DNA from: a virus
Taxonomy: Duplodnaviria > Caudoviricetes
Virus record (IMG/VR): IMGVR_UViG_3300020733_000003
Location: 1-56,738 of that record
Reading direction: 5' to 3' (one strand)
DNA: 56,738 bases
Shown here: positions 1 through 56,738 of the stretch, one piece after another
Layout of the letters: each line of letters begins with the position of its first letter
How positions within the stretch are numbered: the first letter of the stretch is position 1
Translations under genes and position numbers: made by a program
The notes under the pieces: generated by a model
Told to the model about the DNA's origin: nothing
Databases searched by the model: none
The model's input: the letters and a program-made list of their open reading frames with translations, nothing else

Positions 1-99
1 GGGGTCAAACCATAGGGTCAAAAGTTCAAGCATGATCCTCTTCAGTTCAAGCTCATCAGAAATTTGATCCCCTTCGACATGATAGTGAAGAAGTGTTGA
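1..99. repeat. Terminal direct repeat, left copy (identical to 56640-56738); most likely assembler overlap of a circular contig
   Basis: Exact 99-bp match ggggtcaaac...gaagtgttga at both ends; 99 is a common assembly k-mer size. Confidence 0.9.
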
Positions 100-221
100 A
101 GTTAGACACCTCAAAATCAGCCAAAGAATTTTCCAAAACCTAGTATAGAAGATCAAGGGGATCATCAAATGAGCCTCTTGATCCCCTTCGAGTACCCCCT
201 CTTGCTTATCAGACTCCTCTC

Positions 222-250
222 TTGCGCCCCTTGACACCATCTGGTATGCT
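222..250 (+). promoter_or_regulatory. Candidate sigma70-type promoter
   Basis: TTGCGC-17 bp-TATGCT with an extended -10 TG; no obvious downstream ORF. Confidence 0.3.
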
Positions 251-611
251 CTTCTCAGCCACCCTGAAGAAGGGGGGAGGGGGGGGATATTGTCTGAATC
301 CAGACCTCCATGAGCGATTTAGCAGGTGGCTACGACCTCGGACCAAACACTGACGACTCTTATTTTTGTATTGGAATCATGCAGTTCTTTAGGAGGGTTC
401 AAGCAATGAGCCCCTTCCAATCTAGTACCCCACAGTAAAAGTGCTAGTTGGAGCAGGAAGTTGGGAGGTTTCTAAGGATTACTCCAACACAAGAAAGTTT
501 TAATGGCCCGCCCCGAATCATCAAAAATGTATAGTCGCAGGCAGGAAGTGAGCAGTCCCAAGAATTTAGAATCTACTAAGTTTGGGACTGTGGTATGCGC
601 GAGAGGCTAAA

Positions 612-782
612 TCAATTGCTAACGATTAGCCGTCTGACCTTATCGCTGATTCCGGTTCCCGGTTTGGACAAGAGCAGTGTTAACTCCTGCTCGTTTAGGT
701 AGATGTTGAAGGCTTTTCGATACCCCTCTGGTGGCTCGGCTTTACCTTTTGGCCGGCCCGGTTTTGACTTGGTTTGGTTCAT
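612..782 (-). CDS. Small ribbon-helix-helix-like DNA-binding protein (56 aa, not in ORF track)
   Basis: MNQTKSKPGRPKGKAEPPEGYRKAFNIYLNEQELTLLLSKPGTGISDKVRRLIVSN: GRPK, beta-strand FNIYL, then two helices; ATGA overlap with the upstream gene. Confidence 0.6.
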   Translation of the reverse strand: MNQTKSKPGRPKGKAEPPEGYRKAFNIYLNEQELTLLLSKPGTGISDKVRRLIVSN

Positions 783-1069
783 AGTGTAACCTCTGCTCCC
801 CCTCGATAAGCAAAAGAATACGTTTGGAAGGATTGGGCATCGGGCGATACTTGCTTGACTTCCGCAAACTCCATGGTTGCCGCGTCGTAATCGTAGTCGT
901 GCGTTATCATATTCAGGGCCTCGATGATACGCGACTGTAAAGATCGGTTAGCATCGAATCCGGTGACTGATCCGAAAGAGCCACAAGGCTCTTCTAAGTC
1001 ACACCAGTCGTTGTTTGGCTGTCCGTTGCCGATGCAACAGACTTCGATTGATCGTAGTGCCTCACTCAT
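779..1069 (-). CDS. Hypothetical protein
   Basis: 96 aa; overlaps both neighbours in the leftward operon. Confidence 0.7.
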   Translation of the reverse strand: MSEALRSIEVCCIGNGQPNNDWCDLEEPCGSFGSVTGFDANRSLQSRIIEALNMITHDYDYDAATMEFAEVKQVSPDAQSFQTYSFAYRGGAEVTL

Positions 1070-1349
1070 TAATTGCCCCTTCAGTGAGTTTAGTAACGCT
1101 AAGGATTACCACGTCTGGTGACGCGGGATAGTGGTGTTGGTGTTCGTCGTAGCAGTTATCGATGGTGTCGTACGGTAGAACATCGATGTCGATTTCGATA
1201 ATTTCATTGTTGATCTTCTCCAGCGAGACGTCATCCTCAAATGGGAAGTTGAAGGTGTCCTTCAAGGCGTCCTTAAGGTTGTCTGCTTCGACGACGATTT
1301 CAGAATACACTCGGACGTTCCGAGCGAATTGGATGGTGAATTTAGGCAT
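1062..1349 (-). CDS. Hypothetical acidic protein (start revised to MPKFTIQF)
   Basis: AGGAG SD just upstream of ATG at 1349; the longer ORF-track start lies inside the hammerhead. Confidence 0.75.
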   Translation of the reverse strand: MPKFTIQFARNVRVYSEIVVEADNLKDALKDTFNFPFEDDVSLEKINNEIIEIDIDVLPYDTIDNCYDEHQHHYPASPDVVILSVTKLTEGAINE

Positions 1350-1368
1350 TGGTTTTCTCCTGTCTGAT

Positions 1369-1431
1369 GGACTCATCAGCAGTGGCCTTACCACTGGACA
1401 GAGTAGGCTGTCTACCTGCTCTGTTTCGTCC
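1369..1431 (-). ncRNA. Type II hammerhead ribozyme HH1
   Basis: Minus-strand RNA GGAC-GAAA-CAGAGCAGG/UAGACAG/CCUACUCUG-UC^-CAGUGG/UAAGG/CCACUG-CUGAUGA-GUCC: full catalytic core, three stems and a GUC triplet; predicted cut between 1397 and 1396. Confidence 0.93.
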
Positions 1432-1481
1432 TGTAAGAGTTGCTTAAAGTAGAAGGGGGATATGCTCCCCCTTATGGAGTG

Positions 1482-1691
1482 TTAGGCTGTCAAAGACTTA
1501 GCCAATGCTTTAATCCATTGACCGGGATATTCCGATGCGGACGCTAGTCGTAAAATGTGTTGTTTCCCGTCTTCAGTTTTTGACAATGCGGTCAAAACAG
1601 ATTTAGCCGCTCTGACAAGATGCGGGCACGTTTCAAGGTAGTAGCGGTTATTTGCGGGTGTGGGATTGGTTTTCATGGGTTTTGTAAGCAT
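1482..1691 (-). CDS. Hypothetical protein
   Basis: 69-aa ORF in the operon, followed by a hairpin and HH1. Confidence 0.6.
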   Translation of the reverse strand: MLTKPMKTNPTPANNRYYLETCPHLVRAAKSVLTALSKTEDGKQHILRLASASEYPGQWIKALAKSLTA

Positions 1692-1770
1692 GCTTTATTT
1701 CGAGGATGCTTGGACGTAGACTGCAAAGCCAATTTCGGAAGCAATCTTCCGACACTCTTCGATCATTCGG

Positions 1771-2163
1771 TTAGCTCGTTATTAGTTCTTCGTGTACCTT
1801 CTTGTCTTGTTCACGTTGTCCGTCAAAACAGTAGTTGGCTAGGGGGAACGTTCTAATCTCGTATGCCAAGTCTCGAAGATGCTGGGCGTAGTAGGCTTTG
1901 TCAAAATGAGGTTCCAGTTCATTCCAGATAGCTTGAATCTGATCCTCTGGAAACAATGCGCAGATCTTGTTCATCCTGATAGTCGTGATGTTGGTATCGG
2001 TGCTGCCGATCACAGTACAGGCTATCAGCCGTGTTCCGAATTCTGGATCGTCTCCAAGGGGATCGGTGGCTGTCTGAGCAGTCTGCAAAGTTAATGTCGA
2101 ACCCATTCCTGTGTGAATGATGCCGATTGATCCAAGTTCGTAGTAGATTTTCATTATGTTCAC
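1771..2163 (-). CDS. Hypothetical protein (possibly frameshifted near its 3' end)
   Basis: 130 aa; GTGA overlap with the upstream gene. Confidence 0.65.
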   Translation of the reverse strand: MNIMKIYYELGSIGIIHTGMGSTLTLQTAQTATDPLGDDPEFGTRLIACTVIGSTDTNITTIRMNKICALFPEDQIQAIWNELEPHFDKAYYAQHLRDLAYEIRTFPLANYCFDGQREQDKKVHEELITS

Positions 2164-2489
2164 GGGATCAAAAGAGATTTGATCTTGGCAATAGCGTCTT
2201 TAACTTGCGACGTGTCAGAAATGTTGACCATGATATAGCCATCATTATTCGATGAATAGCAAGAAGGTAAAGCGTGACCGGAAAAGCGAACTTTCACTCG
2301 TGGGCCATCAATCATATAGCCTTCGGCATCCAATCCCAAATCATCGTTCCAGACCGTAAGATAACGGGAAGCTGACTTCTCGGAATAACTTGCATAAACG
2401 GTTAAACCTGCTTTTTCTAGTTGATTAGACATTCGATTGAATGAAGATGCTAAGCCAGTGAATCCGCTTGATTTCTTGATAAGTGACAT
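2160..2489 (-). CDS. Hypothetical protein
   Basis: 109 aa; strong SD context AGGAGACAACC-ATG. Confidence 0.8.
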   Translation of the reverse strand: MSLIKKSSGFTGLASSFNRMSNQLEKAGLTVYASYSEKSASRYLTVWNDDLGLDAEGYMIDGPRVKVRFSGHALPSCYSSNNDGYIMVNISDTSQVKDAIAKIKSLLIP

Positions 2490-2499
2490 GGTTGTCTCC

Positions 2500-2579
2500 T
2501 AGTCCCATCGGAGCAGACTTTGGACTGCTCTTGTGGTTTAACAGCCCAGACTGGCTGGACTGCCCATCACCATTGACTA
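2500..2579 (-). ncRNA. Unassigned structured RNA in the hammerhead-equivalent position (candidate ribozyme or processing element)
   Basis: Closing stem UAGUC/GACUA; hairpins CAGCC-AGUCUG-GGCUG and GAGCAG-UCCAAAGU-CUGCUC; ends directly at the SD. Confidence 0.5.
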
Positions 2580-2613
2580 TGTGGGGAAGATAAGACTTCC
2601 TCTTAGTGAGTGT

Positions 2614-2889
2614 TTAGAAAAATGATCTCGGTCTTACATCTGGCCCGTACTTTCCAGAGTGCCGAGCCACACAAAGAAGTTCGTCTAACCAGCCGTCATT
2701 CACTCTTTCCGCAATCGCGTCAAGAATTTCGGTTTTGGTCATTTTGCGAAGTGGAGCGTAACCCCCAGTGATGGAGCATTCGGTTCCTTCGTTTTCCAAG
2801 AGCAAAACGATTAATCCGCTGTTTTTTGACAAAATAATGTGCCCTCGGTAGTTATCGTGAGTGAAAGAGAATGCTGGTTTCGTGATCAT
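2614..2889 (-). CDS. Hypothetical protein
   Basis: 91 aa; AGGGGG SD; lies in the operon. Confidence 0.75.
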   Translation of the reverse strand: MITKPAFSFTHDNYRGHIILSKNSGLIVLLLENEGTECSITGGYAPLRKMTKTEILDAIAERVNDGWLDELLCVARHSGKYGPDVRPRSFF

Positions 2890-3202
2890 TTGCCCCCCTA
2901 TTGAGCATCTCTGTTTCTAGAGATTGGAAGTATGCTCTTGCTTCTGCTTTACCCTTAAATGACTTACCGAATGTAGCATGGCACAGGTAATCAAAGTGAG
3001 TGACACTCCATTTGCGGTTTGTCCACCGTGCCATTGATCCAGCAGGTTCAAACCCCGGCTCATGCTGTTTGAAGTACCAACATCGGTTATTCTCAGAGTC
3101 CACAAACGCATCGATAATCGATACCTGCGACATCTGGCCTTTGGCGTCAGTGTAGTTAGCTAATAGAATCTTCCCTGCTGGGATTTCTCGTTCTTGAATC
3201 AT
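2852..3202 (-). CDS. Hypothetical protein (start revised to MIQEREIP)
   Basis: AAGGAG SD before ATG at 3202; the longer ORF-track start lies inside HH2. Confidence 0.75.
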   Translation of the reverse strand: MIQEREIPAGKILLANYTDAKGQMSQVSIIDAFVDSENNRCWYFKQHEPGFEPAGSMARWTNRKWSVTHFDYLCHATFGKSFKGKAEARAYFQSLETEMLNRGANDHETSILFHSR

Positions 3203-3221
3203 TTTATTGTCTCCTTCTGAC

Positions 3222-3282
3222 GGACTCATCAGCAGTGGCCTTACCACTGGACAAGTAGGCTGTTTACCTACTTGTTTCGTCC
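3222..3282 (-). ncRNA. Type II hammerhead ribozyme HH2
   Basis: GGAC-GAAA-CAAGUAGG/UAAACAG/CCUACUUG-UC^-CAGUGG/UAAGG/CCACUG-CUGAUGA-GUCC; near-identical to HH1, with stem III pairing kept despite changes; predicted cut between 3250 and 3249. Confidence 0.94.
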
Positions 3283-3483
3283 TGTTACTTGTGAGTGAAA
3301 CTCACAGATATAAGCTTTCTGCTCAATAGGCTTATCCCATGATCCGAACCGTTCTGGTTGATCGATTGGTATTACTGCTTTGCCCATGATTAGCTTTGGA
3401 CTGCTACCAAACGGGAAGAGGATTTGCACACTTCCGAGAATGTAGCTTGGTCCGAGAATCGATTGCTTTAATGTTGGTTTCAT
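3268..3483 (-). CDS. Hypothetical protein, first gene of the leftward operon
   Basis: 71 aa; GGAGACAAC-ATG; its stop codon lies inside stem III of HH2. Confidence 0.7.
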   Translation of the reverse strand: MKPTLKQSILGPSYILGSVQILFPFGSSPKLIMGKAVIPIDQPERFGSWDKPIEQKAYICEFHSQVTGRNK

Positions 3484-3499
3484 GTTGTCTCCGGCGCCT

Positions 3500-3558
3500 C
3501 ACTCATCAGAGCAGGGTTGGCAATTCCTGCTGACACCAGCAGTTGCTGGTGTTTCGTG
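3500..3558 (-). ncRNA. Type II hammerhead ribozyme HH3
   Basis: CAC-GAAA-CACCAGC/AACU/GCUGGUG-UC^-AGCAGG/AAUUGCCAAC/CCUGCU-CUGAUGA-GUG; stems differ from HH1/HH2 but the core and topology are the same; predicted cut between 3532 and 3531. Confidence 0.92.
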
Positions 3559-3691
3559 TTTAAAGATCAACTCTATGCAATTGTCAAAGTGCGGACTGTT
3601 GGAAAGCGCCTCATCCGTTTCTGATTGTGCGGTTCTTCCGATCCTCAGATCAGCGACTCTCTGTGGAGTCCTCGGTGCGTCTATGGATAAG

Positions 3692-3719
3692 ATCATAGCA
3701 CGATTCACTGTTTATACAA
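3692..3719 (-). promoter_or_regulatory. Promoter for the leftward ribozyme-containing operon
   Basis: TTGTAT-16 bp-TATGAT with an extended -10 (TGc); GTGCTATGAT recurs at 13233-13242. Confidence 0.55.
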
Positions 3720-4205
3720 GTGGTTTTAGAATAGATTTTAGTGATGGCAGTGAAATACAGTATTGTTACTAGGTGAGGCTATCGATTGAACCTGTGGGTA
3801 AACCAATGTTTCACAGATGTTTCACAGACAAGAGCAGTCTCAGGGGTTAGGTTCAAAACACCCATTTCTTGCCGTCTGGAATGCCCAAAAGTGGGCATCA
3901 AATACCTTGCCTTGTGTTTATATGCCTATTTTAAAAATGGCATCTGAACCGGTTCAGTTTGCGATTTGAGCGATTGGCCCCGACGGGCTGGAGCAGAAAT
4001 TCACAGAAAGTAGTAGACAAACAGGTAGAAACCTACGATCTGAGAATCGTTAGGTTGGCTAAGTATCGTGCGAGGATCGTTTGGAACAGGAAACGAGCAG
4101 AAACTGGCGCAGTTGAGTAGTCCACTGCTGACAGACCAGCAGTCGATGAACAGGCTGTCAGACAACCAAGCAGACGTGCTTAATGGTGCGCTGTGCTGTG
4201 GCACC

Positions 4206-4264
4206 AGCAGTCGAGCAGTCGAGCAGTCGAGCAGTCGAGCAGTCGAGCAGTCGAGCAGTCGAGC
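4206..4264. repeat. Perfect tandem repeat (AGCAGTCG)x7 plus AGC
   Basis: Read directly; lies in a ~900-bp noncoding divergent region. Confidence 0.95.
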
Positions 4265-4488
4265 TTACTCTTGGTTGGTTGGTAGGGTTGGTGGATGGGC
4301 TGTCGCTTTCGCTCAAGTATGTCCCCATGCCCACATGCCCCCCCCCCACACACCCGCTGGCCGCCGATCGCCTCCGCTATCGCCCCGATACAAACTGCGG
4401 CCTATTTTTTTGGACAAAAACCTTTTGGGTAGCATTGTTACTATTTCTCATGGTAATCTAGCGCCGCCCACCCGGGCAAGGAGTTTCT

Positions 4489-4797
4489 ATGTTCATAAAG
4501 CTTCATGAGAACTTTGGTGCAGAGACCTCGGAGACCTACTTCAACATGGCGACGGTCACTAAGGTCTTAAAGAGTCGACAGGACTCGACGTTCTTGATCG
4601 TAGGTGATGAGGGGTGCGAGATCACCGAGACGCCAGAGGAGATCATGAATCTTCTCAAGGTTGCCCAATACAATGCGACGGTTTATCCTGTTTTTGGTTG
4701 GACCCAGCCATTGACTATCAACAGTGAAACGCAGTGGAAGGCAATTCCCCAGACACACACTAGCCCTAACATCAGTGGGGAGGGTCCAAAGGAATGA
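4489..4797 (+). CDS. Hypothetical protein with a FlbD/SwrD-like N-terminus
   Basis: Pattern MFIKL...YFN...V...DSTFLIV...ITETPEEI; AGGAG SD. Confidence 0.55.
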   Translation: MFIKLHENFGAETSETYFNMATVTKVLKSRQDSTFLIVGDEGCEITETPEEIMNLLKVAQYNATVYPVFGWTQPLTINSETQWKAIPQTHTSPNISGEGPKE

Positions 4798-5216
4798 AAG
4801 CGCCGTGGATGAGGGAAGATGGCCCGGGCTTTGTGTTCCGCAAGTTCGAGCCGAGGGATAAGCCCGATAGTTTTCAGGTCTTCTGCCGCTACCGGGTTGG
4901 CGACAATCGGTCGCTGGGTGTTTACCGGATGGGGAACAAGGGGCCAGTGAAATCGCAGGCTCTGAAGATGTTGACAGACGCGACGCCTGAGACACTGCTG
5001 ATGATCCTGTGGCACTTTATCGAGACGCCTATGCTGATCAAGGGGCCGGGAACCCCTGTTAGCCACAAGAAGGGCAAGTATGATGCGGCTAAGAAGCACA
5101 TCATCAAGGCGCTGGAGATCTTTGTGGAGATCAGGGAGGAGGACGAGGAGGAGGCAAGGAAGCTGGCCGAAGAGGTGAACGGAAAGAAGGAGAAGGTGGA
5201 AGATGATGGGAAGTAG
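4794..5216 (+). CDS. Hypothetical protein
   Basis: 140 aa; ATGA coupling; charged C-terminus. Confidence 0.75.
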   Translation: MKAPWMREDGPGFVFRKFEPRDKPDSFQVFCRYRVGDNRSLGVYRMGNKGPVKSQALKMLTDATPETLLMILWHFIETPMLIKGPGTPVSHKKGKYDAAKKHIIKALEIFVEIREEDEEEARKLAEEVNGKKEKVEDDGK

Positions 5217-5595
5217 TGAGCCAAGTATTCCCAGGCACAAGTGGCGCGAAGTCACCAGTTATCGTCGGGGGCGACCGGGTGAGCATAAGGTGTTTGCCTA
5301 CGATGTGGACTTGACTCCAGAGGAGATCGAGGCAGGCCATGTGGTGACGCCTACAGTGGTGTACTCGATCCACGCTGGGGACAGCGACGATGTGCTGGCT
5401 GTGCTTAGGTTTGACGAGGTTCTAACCCCAGATGTGGTGTGTGCGATCCTTGACGACCATTTGACGACTAGGGCGAAGACAGAGAACATCAGGATGCTGT
5501 ACGACCTGAATGTGGCGATCGGCAAGATCAAAGAGGCGTTGGTCCACTTGGTCCGCAGGCATGATGCGGTGCCAGTGCAGGAACCTGAAGGATAA
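5203..5595 (+). CDS. Hypothetical protein
   Basis: 130 aa; overlaps the upstream gene; followed by a hairpin. Confidence 0.7.
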   Translation: MMGSSEPSIPRHKWREVTSYRRGRPGEHKVFAYDVDLTPEEIEAGHVVTPTVVYSIHAGDSDDVLAVLRFDEVLTPDVVCAILDDHLTTRAKTENIRMLYDLNVAIGKIKEALVHLVRRHDAVPVQEPEG

Positions 5596-5630
5596 AAATG
5601 CCCCCTACCGGACCAAGGTGAGGGGGCTAT
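5594..5630. terminator. Hairpin between convergent genes
   Basis: GCCCCCT...AGGGGGC stem with an A-run on the left. Confidence 0.5.
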
Positions 5631-5792
5631 GGAGGATACACGTATGGACACCGTGTCCCTTTGTTGCTTGTCATTTTGTACCGACGTCGCTATTTTTGTT
5701 GAAGGAGACCGCGATCTATCGGGGAGTAATGAAACCCAAGCACCTGCAATGGAAGTTATACCATAGATGGTTTTGATTCTGGCGAGACATTG

Positions 5793-6026
5793 TTAATCTT
5801 CTGAATCTTCAGCAAGAATCCTCTTTAGTTTATCGCTAGAGCGCACAAACATTCCCAGACAAAGAGAAGCGCCACCATGATAACCCATTTTAAACACGGT
5901 CTGATTCTGTAGAATATTATGCTCTTCTAATGCCACAACTGAGGCGATGCCGTATCGTAAAGCCTCATGGCAAAGTTCATCAAACCTATCCATAAAATCA
6001 TCAAAAGAGTTGGGTTCACTCATCAT
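5793..6026 (-). CDS. Hypothetical protein
   Basis: 77 aa; ATGA coupling. Confidence 0.7.
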   Translation of the reverse strand: MMSEPNSFDDFMDRFDELCHEALRYGIASVVALEEHNILQNQTVFKMGYHGGASLCLGMFVRSSDKLKRILAEDSED

Positions 6027-6349
6027 GTTATCTTATGCACCTCCCAATCGCATTCTTCGTCTTCTGCTACCAAGGTTAGTTCGTCGCATCTATCCAATTC
6101 TTGAGTGACGCCATCAAGGGCTTCCTTAATTTGACGAATGCTGAAGTAGTTGAAGCAAGCCGCCGCATTTACATAGCACCAGACTTTGCCGCCGCCCACA
6201 TTCTCTGTGTTCATCAGGTTGAAGCGTTGGCCATTAGCCAACGGAGAGATCCGATCGTTGATGACAGCTAAGGCAAGCAATGACTCCGAGCCATCATTAT
6301 CGTCGCAGTTCAGTGAGAACGCTAGAATAGCGTGGGTAAGGTAGCTCAT
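6023..6349 (-). CDS. Hypothetical protein
   Basis: 108 aa; TAATG coupling. Confidence 0.75.
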   Translation of the reverse strand: MSYLTHAILAFSLNCDDNDGSESLLALAVINDRISPLANGQRFNLMNTENVGGGKVWCYVNAAACFNYFSIRQIKEALDGVTQELDRCDELTLVAEDEECDWEVHKIT

Positions 6350-6549
6350 TACGCCTGCAACTTCAGAAGCTCTTTGATTTCCGCAAAGTACTTCTCAAAC
6401 TCATGCGGATACTCCGCTGGGTTGACCACCCGAAGGATGACGATGAAGAAGAGAATGACCAGCTTCTCTCTGGTCGTTAGTGGGCCTTTAGATTTGTTCA
6501 CAGGAAATACCTCGCAAGCCTCTGCCCCTGTTCTCGCTCGGGTAGACAC
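6349..6549 (-). CDS. Small membrane protein (start uncertain)
   Basis: Hydrophobic stretch LVILFFIVILRVV; stop coupled to the next gene. Confidence 0.5.
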   Translation of the reverse strand: MSTRARTGAEACEVFPVNKSKGPLTTREKLVILFFIVILRVVNPAEYPHEFEKYFAEIKELLKLQA

Positions 6550-6956
6550 CCAAAGTTCTCAATGATTGCTAGTGCCTTATGGAATGTAATGTACTTAGTG
6601 AACCAGAGGCTGTAGATACGAGCCAAATGTGGATCCTCTGAACCCACGTAGTAGGTGCAGGTGTGCCCGTTATCCTCTGGAGTCACAAAGCTGACGACGG
6701 CGTGAGGCACCAGTCGCTTGATCAGCTTGCAGAACTCGTTTTCAAACTCAAGGATGTTCATCTCAGTGCCGCGAGCAAGGATCAAATCCTTTATGTCGGC
6801 GTAGGCTTGAGTAAATGATTTGCCCTTGTCCATCTCCTTGTCGAGTAATCCCTTCCATGTCATCCCATCCATTATGGAGTCTGGGTAGTTGTAAAACTTT
6901 GCAAGCTTTTCGAGTTGCTGAACTGCCATACCGAGTGAATCTAGAATTAGTGCCAT
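6498..6956 (-). CDS. Hypothetical protein (start revised to MALILDSL)
   Basis: The ORF-track extension runs through the tRNA-like and structured RNA elements. Confidence 0.65.
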   Translation of the reverse strand: MALILDSLGMAVQQLEKLAKFYNYPDSIMDGMTWKGLLDKEMDKGKSFTQAYADIKDLILARGTEMNILEFENEFCKLIKRLVPHAVVSFVTPEDNGHTCTYYVGSEDPHLARIYSLWFTKYITFHKALAIIENFGCLPEREQGQRLARYFL

Positions 6957-6974
6957 AAGTGTGGTGTGGTTAGT

Positions 6975-7041
6975 AACCCCGGCTCGGCCAACTGACTTAG
7001 CCCTCGCAGAAAGCTTCGCCGGGATCGATTTGCCGCCAGTC
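6975..7041 (-). ncRNA. Candidate pseudoknotted RNA between the tRNA-like element and the next gene
   Basis: Crossing stems GACUGGC/GUCAGUU and GAUCCCGGC/GCCGGGGUU, plus inner hairpin GCUUUC-UGC-GAGGGC. Confidence 0.45.
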
Positions 7042-7076
7042 TTGCCCTGACAAAAACAAGAACCAGCGGACTTCTT

Positions 7077-7180
7077 TTGTATACATGGCGGGACTTGAAC
7101 CCACATCCTCCATGATCGGTTGCCTTGTCCGGTTACGATCCGGGAGCTTCCGTGGCGTTCTACCGTTGAGTTACATAGAT
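7077..7180 (-). tRNA. tRNA-like RNA or degenerate tRNA with about 29 extra nt in the anticodon arm
   Basis: Acceptor AUCUAUG/CAUGUAU, U8A9, D-loop CUCAACGGUAGA, T-arm GUGGG-UUCAAGU-CCCGC and 3' ACAA; D and anticodon stems are partly mismatched. Confidence 0.65.
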
Positions 7181-7192
7181 AACAACGCTATG

Positions 7193-7792
7193 TTACACCA
7201 TAAATGTATTCAGGTCAACCTCTTCGGCATTTCCAATCGTTCCAGACTCGGAATATTGCCAAGCGTAGTAGGTCGTGAAGGGCGCTGGGATTCTTGGGAC
7301 CAATACTCCGTACTCAGCGATCCAGAGCTTGAACACAGAAAGGCGCGGGTCGTTGTTCAGTACCTCATCGATGAATGACGGGGATGCATAGAGTCCTACA
7401 CTGTCAATTCCCGTCGAACGAATGATCTGGGATCTCATGTTGAGGAGCAGGTTAATCCGGGTGTCAAGCTCGATTGTCATCCATGGATCTTTCCCCCGAG
7501 ATGATTCGGCGTCAAGAACGGGGAAAAGATTGCCTACCGTGCCATCTAGGGCAGTCAAGAAGTTGACGATCTGCGACTTGGACATGATCGTCGGATCGAC
7601 AAAATGATATGCACCGTGGAGGATCTCATTTGCCTCGGCCTGCTGTCGGAATGTGGCGTAGCTTGGGTCTTTGAACACTGAACCTTGGGAAGCTTTAAGG
7701 TAGCAACGGGTGTAGCCCTGCCGTCTGGCAAGTTGGAAGTCAAATCCTTGTTGGTGGTGGCTGATATCGAATCCTGCGTAGGTGGTTGACAT
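7193..7792 (-). CDS. GH25 family muramidase (endolysin)
   Basis: Motifs GFDISHHQ, YLKASQG, GAYHF, PVLDAE, LWIAEY, WQYS and VDLN. Confidence 0.92.
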   Translation of the reverse strand: MSTTYAGFDISHHQQGFDFQLARRQGYTRCYLKASQGSVFKDPSYATFRQQAEANEILHGAYHFVDPTIMSKSQIVNFLTALDGTVGNLFPVLDAESSRGKDPWMTIELDTRINLLLNMRSQIIRSTGIDSVGLYASPSFIDEVLNNDPRLSVFKLWIAEYGVLVPRIPAPFTTYYAWQYSESGTIGNAEEVDLNTFMV

Positions 7793-7801
7793 GGCTTGTG
7801 G

Positions 7802-8236
7802 TTACTCCTTTGTGTGTTCAATGTACGGATGTGTGGTCATAAAACGTGGGTTCTTGCCGTTCGGGTTGTGACTGCGGCCAAAAGCTTTCCAGTCGATTGG
7901 GATTCCGCAACCCTCGGCTTCGACTAGGGCGTTGATCTCGCCTTTCAAGCTTTTGATGCGGCTTATAATCGTAGCCATGGCTTCGTAATCGTTGCTGTGT
8001 GATGAGAAGGTGAACCGATAGGCGGCTAGAATTTGGTGGTGATGGCTTGGATCGCCCTCGGTGGGGCGAACTATGTCGATAAGAAGCATCCAGATTCGGT
8101 TCGAGTCGTAGTTTTTATACTCTGGAGACACCATATTCAGTGTCATTCTCGGCGCATTCAGGCTTGCATCGGTTGACAACGAGTAGTTGTGAACCACGGG
8201 CTTACTTTTAGAGAACTTAACCGAGAATGACAGCAT
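7802..8236 (-). CDS. Hypothetical protein
   Basis: 144 aa; GGAGG SD. Confidence 0.75.
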   Translation of the reverse strand: MLSFSVKFSKSKPVVHNYSLSTDASLNAPRMTLNMVSPEYKNYDSNRIWMLLIDIVRPTEGDPSHHHQILAAYRFTFSSHSNDYEAMATIISRIKSLKGEINALVEAEGCGIPIDWKAFGRSHNPNGKNPRFMTTHPYIEHTKE

Positions 8237-8281
8237 AATTCGCCTCCAGATATGTACTAGATTAGACGAATCTGAGGTCGA

Positions 8282-8641
8282 TTAGTGTGACCAAGTAGCG
8301 CCAAAAACAAATCCGATCGATTTGCTGTTGACGTCGCTGAGCTGGAACTTCTTCGACACGTCGTAGGCGTCACCAACGCCAGCAAACAGGCTGAAGTTAG
8401 TGGTCTTGGCGTAGTGGAGGACCACACCTGCTCCGAGGGCTGGCTCCTGAGTCGTTGCGTTGGCTCCGAATAGGCCATCGACGGACAATGTGAACGGCCC
8501 TTTATTATAAAGCTGTCGTACAGGCTTGTCAATGACGGCAAATGTGTTTTTACGCTGGATGAAGCTGGCAAATCCGGTTGTGTCGGCCATGATGGAGGAC
8601 GATAGGGTGGCGAGGATCGTGAATGTAATGAGTCTTTTCAT
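8282..8641 (-). CDS. Exported, beta-strand-rich protein (possible outer-membrane protein)
   Basis: Signal-peptide-like MKRLITFTILATLSSSIMA; amphipathic strands; ends IGFVFGATWSH. Confidence 0.55.
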   Translation of the reverse strand: MKRLITFTILATLSSSIMADTTGFASFIQRKNTFAVIDKPVRQLYNKGPFTLSVDGLFGANATTQEPALGAGVVLHYAKTTNFSLFAGVGDAYDVSKKFQLSDVNSKSIGFVFGATWSH

Positions 8642-9021
8642 ATGGCTACCATTTTGAAGGAGGTTACGACGGATCGGAACAGGACATCTTTAGCTTGCTG
8701 TTCCAGCGGCAATTTATCAAATGGAACTAAGCAAGGATGTGTCTTCGCGCCCGCATCCTTCACCTCACCATAAACCCAACCGTCTTCAATTTTTTGAGCT
8801 GACCATGAGTCGTGATTGGCACTTGCGGGGGCATCGGGATTAGCCAATACAAATTGCACGCCTTTTATGGCGCTGTCTTTTTGCCACGTTGGGGCAAGGT
8901 TCCATTCTGTTTGCGAAAAGTCGCCAAGTGCCGCACAATATGCACGGTTTGCTTCGTGGCATACCCGAGCAATCTGTTCTACTTCGATCATAGGTATTTC
9001 TCCTTTTGGAAATATTTTCAA
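8638..9021 (-). CDS. RyR-domain protein
   Basis: IARVCHEANRAY...NHDSW...GWVYGEVKD...THPCLVPFDKLP..Q.AKD. Confidence 0.88.
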   Translation of the reverse strand: MKIFPKGEIPMIEVEQIARVCHEANRAYCAALGDFSQTEWNLAPTWQKDSAIKGVQFVLANPDAPASANHDSWSAQKIEDGWVYGEVKDAGAKTHPCLVPFDKLPLEQQAKDVLFRSVVTSFKMVAI

Positions 9022-9029
9022 AGCGTAGT

Positions 9030-10127
9030 TTAGCCCTTTGTGGCTTTGTATTTGGACCTTAGAGCCTGTAAATAGATCAAGCCGTCGTCAATGCTGTGAA
9101 AGATGTTGACCTTTTCGATGTCGGATTCGGTCATCGTGTTGACTACAACCATCACTGATGGGCTGATATAGGAAGCCTCAAAGTCTCCCGCGTCGGCGTA
9201 GTCGTCGTGCTTCTTGTACGAGGCTAGGGTGATGGATCTTCCAAGGACTCCACTGTATCCGTTCCTTGTCAAGGTGAATCCAGAGGAGTGAATGTGCCCA
9301 CCGATGGTTACGTCGGCTTTTGACCCCCGGAAATTCTTCTTCAGTGGACCATGCGACGGGTTATACATCGAGTGTCCCTTGTGGTAGTGCCTGATATCAA
9401 ACATGACCTCAGAGGAGCCGCAGATTAGTTTTGCGGCTATGCCGTGGTCGACCCCGAGTATTTTATGCTTCTGACACAGCGTGGCCGCTGTGGATGCCCA
9501 CTTGTCGTGGTTACCAAGAATGACAATCAGCCAAGGGACGTAGGTGATAAGCCACTCCATTAGCTCGATCGCTTCGTCGGCAGTGCCGTGTTGCCTGCCA
9601 TAGAGGTGGCCAAGTGCGCGGATCCAGTTGTTAGTGAGGTCGCCAATGTTGATGCCGTAGACATGGTCGTTGGATTTGATTGCCTCAAGATCCTCGATCA
9701 TCTTCTCGATGTCAGTTCCATCATCGTCAACGTGTGGATCGCCACAGCAGAGAATGGCGTATGGGCCTTCGTCGGAAATGGTAATCGTGACCCCGGATTT
9801 CTTCTGGTCGTAGTGGGCCTTGTTCGCCTTGAATGTTTCGACCTTCTCGGTCAGAATATCCTTGATGGGTCGAGCAAGTTTTGGAAGAGAACTGATCACC
9901 ACACCGGGTTTCAGTTGCTGGGCCACGCTTGGCAGTGGTTCATCTATTGTCGCCGTCTCGATAGGTCTTGGCAGTGGGTTAGAGAGACCCAGTTCTTTTA
10001 CCTTGTGAGTGATCGCCACCCGTGACCGCTTCAGGATATTCCCTATTTCGGAATAGGGAGTGGTCTTATAAAGATCGATGACGAGGTTGATCTCGTCCTG
10101 TGTCCACATCTTTTTCTTTTGGCGCAC
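9030..10127 (-). CDS. Calcineurin-like metallophosphoesterase with an N-terminal Myb/HTH-like domain
   Basis: GDPH, GDLTNN, GNHD, RH and GHIH metal motifs; N-terminal WTQDEINL...YSEIGNILKRS. Confidence 0.85.
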   Translation of the reverse strand: MRQKKKMWTQDEINLVIDLYKTTPYSEIGNILKRSRVAITHKVKELGLSNPLPRPIETATIDEPLPSVAQQLKPGVVISSLPKLARPIKDILTEKVETFKANKAHYDQKKSGVTITISDEGPYAILCCGDPHVDDDGTDIEKMIEDLEAIKSNDHVYGINIGDLTNNWIRALGHLYGRQHGTADEAIELMEWLITYVPWLIVILGNHDKWASTAATLCQKHKILGVDHGIAAKLICGSSEVMFDIRHYHKGHSMYNPSHGPLKKNFRGSKADVTIGGHIHSSGFTLTRNGYSGVLGRSITLASYKKHDDYADAGDFEASYISPSVMVVVNTMTESDIEKVNIFHSIDDGLIYLQALRSKYKATKG

Positions 10128-10140
10128 AAAAACCTCCTTG

Positions 10141-10416
10141 CTACTTGCAGTCCCACTTCCTGAGCGACTTGTTGATTCGGCTGTTCGGATCTTTGGCAGT
10201 CTTCTCGCTGGTCAGCTTTTCTTTCATGCCCTCCATGCGAGAGCAGAAGCTCTTCCTGCGGCCTGCCGCTTTTGGCGAACTGTCGGCTTCCTTCTTTGTT
10301 ACTGGCGGCTTCAGATTGTGGCCCTCTGCCTTTGCCGATGCTCTACCCTTGGCATTCAATCCACCCTTGGGATTTTGCCCTTCCCTTCGTTGCCATGCTG
10401 GTGTCTTCAAGTTCAT
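10141..10416 (-). CDS. Conserved basic phage protein (DUF6321-like)
   Basis: AWQRREGQNPKGGLNAKGRAS...RRKSFCSRM...DPNSRINKSLRKWDC; GGAGG SD. Confidence 0.75.
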   Translation of the reverse strand: MNLKTPAWQRREGQNPKGGLNAKGRASAKAEGHNLKPPVTKKEADSSPKAAGRRKSFCSRMEGMKEKLTSEKTAKDPNSRINKSLRKWDCK

Positions 10417-10472
10417 GGAACCTCCAATGGCAATTCTACAGTATAAGCCGAAATCCTAGTACATTGGCGTGA

Positions 10473-10724
10473 CTACAAAGAAGGAACATACCTACAATGC
10501 CGATTGCTGATGCGCCAGATTTCACCTCGATCGTTGGCAAGCATGAACCAGAGTTCTCCGTCGGGCGAATGCTCGATCGCGCCAAGAACAGCGTAGGTTT
10601 GGCCTTCAGTGAACCCACTAAGGGCTGGAACGGGAGTCAATGGTTGCTGACCGGCAAAAGTTTTGATCGTTACGTGTAGATTAGGTTGAAGGTAAAGAGC
10701 CATCAATCTATTCTCCCCAATCAT
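10473..10724 (-). CDS. Hypothetical protein
   Basis: 83 aa; beta-rich pattern. Confidence 0.65.
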   Translation of the reverse strand: MIGENRLMALYLQPNLHVTIKTFAGQQPLTPVPALSGFTEGQTYAVLGAIEHSPDGELWFMLANDRGEIWRISNRHCRYVPSL

Positions 10725-10779
10725 CAGAAACAGTCATACAGACATCCCGTTCAACAAAGCCTTTCGGCTAGGGTTTTAG

Positions 10780-11067
10780 TTACCATCCTGTAATCACCTC
10801 TGCTTGAAAGCCTTTCTCAGATAGCACATCGTAGACCATGCGTCTTAGCGCATCATTGCCGTCTCGGACCTTGGCAATCACAACGCTCCAATATGGTTGG
10901 GAATCTTGCTCCCCAACTCTTTGAAATGACTTGTGAAGTTCCACCGATACGGGTGGAGTTTGGCTTGCATCAAACAAAACCTTCCATTGGTCCGACTCAT
11001 CCCGTAACAACTGATCCACAATTTTGTAGATGCGTTTAGCTTCTTCGGCTAGTTGTTCACTGTTCAT
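10780..11067 (-). CDS. Hypothetical protein
   Basis: 95 aa; AGGGAG SD. Confidence 0.7.
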   Translation of the reverse strand: MNSEQLAEEAKRIYKIVDQLLRDESDQWKVLFDASQTPPVSVELHKSFQRVGEQDSQPYWSVVIAKVRDGNDALRRMVYDVLSEKGFQAEVITGW

Positions 11068-11233
11068 TCAAATTCTCCCTTGTACGTTCCTGCTCTTTCT
11101 TGTCTTGTACCGTCCGATTACCTTGGCAGTAGTCGCATAGCCCGTGGTTGCGGCAGTGGGGCGAGACGGCTTTGGCTTTATGGTATGGTTTCCGCTTCTC
11201 TTTACCGTGTTCGATTGCTTTATCTAGGCTCAC
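11057..11233 (-). CDS. Small Cys/His phage protein (58 aa, not in ORF track)
   Basis: GTG start coupled to the upstream stop; MSLDKAIEHGKEKRKPY...CRNHGLCDYCQGNR. Confidence 0.7.
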   Translation of the reverse strand: MSLDKAIEHGKEKRKPYHKAKAVSPHCRNHGLCDYCQGNRTVQDKKEQERTRENLNEQ

Positions 11234-11556
11234 CTTCTTGCATTCTTTTGAATGCCCCCATACAAGTACAAGAATTGCAACGAATCAAGGTTGTTTTCCA
11301 GACAATGCTTTTCGTGGCGAATACGTTTATTTTTAGCTTTCCAGTAGGCAATATCCTTCTGGTATTTGTTCTCGTGGTAGTGGATCGCTGATTCTGCTAT
11401 TTGCAGTTGACGTTGTGCGGTGTCTCGTTCCCATTTAAGAAGTTTGATTGCTTGGCTTGCTTTCTTGTTTTCAATAGTGACTATTACCAAAACGACAATA
11501 AGTGATGAACCGCAGAGTAAAGCAAGAGTCATAGCCGACGGGTAGAAATGTGTCAT
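11230..11556 (-). CDS. Membrane-anchored coiled-coil protein (start revised to MTHFYP)
   Basis: ATGA overlap at 11553-11556; N-terminal hydrophobic helix. Confidence 0.65.
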   Translation of the reverse strand: MTHFYPSAMTLALLCGSSLIVVLVIVTIENKKASQAIKLLKWERDTAQRQLQIAESAIHYHENKYQKDIAYWKAKNKRIRHEKHCLENNLDSLQFLYLYGGIQKNARR

Positions 11557-11846
11557 TTTTTGCCCCCTACAATGACTTCTGCGGGTTCGTCCAGTTGTTC
11601 TGCGACAATACACCCATCAGGATGTTTTACGCAGTCTTCGACGGCTAATCGAGTTGCATGGTCCACGTAGAAGTACATCTTTCCACGTTTGTTCAGTTGC
11701 CAAACTTCATGTTTGATTGCCGTTGGTGGGTGGTTGACTGCTACCAATGGCTTAAACGCTAGATAAGCAATGATTAAGGCAAGTCCCAATATAATCGCAA
11801 TACCAATCCTTCCCAGCGTTTCAAATGCTTTTCCAATTCCTTCCAT
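11553..11846 (-). CDS. Single-pass membrane protein
   Basis: TM helix IGIAIILGLALIIAYLAF; strong SD. Confidence 0.75.
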   Translation of the reverse strand: MEGIGKAFETLGRIGIAIILGLALIIAYLAFKPLVAVNHPPTAIKHEVWQLNKRGKMYFYVDHATRLAVEDCVKHPDGCIVAEQLDEPAEVIVGGKK

Positions 11847-11872
11847 TCACTCCCCCTCCTTTGCCTGTTCTG

Positions 11873-12061
11873 TCATGCCGCCACCTCAAATTCTTTCATC
11901 TCTGTAATAGTCCATCTAATAGACTCTCCAAACCTGTTCGTTACATAGAAGTAATGGGCTTTGTTGCTTGACATGGGCTTCAACACCGTGAAGACAGGAA
12001 ACCCTTCACCCTTGCTTAATTTCTGACCTTTCTTTAGGCTCTTAGCTGTTTCGGTTGTCAT
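11873..12061 (-). CDS. Hypothetical protein
   Basis: 62 aa; AAGGAG SD. Confidence 0.65.
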   Translation of the reverse strand: MTTETAKSLKKGQKLSKGEGFPVFTVLKPMSSNKAHYFYVTNRFGESIRWTITEMKEFEVAA

Positions 12062-12169
12062 TTTGTTCGCATCTCCTTAACGCCTTTAGGCACGCCTCTT
12101 TTAGTTGTTCGTGTTCGTTCATTCCGTTGGCGTCACCGATATGATCCACGTATCCGGGTGGTAAGTTGC

Positions 12170-12496
12170 TCATACGAACCCCATATTTGATTCAATGATT
12201 TCCCACGTGTTTTTAGACACTCGCTTCCATTTGGCACCACTCAAAGGACCGTAGATCGTGATAATCCATTCATGATCAGGGTCTTTACGTGCTTCACGTT
12301 CTGCCCTTGCTCCCGTCCAAAATGGAGGCCACTTCTTAGAGTGTGGGTGCTTGGTTCTCCATGCTCGTTCACATTCCATTTCGTCGTAAACCGGAACGCC
12401 ATCCTTGGTTACTTGAGCAACCCCAAACCCTACGCAAATATAAGAGCAAAGGTTAAAGTTTCTTTTTGGTGTTCCACCACATATGCAATCGCTCAT
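12170..12496 (-). CDS. Hypothetical protein
   Basis: 108 aa; AGGAGG SD; ATGA coupling. Confidence 0.75.
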   Translation of the reverse strand: MSDCICGGTPKRNFNLCSYICVGFGVAQVTKDGVPVYDEMECERAWRTKHPHSKKWPPFWTGARAEREARKDPDHEWIITIYGPLSGAKWKRVSKNTWEIIESNMGFV

Positions 12497-12702
12497 ACTC
12501 TCCTATCCTCCTTACATCTATCGCACATTCCCTGAAAAGTTCGTCTCTCGTTCAATACATCTGCCCTCTTTTGGGCTAGTTCCTCACTGGCCCACGTCTC
12601 CGAGTGTTGTCCGTTTAATGGCTCTGGATAAACCACTAGCCAGTTCTTACCGCTTTGTTGGATAGTGAAGTGGTTAGGCATCTTTTGCCTCATGTTTTTC
12701 AT
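12493..12702 (-). CDS. Hypothetical protein (start uncertain)
   Basis: Stop coupled to the next gene; C-terminal CDRC. Confidence 0.6.
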   Translation of the reverse strand: MKNMRQKMPNHFTIQQSGKNWLVVYPEPLNGQHSETWASEELAQKRADVLNERRTFQGMCDRCKEDRRV

Positions 12703-12853
12703 TTTTCACGTACATTGGGTGGTTCATATCGGATGGGATGCGGAAGAAAGACTCTCCACCTGTCAATTTATCGGTCCAAGTCTTCCCGTCAAAACTTCCA
12801 TGCAGTTCAATCTTTCGGGCATCAATCGTGATCCATTTCTGGCCGTTGCTCAT
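12674..12853 (-). CDS. Hypothetical protein (59 aa, not in ORF track)
   Basis: MSNGQKWITIDARKIELHGSFDGK...; AAGGAG SD and ATGA overlap. Confidence 0.6.
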   Translation of the reverse strand: MSNGQKWITIDARKIELHGSFDGKTWTDKLTGGESFFRIPSDMNHPMYVKNEKHEAKDA

Positions 12854-13200
12854 TGGTTTTGCTCCTTTCTAAAGCTTTGCTCAATCGCTTTGCGGGCAAT
12901 GGCAGAGACTGTGATCCCTTCACGCTCGGACCTGCGCTTGATCTCGTTGTACATGGCCTCATCAATATAAATGGTTATGTTGCTACTCCGCTTGGGGGTT
13001 TGCATTACTTGAATAGCAGGCGTCGGCTTGGGTTGAATTTCAACCGTGGACTCATAGTGGCCGACAATAAGCTGACGGATCCAAATTGAGTTGGCAACTC
13101 CCGCGTTATAGGCTTGCTGGTTGACATATTGGGTCATTTCTAGGTTCATCCATACGGCAACTTTGTTTTGCCGTTCATGTTTCATGCAGGTAATCTTCAT
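12850..13200 (-). CDS. Transcriptional regulator with two ribbon-helix-helix (CopG/Arc-like) units
   Basis: KVAVWMN...SIWIRQLI and NITIYID..MYNEIKRRS..EGITVSAIARKAIE. Confidence 0.75.
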   Translation of the reverse strand: MKITCMKHERQNKVAVWMNLEMTQYVNQQAYNAGVANSIWIRQLIVGHYESTVEIQPKPTPAIQVMQTPKRSSNITIYIDEAMYNEIKRRSEREGITVSAIARKAIEQSFRKEQNQ

Positions 13201-13232
13201 GGGCTTCCTTGGCTAAACCGCCAATACTAACA

Positions 13233-13260
13233 ATCATAGCACTATCTGGTGCGCTTCAAA
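13233..13260 (-). promoter_or_regulatory. Leftward promoter
   Basis: Extended -10 TGcTATGAT with TTTGAA 16 bp upstream. Confidence 0.5.
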
Positions 13261-13332
13261 ATAGAGATATATAAACAAAGCAAAGAAAATGTGCAGGAAT
13301 GATTTGCTCAATTGTTTGCTGTGGTCACATTG

Positions 13333-13343
13333 TCGGTTACAAT
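13333..13343 (+). promoter_or_regulatory. Shared promoter motif TCGGTTACAAT heading the virion operon
   Basis: Identical 11-mer at 49612-49622; both copies lie exactly 9 nt before an ATG. Confidence 0.55.
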
Positions 13344-13352
13344 AAAAATGCG

Positions 13353-13646
13353 ATGCCTAGAGTAGAAGACCCGACAAAGACCCCATGGTATAAGCACTGG
13401 TTTCTTGATGTCAGCATAATTGTGGCCTTAATTGGCCTTGTTATGACTGTCATGGCTCAAAGCACAGAGAATGGCCGTGAGAAGCAAAAGATCGAGGACC
13501 GTGTTGGCAACGTGGAGACTAAGGTTAGTGACCACGACACCCGGATTAAGGAGGTCGAAAAGATCCCCATTATCCTCAACCGAATGGACCAAAAATTAAC
13601 CGATATGCACGACTTTTTAGGAGTTCCTCCAAGGAAAACCAAATGA
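13353..13646 (+). CDS. TM plus coiled-coil protein (holin/lysis accessory-like; start revised to MPRVED)
   Basis: One TM helix followed by a heptad coil; first gene of the rightward operon. Confidence 0.6.
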   Translation: MPRVEDPTKTPWYKHWFLDVSIIVALIGLVMTVMAQSTENGREKQKIEDRVGNVETKVSDHDTRIKEVEKIPIILNRMDQKLTDMHDFLGVPPRKTK

Positions 13647-13825
13647 CCTTCATTTCAGGCTTGAAGTACGTCGGGGCATTTGTCGTAGGGTTTCTAACTC
13701 CGCTTGTAGGTACCATGGCTACAGGGCATTGGCCTTCTGGCTCAATTTGGCCTATAGCGATCGCTACAGGGCTTACCAATACTGGGTTCTTCCACATGAA
13801 ATCTCCAGCCCAAAAGGATAAATGA
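13643..13825 (+). CDS. Putative holin
   Basis: 60 aa; two hydrophobic segments and a basic C-terminus; ATGA coupling on both sides. Confidence 0.5.
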   Translation: MTFISGLKYVGAFVVGFLTPLVGTMATGHWPSGSIWPIAIATGLTNTGFFHMKSPAQKDK

Positions 13826-14511
13826 ACGAACAAATACCATTGACCGAAATGCAGAGGAAGTTTGCCGAGTCAGTTTTTGCTGGGCATAGCTTGATCGAGT
13901 CTTACAAGATGGCTGGTTATAGTGTAATCAACCGCAAGACGGGCTTGCCTCGCCGGGAAAATGGCATGAGGGTTCATGCATCAAAGCTCCACGCATCGCC
14001 GCAGGTGCAGGAATACCTTAACAACCTAAGGCAGGAAGGTCTCAAGAAAACCATTCTATCGGTCGAAGAGACAAACCGTGGCATGAAGGAAATTACGGTC
14101 GCTGACATTGGTGACTACTTCACTGATGACGGTGAAGGCGGCCAGCGGATCAAGAATTTCCATGAGATGACGCCTGAACAGCGAAGGCCAATTAAGGCTG
14201 TTAAGTTCAAGAATGGTCAGGTTTCCGAATTCTCGTTGGAAGGCAAGTCCCCAGTTCTTTTTAAGGCCGCTGATATCCTTGGGATGGTCACCAATAAGGT
14301 CGAGTTGTCAGTCTCCGACGAGGCAGTCTTCCAGTTCTTTGGTAGAGCGATGGCTCAGGAAGGAATCGATCTCGAGACGGTTAAGAAGATTCTAGCCAAT
14401 GTCAACCAGCAAATATCGGAAGTTCCAAAGGGGCTTGGCATTACGCCAATCATCAATTCGTTTATTGATCGAAACGAGTTAGTTGACGACGAAGTTTCCG
14501 ACGAGGAGTAA
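13822..14511 (+). CDS. terS: Terminase small subunit
   Basis: HTH LTEMQRKFA...SYKMAGYS...ASKL..PQVQEYL and ADIGDYF; directly upstream of TerL. Confidence 0.85.
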   Translation: MNEQIPLTEMQRKFAESVFAGHSLIESYKMAGYSVINRKTGLPRRENGMRVHASKLHASPQVQEYLNNLRQEGLKKTILSVEETNRGMKEITVADIGDYFTDDGEGGQRIKNFHEMTPEQRRPIKAVKFKNGQVSEFSLEGKSPVLFKAADILGMVTNKVELSVSDEAVFQFFGRAMAQEGIDLETVKKILANVNQQISEVPKGLGITPIINSFIDRNELVDDEVSDEE

Positions 14512-14518
14512 CTAGCCT

Positions 14519-16153
14519 ATGGGTCTTAAGACCACCGACATAGAAAAGCTTGTCACGGACTCGTACAAGCTTGAGGATCGATCGCATCTGCTACCGCTGT
14601 GGAAGGCTCCATACGATCAGGACACGCCAGAGACAGCCTATCGGTTCGTTACGGAGTGCTGTTGGACCTACAACGAGGCTGACGGTCCTATGGAGCTTAT
14701 CCCTGCGAACGAGTATGTCCGTAGGCTTTGCTACGAGTGGTGGGAGTGCAGGAAGACTGGCCGAACACTGATCATCGAAAAGTCGAGGCGACTTGTTGTC
14801 TCTTGGATCTTGCGAGGACTAGAACTTTGGTCGCTTGGCCTCAAGCGAGGCAAACACACAATCGTCGGATTGACTTATCCGAAGGCCGCTGAACACGTCT
14901 GGCGTATTTGGCATCTTTGGGAACAGCTTTGCATTCACTTGCGCTGGCACAAAATTGACGATGCCCAGCACCATGGCGGCAACCCAATGAGCCAGAAGCT
15001 TGACGATGTCATTCTTCCCAACGGAAGTATCGTCGAGAAGATCAACCAAGATGGTGGCTCTTTACAGGGATCTGGCTACTCTGGGGTCACTCATGAAGAG
15101 TTCTCACTGTACAACCTGCCTGCGGCAATGTACAGCCAGTCGAGGTTTGTTACCCAAGGCGCTCCCGGCAATGTTGGTGGCTTTGTCGTCATCGTCACCA
15201 ACTCGGCCCCTAACCCTGAATGGCAAGAAAGAAAGCAGGAAGCGGGTGGGGTAGCTGGGCTTGATGGCAGGATGCCGCACATTAAGGCTCGGCAGATACT
15301 TGGCCTCGATGAGTGCGGAAAGACATCACTACTAATGCAAGGTATGGCCGCAGTCGACACTCGGGCTGGCGACCGATATATTGCACTTCATTACTCTGCC
15401 GACCCACAGAAAGACGGCGCATGGGTGTCCCGAGAAAAGCGAGGACACGGGATGCGCGAATGGGATCAGCAGATGGAGATGATCGAGGAAATCTTCAATG
15501 GGGAGCCTGTCTACAAAGATTATTCGGAGGCAAGACACTCTCCAAAGCTCGTCAGAGAGAAAGGCGTCCCGATCATTAAAGGATCGGTTTACATCGGAGG
15601 CTGGGATATTGGGCTTCAGCCAGCGTTTGTCTTGCTACAGGTGACACCGATCTACCAGATCCAAGCTATCCTAGAAGTAGTATCGATGGGCGGCGAACCC
15701 ATGGAAGCATTTGCTCCTAGAGTTCTCAGGGCAATCAAGGAGCGAATACCGGGACGGTGGGACGAGATTTACCACGGCGCTGACGCAACTGTCATCAATC
15801 GAACTGCGACCACAGGTGATACGGTTCAAAAGGTAGCCCGAGCATTTAACCTCTATTTGCGACCACAGACCAACAATCTTCAGGTCCGACTGTCCAATGT
15901 CACTTGGGCGCTGGTAGACGAGATTGAGGAGCGAACTCCTCGTCTGATTGTGGACCCAATAAACTGTCCAACCCTTGCTACAGGATTTCGAGGAGCCTAC
16001 AAATATGAAGACAACCCAAGGGGAGACTCCACTGGACCGGGTAGAATAACTAACTTACCGTTAAAAAATGGTTACAGTCATATTCATGACGCCTTCCAGT
16101 ATTCGATTACGATAGCAAGGAAATTCTGTGAAGGTAAACTGCGGCTACGATAA
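14519..16153 (+). CDS. terL: Terminase large subunit
   Basis: Walker A-like LIIEKSRRLVVSW, Walker B-like VTHEE, nuclease GGWDIG, and C-terminal SHIHDAFQY. Confidence 0.92.
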   Translation: MGLKTTDIEKLVTDSYKLEDRSHLLPLWKAPYDQDTPETAYRFVTECCWTYNEADGPMELIPANEYVRRLCYEWWECRKTGRTLIIEKSRRLVVSWILRGLELWSLGLKRGKHTIVGLTYPKAAEHVWRIWHLWEQLCIHLRWHKIDDAQHHGGNPMSQKLDDVILPNGSIVEKINQDGGSLQGSGYSGVTHEEFSLYNLPAAMYSQSRFVTQGAPGNVGGFVVIVTNSAPNPEWQERKQEAGGVAGLDGRMPHIKARQILGLDECGKTSLLMQGMAAVDTRAGDRYIALHYSADPQKDGAWVSREKRGHGMREWDQQMEMIEEIFNGEPVYKDYSEARHSPKLVREKGVPIIKGSVYIGGWDIGLQPAFVLLQVTPIYQIQAILEVVSMGGEPMEAFAPRVLRAIKERIPGRWDEIYHGADATVINRTATTGDTVQKVARAFNLYLRPQTNNLQVRLSNVTWALVDEIEERTPRLIVDPINCPTLATGFRGAYKYEDNPRGDSTGPGRITNLPLKNGYSHIHDAFQYSITIARKFCEGKLRLR

Positions 16154-16177
16154 CATGTTATCATTTAGGCACAACCC

Positions 16178-16465
16178 ATGAAGAACGATTCAACTGTCAA
16201 GTTACTAGTGGCGCAGGGGCATACGGCCATCTTGACTGATAAGGACAAGCATTTGATCGCGGCCACTATTATGTCGACACAGCAGACGATCATCGACAAA
16301 TTGGCCGAATGTGTCGCCAATGTAAACAAATTGTCTGAGGCAAAGGAAGGAGAAGACGTTGATCCAGCAAAGGCTGAGATTTTTTCGCTGACAACGGCTT
16401 CATTGACAGCGTTTACGAAAGCCATGGAAATCATGAACACCGTCATGCAGGAGAACCCACTATGA
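16178..16465 (+). CDS. Hypothetical protein
   Basis: 95 aa; helical; ATGA coupling. Confidence 0.7.
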   Translation: MKNDSTVKLLVAQGHTAILTDKDKHLIAATIMSTQQTIIDKLAECVANVNKLSEAKEGEDVDPAKAEIFSLTTASLTAFTKAMEIMNTVMQENPL

Positions 16466-16653
16466 ATTTTGCAGATGCTTGGGGGCAGATGCTCCAGCTA
16501 GGGAGGAAAGTGCGTCGACCTAGTTGGGATGGCGATCGGTTTTGGCTAGTAAAGGGCAAGGATCTTTACGAATCCATCGGCGGCAAGGAAACCTTTAAGC
16601 AAAAGGTCAACACCGAGGACACATTTGCCGATGATTTCGAGGTGGTTGAGTAG
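16462..16653 (+). CDS. DUF2829-like protein (Tad2-like family)
   Basis: MNFADA...GRKVRRPSW...EDTFADDFEVVE matches the family pattern. Confidence 0.7.
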   Translation: MNFADAWGQMLQLGRKVRRPSWDGDRFWLVKGKDLYESIGGKETFKQKVNTEDTFADDFEVVE

Positions 16654-17363
16654 TGGTTACCGATTCGGTAAAAGTCAGGCTTCCAAATGATATCAGTCAC
16701 AACATCGATATTAAGGCGGCTTCCGAAGCAATCGCGGTCGTCGGCAACCGAGTTGTGGTCGAGATGCTTCCAGTTGACAAGCCCACTACGCTCCTACTTC
16801 CAGACAACCTAATCAACTTCTGGCGAGGTTGCGTCGGTGTAGTAATTCAGTCTCCCAATTTCGTGGTTAAAGCCAAAGGAAAGCTGATCGAACCTCCCAT
16901 GGTTGGCGATCTTGTCATTGTTCACCCACAAGATGGAGTGCATATCGACAATGCCGAAATGGGCAAGTACAAAACGTCGAATCAAATCCGAGTTTACGGA
17001 GCTTATGCAGAGTACGTCGGTGAGCCGATTGCCTGCGACTGGTGGGAATCAATTATGGCAAGCATTGACACAAACATGAATCTAAGGGCTTACGGTAACA
17101 AGAGCATCTTCAAGAAGGACAAGGCGGTCGGCGTTTCGGATAACGGAATCTTCCTCCCTGATGGCCATCACCAGCGAAATGAAATGGCAATTATTGTGTC
17201 AAGGGGGCCATTGGCCGATCCAGATGCAAAAGTGGGCGACAGAGTATCGTACAATCCACATTACATAGAACGCGACGGCGTTGATCTCGGCACAGGAGTT
17301 TCGAACTTCGACTACTTCATCGCCAGCGATCTAGCAATCAATTACGTCGTTACTGAGGATTGA
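16653..17363 (+). CDS. Protein with two GroES/Cpn10-like domains
   Basis: VGNRVVVE...LLLPD...GVVI...VGDLVIV and AYGNKSIF...GIFLPD...AIIVSRGP...KVGDRVSY. Confidence 0.75.
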   Translation: MVTDSVKVRLPNDISHNIDIKAASEAIAVVGNRVVVEMLPVDKPTTLLLPDNLINFWRGCVGVVIQSPNFVVKAKGKLIEPPMVGDLVIVHPQDGVHIDNAEMGKYKTSNQIRVYGAYAEYVGEPIACDWWESIMASIDTNMNLRAYGNKSIFKKDKAVGVSDNGIFLPDGHHQRNEMAIIVSRGPLADPDAKVGDRVSYNPHYIERDGVDLGTGVSNFDYFIASDLAINYVVTED

Positions 17364-19027
17364 CATTGAAAGACGAAACCCCCAAGAAAATAAAGCTGAC
17401 CGACAAAGGGCTGGTTGATATCCCAGAGCTTGAGGAGCGAAACAAGTTAGCCCTCAAGATCAAACTGGATATTGACGCAGGTATTGAGACCCAAGGCTCA
17501 ATGGGAACTTGGTGGTTGGAGGCCGAACGAGCCTATCTTAACGAGGCTCCTTCGGTGCAGAGTCAGCTTGATCAGGGGCCAAACGATCCCGGTTATCAGG
17601 TCTTTACGATGCCATTGACTCAAACCCGAGTCGATATGCTTTCTGCACAGGTCACGACTGTTGTCACCAAGCAAGATCCGTTGATGACGGATATCAGTGA
17701 CGATGAAGATGTTGCCGAGAAGAGGCAGAAAACACTGCATCGCGTCTGGATGGATGGAAAGTTCCCTGTCGCAGTATCCAAGGTCGCCAATATGTGTGGT
17801 GTCAAGGACATTGGTATCTACCGGATAACTCCGGGCCTTGTGCCGGGGTCCGTCAAGATCGACGCAATCGACCCGCAGGACTGGACAATTTTCCCTGCAA
17901 CCCCAGAAGGAATACAGGCGACGGCTTGTGTTGGTCACAGAACCAACCACCGTCGCATTGTTGTCCAGAGCAAGCAAAAGACTGGCGAGTATTACGAGAC
18001 GGAAGATTTGCCAGAATCTACTCAGGCTGACCACGATGACGACCACGAACAGGTTCACACCAGAAGCGAACTCAGTACAGCTTCTCCAGACAAGAACAAC
18101 CAGTTGATCGAGATTTGGGATGTTGTCGTTCGATTGGATCTGGAAGAGACAGGCAACGAGCAGTTGTACCGAGCCAGCGTTGATTATGAAGGCTGTCAAC
18201 TTCTAAGCCTGCAACCTTACAAGTTTAGCTACATCTGGTATTTCCGGTCGTATTACATCGGCTCCAGCAAGTATTTTTACTCGGGTTCCAGTGTCGCTCG
18301 AAATCTCGATCCCTGCCAGACGGCGAAGAACAACTTGTTCAGCGCCTTCTACGGTGGATCCATGTCGGCGGCTATGCCAAAGACCTTTGGCCCTCCTCTG
18401 GAAAGCGGAGAGAAGTTTACAAAAGCTGGTTACGGCGACTACATTCCGACGGAAGGTGGGCAGACTCCATTTACGCCGGGTGGTCAGTTTAGCGGCCAAG
18501 CATTTCCCCCAATGCTCCAAATCGTTGAGCGAGATGCTGACATGGTCAGCAGGGTAAGCCAGAACACTCAGGGCGCTCAGGCTACAGGACAGACTACGGC
18601 AACCGAGCAAAGTATTATTGCCGCTGGCGTTGCGGTCGGTCTTGAGATGTTTATTGCCAACTTCACCTCTGAGTTTCCAGAAATGGCGGCTCACACCATG
18701 GAGTTGATTGCCGACGACTACGAAGCATTTGAGCAGAGATTTGGAACGATTTACCCAGACCCAACCCCAGAAGAATTGGAAGCACAGCGGCAGGACACGT
18801 TGCAGAAGCTACTTGGCCAAGCAGTTGGGCAACCGCCAATGCCAGATCAAATGCCATCTCCTGACATGAATAGTGGCATGATGCCACAGCATATGCCTCC
18901 GATCGATCAGGGGCAACCTGTTTCTCCGATCCCCGGAGTGCATGGGCCTACTGATGCCGTTGGATTGCCGCTTGATCTGGGACAAGGTGGATCGCTAATC
19001 ACAGGCGCTCCAAGCCACATACTTTAA
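17360..19027 (+). CDS. Portal protein, N-terminal and main part
   Basis: Position after terminase; size; features IDPQDWTIFP, YSGSSVARNLDPCQ..KN, TTATE; Pro/Gln-rich end. Confidence 0.8.
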   Translation: MTLKDETPKKIKLTDKGLVDIPELEERNKLALKIKLDIDAGIETQGSMGTWWLEAERAYLNEAPSVQSQLDQGPNDPGYQVFTMPLTQTRVDMLSAQVTTVVTKQDPLMTDISDDEDVAEKRQKTLHRVWMDGKFPVAVSKVANMCGVKDIGIYRITPGLVPGSVKIDAIDPQDWTIFPATPEGIQATACVGHRTNHRRIVVQSKQKTGEYYETEDLPESTQADHDDDHEQVHTRSELSTASPDKNNQLIEIWDVVVRLDLEETGNEQLYRASVDYEGCQLLSLQPYKFSYIWYFRSYYIGSSKYFYSGSSVARNLDPCQTAKNNLFSAFYGGSMSAAMPKTFGPPLESGEKFTKAGYGDYIPTEGGQTPFTPGGQFSGQAFPPMLQIVERDADMVSRVSQNTQGAQATGQTTATEQSIIAAGVAVGLEMFIANFTSEFPEMAAHTMELIADDYEAFEQRFGTIYPDPTPEELEAQRQDTLQKLLGQAVGQPPMPDQMPSPDMNSGMMPQHMPPIDQGQPVSPIPGVHGPTDAVGLPLDLGQGGSLITGAPSHIL

Positions 19028-19030
19028 GCC

Positions 19031-19477
19031 ATGAGAAAGTTCGATATCACTAAGGCACAGCTTCTTGACCATACGATGTGGGTTCCAACGGGTAAGTCCC
19101 CCGGTAATACCCCGCAGGCAAAGCTACAGACGGCGCAGTTGCTCATGCAAATGGCGGCAAACCCTGCGACGGGGATCGATGCCCATGAGCTTGCCACTGT
19201 AGTCATTCAAAACGGAGCTTTGGCTAACGCCACCAATATTCAAATCCCCAAGGAGCAGATGCAAGCAAATGCGGCGATGGCACAACAACAGCAAATCCAG
19301 AGCGCAGGTAGCGGACCTCTTCCAGATCAAGCAATGGCTGGAAGCCCCGGAGGGCCAGTTGCTCCTCAGCCTATTCCAAATGGAGTTGGAGGGGGCGCTC
19401 CAACGCCTCAGTCGGGTGGACCTGCACCAATCCCCGAACCTCGCATCCCAAGAGCAGGGGAAAATCCAGTGGCTTGA
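19031..19477 (+). CDS. Probable portal C-terminal part, in frame with the upstream ORF
   Basis: Separated only by TAA-GCC; TPQAKLQ..QLLMQ..ANPA.GID..EL resembles podoviral portal C-termini. Confidence 0.6.
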   Translation: MRKFDITKAQLLDHTMWVPTGKSPGNTPQAKLQTAQLLMQMAANPATGIDAHELATVVIQNGALANATNIQIPKEQMQANAAMAQQQQIQSAGSGPLPDQAMAGSPGGPVAPQPIPNGVGGGAPTPQSGGPAPIPEPRIPRAGENPVA

Positions 19478-19580
19478 GAAAGTCATGGACGCAACAGATT
19501 TGTACGATAAACTAAAGGAGCATCATAGAACGTTATGCGAAAACAGCATCAAACAGCAACCATCCCGACGGACTCGGTAG
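19269..19580 (+). CDS. Overlapping small head-module protein (Bbp19-like position and pattern)
   Basis: Amphipathic IKQWLEAPEGQLLL...ASQEQGKIQWLEKV; lies between portal and scaffold. Confidence 0.6.
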   Translation: MRRWHNNSKSRAQVADLFQIKQWLEAPEGQLLLSLFQMELEGALQRLSRVDLHQSPNLASQEQGKIQWLEKVMDATDLYDKLKEHHRTLCENSIKQQPSRRTR

Positions 19581-20326
19581 AGGAAGAATCCACATTGATG
19601 GAAGTTCCTCCCGATTGGACGGGTGAAGAGCCTCTGGTGGACGATGAGCCAGATGGACAGGAACAGGAGCCAGTAGCTCCTCCTATCGACATTGAAGCGA
19701 TCAAGGCTGAGGCTAAGGCTGAAGCGATCAAGGCAGTCGAACTGCGACAGCAGGAAGAGTGGCAACGACAGCAGGCCCAATTGCAATGGCAACAGGCCCA
19801 GCAGTACCAAAACCCAAGTTTCCAACAGCAGTATCAACAAGCTCCGGTTCAATCTAACCAGTACGAGCAACTTGAGCAGAGAATCTTTGCTGGAGATGCG
19901 GCTGGCGCTTTGCGGGATTTGGCAAGCCAGATCCGAGAGGAGGTGCGCCGGGAAGTGCTTGGCGAGGTCAATCAGCGAGTATCCCCGTTGGCAGTTGATC
20001 GAGTCGTGGATGAGATCGCGGGAGATTTTGGGAAGGAAGCTAAGAATCAGATCCGCGAACTGATCCGAACCACAGATACATCAACGCTGACTCCGCAGGG
20101 TAAAGATATTCTTCGACGACTTGCCCGAGACTACGATCGAGAGGCGCAGGAAAAGGTTACCGCTACACAAAAGCGAATGAGACCTGAGCCAGTAGGTCTT
20201 TCTCCTACACGTTTGCAAGTCGACAAGACAGATTTCGATCGCGTTAACAGTGAGCGACGTAGCATTGGGCTACCCCCAATTAATGCTACACAGTACCAGC
20301 AACTCTTGAAAGAGGTTAATCGTTAA
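19535..20326 (+). CDS. Putative scaffolding protein
   Basis: Acidic N-terminus, Gln-rich coil, position before the capsid genes. Confidence 0.7.
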   Translation: MRKQHQTATIPTDSVEEESTLMEVPPDWTGEEPLVDDEPDGQEQEPVAPPIDIEAIKAEAKAEAIKAVELRQQEEWQRQQAQLQWQQAQQYQNPSFQQQYQQAPVQSNQYEQLEQRIFAGDAAGALRDLASQIREEVRREVLGEVNQRVSPLAVDRVVDEIAGDFGKEAKNQIRELIRTTDTSTLTPQGKDILRRLARDYDREAQEKVTATQKRMRPEPVGLSPTRLQVDKTDFDRVNSERRSIGLPPINATQYQQLLKEVNR

Positions 20327-20718
20327 TGGCAACCAGCAAAACAGTTGAAAGCGGAACACGCAATCCCCGCTCTGGAGGAGTTGAATTCCTTCCAGATCGG
20401 CACTACCTAAAGGTTCAGCGGGATGTTGCGGCTTTGCAATATGAAAGTCCGCTTGAGAAGTTTCTTGACGAACCATCTATTGTAAATCCAGCAGAACCGA
20501 TGTATCGTGAAGAGATAACCGATGCAAAGGTTACGGGTTCTCGACAGATGGTAATGATTTCTTGTTCAAAGGCTGACTACGAAGCGGCACAAAGACGTTA
20601 CGACGCCGAGGCTGAACGTCGTCAACAAGCAATGAACAAGAAAATTGGGCCGCACGGACAAATTCAAGAAGAAGAAGACTCCTTTGTGCGCTCACGTCAT
20701 GCTATATTATCTGATTAG
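20326..20718 (+). CDS. Hypothetical head-module protein
   Basis: TAATG coupling; 130 aa. Confidence 0.7.
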   Translation: MATSKTVESGTRNPRSGGVEFLPDRHYLKVQRDVAALQYESPLEKFLDEPSIVNPAEPMYREEITDAKVTGSRQMVMISCSKADYEAAQRRYDAEAERRQQAMNKKIGPHGQIQEEEDSFVRSRHAILSD

Positions 20719-20785
20719 GGACAACAATTGAATAAGGGCGGCTCGTAGGCGAGGGCTTGCTACTACTTCGTGAGGAAAAACAAAA

Positions 20786-21481
20786 GTGGCAAACATTCGT
20801 GCATTAGGTATTAGAGCGCCCGGTGGCGACTACAAGATGGCAACCTATCCCGTGGCGTCGGGTCAAACCTTCGTCGCGGGAGATTTCGTAACTCTTAACT
20901 CCAGCGGTCAGTTGATTGCCTTGGCTACTGTAGCGAACACATCGGTCGCCGCAGGCACTGCTGTATTTAAGACTCAGACAGGATCGACAACAGCAGGCTT
21001 CACCGGGAACATGATCCTTGGCCAAGCACTGTCCCCAGCATTGGATTCTACGCTCAGTACGTTGAACGCTAGTGTTCCAGTTGCTCTTGCACTTGAAGAT
21101 GTAGAGTTTTTGCTCCCCGGATTCAGTGCCTCACTGACATCCAGCACAAGTGCCGCTACGTTTATCGGTCAAAACTACGGTGGAATTGTTACCTCTGGTG
21201 GTTTCCCTGCGGTGAACCTTGACTACACAGTCGGCTCAAGCAATGCAAACCAGACTCCAAACACTTCGTACCCAGTTGCAACGATCGGCAATTATCTTGC
21301 CTACATCTACACAAATGGTGGTACGGCGGCTGTTGGTAACAACATCTTCTTCCGTGTAACAGACTTGTCGCCGCAGGACTATACGGCTTGGCCTAACTCG
21401 GCGTCCAATCCTTTCGCAAATTATGGCTACGTTTATGCAAGCGTAATCGCATCAGCTTCGCTCGCTACGGCGGCAAGGTAA
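20786..21481 (+). CDS. Putative capsid decoration/stabilisation protein
   Basis: Pattern YPVASGQTFVAGDFVTL...ILG; directly upstream of the major capsid gene. Confidence 0.6.
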   Translation: MANIRALGIRAPGGDYKMATYPVASGQTFVAGDFVTLNSSGQLIALATVANTSVAAGTAVFKTQTGSTTAGFTGNMILGQALSPALDSTLSTLNASVPVALALEDVEFLLPGFSASLTSSTSAATFIGQNYGGIVTSGGFPAVNLDYTVGSSNANQTPNTSYPVATIGNYLAYIYTNGGTAAVGNNIFFRVTDLSPQDYTAWPNSASNPFANYGYVYASVIASASLATAAR

Positions 21482-21498
21482 TAGGTAGGTAAAGAACA

Positions 21499-22422
21499 AT
21501 GGCAATGCTCGTTGACTCCCTCAGTATCGCCCGTAAGAACATCAACGATTTGTTCTTTATCGAGGCCGAGAAGATCGACCCCCAGTACAAGGATGTTGTT
21601 GGCAAGATCCGGTACACGACTCAGGCTTTTGAGCAATACAAACAGCTTAAGCCGTTGTCCCCGGCAGTAGCCACCCCAGAAGGTGACGAAGCGGTCGAGG
21701 ACGACTGGACTCCGCTGTTTATCAACAACTTCTATCCGATCCTCTATACCAAGATGATCCGATACTCAGAGTTGTTCGACTTCACCAACCAGTACAAGGA
21801 CATGATCTCCAAGCAGGATCAGTTTGCTCTTGCGTTCATGAACGCTCGAAACCAAGCTGGCGCTAACTTGGACAATCTTGGCTTCACTTCGACGACCTAC
21901 GGAATGAACAACGAGTCTCTGTACTCGGCATCTCACTCCATGGGTGGTTCGACTGGTGCAAACATTCCGGTGGTCCCCGGCACGACTACTCCGTTGAATC
22001 TTGCATTTGGCCCACTCGCTCTTGAGCAGGCTATGTACGAGATCCGACGCCAGAAATCGCCTACTGGCCAGCCAATGATGCTCACGGGCAAGCTTCTGCT
22101 CAAAGTTCCACCGGAACTGGAAGGCGTAGCCAACCGTGTCGTCAACTCGATGAACCTTCAAGGTACGAACAACAACGACACCAACGATTGGATCCGACGC
22201 CGAGTCGAAGTAGCAGTCATCGACTACTACACCTCCGCGACGGCTTGGTTCCTCCGAATGGTGGACTCCGCATTCCACAAGTTGTTCTGCTTGAATCAGT
22301 TGCCTTACAAGTGTGATCAGCTTGCCATGGACAGCGCCATGACCTATAAGTGGGTCTGCCGCGAGTCCTACATCTTTGGATGGGAAGACTGGCACGGCAC
22401 TTGGGCAACCGCTGGTCGATAA
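21499..22422 (+). CDS. Major capsid protein (HK97 fold)
   Basis: 307 aa; ESLYSASH, LEQA..EIRRQK...G, LKVPPELE..A, YYTSATAWFL, FGWEDWHG; followed by a terminator. Confidence 0.85.
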   Translation: MAMLVDSLSIARKNINDLFFIEAEKIDPQYKDVVGKIRYTTQAFEQYKQLKPLSPAVATPEGDEAVEDDWTPLFINNFYPILYTKMIRYSELFDFTNQYKDMISKQDQFALAFMNARNQAGANLDNLGFTSTTYGMNNESLYSASHSMGGSTGANIPVVPGTTTPLNLAFGPLALEQAMYEIRRQKSPTGQPMMLTGKLLLKVPPELEGVANRVVNSMNLQGTNNNDTNDWIRRRVEVAVIDYYTSATAWFLRMVDSAFHKLFCLNQLPYKCDQLAMDSAMTYKWVCRESYIFGWEDWHGTWATAGR

Positions 22423-22429
22423 GCACTAT

Positions 22430-22463
22430 CGGGGGCGGCTCACACCGCTCCCGGTTTTAATTT
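22430..22463 (+). terminator. Intrinsic terminator after the major capsid gene
   Basis: CGGGGGCGG/CCGCTCCCG stem followed by GTTTTAATTT. Confidence 0.75.
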
Positions 22464-22477
22464 AAGAGGAAAAAGAA

Positions 22478-23518
22478 ATGCCCGGAGAATCTACACTCGT
22501 TTTACAAACCCGAAAGACGTTTGTGCCGTACACCCCGTTAGGACGCAAAGTCATTTGGGAAACCACGAACACTGACAGTGGCTCACCCATGGCTGGTGGG
22601 TTTCAAGGTGTCACTGGATCAATTCAGGGATCGTCTATTATCCCTGACGTCACCTATAACCAGACAGCTTCCGTCTTAATGGAAGGAGCAGCAGGTTGCC
22701 CTAGCTCATGCTTGCCCTATCTTGAGCGCATTAGCGCAGCAGTGAACGGCAACACCGCTTGGGCTACGTCATCTACTGGCCTCGCTGGAATTGCAATCGA
22801 GGATACTAATTCAGATCCCTTGCTCTATATTCCAATGAGCGCATTGGTCGTAAATGGCAAGGTCGCAAAGCCAGCCCCGCAGGTTTATGTTGGTCCGCAG
22901 GCTACTGTCGCATCCAGCGGATATAACACATCCACTGGCGTAATGACGTTTGCTGCAAACTCTTTCCCGTCCGCATCAAATGCTTTGGCAAACATTCCGG
23001 GCGTTATTATCGCTGGAACAGGTCAAGGCCAGACATTCTATGTCTCGGCATCGAGCGCAACGTCTTTGACTCCAGTTGGTGGCGCGGCGGCTTTCCCGAC
23101 GGCTTTGGATAATACCAGCGTGGTTCAGCTTGCATATTGGCCAGCGGCTGGTGGTTCAATTGGCACCCCAACTGCCCCAACAGTGACGTCCACAAACTGT
23201 AGCTCAATTCCGACGAACTTGGGTTATGTGGTCTTGGTCGTTGCTGGTCCGGGCGCAGGGCAGTACGGAACGATTGTTTCCAACAGTGCTGGAACGATCA
23301 CTCTGGCGACGACCTCTCCTTGGACGACGGCAACTACGTCGGCTTCGGTCTTCATTGTCACTAACTCGGTAGCCAACCTTGGGGCGGTCGATCTCTCAAT
23401 TGCTTACCAGTGGCCTTCAGCCCAGCTTAATACTGGCTTGCAAGCGACGGTCAAGGGAACGATGACTGGAGGCTCTCCTGCCCGAATCATGTGGCAGGGA
23501 TACTACGCTTACCAGTAG
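22478..23518 (+). CDS. Virion structural protein with two internal beta-repeat inserts
   Basis: Ala/Thr/Gly/Ser-rich; two similar units IIAGTGQGQ and VVAGPGAGQ; the same unit recurs in the 982-aa protein (VQSGTGLGQ). Confidence 0.7.
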   Translation: MPGESTLVLQTRKTFVPYTPLGRKVIWETTNTDSGSPMAGGFQGVTGSIQGSSIIPDVTYNQTASVLMEGAAGCPSSCLPYLERISAAVNGNTAWATSSTGLAGIAIEDTNSDPLLYIPMSALVVNGKVAKPAPQVYVGPQATVASSGYNTSTGVMTFAANSFPSASNALANIPGVIIAGTGQGQTFYVSASSATSLTPVGGAAAFPTALDNTSVVQLAYWPAAGGSIGTPTAPTVTSTNCSSIPTNLGYVVLVVAGPGAGQYGTIVSNSAGTITLATTSPWTTATTSASVFIVTNSVANLGAVDLSIAYQWPSAQLNTGLQATVKGTMTGGSPARIMWQGYYAYQ

Positions 23519-23540
23519 GAATTCCTAACTGGTGTAATAT

Positions 23541-23579
23541 TGGCTCAGGGTATTGACTTATCCTGAGCCATAATTATTT
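23541..23579 (+). terminator. Probable terminator hairpin
   Basis: 12-bp stem TGGCTCAGGGTA/TATCCTGAGCCA with an AT-rich tail. Confidence 0.55.
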
Positions 23580-23582
23580 GGG

Positions 23583-24689
23583 ATGACGACTTACACCAAA
23601 ACTGCTGGATCAGTCAAAAATGTAACCAAGAGTAGCTCTGTTGGCGCTTGGTCAAATGGTGGGGCTACGTGGAATAGCTCATCAGAAGGGGCAATCAACC
23701 AATTTACTGACTATCTCTGCTACTACAACTTTGGCTTCTCAATCCCATCCAACGAAGTAATAGTTGGTATTACTGTTAACTATGGCGCTCAAAACTCTCC
23801 TAACACGACGGAAACAGCCTGCGACAATTCTGTCGTACTGACAACGAATGCATCGTCACAAATAGGTGGATCTGTTGATCATGCTACGACAACCGCATAC
23901 AACAATGTCAGCCAAACAACTCAGACTCGGGGTGGCACTTCTGATACTTGGAGCAGTAGTTTAACCTACACACAGGCTAACTCCAGCAACTTTGGCTTTA
24001 TGGTCTCATCCAAGATGAAGACCAATGGTACAAGTGGGCCATACGCCACTTCGCAGATTTTGAACTCCACCCCCACAATTGTCATAACGACAACGGTCGT
24101 ATCTCCTCCATCGGCTCCAACTAGCCTGACTGCAAACGTTAGTGGGTTGACCGTAGTATTGAATTGGACAGCCGCTTCTGGCGCGACTGCATATAATGTC
24201 TACCGAGGCTCGACAAGCGGCTCAGAGACACTCTACGCTTCAGGAATCGGCACCACAACTTATACCGACCTTGGAGTGGCATCGGGTGGAACTTACTTTT
24301 ACTACGTCACGGCAACAAACACAGCAGGAGAGAGTAGCGCATCGAACGAAGTTTCAGCCGTTCTAAAGCCAGATCCTCCAACCGGAGTTACAGCGACTGC
24401 CGGGACAACATCGATTACTGTTGCGTGGGCGGCTTCCTCTGGTGCGACAGGATACAATGTCTACAGGTCGACCACTAGCGGCAGTGGATACACTGGCTTA
24501 GGGACGAGGATTTCGACCTTGAGTTACGTTGACTCAACAGCCCTTGAGGGTGTGATGTATTATTACGTTGTCAAGGCTTCAAACTCTGGAGGAACCAGTG
24601 AGTATAGCTCAGAGGCAAGCACGAGGATCACGACGTCCTCTGCGACAAAGATTTTGGCAGGATTCCCCGGCGGCATCAGGAGATTGTAA
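23583..24689 (+). CDS. Virion protein with two fibronectin type III domains
   Basis: PSAPTSL...LNW...YNVYR...YFYYVTA.N.AGES, repeated twice. Confidence 0.88.
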   Translation: MTTYTKTAGSVKNVTKSSSVGAWSNGGATWNSSSEGAINQFTDYLCYYNFGFSIPSNEVIVGITVNYGAQNSPNTTETACDNSVVLTTNASSQIGGSVDHATTTAYNNVSQTTQTRGGTSDTWSSSLTYTQANSSNFGFMVSSKMKTNGTSGPYATSQILNSTPTIVITTTVVSPPSAPTSLTANVSGLTVVLNWTAASGATAYNVYRGSTSGSETLYASGIGTTTYTDLGVASGGTYFYYVTATNTAGESSASNEVSAVLKPDPPTGVTATAGTTSITVAWAASSGATGYNVYRSTTSGSGYTGLGTRISTLSYVDSTALEGVMYYYVVKASNSGGTSEYSSEASTRITTSSATKILAGFPGGIRRL

Positions 24690-24698
24690 GAGAAGAAA

Positions 24699-25217
24699 AT
24701 GGCAGTTCAAGACGCAACAGCATTCCCGGTATACGGGCAAGCCTACCGGGAGGAGATCGCAGTTTACGATGCGACGACTGGCCAGCCTGTCACACTGAAC
24801 CTGTCGACAAGCGGAATCACTATTTCTCTTGCGCTCGATGGAGTGTCAACCAGCCCAACCGGATTGATAACGACAAGTCTGAGTCAAATTACAGGTGTCC
24901 TGATTCTTGATTTGACTGCGGCTTGCATGACGGCAAACACGGTTACGATCTACGTTTCCTGCACAAATATCTCAAACAGCTTCTCCCCCGTGAAGACGAT
25001 CAACCCACTTAAGCTTGGATCGACGGCAAGCAAACCTTGGTGGGAACAGGCTCCGCTATTGTTTGAGCAGATCGCTGTTCAGAACAACGCATTCCTATTC
25101 AACGCAAACCAGACCGTTGGTGGGGCTGTGACTGTCTTTAATAGGGATGGGACAACGCTTGCCACTGGAACTCTCCAAGCAGGTCAAACAGGGACTGTCA
25201 GGAGCCAACTGAGTTAA
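24699..25217 (+). CDS. Structural protein, paralog A
   Basis: Aligns end to end with the next gene. Confidence 0.75.
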   Translation: MAVQDATAFPVYGQAYREEIAVYDATTGQPVTLNLSTSGITISLALDGVSTSPTGLITTSLSQITGVLILDLTAACMTANTVTIYVSCTNISNSFSPVKTINPLKLGSTASKPWWEQAPLLFEQIAVQNNAFLFNANQTVGGAVTVFNRDGTTLATGTLQAGQTGTVRSQLS

Positions 25218-25220
25218 ACC

Positions 25221-25754
25221 ATGTCAGCCCCCTACGTAACTGCATTCCCCGTATATGCCAGCCCATTTCAATTTGAGGCTACGATATACGACATGCAGTC
25301 GGGGAACCCGGAGGCCGGGTTGGTTGTCAGTGTTCTTCCCGCTAACAACGTTGTCGTACAGATTTCCCTTGACAATGGGACACCGATAACACTTGCCCCG
25401 GTTGCTGAGTTTAAGCTGTCTGGCGTACCCGGGACCATCCTGATCACCTTGTCGGCGGCGCATATGACGGCGCATTCCATATTGGTCTCTGTGTCATCAA
25501 CGATCACCAACACCTATAGTCCAATCATCAGTATTCGACCCCTTAATCTCCAATCGATTGCTCCGGTGTGGCAGAGCCAATCTCCAGAACTCTTTGAACA
25601 GATTGACGCTCAAGCCAATGGCTATATGTTCAACCAACAGATTGGCAATACTACTGGCCAAACTCAGACGGTCTATAATAGAGACGGGTCGATCTTGGCA
25701 ACAGGAACACTTGTGCCAACTCAAACAGGAACTACGAGAGGTCAACTATCATGA
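25221..25754 (+). CDS. Structural protein, paralog B
   Basis: Shares TAFPVY, LFEQI, FN, NRDG..LATGTL and QTGT.R.QLS with paralog A. Confidence 0.75.
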   Translation: MSAPYVTAFPVYASPFQFEATIYDMQSGNPEAGLVVSVLPANNVVVQISLDNGTPITLAPVAEFKLSGVPGTILITLSAAHMTAHSILVSVSSTITNTYSPIISIRPLNLQSIAPVWQSQSPELFEQIDAQANGYMFNQQIGNTTGQTQTVYNRDGSILATGTLVPTQTGTTRGQLS

Positions 25755-26023
25755 TTCTTCAGGGTGAACCACCAAATGCGATGGGCGGCAATCTTAGTTC
25801 TTTGGCGGCGGCAAGCTGTATTTGCTCAACCTTGATCTTCACCTACCTGCCAGATTCTGCAGTTTTCAATAGTGCGCTAGTGGTAAAGAATCGAGAAATC
25901 GGTGGTGGATACTGCCAGTTGACTGGTAAGTGGTACCCTCGATCTCAGTTGCAGTTGGATGGCTTAGGCCGGCTTGTTGGCTACGACAATGTTACGACTC
26001 AACCCCAAGTCTGGACGTGGTAA
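25751..26023 (+). CDS. Hypothetical structural-module protein
   Basis: ATGA coupling; 90 aa. Confidence 0.65.
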   Translation: MILQGEPPNAMGGNLSSLAAASCICSTLIFTYLPDSAVFNSALVVKNREIGGGYCQLTGKWYPRSQLQLDGLGRLVGYDNVTTQPQVWTW

Positions 26024-26026
26024 AGA

Positions 26027-26905
26027 ATGGCACTGTTTACTGTTAATGATGTAATCACAAGGGCAACTCTTCACCTGTCCGACTTTCCCCCTGCGGTCGA
26101 CGGATATTGCACAGGCGGGGTCTCGGGAACTACGTTAACCGTATCCGCTGTTGCCAGTGGGCTTCCGCAGGTTGGACAGACGTTGTCTGGGACTGGAATT
26201 ACTGACGGCACCAAAATCCTTGCTCCGATCTCAGTCGCAGGCGACGGCACAGGCACCTACACGGTCAGTATAAGCCAAACTGTTTCTGGTGGCACTCAAA
26301 TCACACTTGAGAATGCAACAGCTCTCCAGATCATCAACGACGTTCAGGCCGACATCCTTCGCGCCGTCCGACTTTATCCGGTAACAACCCGAACGGTCAC
26401 GCTAATCTCGGGCCAGCAGTTCTACGCACTTGATCCAGACATCTACCGAATCTGGAGTTGCGTTTGGCAGAATAACGCCAACATCACAAGCCAGATCAAG
26501 ATTTTTGAGACCAGCCGAGATGAGCTTGACTATCAGGCTCCAAACTGGCAGGCGCAAAGCCCAACGATTACCTACAAGTATTTCGAGGACGGCGGCAACA
26601 TTGGCTTTGTTCCTCCTCCGCTGATCCCGACCACATCGGGATATCCAATCGTCAAGATTTATTGCACCACTGCCAGTCCATTACTCAGCAATGAGGACAC
26701 ACTGCCCCCGCAGGTTCCAACTCCCGATGCTTGGGTTTGGGGATGCTGTGCAAGGTGGGCTACAATGCAAAGGCGCGATGACGCCGCTGGCTTTGCTGAT
26801 CTCGCCACCGGAGCGAAGGACGACCTCATCCGGTTTGTCAACGGACGGCTTGCACGTCAGAAGAGTCGAGTGATGCAGTCGTACCCAAGGGTACGCAACA
26901 TATAG
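26027..26905 (+). CDS. Head-tail adaptor / tail tubular protein A-like, with an inserted beta domain
   Basis: TVNDVITRA..., [28 protein letters not shown]. Confidence 0.7.
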
Positions 26906-26906
26906 C

Positions 26907-26953
26907 GTAGACGGGGAGGGATTGAGCCGCCTAGCCAAACCCAAACCGTCTAC
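26907..26953 (+). other. Long intergenic hairpin (possible processing or attenuation site)
   Basis: GTAGACGG/CCGTCTAC stem with inner GGG/CCC pairing and no U-tract. Confidence 0.4.
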
Positions 26954-26973
26954 ACTGTAGATAAGGCAAAACC

Positions 26974-29922
26974 ATGATCCCCCGACTGAAAAACGCTGGC
27001 ACCAAGATGCAACCCGTGGAAATCGTTCCGATGTTCCAACCGACCAAGATGCAGGGGTTTCAGTCGTACCCTGAGCCATCGAGCCTGCCCCCACAGCTTT
27101 TCTCCTTGATCAACAACGGACGGCTTAGTAAGGGGGTCATTACGGTGCGAGATGGTGATCCAACTTCCACAAATTACATCGACAGCCTGACATCCAGCTA
27201 TCACGTCCGAGGCGTTTATGAGTCGTTGTTCAATGGAGTGCAGACCATCTTTGTAGCGATTGGAGACGGCACATCCACACGTATCTATAAGTCGATTGAC
27301 AATGGCGCGACTTGGTCCGAGATCACCACTACCACAGGCCCATTTGGGAGCACAAGGCTAACCGATACCAGCCCCGTCCCAGTTTTCTTTCAAGTGGTGA
27401 GTCAGAACGATATTTACGGCGACACTCATGATATGCTCGTTGTGCAGAACGGAAAGGCGACGGATTACCCAAGGATTTATGGCTACAACGAAACTGCGCC
27501 TGTAAGTTATCAGATGGCAATTGCCCAAGAGATACCCGCAGTCCCAAGCTCATCCAACCTTTACCAACAGGCCGCATTTGCAAACTTTTTTAATATCTTA
27601 GGGGATTCAATAACTTACTCCACAGGCCCAAGTGGAACAACTCCTACACTCTCCAACGTAACCGCAGGGTCTCCTGCGGTCTTGCAAAACATTGCGCTGA
27701 GTATCCCTGCAAGTTGCGGACAGAATACTTGGGCAAAGATGGTGTTCCCAGCATGGGTCGACTTCAGTAATGCGACACAGTTTGTGCTGATTACCGACCA
27801 ACAGAACTCGGTTACGGTTCAGTCATACAATTCATCGTCCAACCAAATAACCTTAACAACAAGCCCACTTGTTGCGGGGGCGCTTGCTGGATCAACAATT
27901 TACGTTCAATCTGGCACTGGGCTAGGTCAAAGTTTACTGGTTGCCACAAACGGCACCAACACTATTACATTGAACTCAGCACCCGCCGTAGCCCCTGCTA
28001 ACGGAACGGTCTTAGCTATTGCTCAAGACCCAAGTTTATTGCAAACCAAAATTTCATTTTCGCTGGTGGATTCAAGTGGCAAGGAGGCTGAATGTTATAA
28101 CCCGGTCACGTCCGTAGGGAACCTTCTTTCGCTGGCTTATCCTTCAACGATATCGGACTCGGCGGCGCAAATAGCATTTCCTATGCCATCGACCTACCCT
28201 ACCGGGTTTAACGTGGCTCAAATTCAGGGAGTCAAAATTTACTACCGAGCGGCATCGACGGCGGCAATCCCTACGACCATGCAAATTTACTTGATGGCCG
28301 CAGGGGGAAAGACGCAGGGAACTGCCGCATTTGGAGTGGCTTATCACAGTTCGTATTCCCATCAAACTGGACCCGGCACGATCATTACGGACCAACAACA
28401 GATGCCGCTGTCGTCGATGCTTGCTGGCGCTGGCTACGGGAAGCTAACCCTACTTGAAGATCCTCGGTTCTACTACGATTACGTTATCACTTGCCCTACT
28501 CCAACGCTTAATCAGGTTCAAAACAGTGGAGCAGATATCCTGCTTGTCTACCGGGAAGACACTGGACAGACTCAGTATTATTTGGCGACTTTTGGGAGCT
28601 TCGCATCTTACGGTGGATCTCCTGCGGCATGGGCCGTACCATATAGCACAGTTACGGTGGGGTTGCATTTTGGGACAAGCTTTGGCGATTGTGGCCTAAC
28701 CGTCAACTTTGCACAGCCATTGCCATCAGGGGCGGCTTTGACGACCCCTATCGGTACAGCCATGGACTTTATTAATGGTCGATTCTTGATTTGCGGTGGT
28801 TCGACACTTTGGATCAGCGATTATCAGCAACCCTTCCTTTTTACGTTGGCACAACGGTTCCTTTCGCCCGGAGTACCTGATGAACTTTCTGGGACTACTC
28901 AAACAAGACCCGGCGAGACGTTCCAGCAGATCAGCGCATTGGGTGCGATCCCTGCGGCAAGTGGAGTATCGAACAGCCCACTCTCGGGGACTAGTACGGT
29001 CTACATCTGGACTGACAGCAACTTTTATCAGTTGCCGGGATTCTCCACGACGGGGTTGAACACCTTATCGTTTGTCGCCAGCCATGGAACCAATAGCCCT
29101 TACTCGGTGGCGAGGCTCAGGACGGCACTCTACTGGCTTGATAACCAGAATGAGATTTGCACCTTTTCGGCTGGTATGTCAATGCTTTACGGAATTAACA
29201 TTCCTGATATGCAAACCCACGTTCTGTCGCTGTACCGAGTCGACGACCAGACTCTTGGCATCCCTCAGAATAGGCTTGCGTGGGTCAGTGGGGCAGTGAG
29301 GAACAACCGATACTACATGGCCTATAGCGCCCCCAGTGCCTCGACAAACCAACAGGCGTTAGTCTGGAGTGACCAGCAAGGATTCTGGGAGTCGATCGAT
29401 ACCTTTGGTGGGACAGTTGCCAACAGCCAGACAGAGTGTGCCTTTATGATGCCCTACGTCACAGGCACATCTGGGTCTGGCGCAGGATATCAGAAGCTAT
29501 ACTACTTCGGGACTGATGCATCGGGAGTCTACATGGCAGAGCATGAGGTTCCGGGCGACACCAGCAATGTCTCATTCAATGTGACATTCCGAGAACTGAA
29601 CAGCGCCTTCACGAAGCTGATCGAGATGGACACAGTTCAGGTGGCCGCATCCTCGGCACACGGCGCATTCACACTTTACACATCTCGAGTGATCGACGGG
29701 CAGACATCAAACCCAAGCATTGGCATGATGACTTGGCCAGCGGGTGTTATTGCCACCAAGACGGACATGAAGGTTCCGGGTCTGCCCTACTACAAACAGG
29801 TCGGAGGGACGGGCAATAGAATCCTCCTTTCGATCTACAACACGTCTGGCATTCCGGGCGGCACAACAATCTTATCAGTGTCGGCTAAGACCAAGGCGCT
29901 GGAAGGAAGCTACCATCAATGA
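26974..29922 (+). CDS. Tail nozzle / tail tubular protein B-like
   Basis: 982 aa after the adaptor; beta-propeller-like motifs (NGRFLI..LWISD, HGTNSPYSVA...LYWLD). Confidence 0.7.
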   Translation: MIPRLKNAGTKMQPVEIVPMFQPTKMQGFQSYPEPSSLPPQLFSLINNGRLSKGVITVRDGDPTSTNYIDSLTSSYHVRGVYESLFNGVQTIFVAIGDGTSTRIYKSIDNGATWSEITTTTGPFGSTRLTDTSPVPVFFQVVSQNDIYGDTHDMLVVQNGKATDYPRIYGYNETAPVSYQMAIAQEIPAVPSSSNLYQQAAFANFFNILGDSITYSTGPSGTTPTLSNVTAGSPAVLQNIALSIPASCGQNTWAKMVFPAWVDFSNATQFVLITDQQNSVTVQSYNSSSNQITLTTSPLVAGALAGSTIYVQSGTGLGQSLLVATNGTNTITLNSAPAVAPANGTVLAIAQDPSLLQTKISFSLVDSSGKEAECYNPVTSVGNLLSLAYPSTISDSAAQIAFPMPSTYPTGFNVAQIQGVKIYYRAASTAAIPTTMQIYLMAAGGKTQGTAAFGVAYHSSYSHQTGPGTIITDQQQMPLSSMLAGAGYGKLTLLEDPRFYYDYVITCPTPTLNQVQNSGADILLVYREDTGQTQYYLATFGSFASYGGSPAAWAVPYSTVTVGLHFGTSFGDCGLTVNFAQPLPSGAALTTPIGTAMDFINGRFLICGGSTLWISDYQQPFLFTLAQRFLSPGVPDELSGTTQTRPGETFQQISALGAIPAASGVSNSPLSGTSTVYIWTDSNFYQLPGFSTTGLNTLSFVASHGTNSPYSVARLRTALYWLDNQNEICTFSAGMSMLYGINIPDMQTHVLSLYRVDDQTLGIPQNRLAWVSGAVRNNRYYMAYSAPSASTNQQALVWSDQQGFWESIDTFGGTVANSQTECAFMMPYVTGTSGSGAGYQKLYYFGTDASGVYMAEHEVPGDTSNVSFNVTFRELNSAFTKLIEMDTVQVAASSAHGAFTLYTSRVIDGQTSNPSIGMMTWPAGVIATKTDMKVPGLPYYKQVGGTGNRILLSIYNTSGIPGGTTILSVSAKTKALEGSYHQ

Positions 29923-30071
29923 TCACCCTGAAGCCTAACAAGAAACGCATAGCCAAGCGCAATAAGCTGATCCAACACGCCTCACTTGCACAACGAGATT
30001 GGCGTCGTGACCAGATACTGCATCTGTACATGACTCAGAAAAGGCCAAAGTTGAAGACTAAGTTATTCTGA
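29919..30071 (+). CDS. Small basic protein (50 aa, not in ORF track)
   Basis: ATGA coupling; MITLKPNKKRIAKRNKLIQH... Confidence 0.5.
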   Translation: MITLKPNKKRIAKRNKLIQHASLAQRDWRRDQILHLYMTQKRPKLKTKLF

Positions 30072-30141
30072 GATGGTCTATCATATAGAGTAACTGCACT
30101 CGGACTTAGGCGACCGGAGTTGCACTCAAAGGATGTGACCT

Positions 30142-31197
30142 ATGGTGCCGGGAGCCTTTTCGTACAAACAAAACAATCAACCCGTAGCTCAAACCCCTAG
30201 CTATCCAACAGGAAGTCTTGGCGCTACAGGCGTTGCGGCATTTAGACCAGCGACGGCGGCAACTCAGGGGATGAACACTCCGACCCCTACAGCTTCAAGC
30301 GCATCGAACCCATACGCTGTCAAACCTGCGGCTCAATCTGCGGTGCAGGGCATTTTAGCTAACACTGGATCAACTCCTCCGTCGGTTCAGATGAAGCCAG
30401 CCAGTAACCAAGTTCAAGGCAATCAGGGATACACTAACAACGGTCAGATTGCTCCGATGTCCGCGCAATCTGCCAATAATCCGTCTTACTACCAGAACAA
30501 CCCGTTGCAATATGGATCTTGGTCTGGCAATCCGCTGTTCTCCGAAATTGGATCGATCGGTCGATACCTTGGTCCCCTTGCTGGCCAGCAAGCGCAATTT
30601 GCTGGCCAGATGGAGCCGCTACGACAGCAGGCCATCCAGAACTACTTGAACATGATGTCCCCCGCATCTCAGCAGGCGCAAATTAACACCTACGGCAATC
30701 AAGCGGCGCAGAATGCAAACGTGGGGGCAATGCAGTCTAATGCCATGCAGAAGGCCATGGGCCTTGGCACAGGCTATCAGGCTGGAAATATTGCGGCGGC
30801 AGGACAATCGGCGGCTAACGCTCGAAACCAGTACGCACAGCAAGTGGCTTCTCCGCAGTATCAGCAACAGTTACTTCAGGGAATGCTTGGTGCAATTGGG
30901 CAAGGACAGCAAATGCCAATGATTCAAGAACTGCTGGGCATGAATTCTGGCCTCATGAATCAAGAGCAGTTGAATAATGCAAGTGCTGGCTCCGGTGTCC
31001 TTGGCGGCTTGGCTGGTATTGCCGGGGCTTACCTTGGAGCAGGTGCGCCGGGGCTTTTAAAAGCAAGTAGCGGTGGTGGTAGAGTTATCTCCCAACCCAT
31101 CGCTTATGACCCGTCACAGGCAACCGGACAATGGACAGACGTGCCAGCAGGCAACGGCTTAACACCAGACCAAGCTTATGAGTTTTCACAATATTAA
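30142..31197 (+). CDS. Putative ejection / internal virion protein
   Basis: Gln/Ala/Gly/Asn-rich; C-terminal glycine zipper GVLGGLAGIAGAYLG. Confidence 0.7.
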   Translation: MVPGAFSYKQNNQPVAQTPSYPTGSLGATGVAAFRPATAATQGMNTPTPTASSASNPYAVKPAAQSAVQGILANTGSTPPSVQMKPASNQVQGNQGYTNNGQIAPMSAQSANNPSYYQNNPLQYGSWSGNPLFSEIGSIGRYLGPLAGQQAQFAGQMEPLRQQAIQNYLNMMSPASQQAQINTYGNQAAQNANVGAMQSNAMQKAMGLGTGYQAGNIAAAGQSAANARNQYAQQVASPQYQQQLLQGMLGAIGQGQQMPMIQELLGMNSGLMNQEQLNNASAGSGVLGGLAGIAGAYLGAGAPGLLKASSGGGRVISQPIAYDPSQATGQWTDVPAGNGLTPDQAYEFSQY

Positions 31198-31208
31198 ATA
31201 GAACAGCA

Positions 31209-33362
31209 ATGGTAAATCCCAATCTCATTCAATCGCTGGTTGACCAGGCGGCTACTCAGACAGCAAATAACGGAGGCGTGGCCCAAGATGCAGGAACCAC
31301 CCAAACAAGAACTGCGGCATTGAGTGCCGCCGGGATTACTACGCCTCAAGATCAAACAAAGTCTGCTGGCCCATTCCCGCAGTCGACCTACTACGGCACA
31401 TCAAAGCCATTGCATCCGCTACTGATGCCCTATGCGGCCAATATCCACCCTGAGGCGCTGGAGCATATGAACAACGTGTTGTACGGCGATCATGAGCCTG
31501 ACCATACGTTCTTGAACCAGTACCACCCAAATTCCCAGACGCTTGATCTTAACGAGGGAACGCCTGTTCCGGGGCTAAACGCAAGTACAGGGGAGATGAC
31601 TCCATTTTCGCAAACGCCTGCGCCAAGTCAAACCGGGGCTATTGAAAACAAAGTCAAAGGAAACTTAGTTAAGGCTCTCGAGACGGCAGGGGCTGTAAGT
31701 GGGGCTAAGCCAGATAAAAATTTTCAACCTTTACAATTGACAGAAGATGACCTTAAAAAAGCAGGGCTAAGCATTACTAACCAATACACTCCCGCGAACT
31801 CAATTTACGCATCAACAGATGTTTCCGATTTGGGCGCTGGCGTGCAAATAGATCCATTGACCGGGTTGCCTACTAACACAAGAAACCCAATTTGGGGCAA
31901 AGTGAACGAGTTAGAGCGCAGATTAAAATCATTGCAAGAGCCTGTTGTTAATCCAGAACTGGAAAAGAAAATGATTGAGGCTGAAGGGCAAGCAGGTAAC
32001 TTGAGCGCAAGGCAACAACAAGCTTATGCTGACTGGCTTGCCGCACATCCTGCCCCTTCTCCGCATCGGATGACCGGGCTAGAAGCATTGGCTGGTGGCT
32101 TACTTAGTCTTGGAGATCGTTCTGGAGCCGCCGCACATAACTTCCTCCAGAACTACAACGCTCAGAACGAGCAACAGTATCAAAACGCAATGGGCCAATA
32201 TCAGGCTCAGGCTAACCAACTTACTCAGCAACAAAAAGCCGAACTTGCGGCAACCCAAGCAGGCGCTACAAACGCAGAAACAGCATACAAGCTCGGAATG
32301 CTACCAGTCAATGCGGAAATTACTAAGCAAAAAAATCTTGCAACCGAGTACACCAAGCTTGTTGACGAGGCTCGTAAAGCGGACGCAGATATTATGTCTA
32401 CTGCGATTAAATCCGCTTCAAACGCAAATGTTGCCCAAAAGAATTATATGGGGGTCTTGACCAGCCCTAACACAACCCCAGAAAATAAAAGTCTTGCGTT
32501 AGCATGGCTAAGAGAAAACGTCCCAACTTTCACTAATTTAACAGACGATGGAATTGTACGAATTGCAAATGCACAGTCGTCAAAAAACGTTTTAGACTAC
32601 CAAAAAGCGCAACAAGCATTTGAAGTTGGGCGGCTGGCCGGAACAAAAGCTGATAATTGGGCAAGCCAGTTGTCCGCAGATGAGGCAGACAAACTATCTA
32701 GGGCGTACAGCAGTCTTAAAATGGCGGGGAAAACTGATGCCGATATGCAAACGGTTCTCGCGGCTTTGCCTTACGTTGCAAAGGAAAAACAAGCTGAAAT
32801 TGCGGAAAAGGAAGGGCAAGCGGCTTTAGCTAACGCGAACGCAAGAAAAGCGGCAAACGAAATTAATAGGCAAGACCCACAAACAATTACAAACGAATTG
32901 AAACAATTCCAGCAAACCGTAGACATTCAAGAAAGTTTAATTAACACATATAATTCCCAATTACAAACATATAAAAACCCAAAAACGGGTTACCCTACTG
33001 AGGGCGACCCTCAATATGATGGATTTGCTCTTATCCAATCGAGACGGGACAGGGCGATGGCAGACCTTAGGAAAATTCAAAAAGGTCAAGGAGCAACTGT
33101 TCGGTCACTTTCTGACCAACCCGCTTCAGTCCCGCCGCAAAGGAATGGTGCCGCCGTGTCCCAGAACGCGAAGGGGGCGACGGAATCTAGCGGTGGGCAA
33201 TTTAGCTGGATGATGCCCAAAAAATCAACCGTTATTAATTCCCAAACATACAATCGAATTTATGCCCTTACACAAAAAGCGATCCAAGGGGCAAGAAGCC
33301 AATCCGAAGCCGCTGAGATGTTGTCGAAATATTACGGCACGATAACAAAGGAAGGGCAATAA
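31209..33362 (+). CDS. Putative ejection / internal virion protein
   Basis: 717 aa; helical and coiled; GLEALAGGLLSLG; position. Confidence 0.7.
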   Translation: MVNPNLIQSLVDQAATQTANNGGVAQDAGTTQTRTAALSAAGITTPQDQTKSAGPFPQSTYYGTSKPLHPLLMPYAANIHPEALEHMNNVLYGDHEPDHTFLNQYHPNSQTLDLNEGTPVPGLNASTGEMTPFSQTPAPSQTGAIENKVKGNLVKALETAGAVSGAKPDKNFQPLQLTEDDLKKAGLSITNQYTPANSIYASTDVSDLGAGVQIDPLTGLPTNTRNPIWGKVNELERRLKSLQEPVVNPELEKKMIEAEGQAGNLSARQQQAYADWLAAHPAPSPHRMTGLEALAGGLLSLGDRSGAAAHNFLQNYNAQNEQQYQNAMGQYQAQANQLTQQQKAELAATQAGATNAETAYKLGMLPVNAEITKQKNLATEYTKLVDEARKADADIMSTAIKSASNANVAQKNYMGVLTSPNTTPENKSLALAWLRENVPTFTNLTDDGIVRIANAQSSKNVLDYQKAQQAFEVGRLAGTKADNWASQLSADEADKLSRAYSSLKMAGKTDADMQTVLAALPYVAKEKQAEIAEKEGQAALANANARKAANEINRQDPQTITNELKQFQQTVDIQESLINTYNSQLQTYKNPKTGYPTEGDPQYDGFALIQSRRDRAMADLRKIQKGQGATVRSLSDQPASVPPQRNGAAVSQNAKGATESSGGQFSWMMPKKSTVINSQTYNRIYALTQKAIQGARSQSEAAEMLSKYYGTITKEGQ

Positions 33363-36300
33363 TGGCAAATTTAGACCCCTCCCAAAATAACAACTCACCT
33401 ATAGATTTCAGTGATATTGTTGCCAAATACAACAAAACACAACCGCAATCGAGCAATGGCGTACAGCCACCAGCGGGTGGCAACTCCACCTCAAATAACA
33501 ACCCACCTATAGATTTCAGTGATATTGTTGCCAAATACAACAATCAAGCCCCGCAACAGCCGCAAAGCGGGTCGCAAGCCATCAGCGGGTTTGCTCCACC
33601 TCCGGGGATGCCTCCTTTACGGGGGCTACTTGGCACACCTAATCCCGATGACGGCGACGTAACAATTGTTCCAGACAGCACGCCCTTCCAATCTCCAAAG
33701 GCAGGTAAACGCAAACAACAATCAGCGCCTGCGTTTTCGATGACGCCATCTACGGGAAGCACTCGGTCTGACCTTATTGCTAGAGCCGTAGCCTTGCACA
33801 ACAATCCCGTTTTAGGGCAAAGTGATCCACAGCACCTTAAGGCGTTAACGGACGTCCTGTCTTATCTTGCGGCGGCCCCGGCCACTGGATTCTTTGGTAA
33901 GTTCCCAGTAAGCGTGACTCAACCACCTGCCCCAACCATCCCAAGAGCGCCCGGCCTTGGTGGCGCATTGCTGGGATATCAAGCTCAGATCACGCCTCCA
34001 CAGGGAGGCTACAACCAAGCGATGGCTGGACTGAACCTTGGGCATCAGTCAGCACCAATGCAGGCCGGGGTTGGCTTGCTTCTTCCGTCATGGGCGACAC
34101 AGCAACCTGTAAACCCGTCGGTAATAAGTCAAGCGGCCACGGGATTGGATCTTGGGCATCAGGGAGCAATTGAAGACCAGCCTATCTCAACAACGGCTCC
34201 AAACTGGCATCCGGGTCGGGGAATGATGTTTGGCGAAGGACAGGGTTACAACTTACCGGAAGGGTACAACCCTGCAACGCCGATCAGTAACGTAGCTCAA
34301 GCCCTTGAACAGCACGGGGCAGACTTCCTTGCGTCGGCAATCAAGCATGGCGGTGGTCATGGCTTTGAAGAGCCGATGTCATACGCAAAGCAATTTGACC
34401 CAGAAACACAACTTGGATCTCGAGACATTCAAATGGCAGGCCAGTTTGGGCGTAGCATCAATACAGCGCACAAACTGGTAGCTCAAAATATCGATACAAG
34501 CAATCCAATCGGAAAGACAACTGCTACAATTGCTCACGGATTGATCGAAGCTGTTAACCAAACTCCAGCCGTCTTGGACCCTATCCAGCGTGTGGCATTC
34601 CCTCTGCAAATTCTGTCCAACATTCCTGAATCTGTGCAGTACGTTGGCAACGCGATGAACGACCTTGCAAGTGGAGATCCGCAGAAGATGGGCGTTGCGG
34701 CAATTCAGGTTGCTGGATTACTCATGTTGGCTCGCCATGGCCTTCATGCCGGTTCCGATATAGCAATCGACTCTGCGCTTAAGTCAAGAGGGTTGACCCC
34801 TGAACAAATCGATGGGGCTAAAACCATACTCGGGGAAGCCAACGACTACGCAAAGCAACACGGGATGGTTGTTGATGCGTCGGGGCAAGTTGTACCTGTC
34901 ACCGCTCCGACTGGAAGGGTTGCCCAACTTATTGGCAATATTCGATCTAAATACAGCCCATTGTTTAGATTTAACCAGTTGTCGGGAATTGGGGATCGCC
35001 TTGGTGAAGCAACCGAACCTACGCAATCTTCCAATCAAGCCCCCGTTGAGGCGGGAACGGCTGAGTCCCCGCTCGGGCCGCAATCAGCTCCAGTTACCCA
35101 GCCCACAACCCCCGCCGAGACGGGAACGGCTGAGTCCCCGCTCGGGCCGCAATCAGCTCCAGTACAGGGCTTCCAAACTGATACTGCTGGGTTCCTTGCT
35201 CACAATACTTGGCAATCGGAAGCGCAACGGCTTCTTGATCAGATGCCACAGCTTAGGCAGGAGGCCAACGCTAGAGGCGAAGGGCGCACAACGTCCAGTC
35301 AACTTCGCAAGATGGAACAAGACTTGCGCCGTGGCCTTGCCACGGGCGTTGCTCCAGATTGGCTTCTCGATCAACTTAGCGATGAGTATCGAAACACCCC
35401 GCAGATTACTCAGCACTCCTTGACAATCACCCCATCGTCTCCGATCGAAGGGGCAAGCCCAAGTGTCACCTTTGCCCATGAAAACTGGAGTACGCTTGGC
35501 CAAGCTTTAGTCGAACACGCCGAAAGAACTGGAGATCCAAATCTTGGATTTATCCGGTCTCAGGCTGAAATATCCGCACGTCAGGGAAGACCCACCCCAG
35601 AACTAATTACAGCCATAGCAGACTGGCACGCTGATCTCAACCCAACGCCTGAGCATCTCGCGGCAATCATCTCATCGATGAACCCAGATGAATTGGCAAA
35701 GATGCAACGCAACATCGGAGTAAACAATGGAACCGAACTCAACGCCGCTATTCAACACAACACAACCCAAAGCGCAACAACAAGTGAAGCAGGGACAGGC
35801 GAGCCATCTCCAGAAGGTGGCAAAACAAATGCAGTCGCAGGGGCGAATGCCAAACCTGCGCCAAATGATCAGGGCGGCGAGGCGCTCAATGGGGAACCGA
35901 CCGCTGTCACCACAGGCGCTGGGGATGCCACCAAGCCCAGACCAGTTATCCCCGCTCCCGAGTCCACCACAGGGGCAACTACCGAACCAACTGCCACCCC
36001 TGCCGCAAATCCAGCCAGTGCCAATGAGCCAACTGGTGGGGCCACAGCAATTGCAACAAGGCCGACCACCGAGGCAGTAACAGAGCATGAAGGGCAGACT
36101 GATTATATTACAGGCGCTCGAAAGTCAGTTACCAGCGCAGAAAGGGCCGCAAGGGGCTTAAGCCCGGTTAGTATGCAGGAATACTCGATGCCACAGCACG
36201 AGTACGAACCAGCACGTCAGGCGATTATGAAGGGCGAGATCCACCCAACCGAGCTTGCCGAGGAGGTTGCAAATAAGCCACGTAACCTTACGCATCTTGA

Positions 36301-39300
36301 ACTTAATGCGCTGGTCTACCATCGAGCTACATTGATTGAGGAGTACAACGCAAACGTAAGGGCGACGGCTGAACATAGCGATCCCAATACAATTGCCGAG
36401 CTAAAGGCCCGAAATGAACTATTGTCTCATCAACTTGACATAAATGAACAAGCTTTAACCCGCAGTGGTCGAGTCACCTCTGCCGCCCTTAATGCTCGGA
36501 AGTTAATGATTAAGCCAGACTACAGCCCAGCCGTAGTCAATGGGCTTGCGGCTCAGGCCAAAGGTCAGCCTCTGACTCCAGAAGAAAGAGCCAAGGCCGA
36601 CAAGGTGGGGCAAGAGAATGTTGAGGCCAAGCAGAAGTTGCAGGATGCAAAGGCCAAGCAAGATGAGGTTAAAGCGCAACGAGTAGCTAAGAAGGCCGAA
36701 TCGTTGCCGATCGACGTTAACCGGGATACGATTGAGCAACTAAAAGCCGAGTTGCGAAAGAACGCTGAGGAGTTCAGAAAGAAGGGCGGGAACCCAAGAG
36801 GGCCAGAGGCTGGTCAGGCGCTTCTTGGCCCAGAATTCCTTGAGTACGCTGGCAAGCAGACGTCTATCTTGGGGCAAATTGTCAAGGAGTACGTCAAGGC
36901 TGGCATCGGAACCGTTGACAGACTTTTGCGCGAACTTACAAAGGAAGGAATTACTGAACTTGTTGGGAGGCCAGTCGACAAGGCAACAGTTAAAAGACTG
37001 TTGGCATCTGACGCAAAATTTACCGTCTTTGATAAAGGCGCATTGCGCTACAAACCATCTGTCTTAGGTGAGTTTGAGGATCTACTTCCTCAACAACAAC
37101 AGGATATTGAATCACTTAAGGCATACGGCAAAGCGGCATTAGCAAAGGTATTAACCCAAGACTCCAAACTTCCCTTAGAAAACCAAAAAGTTGCCCCCGC
37201 ATTAAAGCGGGTTGTGGGCGACATCCTAGCGCAAGGTCAGGTAGGGGATACTCGGTTGGTCGAAACAGAGCTAGACAAACTTGACATTAATCTTGATCGC
37301 TCAGACTTAAAGCAATTCTTAAAGGGCCAAGGCTCAACAGTTGGCGCTTTGGGGAACATTTACAAACGGCCTCTTGGGGAAGCCTCGCTTACTATGTTCG
37401 CCGGGGAGAGGCTTGCTGGCTTCAATGAGCTATGGAAACGTGCATTGGATGCTCACAGTAATGGGGACACGGCCACATTTGACACCATTGCTCGGCACAT
37501 CACAGATCGCACTCAAGCGTTTATGGATCACGTCTTTGCGGGGACAGGTATTGAGGCCAAGGTTAGCCATGGGTTTGGTACCTTCCAAGGAGACTTTGAA
37601 CCAAGTATCCGCGCCGAAATTCATATTCCGGGTTCTATGTCTAACGCGGAGGCCATGCAAATTGTCGAAGCAAGACTTGCCCACATTGGCCAATCAACTT
37701 CGCAAAAGAACATTTATATGCGAACCGATGTTCACCCAGATACTCCAATTGGGGATACAGGGGAGCATGGGGTCACGATTGAGCCGCAATATGAAATTGA
37801 ACTTACAAGGCCAGTAACAAACGAAGAGTATAATCAGGCTGTAGAACAATCAGGCTTGCAAGCGGGATCGTTGACCAACGACCGCAAGTCTATACTTGTT
37901 CATGGGCTAGGAGAAACAGATGCAACAAAAGACGAATTCGCAAGAAAAGTTAGAACCCTCATCAAAGCCTTGCACGATCAGGGACTTCATGGACGCACTA
38001 CAGCAGGAACTATTGAACTCAGGAATCTCGGCTCTAGTGACGCTGAAGTCGGGGGGTTCGGGAACCCAAGAAACCCAGAAGCCTTCAGGAGCTACAAGGA
38101 CATTATCAGTGGAGCTTCACCCGAGCAGAAATTCTCAGGAAGCGCACTCAACGGACCAAGAGACAACGTCTGGATCCGAAAAGACATTAATGCCACTTTC
38201 AGGCGCTTTATCTCCTCAGTCAAGGGGCTAGCTGACGACTCAGTGGGGACTGACTCAGTCCCCGACAACATTAGCTACAAGCGAACACCGAAGGGTACTG
38301 AACAGCAGTACAACGTGGCAGATCACTTTGATGCAATGCCGCAGGATGACACTCATCCTTACGTCAAAAAGGCTTATAAAGAGCTTGTCGACGAACTTGA
38401 TCAGCAGTGGCGTAGCCTAAACCTTCGCGTCGAGTTTATGCCCAAAGGGGAGGACGGCAATATGTCCGACTACTATGGCACTGACTCAAAAAAAGTCTTT
38501 CAAGACATCCGAGATAACAACCATCTCTACATCTTCCCCACAGAGGAAGGCTATGGCGAAGAAGGGCAAGGCGAAAGCAAGAACCCACTTCTTGAGCAAA
38601 GCCCATACAAAACCGCTGACGGCAAGCCTATGCTTTGGAATGACGTCCTCCGTGCCGTACATGACGCCATTGCTCATGGCGCATACGGAGCTTCCTTTGG
38701 CCCCAACGGAGAAGAGTTAGCTTTTGTTACTCATGCGCTGGTTACAAAAAGCCCTTGGGCTATTTGGGCGTTGGCTACAGAAACAAGAGGACAGAACTCT
38801 TGGGTTAACTTTGGGCCGCAGGTGCGGGATGCCAGTGGCAAGTTACTCCCCGAGGGAGAAAGGCCAGCAAAAGCTGACCTAAAATATGCTGATCAGAAGA
38901 GTGGCTTGCTTCCGGTTGATGACCTGAAAACTGGCATCCCTGAAATCGACAACAAGATCAAGACTCTTCCAACTGATTACAACTCCGCGACAGGAGACAA
39001 ACCCGCGACAAATGTTGAGCCTGATGGGTTTAAGTCAGTAGCCGATTCAAAGACTCCCGCCGGGTCATTGGATGCTTCGGAACGTGTTAAGCAAAAGGCA
39101 ACCCCTCGTGTGGCGACCAAGGAAGACCTTGAGCCACATCTTAGGCAGGGCAAAACTCCGGTTAACATCCACATGGCAGACCGCACAATGGTTGGTACTT
39201 ATGTGGATCCAAAGACCGGGGCCACTGCTGAACTACACGGGGGATCAGATTATCCACTGCAACCAGACAAGCTTGGCAAGGTTGCATGGGCAGTAGAAAA

Positions 39301-42300
39301 GCCGGGATTCCGACTTGCGACTCACGACAACCCCGGCCTTGTTATCATGTACGCCGGGGGGAAGGACACTCACCTCGGAGGGCAGGGCTACGATGTAGCG
39401 GCGGCAATTATCAAGAAAGCTGTTGAGCTAAACAAAATTACGGAGCAGGAGGCTGTTGACCAGTACAACAAAGCTATTTCTGCCACAGACGCCGCCAGAA
39501 GCGCCAAATTACCAAAAGCAGAAACCTTGGATGATGTCTTGAATGGGCTTGCAAACTACAAGTCGACATCATTCCAGTCAAGAACTGCAACGATGAAGAG
39601 CCTGTTCCATAAAGATTGGACTAAGGCAAAAGGGCTATCAAACTGGGAAGAAATACGCGATGGGATGGAAGACCCCCGAGCGAAGAAATATGCTCCCGGC
39701 GACATCCTAACGCTACTTCATGTCGATCCAGATGCAGAGTCTACCAGTGCGGAAGAGGCAGGTGTTGAGAAGCACCCCGTTTACTCTTACGTTATTAAGG
39801 GGACATCTCTTGGCCATGTTCCTGAAGGGCATTCTATCGTTACGCTTGTTCCTGAACATTTTGCAACCAAGACCTACAGCAGAGGAGGCAAGTCCTTGGG
39901 TGGCCGTAGCAACTACGCTATGGTGGATACCGATCGCCTAAGCCAAGTCGTAGAGCCGAACCCTGACATTGCGGGAGAAAGGGCAAGAATTGCCGAAAAT
40001 GAAAAGCTTAACCAGCAAAAGGAACGTGCCGAAAAGAATGCTCCAGAAGTCCCAGTAGAGCCACCTAAGATTAAATCTTTGGTTGCTGATTTTCTCAGCG
40101 AAGTTAAGCAACACTACGAAGACATTGGGCGAAACCAAAGCGCCCCAAGGATTAAACGTGAGGGTGGACATGCCTCCATTTTCAACGACATGGCAATCCT
40201 TGGCGCAAAGACTGCATATTCGCTCGGGAAACTTGTCGTAGGGGTTGCCAAGCTTGGATTCAACAGCTTAGATGAATTGCTGACCAACGTAAATGAAGAG
40301 CTAAAGGATCATGACATCCAGATCACAAAGAGGCTCTTGACGCAGGTATTGAACGAGCATGGGCCAAACGTTCTAGCTGAGCATACAAATGACCTCCGCA
40401 AGAAGGCTATCTTGGAGGCCGCAAAGAACGCAAAGTTTGGCGACACACTAAGCGCCATTGCTGACCAAGTCCGACAGCAACATCCAGACACGACGATCGA
40501 TCATGTTGTAGATGCCTTGGCCCCCAAACCGGGAGAGCCAAACCCTCCAACAGAAACGCAGAAAGCCCAAACTGATCTGAGGAAGCAAGCGGCAATCCAG
40601 CGCAGAATAAACGACTTTCAGAACGGGGTTAAGCCAACTAAAACACCAGCCCCAGAAGCAAGCCCTGCTCTGCAAGCCATTCGGGAACAGGAAGCCGTGG
40701 TGAAGGGTGGAGTCAAGCGGGCAACCTTGCAGTCAGCGAAGGCAGGGAAGTTTAACGTTGATGAAATTCTTGCCGATGTCCAAAAGGACTTCCCTGACGC
40801 CACTCGATCAGATGTGATGTCGGCGCTTAAGGATAAAGCCAAGGATACAAAGGCGCTGACGCCAGAGCAATTGAATATCAACAAGGCAAAGAAGATTGCT
40901 ACCCTTACGGGCAAAACCGAGGAGATCAATGAAGCGGTGGCCAACCAGACTTACACTAAGCCTGAAGCCAAGGCAAAAGAAGAAAAGGCAGTTGATGCTG
41001 ACGTTGCAAAAGCTGAGTTTGAATACAAGCAAGCTCAAGATCGTGCAAATCGATTCATCAAGAGCCAAGAGATCACGCCCAAAGCAACTGCGGTTCGTCA
41101 AAAACTAAGAGCGATGATGGTCAGTAGCTTTGGCATTCCCCTTAAAGTTGGTACTTCGTTCTTGATGAAGTCTGCCGCCGATACCGTTGGCGCATTGCCA
41201 GCCAAAGCCTACGACAATCTTTTCAAACAGGTAACCGGGGTTCAGGGCGTTGACATCTCAAGTTTGAGTCACGTCAAGGCAGGGCTTGAGAACGCAAAAA
41301 CCAAATTTAGTATTAACCGACTTATCAATATCCTGAAAGGAGAAGAATCCCCATCAGCGGACGTCGAGACAAGTTTCCATCGCATCAACTCAGGTAAAGG
41401 CAAGTTAACTAAAGCAACCGATGTAGCGGCAAACGCCATTTTTGGAACCCACAGCGCCCTGTACTCTCCACTGCTGGATTACGGCCAAGGAAAAGCGGCC
41501 TCGGAGCTATCTAGCTTGTACGCAAAGAACTTCCCCGGTCAGCAACTGGCCCCCGAACAGGTACGAGCAAATATGCCAGAAGAGTTGGCAAAAAAGGCAA
41601 AAACTGAGGGGCAAGAAGGCATATTGATGAACCCAAACGTGCTGGCAAACGCTTGGATGAATGAGCGACCCTTGAACAGCACAGCGATGGGACAAATCGC
41701 TGGAATTGGATCCACCTTGTTGTTGCCTACCCCCGGTGTTTCGTTCAACTCATTTGGACGATTCTTAGAGCATACTCCGCTTGGGTTTGGCAAAACTGCA
41801 ATTGAACAGGCCGGGGCAATCAAAAACGCAAAGCTTGCAAGGACGCTGGCGGCATCCGGTGACATGGAAGGAGCAAATGCCGCGAGACTCCAAGCAATGT
41901 TCAAACAAAGGGAGGCGTCTAAGACTTTTGGCAGAGCCGCTGTGGGGACCGTAGGGTTGGTCACACTGGGCTATGTGCTTGCCAAGAACGGATACCTCAG
42001 TGGCCTTTATAATAAAGACACCAACGAATCAGCCCCAACACATGGGGTTATTCACGTTGGCCCCATTGATTGGAATATCGAAGAAAGCCCCGTAGGGAAG
42101 GTGATGGCACTTGGTGCGCTGTGGGCAGAGGCTGAAAAGAATGCGCCTAGCGATCCAGAGCAGTGGCTAATGAACGTGCTGACTGCCAATGCCAAACACT
42201 GGGCAAGTGAACTTACGCTCAACGCGATAGCAGAGGCATTCCCGTTGACCAGTCCAGCGCGAACAATCAACAACCTAAGAACCCCCGGCGGCAGAGAGAA

Positions 42301-42469
42301 GGATCTAGAGCAGTTTGGCTCTGAAGCTATCCCCGGTGCGGTTAAGTCTATCGCCAAGGGGTTGGATTACGGCAACGAAAGGCAAGCCAACACATTGCCT
42401 GAAAAGTTGCAGTCAGGAATTCCAATCTTGAGAAATCAACTGCCGCTGAAACCCAAAACAGGACAGTAA
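33362..42469 (+). CDS. Giant (3035 aa) internal virion / polyvalent-type protein
   Basis: Last gene of the ejection trio; central block NDVLRAVHDAIAHG...GEE...TETRGQNSWVNFGP; C-terminal hydrophobic segments. Confidence 0.8.
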   Translation: MANLDPSQNNNSPIDFSDIVAKYNKTQPQSSNGVQPPAGGNSTSNNNPPIDFSDIVAKYNNQAPQQPQSGSQAISGFAPPPGMPPLRGLLGTPNPDDGDVTIVPDSTPFQSPKAGKRKQQSAPAFSMTPSTGSTRSDLIARAVALHNNPVLGQSDPQHLKALTDVLSYLAAAPATGFFGKFPVSVTQPPAPTIPRAPGLGGALLGYQAQITPPQGGYNQAMAGLNLGHQSAPMQAGVGLLLPSWATQQPVNPSVISQAATGLDLGHQGAIEDQPISTTAPNWHPGRGMMFGEGQGYNLPEGYNPATPISNVAQALEQHGADFLASAIKHGGGHGFEEPMSYAKQFDPETQLGSRDIQMAGQFGRSINTAHKLVAQNIDTSNPIGKTTATIAHGLIEAVNQTPAVLDPIQRVAFPLQILSNIPESVQYVGNAMNDLASGDPQKMGVAAIQVAGLLMLARHGLHAGSDIAIDSALKSRGLTPEQIDGAKTILGEANDYAKQHGMVVDASGQVVPVTAPTGRVAQLIGNIRSKYSPLFRFNQLSGIGDRLGEATEPTQSSNQAPVEAGTAESPLGPQSAPVTQPTTPAETGTAESPLGPQSAPVQGFQTDTAGFLAHNTWQSEAQRLLDQMPQLRQEANARGEGRTTSSQLRKMEQDLRRGLATGVAPDWLLDQLSDEYRNTPQITQHSLTITPSSPIEGASPSVTFAHENWSTLGQALVEHAERTGDPNLGFIRSQAEISARQGRPTPELITAIADWHADLNPTPEHLAAIISSMNPDELAKMQRNIGVNNGTELNAAIQHNTTQSATTSEAGTGEPSPEGGKTNAVAGANAKPAPNDQGGEALNGEPTAVTTGAGDATKPRPVIPAPESTTGATTEPTATPAANPASANEPTGGATAIATRPTTEAVTEHEGQTDYITGARKSVTSAERAARGLSPVSMQEYSMPQHEYEPARQAIMKGEIHPTELAEEVANKPRNLTHLELNALVYHRATLIEEYNANVRATAEHSDPNTIAELKARNELLSHQLDINEQALTRSGRVTSAALNARKLMIKPDYSPAVVNGLAAQAKGQPLTPEERAKADKVGQENVEAKQKLQDAKAKQDEVKAQRVAKKAESLPIDVNRDTIEQLKAELRKNAEEFRKKGGNPRGPEAGQALLGPEFLEYAGKQTSILGQIVKEYVKAGIGTVDRLLRELTKEGITELVGRPVDKATVKRLLASDAKFTVFDKGALRYKPSVLGEFEDLLPQQQQDIESLKAYGKAALAKVLTQDSKLPLENQKVAPALKRVVGDILAQGQVGDTRLVETELDKLDINLDRSDLKQFLKGQGSTVGALGNIYKRPLGEASLTMFAGERLAGFNELWKRALDAHSNGDTATFDTIARHITDRTQAFMDHVFAGTGIEAKVSHGFGTFQGDFEPSIRAEIHIPGSMSNAEAMQIVEARLAHIGQSTSQKNIYMRTDVHPDTPIGDTGEHGVTIEPQYEIELTRPVTNEEYNQAVEQSGLQAGSLTNDRKSILVHGLGETDATKDEFARKVRTLIKALHDQGLHGRTTAGTIELRNLGSSDAEVGGFGNPRNPEAFRSYKDIISGASPEQKFSGSALNGPRDNVWIRKDINATFRRFISSVKGLADDSVGTDSVPDNISYKRTPKGTEQQYNVADHFDAMPQDDTHPYVKKAYKELVDELDQQWRSLNLRVEFMPKGEDGNMSDYYGTDSKKVFQDIRDNNHLYIFPTEEGYGEEGQGESKNPLLEQSPYKTADGKPMLWNDVLRAVHDAIAHGAYGASFGPNGEELAFVTHALVTKSPWAIWALATETRGQNSWVNFGPQVRDASGKLLPEGERPAKADLKYADQKSGLLPVDDLKTGIPEIDNKIKTLPTDYNSATGDKPATNVEPDGFKSVADSKTPAGSLDASERVKQKATPRVATKEDLEPHLRQGKTPVNIHMADRTMVGTYVDPKTGATAELHGGSDYPLQPDKLGKVAWAVEKPGFRLATHDNPGLVIMYAGGKDTHLGGQGYDVAAAIIKKAVELNKITEQEAVDQYNKAISATDAARSAKLPKAETLDDVLNGLANYKSTSFQSRTATMKSLFHKDWTKAKGLSNWEEIRDGMEDPRAKKYAPGDILTLLHVDPDAESTSAEEAGVEKHPVYSYVIKGTSLGHVPEGHSIVTLVPEHFATKTYSRGGKSLGGRSNYAMVDTDRLSQVVEPNPDIAGERARIAENEKLNQQKERAEKNAPEVPVEPPKIKSLVADFLSEVKQHYEDIGRNQSAPRIKREGGHASIFNDMAILGAKTAYSLGKLVVGVAKLGFNSLDELLTNVNEELKDHDIQITKRLLTQVLNEHGPNVLAEHTNDLRKKAILEAAKNAKFGDTLSAIADQVRQQHPDTTIDHVVDALAPKPGEPNPPTETQKAQTDLRKQAAIQRRINDFQNGVKPTKTPAPEASPALQAIREQEAVVKGGVKRATLQSAKAGKFNVDEILADVQKDFPDATRSDVMSALKDKAKDTKALTPEQLNINKAKKIATLTGKTEEINEAVANQTYTKPEAKAKEEKAVDADVAKAEFEYKQAQDRANRFIKSQEITPKATAVRQKLRAMMVSSFGIPLKVGTSFLMKSAADTVGALPAKAYDNLFKQVTGVQGVDISSLSHVKAGLENAKTKFSINRLINILKGEESPSADVETSFHRINSGKGKLTKATDVAANAIFGTHSALYSPLLDYGQGKAASELSSLYAKNFPGQQLAPEQVRANMPEELAKKAKTEGQEGILMNPNVLANAWMNERPLNSTAMGQIAGIGSTLLLPTPGVSFNSFGRFLEHTPLGFGKTAIEQAGAIKNAKLARTLAASGDMEGANAARLQAMFKQREASKTFGRAAVGTVGLVTLGYVLAKNGYLSGLYNKDTNESAPTHGVIHVGPIDWNIEESPVGKVMALGALWAEAEKNAPSDPEQWLMNVLTANAKHWASELTLNAIAEAFPLTSPARTINNLRTPGGREKDLEQFGSEAIPGAVKSIAKGLDYGNERQANTLPEKLQSGIPILRNQLPLKPKTGQ
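33385..33543 (+). repeat. 51-bp direct repeat pair (33385-33435 and 33493-33543) with one mismatch
   Basis: Encodes NN(S/P)PIDFSDIVAKYN twice. Confidence 0.9.
35052..35163 (+). repeat. 43-bp exact direct repeat pair (35052-35094 and 35121-35163)
   Basis: Encodes GTAESPLGPQSAPV twice. Confidence 0.9.
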
Positions 42470-42555
42470 CCTCCTAACGCAATAAAATCCCCCCCCCCCG
42501 AGTCGCCAACCTCCATGTATAATGCAGAGTAGGCGGCTCAAAGAGGATATTACCG

Positions 42556-42858
42556 ATGAAGAAAGTTGAGCCAGCTAAGGGAAAGAAATCCCCTATCCTA
42601 CCGAAAGGTTTTGAGCAATCCAAGTACGACAACGATAAGGGCGTCAAGGAAGGCTCAGCCGCTGACATGAAGCGAGATGTCAAGGAGGCAAAGCAGATGA
42701 AGAAAGACATGGCCCCCAAGGGCAAACCCAAGGGATTGGAAGTCAAGATCGAGGCCAAGCCGATGTCTAAGGACGATATGGCCAAGCGAGAGAAGCAGAT
42801 CCGCGAATCCGTTGGCTCTCCTCGTTCCGACATCATGCCGATGAAGAGGAAGTATTAA
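42556..42858 (+). CDS. Lys-rich small protein
   Basis: GAGG SD; TATAAT at 42518-42523 upstream. Confidence 0.7.
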   Translation: MKKVEPAKGKKSPILPKGFEQSKYDNDKGVKEGSAADMKRDVKEAKQMKKDMAPKGKPKGLEVKIEAKPMSKDDMAKREKQIRESVGSPRSDIMPMKRKY

Positions 42859-42859
42859 G

Positions 42860-43057
42860 ATGGCCGCCAAGAAGAAAGACGGCGGCAATTGGATTGCCAA
42901 GGCCACCGAGAACAAGGGTGGGCTTCATCGTGCGCTCGGCGTCCCCGAGGGGAAGAATATCCCCAAGTCGAAGGTCGCCAAGGCCGCATCCAAGCCCGGA
43001 AAGGTTGGTAAGGAAGCACGTCTAGCCGAGACCCTGAGCAAGCTTCGCAAGAAGTAG
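42860..43057 (+). CDS. Conserved small basic phage protein
   Basis: WIAKA...GGLHRALGVPEGK.IP...ARLAETL. Confidence 0.75.
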   Translation: MAAKKKDGGNWIAKATENKGGLHRALGVPEGKNIPKSKVAKAASKPGKVGKEARLAETLSKLRKK

Positions 43058-43150
43058 GCCATCCATAATACTCTCGCTGAACAAGCGATTAGGCCGCCCT
43101 AAGTTACGGGGCGGCCTCCCAAGATTGAAACCAGAAGTTAAGGAAACCCA

Positions 43151-43495
43151 ATGAGCCATCCAATGAATACTTTGTGGGAGTTCACGATTACGATCGCGTC
43201 CTCTTCGACTCCGAACTTGATCTTCGATGGATCGTCGGGCATTCGGGCTATGCCGCCCATGCAACTTAGCGGGTTGAGGATCACCAATACCAACCAAGCG
43301 GGGACGGTTTACCTTGGCACCAATGATAGCTTCAGTGGCGCTCCGGGTCTTACGACGACCAACTTCTGGAAGCAACTCGGCCCCCGAGAGGCTCTCCTTA
43401 ATAACGACGTTTTGATGGGGCGAGGCCAAATTCAGCACCTTGCGATCATCTCCGACGGAACATCCTGCACTGTCAGGGTTGAGGTGTTACAGTAA
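43151..43495 (+). CDS. Hypothetical beta-rich structural protein
   Basis: AAGGA SD; TAATG coupling to the next gene. Confidence 0.7.
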   Translation: MSHPMNTLWEFTITIASSSTPNLIFDGSSGIRAMPPMQLSGLRITNTNQAGTVYLGTNDSFSGAPGLTTTNFWKQLGPREALLNNDVLMGRGQIQHLAIISDGTSCTVRVEVLQ

Positions 43496-44613
43496 TGCCA
43501 GAAAACGGTGTTTATAATTCAGCTACACAAACCTTTGTTTCGGGATCTGAGGTTCCACTCCAGACTGATGTTAACGGGAACCTCAAGGTTTCCCTCACTG
43601 GTAGCTCAGGTACAAGTAACGTTTCCATCGTCAGCCCTGTCGATGGATCGGGCTATGTAAATGTCGACGTTCAAACTTCGGCACTGCCAACAGGGGCGGC
43701 TACGTCGGCAAATCAGACCAACGGCACACAGCAGGCAAAGATTGCTGACGGAACGAATGTTGCTGGCCCGTTACTTATAGGTGACGTTAACTCTCTTCCT
43801 ATAAGCCAAAATGCAAAAGAGTCTACATACACTTTGACGGGAAGTCCAAACGCCGGGGTAGTAATTGGACCCGGAACATCTGGCTCAATGACGTCAATTG
43901 ATACACTGGGATATACCAGTGTATCAATCCAAGTTATTACGTTTGGGACGGGAGTCACTTCTCTTAGCTATCAAGAGTCAGGCAATAATTCCGCATTCGT
44001 TACTCAGGGGGTTTACCCATGGTCTGGGACGGGCAGTGCTGGAACCATCGCTGGAACTATTAACTCGACTACAACTATTTACACGACGGACCTCCGCAGT
44101 AGATATATCCAATTAATTACAGGGCAGAATCAAACAGGAGGACAAACGCAGGTTGTTGTAACGCTTCGTACCTCATCCATGGCTCGGGGTTCGGTGATGA
44201 CGATCGCTGGATTAGTGGCCGTCCTTGCCAATGCCGCCTCGACTGGCACCGCCCTTGCGTCAGCCGCCCGAACCGCAACCACGACATCAGCCGCGATTAC
44301 GAACAACAACTTCACGAAACTTCGTGTTTACATCAACGTGACCGCCGCATCTGGAACGGGAGGCCTTCAGCTTCAATTGCTTGCAAAGGATCCGGTAACT
44401 GCCGCTTACAATGCCATGCACTCAGCCCAGCCAGCGGCCCCGATTACGGCAATCGGAGAGTATTACTTCGATTACACCCCGGCCGCGGTAGCCGCAATCG
44501 GAGGAGCTTCAGCGGCCTTCAGTATCTTCCCGCCGTCATCCCTCGAGACAAAGATTGTGCATGGAGATGCCTCGAGCTACACGTACTCAGTCGGATACGA
44601 GTTAATCAACTAA
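43495..44613 (+). CDS. Putative tail fibre/spike or receptor-binding protein
   Basis: LQTDVNGNLKV and LPTGAATSANQT fibre-like motifs; two beta-sandwich-like domains. Confidence 0.6.
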   Translation: MPENGVYNSATQTFVSGSEVPLQTDVNGNLKVSLTGSSGTSNVSIVSPVDGSGYVNVDVQTSALPTGAATSANQTNGTQQAKIADGTNVAGPLLIGDVNSLPISQNAKESTYTLTGSPNAGVVIGPGTSGSMTSIDTLGYTSVSIQVITFGTGVTSLSYQESGNNSAFVTQGVYPWSGTGSAGTIAGTINSTTTIYTTDLRSRYIQLITGQNQTGGQTQVVVTLRTSSMARGSVMTIAGLVAVLANAASTGTALASAARTATTTSAAITNNNFTKLRVYINVTAASGTGGLQLQLLAKDPVTAAYNAMHSAQPAAPITAIGEYYFDYTPAAVAAIGGASAAFSIFPPSSLETKIVHGDASSYTYSVGYELIN

Positions 44614-44623
44614 GGAGAACGAA

Positions 44624-44818
44624 ATGGCTAACCCAATCTTTCAGGACAATGATGAAGCAGGGAATATCCGTCGTCAATTGGAGCTGGTTGCGACCAACGA
44701 CACCACAGTAACGGTTAATGTGACCTATCCTGATCACCCTGACTATCCTGCTGAAGTGCAAACACCTACAATCGCCGCATGGAACGCAATCAAGGCGATA
44801 GCCGCTCAGATTCAGTGA
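44624..44818 (+). CDS. Hypothetical protein
   Basis: TAAGGAG SD. Confidence 0.7.
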   Translation: MANPIFQDNDEAGNIRRQLELVATNDTTVTVNVTYPDHPDYPAEVQTPTIAAWNAIKAIAAQIQ

Positions 44819-44823
44819 CCCTC

Positions 44824-45057
44824 ATGAAGAAATTTGCATCTCTCTTAATCGGCACTCTCGCTTGCATTTCGCTCTTGGGGACATCGTCGCCAAAACAAGT
44901 TGTTAATGTAAGGACAATTGAATACTACACTTCAGCCATTATGGATTCCGCGACAGTGCAGTCAAATACTCAAAGCACTTGGCAAATTGCCCCAAACTTA
45001 ACAGATATTGGCGGTGGTATTTGGGTTGACGGTAAACTTGTTGACCTGCCTCAGTAA
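44824..45057 (+). CDS. Small exported protein (start revised to MKKFASLL)
   Basis: Signal-peptide-like N-terminus. Confidence 0.55.
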   Translation: MKKFASLLIGTLACISLLGTSSPKQVVNVRTIEYYTSAIMDSATVQSNTQSTWQIAPNLTDIGGGIWVDGKLVDLPQ

Positions 45058-45071
45058 TAAAAGGAGAAATC

Positions 45072-45368
45072 ATGCAAACCAAAGCAACCCTTACAGTCAC
45101 TTCCCCTGAATTCCTCAACCCACTGGTTGTCGATATCCAAGAGAGCTTTTCAATCCCATTTGGTGCTGATCTAGTCATCACCGCTGATTCTCCAACTGGA
45201 ACGGACGTCGAGAACATTACGGCAAGCCTCAAGGTCGCAGGGATCGAGATCGTGAACAACAAGCTCATCGAGCAGTTTAAGATCGATCTTCCAACTCTCG
45301 TTGGTCACTTCATCTCCCAGATCATTGTCGGAGTTGACGCCAAGATTGTTCTTGAGATCAAGAGCTAA
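45072..45368 (+). CDS. Hypothetical protein
   Basis: AAGGAG SD; 98 aa. Confidence 0.75.
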   Translation: MQTKATLTVTSPEFLNPLVVDIQESFSIPFGADLVITADSPTGTDVENITASLKVAGIEIVNNKLIEQFKIDLPTLVGHFISQIIVGVDAKIVLEIKS

Positions 45369-45384
45369 TTCGTAGCCATACGAT

Positions 45385-45428
45385 AAAAGCCCCTGCGACT
45401 GCCTTAGAACAGCTACAGGGGCTTCTTT
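45385..45428. terminator. Bidirectional terminator between convergent modules
   Basis: AAAAGCCCCTG...CAGGGGCTTCTTT. Confidence 0.75.
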
Positions 45429-45441
45429 GTGTCTGAAGAGG

Positions 45442-45714
45442 CTAATTGATCAGGAGTGTCCCAGATTCAGTTCTAGGTGCCGATTCGCATAGCCTGACAA
45501 CTTCCTTTAACTCTTCGATGGTCATGTCGGCAAGCTTGATCTTGTGGCTCCTTATCCCAAGTTCTTTGGCCAGCCATCGGTAGGCTTTGCGCCTCGCGGC
45601 ATTTGACTCCAGTTCTTCTCCTGTTTGCCATAGGCTGTTGAAGAGTGCAAACGCTCGTCTCTTCAGCTTGCGTCGTTCGTTGATCATGTCTACTTTTCTC
45701 CTGCGATAAAGCAT
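45442..45714 (-). CDS. DUF3268-like C-terminal domain protein
   Basis: LKRRAF..F..LW...R.KAY.WLA.ELGI; no N-terminal zinc finger; the true start may be MINE. Confidence 0.6.
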   Translation of the reverse strand: MLYRRRKVDMINERRKLKRRAFALFNSLWQTGEELESNAARRKAYRWLAKELGIRSHKIKLADMTIEELKEVVRLCESAPRTESGTLLIN

Positions 45715-46412
45715 GGCCGTCCAGTGGCTTCCTCAACTCTGCGCTTAAAGTTGTCAGCGTTTGAGTTGCCATCGGAAAGATGAAGGAGATGGACCTCCTC
45801 CGTCTTGGATAGGTCGTTGCTCGATAGGATCTTGAGTGCGGTGTTGATCGACATATGGGAATCGAAGACACGCTTGGCGACGATCGGGTCGAGTTTATGA
45901 TTTGCAATGTTCCGCTTGACTATTTCTGGGTCATAGTTTGCTTCAATGGCAAAGATGGTGATCCCCTCGATGCCCGAATAGTCAAAGTAGACGGCGTCCG
46001 TCAGGTAGAGAAGTCTGCCACCGTTGTTGCTGTCGATGACGAAGCCCATGGTCCCGCTGACGTTGCGATCATGCCTGACCTCAAACGGCATCACTTTGAA
46101 TGGCCCAACCTGAACTTGCTCCTCATGATTCAAAAGTCTCACTCGGTGGTGGCCCATGACTTGAAGAGTCCTTGCGGTCTCCTCGCTCGCGTAGCATTCA
46201 ACCCCAGAATCCATGAGCCTCTTGGCTGACTTGCCGTGGTCGCCGTGAGCATGGCTGATCAGACAACCAGCAAGCTTTGTCAGTCTAAACCCGGAAGCGA
46301 TCTGCATTTCCTTGATGCTGACTCCAGCCTCGATTGCGAGGAACTCCTCACCGTTGGTGACGGTGTAGAAGTTCCCCTTAGATCCCGAGTGATGGGGGTC
46401 GAATCTCAGCAT
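45690..46412 (-). CDS. Metallo-beta-lactamase-fold hydrolase (YycJ-like nuclease)
   Basis: SGSKGN, SHAHGDH, HD, TD, EANY, HMS and LLHLS. Confidence 0.9.
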   Translation of the reverse strand: MLRFDPHHSGSKGNFYTVTNGEEFLAIEAGVSIKEMQIASGFRLTKLAGCLISHAHGDHGKSAKRLMDSGVECYASEETARTLQVMGHHRVRLLNHEEQVQVGPFKVMPFEVRHDRNVSGTMGFVIDSNNGGRLLYLTDAVYFDYSGIEGITIFAIEANYDPEIVKRNIANHKLDPIVAKRVFDSHMSINTALKILSSNDLSKTEEVHLLHLSDGNSNADNFKRRVEEATGRPCFIAGEK

Positions 46413-47437
46413 CAGAAGTCCTCTTCCTCCTGAGTCTGCTCGATAACCTCTCCAGTTTCCTGATCGGCAGTCGACGTCTGCTCCTCTGGCTCCTGAGTTG
46501 GAGGATCCAGCGCAAGCTGTTTCTTCCCAGCGTTCTGATTGATCTCCTCGACCACGTCTGCTTCGATAGCCTCGACGTCAGCGTGTTCCAGCGCAACCAA
46601 GCTTGCGGCATTGACCTTTGCAGGGTCGAGGGGGATGGTCGACGCGACTCGGAGGACGACGGTCTTGTACATCATCTCCTGTCGGAACTTCTCGTCGTAC
46701 TCGGTGCCAGCCTTCTTCCCGTTCTGGTAGACCGTCTGCTCACCACCCCAGAACTCGACACCCTTGGATGCCTTCATCGCCTTCTCAAACTCCCGATACT
46801 GCACGATCACAACCCGGTTCTTCTTGGGATCGGCATACTGAATGTAGCCAAAACCTCCGATGACGGCTCCGGGTTTGAATGGGTTAGTCTGCTTGTAGCT
46901 GTACCACTCGATGCCATCGTCGTTCGTACCGTAGTCAAACTGATCCGTCTCAAAGACAAGCTTGTAGATGACCTTGAGTGGCTCCTCTGAGGCAAACTTG
47001 CGGCGACAGTGATCGACACCCATGTAGCCGATTCGGATATCGAGGTCGTACTTCTGGGTCCGCTTGTTCAGGTAGGGGATGACGTGCAGGTGGTTGGCGA
47101 TTGCGGCGTCCAAGTGCAGGCTAACACGGTTGACAGCATCCAAGGCCAACTTCTCCATGTTGGCGTTTGCCCATGTGATGGCTGGGTTGCCCTTAGTGTA
47201 GTCGTTCCCTGCCCGTTTGATCTCGGCGGCTTGCAGTGCGGCGTCGATCTTGACGTACAGGTGCTGGGCCATTGTCTTTTGCATATCGGACCAATTGACA
47301 CGGGTGCCAAGCTCTGCCTTGAATTGGCGCTCGACCTTGTTGGCAAAGGATAGCGAAGGAGTGATGTCGTTGGTCGCCTTGGCAATGCTTGTGTCGCTTG
47401 CCTTAACGGGTGCCATTTTGTTATTGTTCGTAGCCAT
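46412..47437 (-). CDS. RecT/Redbeta-like single-strand annealing protein
   Basis: HVIPY, IGYMG, LVFETDQF, GAVIGGFGYI and EMMYKTV; acidic tail; context. Confidence 0.75.
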   Translation of the reverse strand: MATNNNKMAPVKASDTSIAKATNDITPSLSFANKVERQFKAELGTRVNWSDMQKTMAQHLYVKIDAALQAAEIKRAGNDYTKGNPAITWANANMEKLALDAVNRVSLHLDAAIANHLHVIPYLNKRTQKYDLDIRIGYMGVDHCRRKFASEEPLKVIYKLVFETDQFDYGTNDDGIEWYSYKQTNPFKPGAVIGGFGYIQYADPKKNRVVIVQYREFEKAMKASKGVEFWGGEQTVYQNGKKAGTEYDEKFRQEMMYKTVVLRVASTIPLDPAKVNAASLVALEHADVEAIEADVVEEINQNAGKKQLALDPPTQEPEEQTSTADQETGEVIEQTQEEEDF

Positions 47438-47485
47438 TGTTTTATCCTTGCCCCTGCTTAACGGGAGGGGCCACCGTGGTCGTAA

Positions 47486-49504
47486 TTAAAACTCGTCGAA
47501 TTCGTCAAACCCTGCCTGTGGCGGTGACTCGACGACGATTGATGGCTCAGTGGCCGTGGTCGACACTGTTGGCTTACCCTCGTATTCAAACCGAAGAACC
47601 TTGTCAGCCTCGGAGACAACAAGCCGAATTTGCTGGCCAGATGTCGGGAGAACCTTGGTTACCGATTCAGCGCCGTCGATAATGATTGGAGGAGTGAACC
47701 CATAAGCTCTGCTCAGGGTGTTGATGATGTCGAGTCCGGCGTTAACACAGGCCGCATGGTTGAGACCTCCGTCGAACGGAACTCCGTTTACTGTCGCTAC
47801 ACAGCAGGGAGCGATGCCTCCGTTGATCTGGGTTTCAAAGAGTCGGAATTCCACGATCTGGAACATGGAATTGACCTTATCGGTGACCATGTCGCAGTGA
47901 GTCTTGATGAAGAGATCAAGCAGATAAAGGTAGTGCTCAGTCGACTCGTAGGCCGATGCAAGTTCCTGTTCCTTGGCTTCCAGTTCAGCGATGCGCTGGA
48001 GTTGAACCTCATTGGTTTGTCGAGTCTGCTCGATCCCCAAGGCATAGGCCAGTGCATCGTTTGCAGTGCTGATCTTCTGATCAGCCTCGGCAACCGCAGT
48101 GTTTAAGGATTCCTTAACTGCTCGGCCCTCAGCGACGATCTCTTCGATCTGTTTGACTAGCTTCTTCCATTTTGGGCTGTCCTCTGGCTTTGGAGCCTCA
48201 TCCAGCGCAGGCATGATGAAAGACCCAACCGCATTCGATGCAATAGAAAGGACGGCCTTGGCCGATTCTAACTGCTGTTCCAGATCCTCCAACGCCGCCT
48301 CCTCTTCCTTGATCTTGCTGGCGGGGCAGACTTGCTTCCCAAGGTTGACCAACGCAGTTCGCTTCGCCGCTTGGCTTGCGTTGTGCTTGGACCGGATCTC
48401 TTCGATCACATCCTCTGGGATCGACTGCTTGCAGGTTGGGCAGATCGAGTCGACCTTAAAATCCTCGGCATCGATCTTAGCAAGGTCAGCCTTGATCTCA
48501 TCTCGTTTTGCCTTGAGCGTTGCGAGGTTAGTCTTGACCCGACTGATCGAGTTACTAATTGTCGTGACGGCATTCTGTGCCTTGCTTTCCTCAACCTGAA
48601 GTTCGCTCAGTTTAAGTTGTGCATCTCGGATCAGGCTGGTGTCGATACTGGAGTTGATATCGTTCTCGATCTTCAGTTTCTGCGCCTCAAGCTCCATCTT
48701 CTTAGCGCGAAGCTCGACCAACTTTGACCCGTTGGTCAGCGATGCCTTTTCCGCTTGGGCCTTCTCAACGTTGGACTTTAGTAGTTCGATGTTAGGCTTT
48801 GCTGTCGGGACATCCTTGACCGCAAGTCTCGCCTCATTGATGCGGACGGGGATCGCTTGGATTTCTCGGTTGATCTCTGGCCTTCGGTTGGCAAGAATCT
48901 TTCGGTACTCCTCAACTGTGTGGCCTTCAAGGATCTGTGTCAATGGAGCAAGCTCAGAGTTTGCGGCAATGACGTCTGCCTCGGATACGTCGCCAGCCAG
49001 CTTGAGCAGTTGCGCTCGTCGGTCCTGCCACTTCATGACTTGGTTGAAGTGCATTGGGTTGGTTAGGACTCTGAAGGTCGACTCTGGGCCTAGGCCATCG
49101 ATGTACTTGCCGAAGTCGCCAACAGAATTCGGAACTCCGTTGATGAAGCAGTCAGTGGTGTGGCCCGTGAACTCCGAGGTGATCGATCCTCGCTTCTTTG
49201 TCCAGATTTCCTTGAAGACTTTCTTGAGCGTGACCTGCTTGCCGCCAACCAAGAGGAGTGCGGCCTCGACCGAATGCTCGAGATTGTGGATGACTTCCTT
49301 TGTCTCTGGATCGATGGTCTTGATATCGTCACCCATCGTGCGGCCTTGGGAATCCTTGCCGAACAGGAGCCAAGAGAAAGCATCAGCGATGGTGGTCTTC
49401 CCAACTCCATTGTCTGCATAGACAGACATATTGGAGGCGTTAGGGTTGATGGCCACGTCTCTAGCGGCCTTGAAGTTGACGAGATGCAATTTAATGAGTT
49501 TCAT
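47486..49504 (-). CDS. SbcC/Rad50-like ATPase (start revised to MKLIKL)
   Basis: L.NFK, Walker A ADNGVGKTT, coiled coil with a CPTC zinc hook, signature LNHA, Walker B IIIDGAES. Confidence 0.88.
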   Translation of the reverse strand: MKLIKLHLVNFKAARDVAINPNASNMSVYADNGVGKTTIADAFSWLLFGKDSQGRTMGDDIKTIDPETKEVIHNLEHSVEAALLLVGGKQVTLKKVFKEIWTKKRGSITSEFTGHTTDCFINGVPNSVGDFGKYIDGLGPESTFRVLTNPMHFNQVMKWQDRRAQLLKLAGDVSEADVIAANSELAPLTQILEGHTVEEYRKILANRRPEINREIQAIPVRINEARLAVKDVPTAKPNIELLKSNVEKAQAEKASLTNGSKLVELRAKKMELEAQKLKIENDINSSIDTSLIRDAQLKLSELQVEESKAQNAVTTISNSISRVKTNLATLKAKRDEIKADLAKIDAEDFKVDSICPTCKQSIPEDVIEEIRSKHNASQAAKRTALVNLGKQVCPASKIKEEEAALEDLEQQLESAKAVLSIASNAVGSFIMPALDEAPKPEDSPKWKKLVKQIEEIVAEGRAVKESLNTAVAEADQKISTANDALAYALGIEQTRQTNEVQLQRIAELEAKEQELASAYESTEHYLYLLDLFIKTHCDMVTDKVNSMFQIVEFRLFETQINGGIAPCCVATVNGVPFDGGLNHAACVNAGLDIINTLSRAYGFTPPIIIDGAESVTKVLPTSGQQIRLVVSEADKVLRFEYEGKPTVSTTATEPSIVVESPPQAGFDEFDEF

Positions 49505-49611
49505 AAGTCTCCCCCGATCTGGTCGGATCGGCCCGGATTCCCTTCCGGTTAGGTAGCTCATTATACACAATTCGCAAAGAAATGTGCTAGATCGTTATAA
49601 TTCGTTAGAAA

Positions 49612-49622
49612 TCGGTTACAAT
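49612..49622 (+). promoter_or_regulatory. Shared promoter motif TCGGTTACAAT heading the replication operon
   Basis: Identical to 13333-13343; 9 nt before ATG at 49632. Confidence 0.55.
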
Positions 49623-49631
49623 TAACGTGCC

Positions 49632-49811
49632 ATGAACAAAAAGAGGCCCGGAATAAAGGCGGTGTACACAGATGAGCTTGCGGAGCAGGCTTACAACTTG
49701 TACTTCACTCGAAACTTTTCACGCACTTTCGCTGGCGCAGTTCTCAAGCTCAAGCCATCGACGGTGGTCTACCTTGCCAGACGGCACCAGAGGACATTAG
49801 CTAATGCCTGA
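49632..49811 (+). CDS. Small HTH-like regulator (59 aa, not in ORF track)
   Basis: MNKKRPG...AYNLYF..NFSRTFAGAVLKLKPSTVVYLARRH. Confidence 0.6.
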   Translation: MNKKRPGIKAVYTDELAEQAYNLYFTRNFSRTFAGAVLKLKPSTVVYLARRHQRTLANA

Positions 49812-50382
49812 CGTGCAGTTAGAGATCGGCCTTGGCATGGAAGATGAGGATCCATTTGCATCAATTGGCAAACCTTTTGAGGTGAGCAATAAGAAAGCAC
49901 TTGAGCCTACCATTGTCAAGTCGGAAGAACTTCTGGACTGCTACCTAACGGAGCCGAAGCAGAAGGTTAAGATGGTCAAGGACAGTAACCAGTTCAAGCG
50001 GTCGATGAAGGACATCAACTTGATCTTTCCCGGCTGGTACTGGAAGACGGAACATTACACCACCCTGCATGGTGGAATGCAGATTAAGCGAGACTACGGC
50101 GGCTTTGCCGACATCGTTGGAGTTTCCAGCGGGAAGCACATTGCCGTTCAAATCACAACCTTGGATCAGGTTGGACCCCACATTCGCAAATACGTGTCGG
50201 ACGCCAAGTCTGGAGGCTTTGGTGACACAACGATTGAAGTGAACCTTCGATCTTACTTGCAGAACGGTGGAACCTTTGTGATCCTTGGCTACTACAAGGA
50301 AGGCGCACGTTGGGCGCACAAGGTCACCTACGTGACTGAAGAAACGTTGGATGCGGCAGTGAGCCGCAAGAGGAGAAAATGA
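49804..50382 (+). CDS. PD-(D/E)xK-like endonuclease (possible resolvase)
   Basis: KTE...RDYGGFADIVGV...IAVQIT. Confidence 0.65.
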   Translation: MPDVQLEIGLGMEDEDPFASIGKPFEVSNKKALEPTIVKSEELLDCYLTEPKQKVKMVKDSNQFKRSMKDINLIFPGWYWKTEHYTTLHGGMQIKRDYGGFADIVGVSSGKHIAVQITTLDQVGPHIRKYVSDAKSGGFGDTTIEVNLRSYLQNGGTFVILGYYKEGARWAHKVTYVTEETLDAAVSRKRRK

Positions 50383-50663
50383 GCAATGACAGACGAAAAC
50401 GAGGCCCAAAGGCTTCAGAGGATCAAGGACCAACGCCAGAGGTCGAACAAATTTTTGGCGTTCAAGAAGGTCAGGAAGATAGAGATGGAGATGAACCTAT
50501 CCCAACCTTTGATGATCTCAGGGTTGGCGACTCGACCCCGATCGGGATCGTCCAAGAGATCGCGCATAAAGGCTCACCGAAGGAGATTGGGCCGCTGACC
50601 AACCGCAAGAAGTGGTACAACGCCGAAGCTTATCGGCAGGCTTGTGAGGAGAGTAAAGAATGA
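50379..50663 (+). CDS. Hypothetical protein
   Basis: AGGAG SD; ATGA coupling. Confidence 0.7.
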   Translation: MSNDRRKRGPKASEDQGPTPEVEQIFGVQEGQEDRDGDEPIPTFDDLRVGDSTPIGIVQEIAHKGSPKEIGPLTNRKKWYNAEAYRQACEESKE

Positions 50664-51007
50664 AAACAAAGACGGTGGACGTCCCGGCATTGGATCTGGA
50701 TTTTGGGCCAGATCAGGAAGGCGATGTTCGCATCGCTCGGGAGGATTCGCGCAACTTCGTCGTGCAACGATTGACCAAGATCGAGTCAAAGGACAAGGAC
50801 CGAAAGCCCACCGGAGAGTTTCGGCTTGAGTGGGTGACCGCTGGCTACTATGGAGAGAGACCAGAGGCATTGATTGCGGCGGCTAGAGGAGCCATAGCGA
50901 TGGGTGCAACTGGCAACTCGGCCAAAGACCTGATCGACACTATCCAGCGCACAGAAAAGCGTGTACTTGCCGACATCGCCAAATTGCTTGGCAAGGAATC
51001 GAAATGA
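50660..51007 (+). CDS. Hypothetical protein
   Basis: GAGGAG SD; D.RNFVVQ...W..AGYY. Confidence 0.75.
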   Translation: MKTKTVDVPALDLDFGPDQEGDVRIAREDSRNFVVQRLTKIESKDKDRKPTGEFRLEWVTAGYYGERPEALIAAARGAIAMGATGNSAKDLIDTIQRTEKRVLADIAKLLGKESK

Positions 51008-51456
51008 TTGGAGACACGAACACTGCGGAGATGAGCTACATGAAGGAAGCCGCCGCCCACTTCGAGATGGCCGAGTCCATCATCGTCGATAGCGTGGTAA
51101 GCGCCTGCGCCAAGGAAGGCTTCCCGGCGACGGATCACCACATCGGAAGGGCGTTGCTTGACGTCTACGGCCATCTTTCGGCGGTGGTGGCAGTCAGGAG
51201 GAATATTTCCGTTGCCCTAGCCTGTGCTGTCACGGCAGAGGCTCCCGGTACTGCCAAGGAGATGGTTGGAACAACTGCTTACATTGTTGGCCCAAAGCAT
51301 GAGATCCTCGGCGCTATCGTCGGCCTTATCCTCGAGGCGTACACTTGCGACAAGGAAGAACCACCGAAGGACATTCAAGAGGCAGTCGACTACTTTGTCA
51401 ACGAAATCTTGATAGCAGGACTATTCACTCCCGTTGACAACGGATCAGATCAGTAG
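51004..51456 (+). CDS. Hypothetical protein
   Basis: 150 aa; ATGA coupling. Confidence 0.7.
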   Translation: MIGDTNTAEMSYMKEAAAHFEMAESIIVDSVVSACAKEGFPATDHHIGRALLDVYGHLSAVVAVRRNISVALACAVTAEAPGTAKEMVGTTAYIVGPKHEILGAIVGLILEAYTCDKEEPPKDIQEAVDYFVNEILIAGLFTPVDNGSDQ

Positions 51457-51462
51457 TAACAT
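51434..51462 (+). promoter_or_regulatory. sigma70-type promoter upstream of the primase leader
   Basis: TTGACA-17 bp-TAACAT. Confidence 0.7.
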
Positions 51463-51468
51463 GGGTTC

Positions 51469-51646
51469 GCCGTCTTAACCCCCACCAAAAGACGGCCCCG
51501 ACTGGAATCGGGCAGAACAAGAAAAGGAGAACGACAATTTTTACCTCACAATCACTTAACCCTCTCGGCGGCAGGAGGCTATCGCAAGGCGTACCGTCTC
51601 CGCGCCATTCCAGTTGCTGTGGCCCCTGCCACCGAGGGGATAGGGT
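51469..51646 (+). ncRNA. Structured leader with internal antisense complementarity (C4/CI-like switch candidate)
   Basis: Two 5' hairpins; ACTGGAAT (51501-51508) is complementary to ATTCCAGT (51607-51614); a long stem covers the G-rich sequence before the ATG. Confidence 0.6.
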
Positions 51647-51652
51647 GCAAAG

Positions 51653-53428
51653 ATGACCCTAGACGATTTTGCCTCCAGAATAGAGAAGGCCAAGCCAAAG
51701 TCGTGGCCACAGGGTAGTGGCTACACAGGGCGATGCCCGTCGTGCCAGTCGAGAGGCGAGGACAAGTCCTGCACCAATTTCCGTGTTCTCGAGAATGATG
51801 GCTGGCTGAAGGTCAAGTGCCTAAAGGGATGCTCCGAGGAGCAGATCATGTCATCGATGGGATTGGCCGAGAAAGACCGATGCGTCAACCCAAGACCAGT
51901 ATCTGCGGCCACCCAAGAGAAACCGAAGGATACTGCCCCCGTCGTCTACACGTATACCGATGCCAACGGGAAGTACCTCTTTGAGAAGCGGCGCGGCGTC
52001 AAACCCGACGGCGCTAAGAAGTTCTTCCAAACAACCAACGATCCAAAGGTCAAGGGCGTCTCGCATCTTGGGGATCAGGCAAAGACTCTCTACAACCTCC
52101 CTGCCGTCCTGAAGGGCGTAGCGGACGGTCAGATGGTCTACATCAACGAGGGCGAGAAGGCTTGTCAAATGTTCTCCAAGCTTGGTTTGATCTCTACCTG
52201 CCAGCCAGCAGGGGCTGGCCCCGGCAAGTGGCTTCCACAGCACACGGCGATCTTCAAAGGGGCATACGTGACCATCGTTGCCGACAGAGATCAGACGGGT
52301 GAGGATTACGCCAGAGAGGTCTGCATCGAGCTTCGCTCGGTGTGTCGATCCGTCCGCATCGTGCAGTCTGCCACGATTAACGCCAAGGACGATGCCTATG
52401 ATCATTTTAAGGCTGGCTTTAGACCAGAGCAGTTTGTCGAGCGCCCGGACCTCATGCCCAAGCGTGGGCTTACGGTCAATCCGATTGAGACCTACCAGAT
52501 CGAAAACCCACAGTTCCTGATCGGGACTCACATCAGGCTGGCACAGATGAATCTACTGGATGCCGAGGGTGCCGCAGGAAAGACCACTGTCGCCCTTGCG
52601 ATTGCGGCGGCGGGATCAAACGGTTGGGATCCTGTCTACAAGAAGAAGACCACTCCGTTCAAGACTCTGTACTTTGGCGACGAGGACTCCGGTGGAGACA
52701 TTCGGTTTATCTATGAGTCGCTCGGCGGCAAGCCCGGATTCTTGATGGACTACCGCGATGCATTTCCCCTTTCCGGTAACGCTTTTCAGTTACTGAAGGA
52801 AACCATCGAAGCGCATGACATCAAGTTTGTCGTCTTCGATGCACTAGCCTACTACCTCCCCGTCAAGGATCTTAACAATGCCGTCGAGCTTGTCAAGCCC
52901 CTCCAAGCACTCAGGGCAGTGGCGATGGAGACGGGCGCGGCAATCCTAAACCTACGACATATCGGTAAGGGTAAGGACGGCAAGCCCATCTCGGAAATGG
53001 GTATCGGATCAGTCCAAATACGAAACAGCCACAGGTCACAGCTTGTCATGCTGAAGCACCCCGACAAGGAAAAGAAGTACGTCAGGGTGATTACTCATGA
53101 GAAGGGATCGATCCGTGTTGAGATGGGCGACCCTTTCGGGTGGGCCTACGAGGACGGAAGATTTACGTGGGTTGACATCGACCCGGCAGAGCTTGATAGC
53201 TCTATTCAGACCAAGGGAGGCAAGGTTGGAGACTGCGAGAAGTGGCTCCGGGCCAACCTGACTGGTCGATTCGCTCAGGTTACGGAGTTCACATCGATCC
53301 TCCGAGACCTTGGCTTTACCGAAAGCACGATCAAGAGGGCAAGGGCCAACGTCGATGTGAAGTGCGTGAAGGACGGGCAGGGCAGATGGTTGGCGACGAT
53401 CGAAAAGCCAGATCCATTTGCGGACTAG
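51653..53428 (+). CDS. DNA primase-helicase (Zn-binding, TOPRIM and RepA/AAA_25-like helicase domains)
   Basis: CPSC...C..GC, YINEGEK, ADRD..G, KDDAYD, Walker A AEGAAGKTT, Walker B VVFDAL, and LRH..K. Confidence 0.9.
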   Translation: MTLDDFASRIEKAKPKSWPQGSGYTGRCPSCQSRGEDKSCTNFRVLENDGWLKVKCLKGCSEEQIMSSMGLAEKDRCVNPRPVSAATQEKPKDTAPVVYTYTDANGKYLFEKRRGVKPDGAKKFFQTTNDPKVKGVSHLGDQAKTLYNLPAVLKGVADGQMVYINEGEKACQMFSKLGLISTCQPAGAGPGKWLPQHTAIFKGAYVTIVADRDQTGEDYAREVCIELRSVCRSVRIVQSATINAKDDAYDHFKAGFRPEQFVERPDLMPKRGLTVNPIETYQIENPQFLIGTHIRLAQMNLLDAEGAAGKTTVALAIAAAGSNGWDPVYKKKTTPFKTLYFGDEDSGGDIRFIYESLGGKPGFLMDYRDAFPLSGNAFQLLKETIEAHDIKFVVFDALAYYLPVKDLNNAVELVKPLQALRAVAMETGAAILNLRHIGKGKDGKPISEMGIGSVQIRNSHRSQLVMLKHPDKEKKYVRVITHEKGSIRVEMGDPFGWAYEDGRFTWVDIDPAELDSSIQTKGGKVGDCEKWLRANLTGRFAQVTEFTSILRDLGFTESTIKRARANVDVKCVKDGQGRWLATIEKPDPFAD

Positions 53429-53453
53429 GAGGAAGGGATGAGTAGGGATAAAT

Positions 53454-53693
53454 ATGGATAAATATGGATGGAATGACAGTTATGGAATCGCTAAGTTTAA
53501 AGTGGCGATAGATTGCCTTAAAGGGACATGGTTAACCCTTGGGGGTGATATCTCCCGTATGCCTAATTGGGAGTCTAAATTGCAATCTGCTGTGCTTAAG
53601 GAACCTAGTTTTGAAAAGGCATACATGAATTTGATCGACAAGATAGCTGATGATTTAGTTCGCAAGCAACGTGGATTTCGCTGGTTTGAGTGA
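53454..53693 (+). CDS. Hypothetical protein
   Basis: 79 aa; precedes a terminator. Confidence 0.6.
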   Translation: MDKYGWNDSYGIAKFKVAIDCLKGTWLTLGGDISRMPNWESKLQSAVLKEPSFEKAYMNLIDKIADDLVRKQRGFRWFE

Positions 53694-53707
53694 AGCCTAC
53701 AAACAAG

Positions 53708-53743
53708 AAAAGCCCCCGTCCGTTACTTGGACGGGGGCTTCTT
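53708..53743. terminator. Bidirectional intrinsic terminator
   Basis: AAAAGCCCCCGTCC-loop-GGACGGGGGCTTCTT. Confidence 0.85.
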
Positions 53744-53780
53744 CGTTGCTCACTTATGTGTATTTGCAATGTGTACTCGT

Positions 53781-54644
53781 TCATCTTCCTTCTTTCCCTG
53801 CCAAATGCTTCGCATGTAAAGCTTTTAGTTTCTTTGCGGTGATGCCGGGTATATGCTTCCAGTCATCAAACTTGATTGGCTCTGGTTGTTGAAGCAAACA
53901 GCAAAGCGTTTGATATTCTGGGAAGTTAATCTCAAACTCATTTCGCGTTAAGCCTGTGTTCTTGTCAAAGCAAATAACCTTGGGTTCCTCGGAGCAGAAG
54001 AAACCAGCAGAGTAGTTACAGGCATTGCCATTGCCAGTGTTGCGGTTGCCAGTGTTGTAGTTGCCAGTGTTGTAGCCGCCAGTGTTGTAGCCGCCAGTGT
54101 TGCGGTTGCCAGTGTTGCGGTTGCCAGTGTTGTAGCCGCCAGTGTTGTAGCCGCCAGTGTTGTAGTCGCCAGTGTTGCGGTAGCCAGTGTTGCGGTAGCC
54201 AGTGTTGCGGTAGCCAGTGTTGCGGTAGCCAGTGTTGCGGTAGCCAGTGTTGCGGTTGCCAGTGTTGTAGTCGCCAGTGTTGCGGTAGCCAGTGTTGTAG
54301 TCGCCAGTGTTGTAGTCGCCAGCATGGATAATCTCTTCTACCAACCGGATAAACCGAGCAACACGCTTAAAATCAGCACCCGGTTCTTTGGGAACTTCCA
54401 AAACCATCTTGGCCTCAACCTTCCATATTCGTGTACCTGCGGCCTGGTAGTAAGCCCAAGGACCAGACGGTTGTTCGCAGAAGTGGAATCCATTTGCACA
54501 GGGGATCAGTTCACCTTCGCATTCGTACCACTGGCCTACTTCAAAGGTAAAAGGCTTGCCGTCTGGATTGCAAGTTAGGTTTGCGTCAGTGGCTTTGTAG
54601 CCAGTCATAAAATCAATGTATTTGGGTTTGTTTGTAATTGTCAT
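53781..54644 (-). CDS. Pentapeptide (NTGxx) repeat protein (start revised to MTITNK)
   Basis: N-terminal GYKATD..LTC...FEVG..Y...C.NGFHFC domain; 19 NTGxx units; AAGGAG SD. Confidence 0.88.
   Translation of the reverse strand: MTITNKPKYIDFMTGYKATDANLTCNPDGKPFTFEVGQWYECEGELIPCANGFHFCEQPSGPWAYYQAAGTRIWKVEAKMVLEVPKEPGADFKRVARFIRLVEEIIHAGDYNTGDYNTGYRNTGDYNTGNRNTGYRNTGYRNTGYRNTGYRNTGYRNTGDYNTGGYNTGGYNTGNRNTGNRNTGGYNTGGYNTGNYNTGNRNTGNGNACNYSAGFFCSEEPKVICFDKNTGLTRNEFEINFPEYQTLCCLLQQPEPIKFDDWKHIPGITAKKLKALHAKHLAGKEGR
54028..54321 (-). repeat. 15-bp coding tandem repeat (AACACTGGC-NNN-NNN), about 19 copies
   Basis: Read directly. Confidence 0.95.
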
Positions 54645-54663
54645 ATCAATGTCTCCTTTGTTA

Positions 54664-55014
54664 TCAATACTTTGAGTTTCCGTGTTTCGACTTCCCTTGC
54701 CGCAGGTCAGCCAGTAGTAGTTCGATCCTCTGTCCCTCCCCCTCAGTGACAAGGAAGGACCGGACCCGCTTCAACTGCGAAATGGGTTGGGTCAGTCTCT
54801 CCTCCCCGGTGAAAGATTCGGCCTCCAGCGGGTCGGGGATCATGACTTCGATGACATCGAAAGTGCGGTGCTGGAACTTCGCCTTTCGGTCCCCCTCGGT
54901 CTTTAGTTCGATGACGTGGTGCTGGCCGTCCAGTGGATCGATCACGATCCCATGTGGGCGGCCCTTCACATCCGTCAGCTTGGTGGCCACGATCTTTGCC
55001 TTCTCTGCTGTCAT
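54664..55014 (-). CDS. Hypothetical protein
   Basis: GGGAGG SD; ATGA coupling. Confidence 0.75.
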   Translation of the reverse strand: MTAEKAKIVATKLTDVKGRPHGIVIDPLDGQHHVIELKTEGDRKAKFQHRTFDVIEVMIPDPLEAESFTGEERLTQPISQLKRVRSFLVTEGEGQRIELLLADLRQGKSKHGNSKY

Positions 55015-55334
55015 CTGAGCCTCCCTGCAAGGGCTAGGACTATTCCAACCCCTATTGCCCCGTATAGGGCCAGCAAACCTAAAAGACGGAGCAAGGAGAG
55101 GGCAAGGTTGGGTCGAGGCTTCAGTGTCTGGACCATTCCCTGCTGAAGTTTGATCCGTTGTTGCGCTGGCTGGTTGGTCACGCTCTCCGGTGTGGCCCCG
55201 CTTTGGATGTCGATGTCCCTAAAAAGGACGGGTAAGAGCTTGGTGGTGTAAGGGCTGAGGATTTCAGCCCTTGAGATTTCTGTTGGTTTCTTAGACATTG
55301 GGTCTTCCTCATTTGTCGGTTGGTCGCAGGTCAA
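55011..55334 (-). CDS. Membrane protein with a C-terminal TM helix (likely start MSKKPT)
   Basis: Hydrophobic LLGLLALYGAIGVGIVLALA; GAGGA precedes the internal Met. Confidence 0.65.
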   Translation of the reverse strand: MTCDQPTNEEDPMSKKPTEISRAEILSPYTTKLLPVLFRDIDIQSGATPESVTNQPAQQRIKLQQGMVQTLKPRPNLALSLLRLLGLLALYGAIGVGIVLALAGRLR

Positions 55335-55385
55335 TAACCCCGTAAAGGTTGGGCGAGAAGCACATCATCTGGCTTAGGATGAAGA

Positions 55386-56186
55386 TCATCTCTTCCACCC
55401 CGCTTTAATCCCCGGCAGTGTGTCGAGCTTCCACTCCTCGACCTTTTGCTTGTAGAACTTAAGGTCAGACTCGGCCTGACCTAGTCGTCGATTCAGTTCA
55501 CCTAGTCGAGCTACCTGCATCTTAGGGTAGCGGAGATCGTCGTTTGGCACCCATTGGATGCACTGGTTGGGCAGCGAGATCGGGACAAATCCACCATCCT
55601 CGGTCTTCTGGATCAGTCCCCTAATCTTGATCATATCGGACTGGAGTCGGAGGATGGCCTTCTCGCATCCCGACGGGGATAGTTCGTAAGGGAGCGTGTC
55701 GACTCCAATACATTGGCCCCGGAAGTAGCCATCGCCTTTGGTGTAGCCGTGGAGTACCATGCCGCCCTCGTCTGTCCGCTTGATGTTGCGGAGGCAGACC
55801 GGGCAGGTGCCTGTGTTCTCTCTTGTGCGTCGATCCCAGATCGGATCTTCCTTCAGGACTCGGCCCTTGACGACGATCTTCTTAGCCTCCTCGACCAATT
55901 CCCAGACTGGTTCCCACTTGGCGATAAACTCATCGACCTTGGGAGTCGTAGGAATCTTGCCTGCCTCAATTCGGCGCTTGAATCTCTTCAAGTTGAAGAG
56001 GTTGTACGGCATGGCGAAGTACAGGTTGCGGAGATCGTGGTCGTGGGCGATCAGTCTGCTGATCTCATTTGAGTCTGTCTCAAACCTGCTGTTGGCGTGG
56101 TTCTTCAGCACGTCCAGCGCACTGTTTGGGATGGAGCCAGCTTCAATGTGGCCCCTGAGTGCTTCGATAATTTGGTCTCTTATCAT
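55386..56186 (-). CDS. Hypothetical protein with a putative zinc-binding motif
   Basis: GTCPVC.R...HGY...C.G; AAGGAG SD. Confidence 0.8.
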   Translation of the reverse strand: MIRDQIIEALRGHIEAGSIPNSALDVLKNHANSRFETDSNEISRLIAHDHDLRNLYFAMPYNLFNLKRFKRRIEAGKIPTTPKVDEFIAKWEPVWELVEEAKKIVVKGRVLKEDPIWDRRTRENTGTCPVCLRNIKRTDEGGMVLHGYTKGDGYFRGQCIGVDTLPYELSPSGCEKAILRLQSDMIKIRGLIQKTEDGGFVPISLPNQCIQWVPNDDLRYPKMQVARLGELNRRLGQAESDLKFYKQKVEEWKLDTLPGIKAGWKR

Positions 56187-56350
56187 GGTGTCTCCTTAGA
56201 GTGTCTTGTCCTCTGCCCGACAAATTCCAGTTCGTAGGCTTTGATGTCCTGCTCAGATAGTGGTGTGGGGTAGTTCACCTTGTAACCCCACTCATACTGA
56301 ATCTCTTGAGCGATGGTGCGAATAGGTCGTGCTGTTGTCGAATTGTCCAT
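56183..56350 (-). CDS. Small protein (55 aa, not in ORF track)
   Basis: AGGAG SD; MDNSTTARPIRTIAQEIQYEWGYKVNYPTPLSEQDIKAYELEFVGQRTRHSKETP; ATGA coupling. Confidence 0.7.
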   Translation of the reverse strand: MDNSTTARPIRTIAQEIQYEWGYKVNYPTPLSEQDIKAYELEFVGQRTRHSKETP

Positions 56351-56382
56351 TTGATGTCTCCTAGTTGGTGGTCCTGTTATTT

Positions 56383-56411
56383 ATTATAAAGGTGCCTTAT
56401 CATGCCGTCAA
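56383..56411 (-). promoter_or_regulatory. Strong sigma70-type early promoter
   Basis: TTGACG-17 bp-TATAAT. Confidence 0.8.
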
Positions 56412-56639
56412 GCCTTGATTCTCAAAGCAACCTGCGAAAATTAACACTGCTGTGCTGGTCATGGCCCTAGATAGGGCAAGAGTGGGTCGTTGCTAGATGC
56501 TCCAGCGGTCAATGCGGCGGCCACAAGTGAGCAATCATCACATCGATGTCTCCATCAGATATGCAAAATCTGTTACCAATCAAGGCAGTCCGTCTGCATA
56601 CCCATATTCTTGTTTCAAATTGCAACCTAGTATTTCTAT

Positions 56640-56738
56640 GGGGTCAAACCATAGGGTCAAAAGTTCAAGCATGATCCTCTTCAGTTCAAGCTCATCAGAA
56701 ATTTGATCCCCTTCGACATGATAGTGAAGAAGTGTTGA
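56640..56738. repeat. Terminal direct repeat, right copy
   Basis: Identical to 1-99. Confidence 0.9.

Follow-up and report, generated by a model that had tools for sequence, protein, structure and literature searches.

Why would a tailed phage place self-cleaving RNA motifs between the small genes of a single operon, each just ahead of an SD? The question is raised by the minus strand of a 56,738-nt window, which is the complete IMG/VR genome of an uncultured freshwater tailed phage. A sequence-only reading of this locus had described three hammerhead ribozymes among small genes and proposed that one transcript cuts itself into units. Judged by sequence, the locus is an operon whose nine small genes have no known relatives; it contains four predicted self-cleaving ribozymes, the hammerheads HH3, HH2 and HH1 and a type-P5 twister (Table 1).

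An operon of small genes bounded by ribozymes

The four ribozymes, of two classes, lie within 2.2 kb, each with an exact predicted cleavage site and each placed where one coding block stops, ahead of the SD of the next one. The blocks that they bound comprise one to three genes each and not single genes throughout. Searches of Pfam and PHROG with all nine ORFs returned no family, so that the earlier label of "early host-takeover genes" finds no support, and the Atlas gave nothing usable for the operon ORFs. The genes are real: the strain differences in ORF5 (6/6) and in ORF1 (the three shown) are synonymous. A promoter had also been placed at 3692-3719. A consensus scan did not call this stretch, the promoter-like matches of the region are at the chance level (7 vs 6.1 expected), and a related contig carries many indels there, one of them a 7-base deletion.

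Table 1. Features of the operon, in positions of the window
Feature	Positions	Strand	Description
Candidate promoter of the sequence-only reading	3692..3719	minus	TTGTAT, 16 nt, TGcTATGAT, by eye
HH3, type II hammerhead in leader	3500..3558	minus	stem II 3 bp, III 8 bp, I 6 bp with 10-nt loop; predicted cleavage after C3532
Candidate pseudoknot partner	3495..3498	minus	GGCG, partner of HH3 loop I UGCC (3522-3519); by eye; matches tail in RF02276 alignment
ORF9	3268..3483	minus	71 aa; SD GGAG 3492-3489, ATG at 3483; no family
HH2, type II hammerhead	3222..3282	minus	stem II GGAC/GUCC, III 10 bp, I 7 bp; predicted cleavage after C3250
Alternative hairpin of HH2	3217..3232	minus	CUGAUG-AGUC-CGUCAG, core with 3' tail; predicted folds
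ORF8	2852..3202	minus	116 aa; SD AAGGAG 3216-3211, ATG at 3202; no family
ORF7	2614..2889	minus	91 aa; overlaps ORF8 end; no family
Type-P5 twister	2500..2579	minus	Rfam core 2571-2513; predicted cleavage between U2540 and A2539
ORF6	2160..2489	minus	109 aa; SD GGAG 2499-2496, ATG at 2489; no family
ORF5	1771..2154	minus	127 aa; 6/6 strain differences synonymous, third position
ORF4	1482..1691	minus	69 aa; no family
GC-rich hairpin	1453..1473	minus	8 bp; between ORF4 and HH1; weakly terminator-like
HH1, type II hammerhead	1369..1431	minus	stem II GGAC/GUCC; predicted cleavage after C1397
Alternative hairpin of HH1	1364..1379	minus	CUGAUG-AGUC-CAUCAG, 6 bp, core with 3' tail; predicted folds
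ORF3	1062..1349	minus	95 aa; SD AGGAG 1361-1357, ATG at 1349; overlaps ORF2 start; no family
ORF2	779..1069	minus	96 aa; overlaps ORF3 end
ORF1	612..782	minus	56 aa; ATGA overlap with ORF2; three strain differences shown, all synonymous

Three type II hammerheads and a twister

Sequence, minimum-energy folds and a descriptor scan agree that three type II hammerheads lie on the minus strand where the sequence-only reading had put them. All three carry the conserved core (CUGAUGA, GAAA, A15.1-U16.1 and C17), and in their minimum-energy folds loops cap stems I and III while stem II stays open, the descriptor giving 4/6/7 (HH1), 4/10/7 (HH2) and 3/8/6 bp (HH3) for stems II/III/I. Mispairs next to the core, whose absence is a criterion used by Perreault et al. 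2011 (PMC3088659), were not found at 10.1-11.1, 1.1-2.1 and 15.1-16.1, which are G-C, C-G or A-U, and A-U in all three. Our own type II descriptor, run on both strands of the 56,738 bases, matched exactly three times, at HH1, HH2 and HH3, against a mean of 0.015 matches in 200 dinucleotide shuffles (one match in 3/200); a chance origin of the three hammerheads is excluded.

We also used R1, a covariance model made from 15 hammerheads of other viral contigs and none from the window. It scored HH2, HH1 and HH3 at 59.9, 59.5 and 29.6 bits (E-values 1e-14, 1e-14 and 4e-6), and no match beyond these appeared across the window at E<=10. In the Rfam check proposed earlier, RF02276 aligned HH3 (31 bits, full model length) and HH1 (24.6 bits), both below its curated gathering score of 37, and HH2 was not among the matches reported for the window. 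RF02276 models a 2-bp stem II and a tail, whereas stem II of HH1 and HH2 has 4 bp, and the shortfall reflects this 2-bp stem II since the family-specific R1 gives HH1 and HH2 about 60 bits.

In agreement with the sequence-only reading, 16 (HH3), 19 (HH2) and 19 (HH1) nt separate the ribozymes from the ATG, with GGAG between in each, and the stems of HH3 are unlike those of HH1 and HH2. HH1 and HH2 have a 32-nt identical stretch in common. The predicted starts of the 3' products, 3531, 3249 and 1396, are likewise consistent with N17 at 3532, 3250 and 1397. On its 5' side HH2 runs over the end of ORF9 (3483-3268), whose stop TAG (3270-3268) lies inside stem III. By sequence and comparison, HH1-HH3 are true ribozyme motifs of the coding strand, and each is set between a stop codon and the SD that follows.

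A fourth ribozyme had been overlooked, a type-P5 twister whose Rfam core (2513-2571, minus strand) stands directly before a GGAG-ATG. RF02684 gave it 45.2 bits (E 3e-6; cut-off 37.6) over the full model, 1-58, and the same search in 14 well-known genomes gave 0/14 matches. Its cleavage site comes from alignment to the consensus UAA, which was placed at 2540-2538 between P1 and P2. Twisters (Roth et al. 2014, via the review PMC5408937) commonly occur within 1 kb of hammerheads (PMC5408937). The element found here shares with type-P5 twisters a score above the cut-off, the U-A cleavage dinucleotide, P1, P2 and P4, and hammerheads within 1 kb, and departs from their consensus in a P2 of 3 bp with one deletion and in a 3' P5 strand that directly abuts the SD. 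P5 was recognised by eye (UAGUC 2579-2575 with GACUA 2504-2500, 5 bp) and is absent from the minimum-energy fold. The T1/T2 double pseudoknot of type-P5 twisters does not form part of Rfam's structure line. All four ribozymes fold as expected, with z-scores of -2.2 to -4.1 (twister, -3.9).

The same layout in other viral contigs

The search of related phages that the sequence-only reading had suggested showed the order stop codon-hammerhead-SD-ATG again in other viral contigs, at 132 distinct hammerheads. In 126/132 an ORF of 40 or more codons ends nearby on the upstream side, and in 92/132 its stop ends within -2 to +1 nt of the hammerhead's first G. On the other side, 125/132 have an ORF of 40 or more codons that starts within 120 nt (median 23 nt), 84 of those 125 having an SD-like word by a loose pattern. 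The A at -1 is conserved in 97% of the family, and the downstream ORFs elsewhere are also mostly without family (79/105 with no PHROG). Four or five hammerheads on one strand form arrays of 0.9-2.5 kb at loci L045, L052, L075 and L051. Any functional model will have to explain the nearly fixed stop codon-ribozyme-SD-start layout of this comparison set.

In the covariation alignment, which was fitted to the model, 99.0% of stem cells are paired over 109 distinct rows, against 67.6% in shuffles and 27-43% in slid controls, double changes in the stems of the same rows number 548 vs 160 in shuffles, and 14/17 stem pairs change on both sides. RF02276 at its gathering score called no hammerhead in 20 multi-copy loci, where R1 found many; phage annotation under-reports such elements because the Rfam model at this score misses the phage-borne subfamily.

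Related contigs showed both conservation and exchange. In one, HH2 stem I is kept through four compensatory pairs. In another (run X10, record 3), HH1 and the twister are retained, differing at 3 of 85 and 7 of 84 positions, while 496 other letters replace the 1056 between them and the sequence outside both is unlike ours. A further contig has an ORF5-like body fused to the HH1 tail and SD; this evidence for gene swap consists of single low-depth contigs of one run.

Tails that match the catalytic core

When the 3' tail is included, core-tail pairing replaces stem II in the minimum-energy fold of uncleaved HH1 and HH2, and such pairing could slow or gate their cleavage. In the family, 39/131 tails have at least 5 nt complementary to CUGAUGAGUCC, compared with 7.2 +/- 2.5 in shuffled tails; at the cluster level the count is 33/119 against 6.3 +/- 2.4, scrambled targets giving 7.7 +/- 4.8 with a maximum of 30. 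About 70% of family members have no tail with at least 5 complementary nt, and HH3 and the twister have no core-complementary tail.

Most type II hammerheads have, in the account of Perreault et al. 2011 (PMC3088659), a pseudoknot between loop I and the tail that is critical for fast cleavage. The tails of HH1 and HH2 have no complement to their loop I UAAGG and match the core instead, and no alternative tertiary contact was found in either. For HH3, the candidate loop I-tail pseudoknot is weak, with three Watson-Crick pairs and one G-U. HH3 has a stem II of only 3 bp, and this pseudoknot would have 3-4 bp.

Probable self-processing of the transcript and its alternatives

On the sequence, the operon is best and probably explained by ribozyme self-processing of a polycistronic RNA into units. 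The ribozymes would fold during transcription and cut the RNA without protein after C3532, C3250, U2540 and C1397, yielding a leader and four units (ORF9; ORF8-7; ORF6-5-4; ORF3-2-1). The products should part easily because only the short stem II (3-4 bp) joins them in a type II hammerhead. At its 3' end the upstream RNA would carry a 2',3'-cyclic phosphate and still have the stem III hairpin, and the downstream RNA would present a 5'-OH, the stem I hairpin (or twister P4) and then a free SD; type II geometry makes it necessary that the predicted 3' product has the stem I hairpin first and SD and ATG last. A second hairpin is predicted to form in HH1 and HH2 when the core refolds onto the 3' tail. 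As a likely consequence, the stability and translation of each unit would be independent of its neighbours. Of the self-cutting operon first proposed, the ribozyme motifs and their placement between stop and SD are upheld by sequence and comparison, while the promoter and the host-takeover label are not. The motifs, family membership, covariation and conserved layout are established at this level, cleavage and its effects being predicted.

Predicted SD accessibility across the family is 0.543 after cleavage vs 0.550 after a control truncation, a rise no greater than that of the control. This result, the lack of a loop I-tail pseudoknot in HH1 and HH2, their core-tail fold before cleavage, the short stem II and pseudoknot of HH3, the unsupported promoter and the missed RF02276 cut-off were counted against self-processing.

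The tails also suggest a reading that we consider unlikely, in which the hammerheads are conditional: the tail (CAUCAG or CGUCAG) would compete with stem II for the core, and cleavage would be coupled to translation. The RNA would then be cut only in a short co-transcriptional window, or once something opens the hairpin, such as a 30S subunit that binds the SD a few bases further on, and unfolding of the ribozyme could also come from a ribosome that terminates on the stop codon next to it. The favoured alternative hairpin in the folds of HH1 and HH2 with tail, the excess of core-complementary tails in the family and in its clusters, and the stop codons abutting the ribozyme in 92/132 are all consistent with this. 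The same hairpin, however, equally fits a role after cleavage, in which it would lock the product and set the upstream RNA free, and some 70% of the family, as well as HH3 and the twister, do without such a tail. Moreover, the core is invariant, so that covariation cannot probe core-tail pairing, and the abutting stops may only reflect dense packing and the conserved A at -1.

A role at the DNA level appears more doubtful still. Here the ribozymes would be conserved junctions between exchangeable gene cassettes, short homology patches where phages swap small accessory genes, with RNA cleavage secondary or leftover. The contig of run X10, record 3, the ORF5-like body fused to the HH1 tail and SD, the 32 identical bases of HH1 and HH2 and the 79/105 downstream ORFs without PHROG would fit, as would the flanked genes, which Perreault et al. 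2011 (PMC3088659) describe as not constant. On the contrary, stems I and III vary freely yet stay paired, which argues for selection on RNA structure and not on DNA identity; the roughly 20 constant core bases offer little homology, and the swaps are seen in single low-depth contigs of one run. It is very improbable that paired cleavages free the segments between ribozymes for re-joining, by ribozyme or by a host RtcB-type ligase, into circular or spliced RNAs. The end chemistry fits and Perreault et al. 2011 (PMC3088659) raised this possibility, but by that paper's account both products were looked for and neither was detected, and nothing in the sequence brings the segment ends together. We give least credence to chance matches or decayed, inactive relics: the hammerheads do score under the Rfam gathering score and the core is short, but the descriptor matches (3 vs 0.015 in shuffles), the R1 E-values, the occurrence of all four ribozymes on the coding strand in the same kind of place, the compensatory changes in the relative and the family covariation contradict it.

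Comparison with known systems

Perreault et al. 2011 (PMC3088659) described type II hammerheads that occur in clusters in prophages and phages, and de la Pena 2017 (PMC6155905) reviewed them. The 2011 paper already proposed for such clusters that a polycistronic phage transcript processes itself, and it reported cleavage of tandem prophage hammerheads in vitro and of one triple set in E. coli (PMC3088659); three type II hammerheads beside phage-like genes are also described as cleaving in Desulfovibrio vulgaris. These clusters share with ours the type II topology, the conserved core and copies on one strand that flank small non-conserved phage genes singly or in short blocks, and the same processing hypothesis applies here. 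HH1 and HH2 differ in their 4-bp stem II (GGAC/GUCC), which has an A on either side, and in that no loop I-tail pseudoknot could be detected in them. The main text of Perreault et al. 2011 (PMC3088659) makes no mention of stop codons, ribosomes or translation, and reviews (PMC6155905 and PMC5408937 among them) present the role of bacterial and phage hammerheads and twisters as an open question.

Hammerhead clusters around small phage genes, neighbouring twisters and the idea that polycistronic RNA is processed without protein have been in print since 2011. From the sequences, the 3' tails complementary to the catalytic core are possibly new, and so is the related contig that keeps ribozymes while swapping the genes between. 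We tentatively propose, with more doubt than confidence, that the A-GGAC...GUCC-A subfamily serves as a specialised "punctuation module" between cistrons and has two properties not described before, a core-tail conformational switch and a conserved junction for the exchange of small accessory genes. If true, the switch would gate cleavage, possibly via ribosomes at the stop or SD, or make cleavage irreversible. Core-complementary tails and ribozyme-bounded gene swap are two specific and cheaply testable hypotheses, and this operon is a compact, complete test case for the role of the ribozymes, which it does not settle.

An early polycistronic transcript of haloviruses HF1 and HF2 has the hammerhead HHphage 13 nt ahead of the start codon of its first gene, and the mapped 5' end is within 3 nt of the cleavage site (Perreault et al. 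2011, PMC3088659). HH3 is likewise in a leader, 16 nt before an ATG; HHphage is described as an archaeal-virus core variant needing high salt, whereas the HH3 core is canonical.

In T7 early mRNA, host RNase III cuts long double-stranded hairpins, and RiboJ is a synthetic insulator engineered from a type III satellite hammerhead, with a hairpin after the ribozyme. Both resemble the proposed processing in outcome only: cutting of a polycistronic or variable 5' region gives every message a defined 5' end before the ribosome-binding site. The T7 analogy of the sequence-only reading holds to this extent and fails for the type of substrate: intercistronic long imperfect double-stranded hairpins of RNase III type are not seen here, where the elements are three-way junctions and a twister. 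The RiboJ hairpin resembles the core-tail hairpin of HH1 and HH2, and a two-hairpin 5'-OH leader before a free SD would, if true, be a natural counterpart of engineered ribozyme insulators.

Three hammerheads and a twister punctuate the operon

The sequence-only reading described small minus-strand genes separated by three complete type II hammerheads, each ahead of a Shine-Dalgarno sequence (SD) and an ATG. This observation is confirmed and extended by one more ribozyme. The three elements, HH3, HH2 and HH1, are borne out at their claimed places by their sequence and by their minimum-energy folds, which form a three-way junction in 3/3 cases. In addition, a type II descriptor run over the whole window on both strands returned exactly these three, compared with a mean of 0.015 matches for each dinucleotide shuffle (a single match in 3/200 shuffles). 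The starts predicted earlier for the 3' products (3531, 3249 and 1396) agree with the putative cleavage sites read here. The list of ribozymes was right for the hammerheads and overlooked a fourth element, a type-P5 twister, whose 3' side leads directly into GGAG at 2499-2496 and then the ATG at 2489; cleavage would be expected between U2540 and A2539, the position being taken from the alignment. Other ribozyme classes were searched for in the window at E<=10 and none was found. The ribozymes bound gene blocks of one to three genes each (ORF9, ORF8-7, ORF6-5-4 and ORF3-2-1).

Self-cleaving ribozymes of the operon
Element	Position	Strand	Architecture or score	Location
HH3	3558-3500	-	GAAA, closed stem III ending GUC, closed stem I, CUGAUGA, open stem II	
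HH2	3282-3222	-	GAAA, closed stem III ending GUC, closed stem I, CUGAUGA, open stem II	
HH1	1431-1369	-	GAAA, closed stem III ending GUC, closed stem I, CUGAUGA, open stem II	
Type-P5 twister	2571-2513	-	Rfam 45.2 bits, cut-off 37.6	between ORF7 and ORF6

At Rfam gathering scores none of HH1, HH2 and HH3 was called; RF02276, whose cut-off is 37, gave 31 bits for HH3 and 24.6 bits for HH1. A covariance model trained on 15 hammerheads from other viral contigs, the window being excluded (R1), gave scores of 59.9 bits (HH2), 59.5 bits (HH1) and 29.6 bits (HH3), and found nothing beyond these three in the window at E<=10. HH1 (1369-1400) and HH2 (3222-3253) have in common an identical minus-strand stretch of 32 bases that takes in stem I, the core and one side of stem II (its 3' strand) but not stem III, which differs between them; this identity suggests duplication or conversion between the copies.

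A family of phage hammerheads shares the same layout

We also looked for the same form of hammerhead elsewhere. The pattern GGACGAAAC..GTC..CTGATGAGTCC occurs in at least 134 stretches of IMG/VR, from which 132 distinct hammerheads were parsed among the matches listed. The identical pattern across 185,579 species genomes gave just 42 stretches, scattered over many phyla, which argues that this form is mainly phage-borne. R1 run over 99 loci and the window yielded 190 matches, duplicates included since some loci overlap, and four of the contigs (L045, L052, L075 and L051) carry four or five hammerheads on one strand within 0.9-2.5 kb. The best 150 of these 190 matches correspond to 109 distinct rows. 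Here pairing held in 99.0% of stem cells versus 67.6% in shuffles and double changes numbered 548 versus 160, both values being favoured by an alignment fitted to the model; slid controls were 27-43% paired. At Rfam gathering scores no type II hammerhead was called in 20 multi-copy loci among the viral contigs L041-L139, against the 190 matches of a simple family model over the 99 loci and the window. This shortfall leaves a gap in the annotation of type II hammerheads in phage genomes.

Results showed that the layout of ribozyme, SD and ORF, sought in related phages, recurs among the 132 listed hammerheads of other viral contigs. In 126/132, an ORF of 40 or more codons ends nearby on the upstream side, and in 92 of these 126 its stop codon ends -2 to +1 nt from the first G. 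The start of a downstream ORF of at least 40 codons lies within 120 nt in 125/132 (median 23 nt), and a loose pattern finds an SD-like word in 84 of the 125. An A precedes GGAC in 97% and follows GUCC in 81% (n=136 listed). The ORFs directly downstream of the listed hammerheads are short, with a median of 86 aa; 79/105 had no PHROG and five had a named function, namely one HNH endonuclease, three porphyrin-biosynthesis/ATPase matches and one anti-restriction protein. As judged from its sequence, the window fits this layout with two departures, the ORF9 stop codon being located within stem III of HH2 and a hairpin standing between ORF4 and HH1. In another viral contig, L060, a tRNA gene (62 bits; 3059-3131, minus strand) adjoins an array of two hammerheads.

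Ribozyme punctuation of small phage genes is already described. Perreault et al. 2011 (PMC3088659) describe natural type II hammerheads and prophage genes, single or in short blocks, flanked by multiple hammerheads, propose processing into single-gene mRNAs, and report that three tandem sets cleave in vitro and one in E. coli. Similarly, de la Pena 2017 (PMC6155905) describes small, non-conserved ORFs flanked by hammerheads and a persistent phage link, and Weinberg et al. 2019 treat the processing role as one that has been suggested and is still undefined. Cleavage by three type II hammerheads adjoining phage-like genes is also on record for Desulfovibrio vulgaris. Two leads from our analysis, the core-complementary tails and the ribozyme-bounded exchange of cassettes, may be new. 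In the consulted parts of the hammerhead and twister literature we found no description of either stop-codon abutment or core-complementary tails, and an earlier description is possible.

Predicted self-processing and core-complementary tails

The operon RNA would be cut co-transcriptionally by self-cleavage at the four ribozyme sites. After type II cleavage the products would be joined solely by stem II, of 3-4 bp, the upstream product ending with the stem III hairpin and the downstream product starting with the stem I hairpin and bearing the SD; the type II topology would in this way suit an intercistronic position before an SD. RiboJ and the RNase III processing of T7 offer points of comparison. 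The motifs, the family membership, the covariation and the conserved placement are established, and self-processing of phage operon RNA, which is a standing published hypothesis, is plausible for this operon.

In the 3' products of HH1 and HH2 a second hairpin of 6 bp is predicted, pairing CUGAUG with CAUCAG or CGUCAG of the 3' tail and followed by a free SD. In the predicted minimum-energy fold of uncleaved HH1 and HH2 this core-tail hairpin wins over stem II; therefore, it may serve as a gate on cleavage and not just as a lock on the product. Core-complementary tails are enriched in the hammerhead family: tails with at least 5 complementary nt number 39/131 versus 7.2 +/- 2.5 for shuffled tails and, at the cluster level, 33/119 versus 6.3 +/- 2.4. 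Scrambled targets at the cluster level gave 7.7 +/- 4.8, with a maximum of 30. All of these counts control only in part for kinship among contigs. By eye, among relatives with AUCAG tails, no consistent complement was seen for a pseudoknot between loop I and the tail of HH1 or HH2.

Pairing of the 5' flank with the SD was considered as well, as it appears in the minimum-energy folds of HH1, HH3 and the twister (3/4 ribozymes). As a family feature it was rejected, the 5' flank-tail duplex energy being -5.23 versus -5.53 for permuted partners, with 192/200 permutations as low as observed or lower. Predicted accessibility of the SD likewise gave no sign of such a feature, rising from 0.490 to 0.543 upon cleavage and reaching 0.550 in a control truncation with the ribozyme left whole.

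Cassette exchange, genes and transcription

Contigs related to the window were found in the metagenome run X10, at low depth. One of them retains both HH1 (differing at 3 of 85 positions) and the twister (at 7 of 84), while between the two it has 496 other letters versus 1056 in the window, and outside both the sequence is unlike. A second contig of this run matches HH2 only, and four compensatory pairs of its stem I differ from those of the window; a third keeps HH3. The pattern fits ribozymes acting as conserved junctions of a gene mosaic. A 79-base patch at 1709-1787, comprising the ORF5 end, a hairpin (1752-1735) and perhaps a mini-ORF of 23 codons, has 5 differences from a 12,365-base contig of another run, X4, with both flanks unlike; no notable fold was found for this patch (z-score -0.21).

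Strain variants indicate that the nine ORFs are real minus-strand genes, as 6/6 differences in ORF5 and all three differences shown in ORF1 are synonymous. PHROG and Pfam assigned no family to the nine ORFs, and Atlas searches gave no usable match, or matches below 0.8 only. Their earlier description as probable early host-takeover genes is unsupported. The promoter previously proposed at 3719-3692 fared no better: its hexamers were not called by our scan, promoter-like matches in the region are at chance level, and a related contig has many indels across that stretch. Transcription of the operon must begin in the interval from about 3560 to 4068 provided that, in line with the ORF pattern, the genes further on lie on the plus strand. 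At 4183-5776 an overlapping chain of ATG-started plus-strand ORFs competes with GTG-started minus-strand ORFs; the plus-strand ORFs appear to be the true genes, in which case 3560-4068 would be a divergent control region.

The phage genome and its relatives

The window comprises one IMG/VR virus record in full (56,738 bases), classed there as having direct terminal repeats, with a CheckV completeness estimate of 100%. PHROG matches to the small terminase, portal, major head and tail proteins and endolysin, as well as to a RecT-like protein, an SbcC-like protein and a primase, identify it as a tailed phage. Its DNA was found in metagenome runs from freshwater only, none of the runs listed being of RNA. 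The operon region had no DNA match among GenBank phages, a large-terminase search gave just two close fragments, neither extending to the operon, and a 25-base word of stem I and core had no exact match in viral or metagenome contigs. A gapped pattern specific for HH1 gave a single match in metagenome contigs, L217, which is unrelated, has two other hammerheads and is without a twister. The two type II hammerheads of this 84,887-base contig (1570-2062, minus strand) lie about 430 bases apart, and stem II of both differs from GGAC.

A weak tRNA-like Rfam match lies at 7080-7180 on the minus strand (26.7 bits versus a cut-off of 29), ARAGORN calling no tRNA in the window. Another weak match, ROSE_3-like (5785-5849, minus strand, 21.5 bits versus 43), ends at the ATG of the ORF 5793-6026 and is probably a chance match. 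In the tail region, a single plus-strand ORF of 3035 aa spans 33362-42469, its sole PHROG match being to a function-unknown family at residues 1618-1820.

Follow-up and report, generated by a model that had tools for sequence, protein, structure and literature searches.

Twister ribozymes are described as being built from the stems P1, P2 and P4 and the pseudoknots T1 and T2, with a scissile U-A step adjoining P1, and they are divided into types P1, P3 and P5 by the location of the chain termini (PMC5408937, in excerpt). For types P1 and P3, an active-site guanine and adenine are reported in the same excerpt. Cleavage is an internal transesterification at the U-A step, which leaves a 2',3'-cyclic phosphate and a 5'-OH (excerpts of PMC5408937 and PMC8782182). 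Ribozymes of the hammerhead and twister classes often occur in association with phage genes and other ribozymes, and association with known ribozymes and phage genes was the basis for finding pistol, hatchet and twister-sister (PMC4604425, abridged text). Three type II hammerheads near phage-like genes in D. vulgaris were active by cyPhyRNA-seq (excerpt of PMC8782182). According to the excerpted text of PMC6765202, the location near phage genes suggests a phage role for hammerhead and twister ribozymes; for bacterial examples of both, a function in processing polycistronic transcripts has been put forward, with more work needed on their purpose. In the excerpts of the literature, including that of PMC6765202, the bacterial and phage roles of such ribozymes are called largely elusive.

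The window, that is, the whole stretch of DNA analyzed here, comprises 56,738 bases and represents a virus record that is complete and has direct terminal repeats. At its left end, small ORFs follow one another on the minus strand, and the gap between ORF 2614-2889(-) and ORF 2160-2489(-) is occupied by a structured element at 2579-2500(-). The element is very probably a type-P5 twister self-cleaving ribozyme carried in a leftward minus-strand polycistronic transcript of small phage genes, as judged from its sequence and from structure models. Class membership and structure are supported, and from the analogy with the family we infer cleavage and an effect on expression. Ribozyme class, permutation type and genetic setting have all been described before; the locus is a routine instance, which standard Rfam annotation would label.

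Assignment to the Twister-P5 family

The whole window was compared by cmscan with Rfam 15 (4227 families, gathering thresholds), and Twister-P5 (RF02684) at 2513-2571(-) was the only family over threshold. The match reached 45.2 bits, the gathering score being 37.6, and covered model positions 1-58 of 58. Its E value was 3.1e-6 in the whole window, 4.9e-7 in 1-9000 and 7.3e-10 in a single-family search, in which 0 of 14 control genomes matched RF02684. A permissive whole-window Rfam scan also returned the match. The original prediction had held that the element fits no class and is a candidate new ribozyme class; it had proposed a cmscan against the Rfam ribozyme models as a check and had allowed that a clear match to a known class would make the element known rather than new. 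Such a match was obtained and, because it is full-length and above the gathering score, the element represents a known kind of RNA and no new ribozyme class.

The strongly conserved letters of the model in loops L1 and L4 and at the N-A cleavage step by P1 (GA..GG, UAA, CA and GUCC.AAG.C) were all aligned in the element, and when 21 sequences of its subfamily were aligned, these columns showed no variation or a conservation of 90% or more. Every departure from the RF02684 consensus at a paired position was compensated on the partner side, in P2, P4, T1 and T2, and one P2 pair of the consensus was deleted jointly on both strands.

No Rfam match to pistol, HDV, hatchet or twister-sister was listed up to E = 10 in 1-9000, nor up to E = 1 across the window; the likenesses to pistol and HDV that had been pointed out earlier found no counterpart there. 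Within 2500-2579, no Rfam match to a hammerhead was obtained at E <= 10. As had been stated, the CUGAUGA...GAAA core is absent from 2500-2579; a pattern search found two matches in the window, both of them elsewhere.

Structure of the element

When 2500-2579 was folded alone, the MFE and centroid structures were the same three-way junction with P5, P2, P1 and P4 (-29.9 kcal/mol and a z-score of -2.74; 3 of 200 shuffled sequences were equally stable), while the fold of the whole gap had z -2.15. All helices proposed earlier were present: UAGUC/GACUA corresponds to P5, UGGU/ACCA to P2, the CAGCC/GGCUG arm to P1 and GAGCAG...CUGCUC to P4. The 5' strand of P5, UAGUC at 2575-2579(-), lies just outside the Rfam match and pairs in both the MFE and the centroid structure with the 3' strand GACUA at 2500-2504(-), whose final base also opens the Shine-Dalgarno AGGAG. 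P2 consists of GGU at 2569-2571(-), aligned to P2 of the model, and ACC at 2535-2537(-), a pairing found in the model alignment, in the fold and in the covariation of the subfamily. It has three pairs here versus four in the Rfam consensus, and the 3-pair form is common to the whole subfamily, for which no experimentally characterized member came up.

Between P2 and P1, the internal loop L1 at 2564-2568(-) reads GA and then UGG, the 5' side of T1, and was aligned to the consensus GAGgG; its UGG (2566-2564) complements CCA at 2521-2523. The P1 hairpin at 2541-2563(-), GCAGUCCA/UGGGCUGU, has eight pairs, including two G-U pairs, and a 7-nt loop at 2549-2555, and was found both as P1 of the model and in the folds. 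At the P1-P2 junction, UAA at 2538-2540(-) corresponds to an invariant UAA in the model alignment and contains the predicted scissile bond U2540/A2539. The 5' side of T2, AC at 2533-2534(-) in the junction after P2, was aligned to the consensus GC and complements GU at 2517-2518. P4 (2511-2530(-)), recovered by model alignment and by folding, is the 6-bp hairpin GAGCAG/CUGCUC, and its loop L4 UCCAAAGU (2517-2524(-)) carries the 3' sides of T1 (CCA, 2521-2523) and T2 (GU, 2517-2518). P1 is thus capped by a loop, the chain termini lie in P5 and there is no P3, which is the P5-type permutation.

Pseudoknots and conservation among phage copies

The structure line of RF02684 holds nested helices only, and therefore the match score ignores both pseudoknots. 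T1 in the element is UGG (2566-2564):CCA (2523-2521) versus GgG:CcC in the consensus, and T2 is AC (2534-2533):GU (2518-2517) versus GC:GC, both pseudoknots being changed on both sides. The pairing of the P4-loop CCA with a GA-UGG stretch had been recognized in the original prediction, and so had the twister-like loop. The partner, however, is the upstream UGG at 2566-2564 and not the downstream CGAUGGG at 2510-2504(-) chosen there, and the twister topology seemed open because CCA had been paired with this wrong GAUGG. The statement that the topology does not complete was mistaken, as the RF02684 match is full-length and both pseudoknots can form. The second GAUGGG (2509-2504, within CGAUGGG at 2510-2504(-)) is located in the linker between P4 and P5 and could in principle compete with T1. 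It looks coincidental, since a second GAUGGG was found in the 3' flank of none of the other subfamily copies.

For comparison, a degenerate DNA pattern built from the element was used; its 36 hits were spread over 35 viral records. Of these records, 23 contained Twister-P5 matches at E <= 0.001, and 22 had one above the gathering score. The other 12 pattern-hit records were treated as chance and left out. The total of 66 matches (29.1 to 61.7 bits) together with the window copy gave 67 sequences, 56 of them distinct. UAA stood at the P1-P2 junction in 55 of the 56 distinct copies, and a Shine-Dalgarno-like site with a start codon followed at most 40 nt downstream in 50 of the 56, as counted with a loose pattern.

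The T1 triplets were taken at fixed offsets from both match ends, blind to pairing. They were fully paired in all 56 distinct copies and comprised eight triplet types, while 2000 shuffles gave a mean of 19.3 and a maximum of 29. The search pattern had fixed the T1 and T2 letters in 22 of the 56 copies; among the 34 copies whose letters it left free, T1 paired in all 34. T2 was paired in 48 of 49 anchored copies (7 of the 56 were unanchored) versus a shuffle mean of 46.2, and since T2 hardly varies in the set, its support rests mainly on the change between the window copy and the consensus. The T1 form of the element, UGG:CCA, occurred in 25 of the 56 distinct copies, and its T2 form, AC:GU, in 45 of the 49 anchored ones.

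The subfamily of the window copy, which shares the 3-bp P2, was aligned by MAFFT (21 sequences) and counted on the twister structure including the pseudoknots. An alignment of 36 short copies was left out of the counts, because the 3-bp and 4-bp P2 forms were misaligned there. In the 21-sequence alignment, 97.5% of 314 cells paired versus 73.0% in shuffles, none of 500 shuffles reaching the observed value; for the nested helices, this figure is partly a product of selection, because the sequences were chosen by the element-derived pattern and the same covariance model. When the partner columns were slid by 1-3 positions, only 17-44% pairing was left. Among the 15 pairs, 12 changed on both sides. 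Covariation was found in all three pairs of P2, in the outer three pairs of P1 and in three of the four counted pairs of P4. The T2 column pair 48/67 was AU in 20 rows and GC in one.

These data bear on the possibility that the element is a decayed relic of twister ancestry, which has lost cleavage and persists only as a structured spacer. Among the 66 phage matches its 45.2 bits rank in the lower half, and its P2 has only 3 bp, but the 3-bp GGU/ACC P2 together with UGG:CCA recurs as a subfamily, in which the strong covariation of P1 and P4 argues for selection on the fold. Likewise, the second GAUGGG (2509-2504) could compete for the loop CCA, yet the invariant loop positions of the model are all kept, and the paired changes are compensated in both pseudoknots as well. 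A decayed copy, which had been entertained earlier, is considered improbable because each change at a paired position has a compensating partner.

Relatives with the same slot were sought through the two flanking proteins, which gave only 1 and 2 weak loci with 34-43% identity over short stretches, and megablast of 1-12000 against the phage collection gave no match. The terminase gave 38 loci. The two nearest (74-75% identity) were on fragments of 10.8 and 4.4 kb, which were judged to fall short of the early region, the former by its match position and the latter by its size. Twister-P5 was found in 0 of 18 distantly related records. These searches thus yielded no close relative with the slot.

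Several records of the comparison set carried arrays of Twister-P5 matches. The largest number was in G013:C1:16170-29766 (locus L049), with 14 matches in 13.7 kb on one strand; these copies sit between ORFs and often start at the base after a stop codon. Other arrays were present in G022 (L054) and G030 (L060) with 9 matches each, in G003 (L043) with 5 and in G033 (L062) with 4. No description of such arrays was found in the literature searched; the supplements of the founding papers, which lay outside the search, may list similar copies or arrays.

Gap layout and surrounding genome

On the minus strand, the gap begins with the stop codon of ORF 2614-2889(-) at 2616-2614(-). It is followed by CACUCACUAAG at 2612-2602(-), the sole exact match in the search for it, and by a 5-bp hairpin, GGAAG-UCUUAU-CUUCC, at 2600-2585(-). 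Both are outside the ribozyme, and the hairpin was not terminator-like in a terminator scan. Then come the structured element, the Shine-Dalgarno AGGAG at 2500-2496(-) and the AUG at 2489-2487(-), which starts the 109-aa ORF 2160-2489(-). The layout is as given in the original prediction, and its identity with the gap named HH1 there is borne out 5' of ORF 1062-1349(-), where a hammerhead-like core replaces the structured element.

Sigma-70-like and terminator-like sites in 1-6000 occurred at chance level, and none of them was on the minus strand in the gap that holds the twister. For this reason, a polycistronic substrate is the simplest reading. A search for RNA sequencing runs over 1000-4000 returned none. 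The terminator-like sites numbered 7 versus 6.0 expected. One of them, at 2510-2531 on the plus strand, is the reverse complement of P4 and would fit a chance match by a non-catalytic structure, such as stability hairpins, a protein-binding site or a terminator, for which the modest z-scores of the folds (-2.15 for the gap and -2.74 for 2500-2579) could also speak. However, terminator-like sites are no more frequent than chance, the neighbouring genes are on the minus strand while this site is on the plus strand, the RF02684 match has an E value of 3.1e-6 over the window, and a simple hairpin function needs no pseudoknot complementarity. A non-catalytic structure is accordingly given very little credence.

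No PHROG family was found for either protein flanking the gap or for any of the seven small proteins scanned from 1062-3483. The portal and the adaptor (ORFs 17360-19027(+) and 26027-26905(+)) matched the SU10-type models PF23899 and PF24175, and these sequence matches suggest a podovirus-like phage. A 3035-aa ORF at 33362-42469(+) was without a Pfam family. A tRNA-like element at 7080-7180(-), with a well-formed T arm and an insert of 40 nt replacing the anticodon loop, scored 26.7 bits versus a gathering score of 29. ARAGORN called no tRNA there, nor did it at default settings when introns were allowed; at a lowered threshold with introns it made an implausible call only.

Hammerhead-like neighbours

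Three hammerhead-like elements of type II layout, open at stem II, are located in other gaps of the leftward operon at 1369-1431(-), 3222-3282(-) and 3492-3559(-), each just 5' of a GGAG and a start codon. In all three, the parts follow in the order GAAA, stem III hairpin, GUC, stem I hairpin, CUGAUGA. All were below the Rfam thresholds: Hammerhead_II gave 31 bits at 3492-3559(-) (gathering score 37), Hammerhead_3 gave a partial match of 20 bits at 1352-1399, and no Rfam match was listed for 3222-3282(-). Stem I is near-identical in the elements at 1369-1431 and 3222-3282, and the stop codon of ORF 3268-3483 is inside stem III of the latter.

With the twister included, four self-cleaving motifs of two classes, recognized by their sequences, fall within about 2.2 kb occupied by small orphan genes. 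The original prediction was right that a self-cleaving-ribozyme motif occupies the same type of intercistronic slot as the hammerhead-like neighbours, and wrong in taking it for a new class. The occurrence of ribozyme-like elements in other such slots of the operon could also fit a new self-cleaving class partly resembling twister, pistol and HDV, which is hardly credible in view of a full-length RF02684 match above the gathering score, the presence of both pseudoknots and the lack of pistol, HDV, hatchet and twister-sister matches at E <= 10 in 1-9000.

The motif CACUCNNUAAG, followed directly by a hairpin, opens two gaps, at 1471-1481(-) and 2602-2612(-), and these were its only two exact matches in the window. 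It presumably resembles the core of T3/T7-type promoters. A promoter of this type was rejected: no single-subunit RNA polymerase family was found in the 18 large ORFs scanned, and the motif was not enriched, with 15 matches versus 10.7 expected at one mismatch and 2 exact matches. In the MFE fold of the hammerhead gap (z -4.23), the CUCC of the motif pairs with the downstream GGAG and encloses the ribozyme.

Proposed mechanism and role

By the family model, P1, P2 and P4 of this type-P5 twister would form a three-way junction with the closing helix P5. The P4 loop is predicted to dock into the P1-P2 internal loop via T1 (UGG:CCA) and T2 (AC:GU), and by analogy the 2'-OH of U2540 would attack the phosphate before A2539, so that the RNA would be cleaved between U2540 and A2539. 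The upstream product would end after the P1 hairpin with a 2',3'-cyclic phosphate and would keep CACUCACUAAG and the hairpin 2600-2585 near its 3' end. The downstream product would begin with a 5'-OH and have a 50-nt leader with the P4 hairpin, AGGAG and AUG for the 109-aa ORF 2160-2489. Cleavage may separate the adjacent cistrons and allow their individual stability and translation. The 5' strand of P5 would depart with the upstream product, which might free the sequence abutting the Shine-Dalgarno site.

Processing of polycistronic transcripts is a suggestion from the literature and not an established function. A further-reaching reading, which regards the twister as a single unit in a phage operon punctuated by ribozymes, where cleavage is required for expression and switches on translation of the next gene, appears rather unlikely to us. 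If it were true, cleavage would set every cistron free with a leader that begins with a 5'-OH and part an upstream strand from the Shine-Dalgarno region, namely the P5 strand in the twister gap and CUCC in the hammerhead gap. Masking of the Shine-Dalgarno site by an upstream strand, as modelled by folding, is offered as speculation only: the folds of the twister gap were inconsistent between windows, and the third gap puts CACUCAC in a local hairpin.

The locus is a clean example of its kind: within a single operon of a complete phage genome (56.7 kb), one twister and three hammerhead-like elements each directly precede a ribosome-binding site. It may serve as a convenient system for testing the role of such ribozymes in phage gene expression, which is treated as unsettled in the excerpt of PMC6765202.

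Comparison with known systems

The element agrees with Twister-P5 (RF02684, clan CL00120) in the order of its parts, the conserved loop nucleotides, T1 and T2, the U-A step by P1 and the location of the termini in P5. It differs from the RF02684 consensus in its 3-pair P2 (four pairs in the consensus), its UGG:CCA T1 and its AC:GU T2, and such variants are common in phage copies. Twisters of types P1 and P3 (O. sativa, env22), as presented in the excerpt of PMC5408937, share with it P1, P2, P4, T1, T2 and the U-A cleavage step. Their termini, however, lie in P1 or P3, whereas P1 of the element is capped and its termini are in P5.

Twister-sister is only vaguely similar in secondary structure; in the same excerpt it is described as cleaving the opposite loop strand and as having no pseudoknots, whereas the element has both. 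The type II hammerheads of D. vulgaris (excerpt of PMC8782182) share the genetic setting and presumably the same job with the element. Their catalytic core is a different one, as the element is without CUGAUGA/GAAA.
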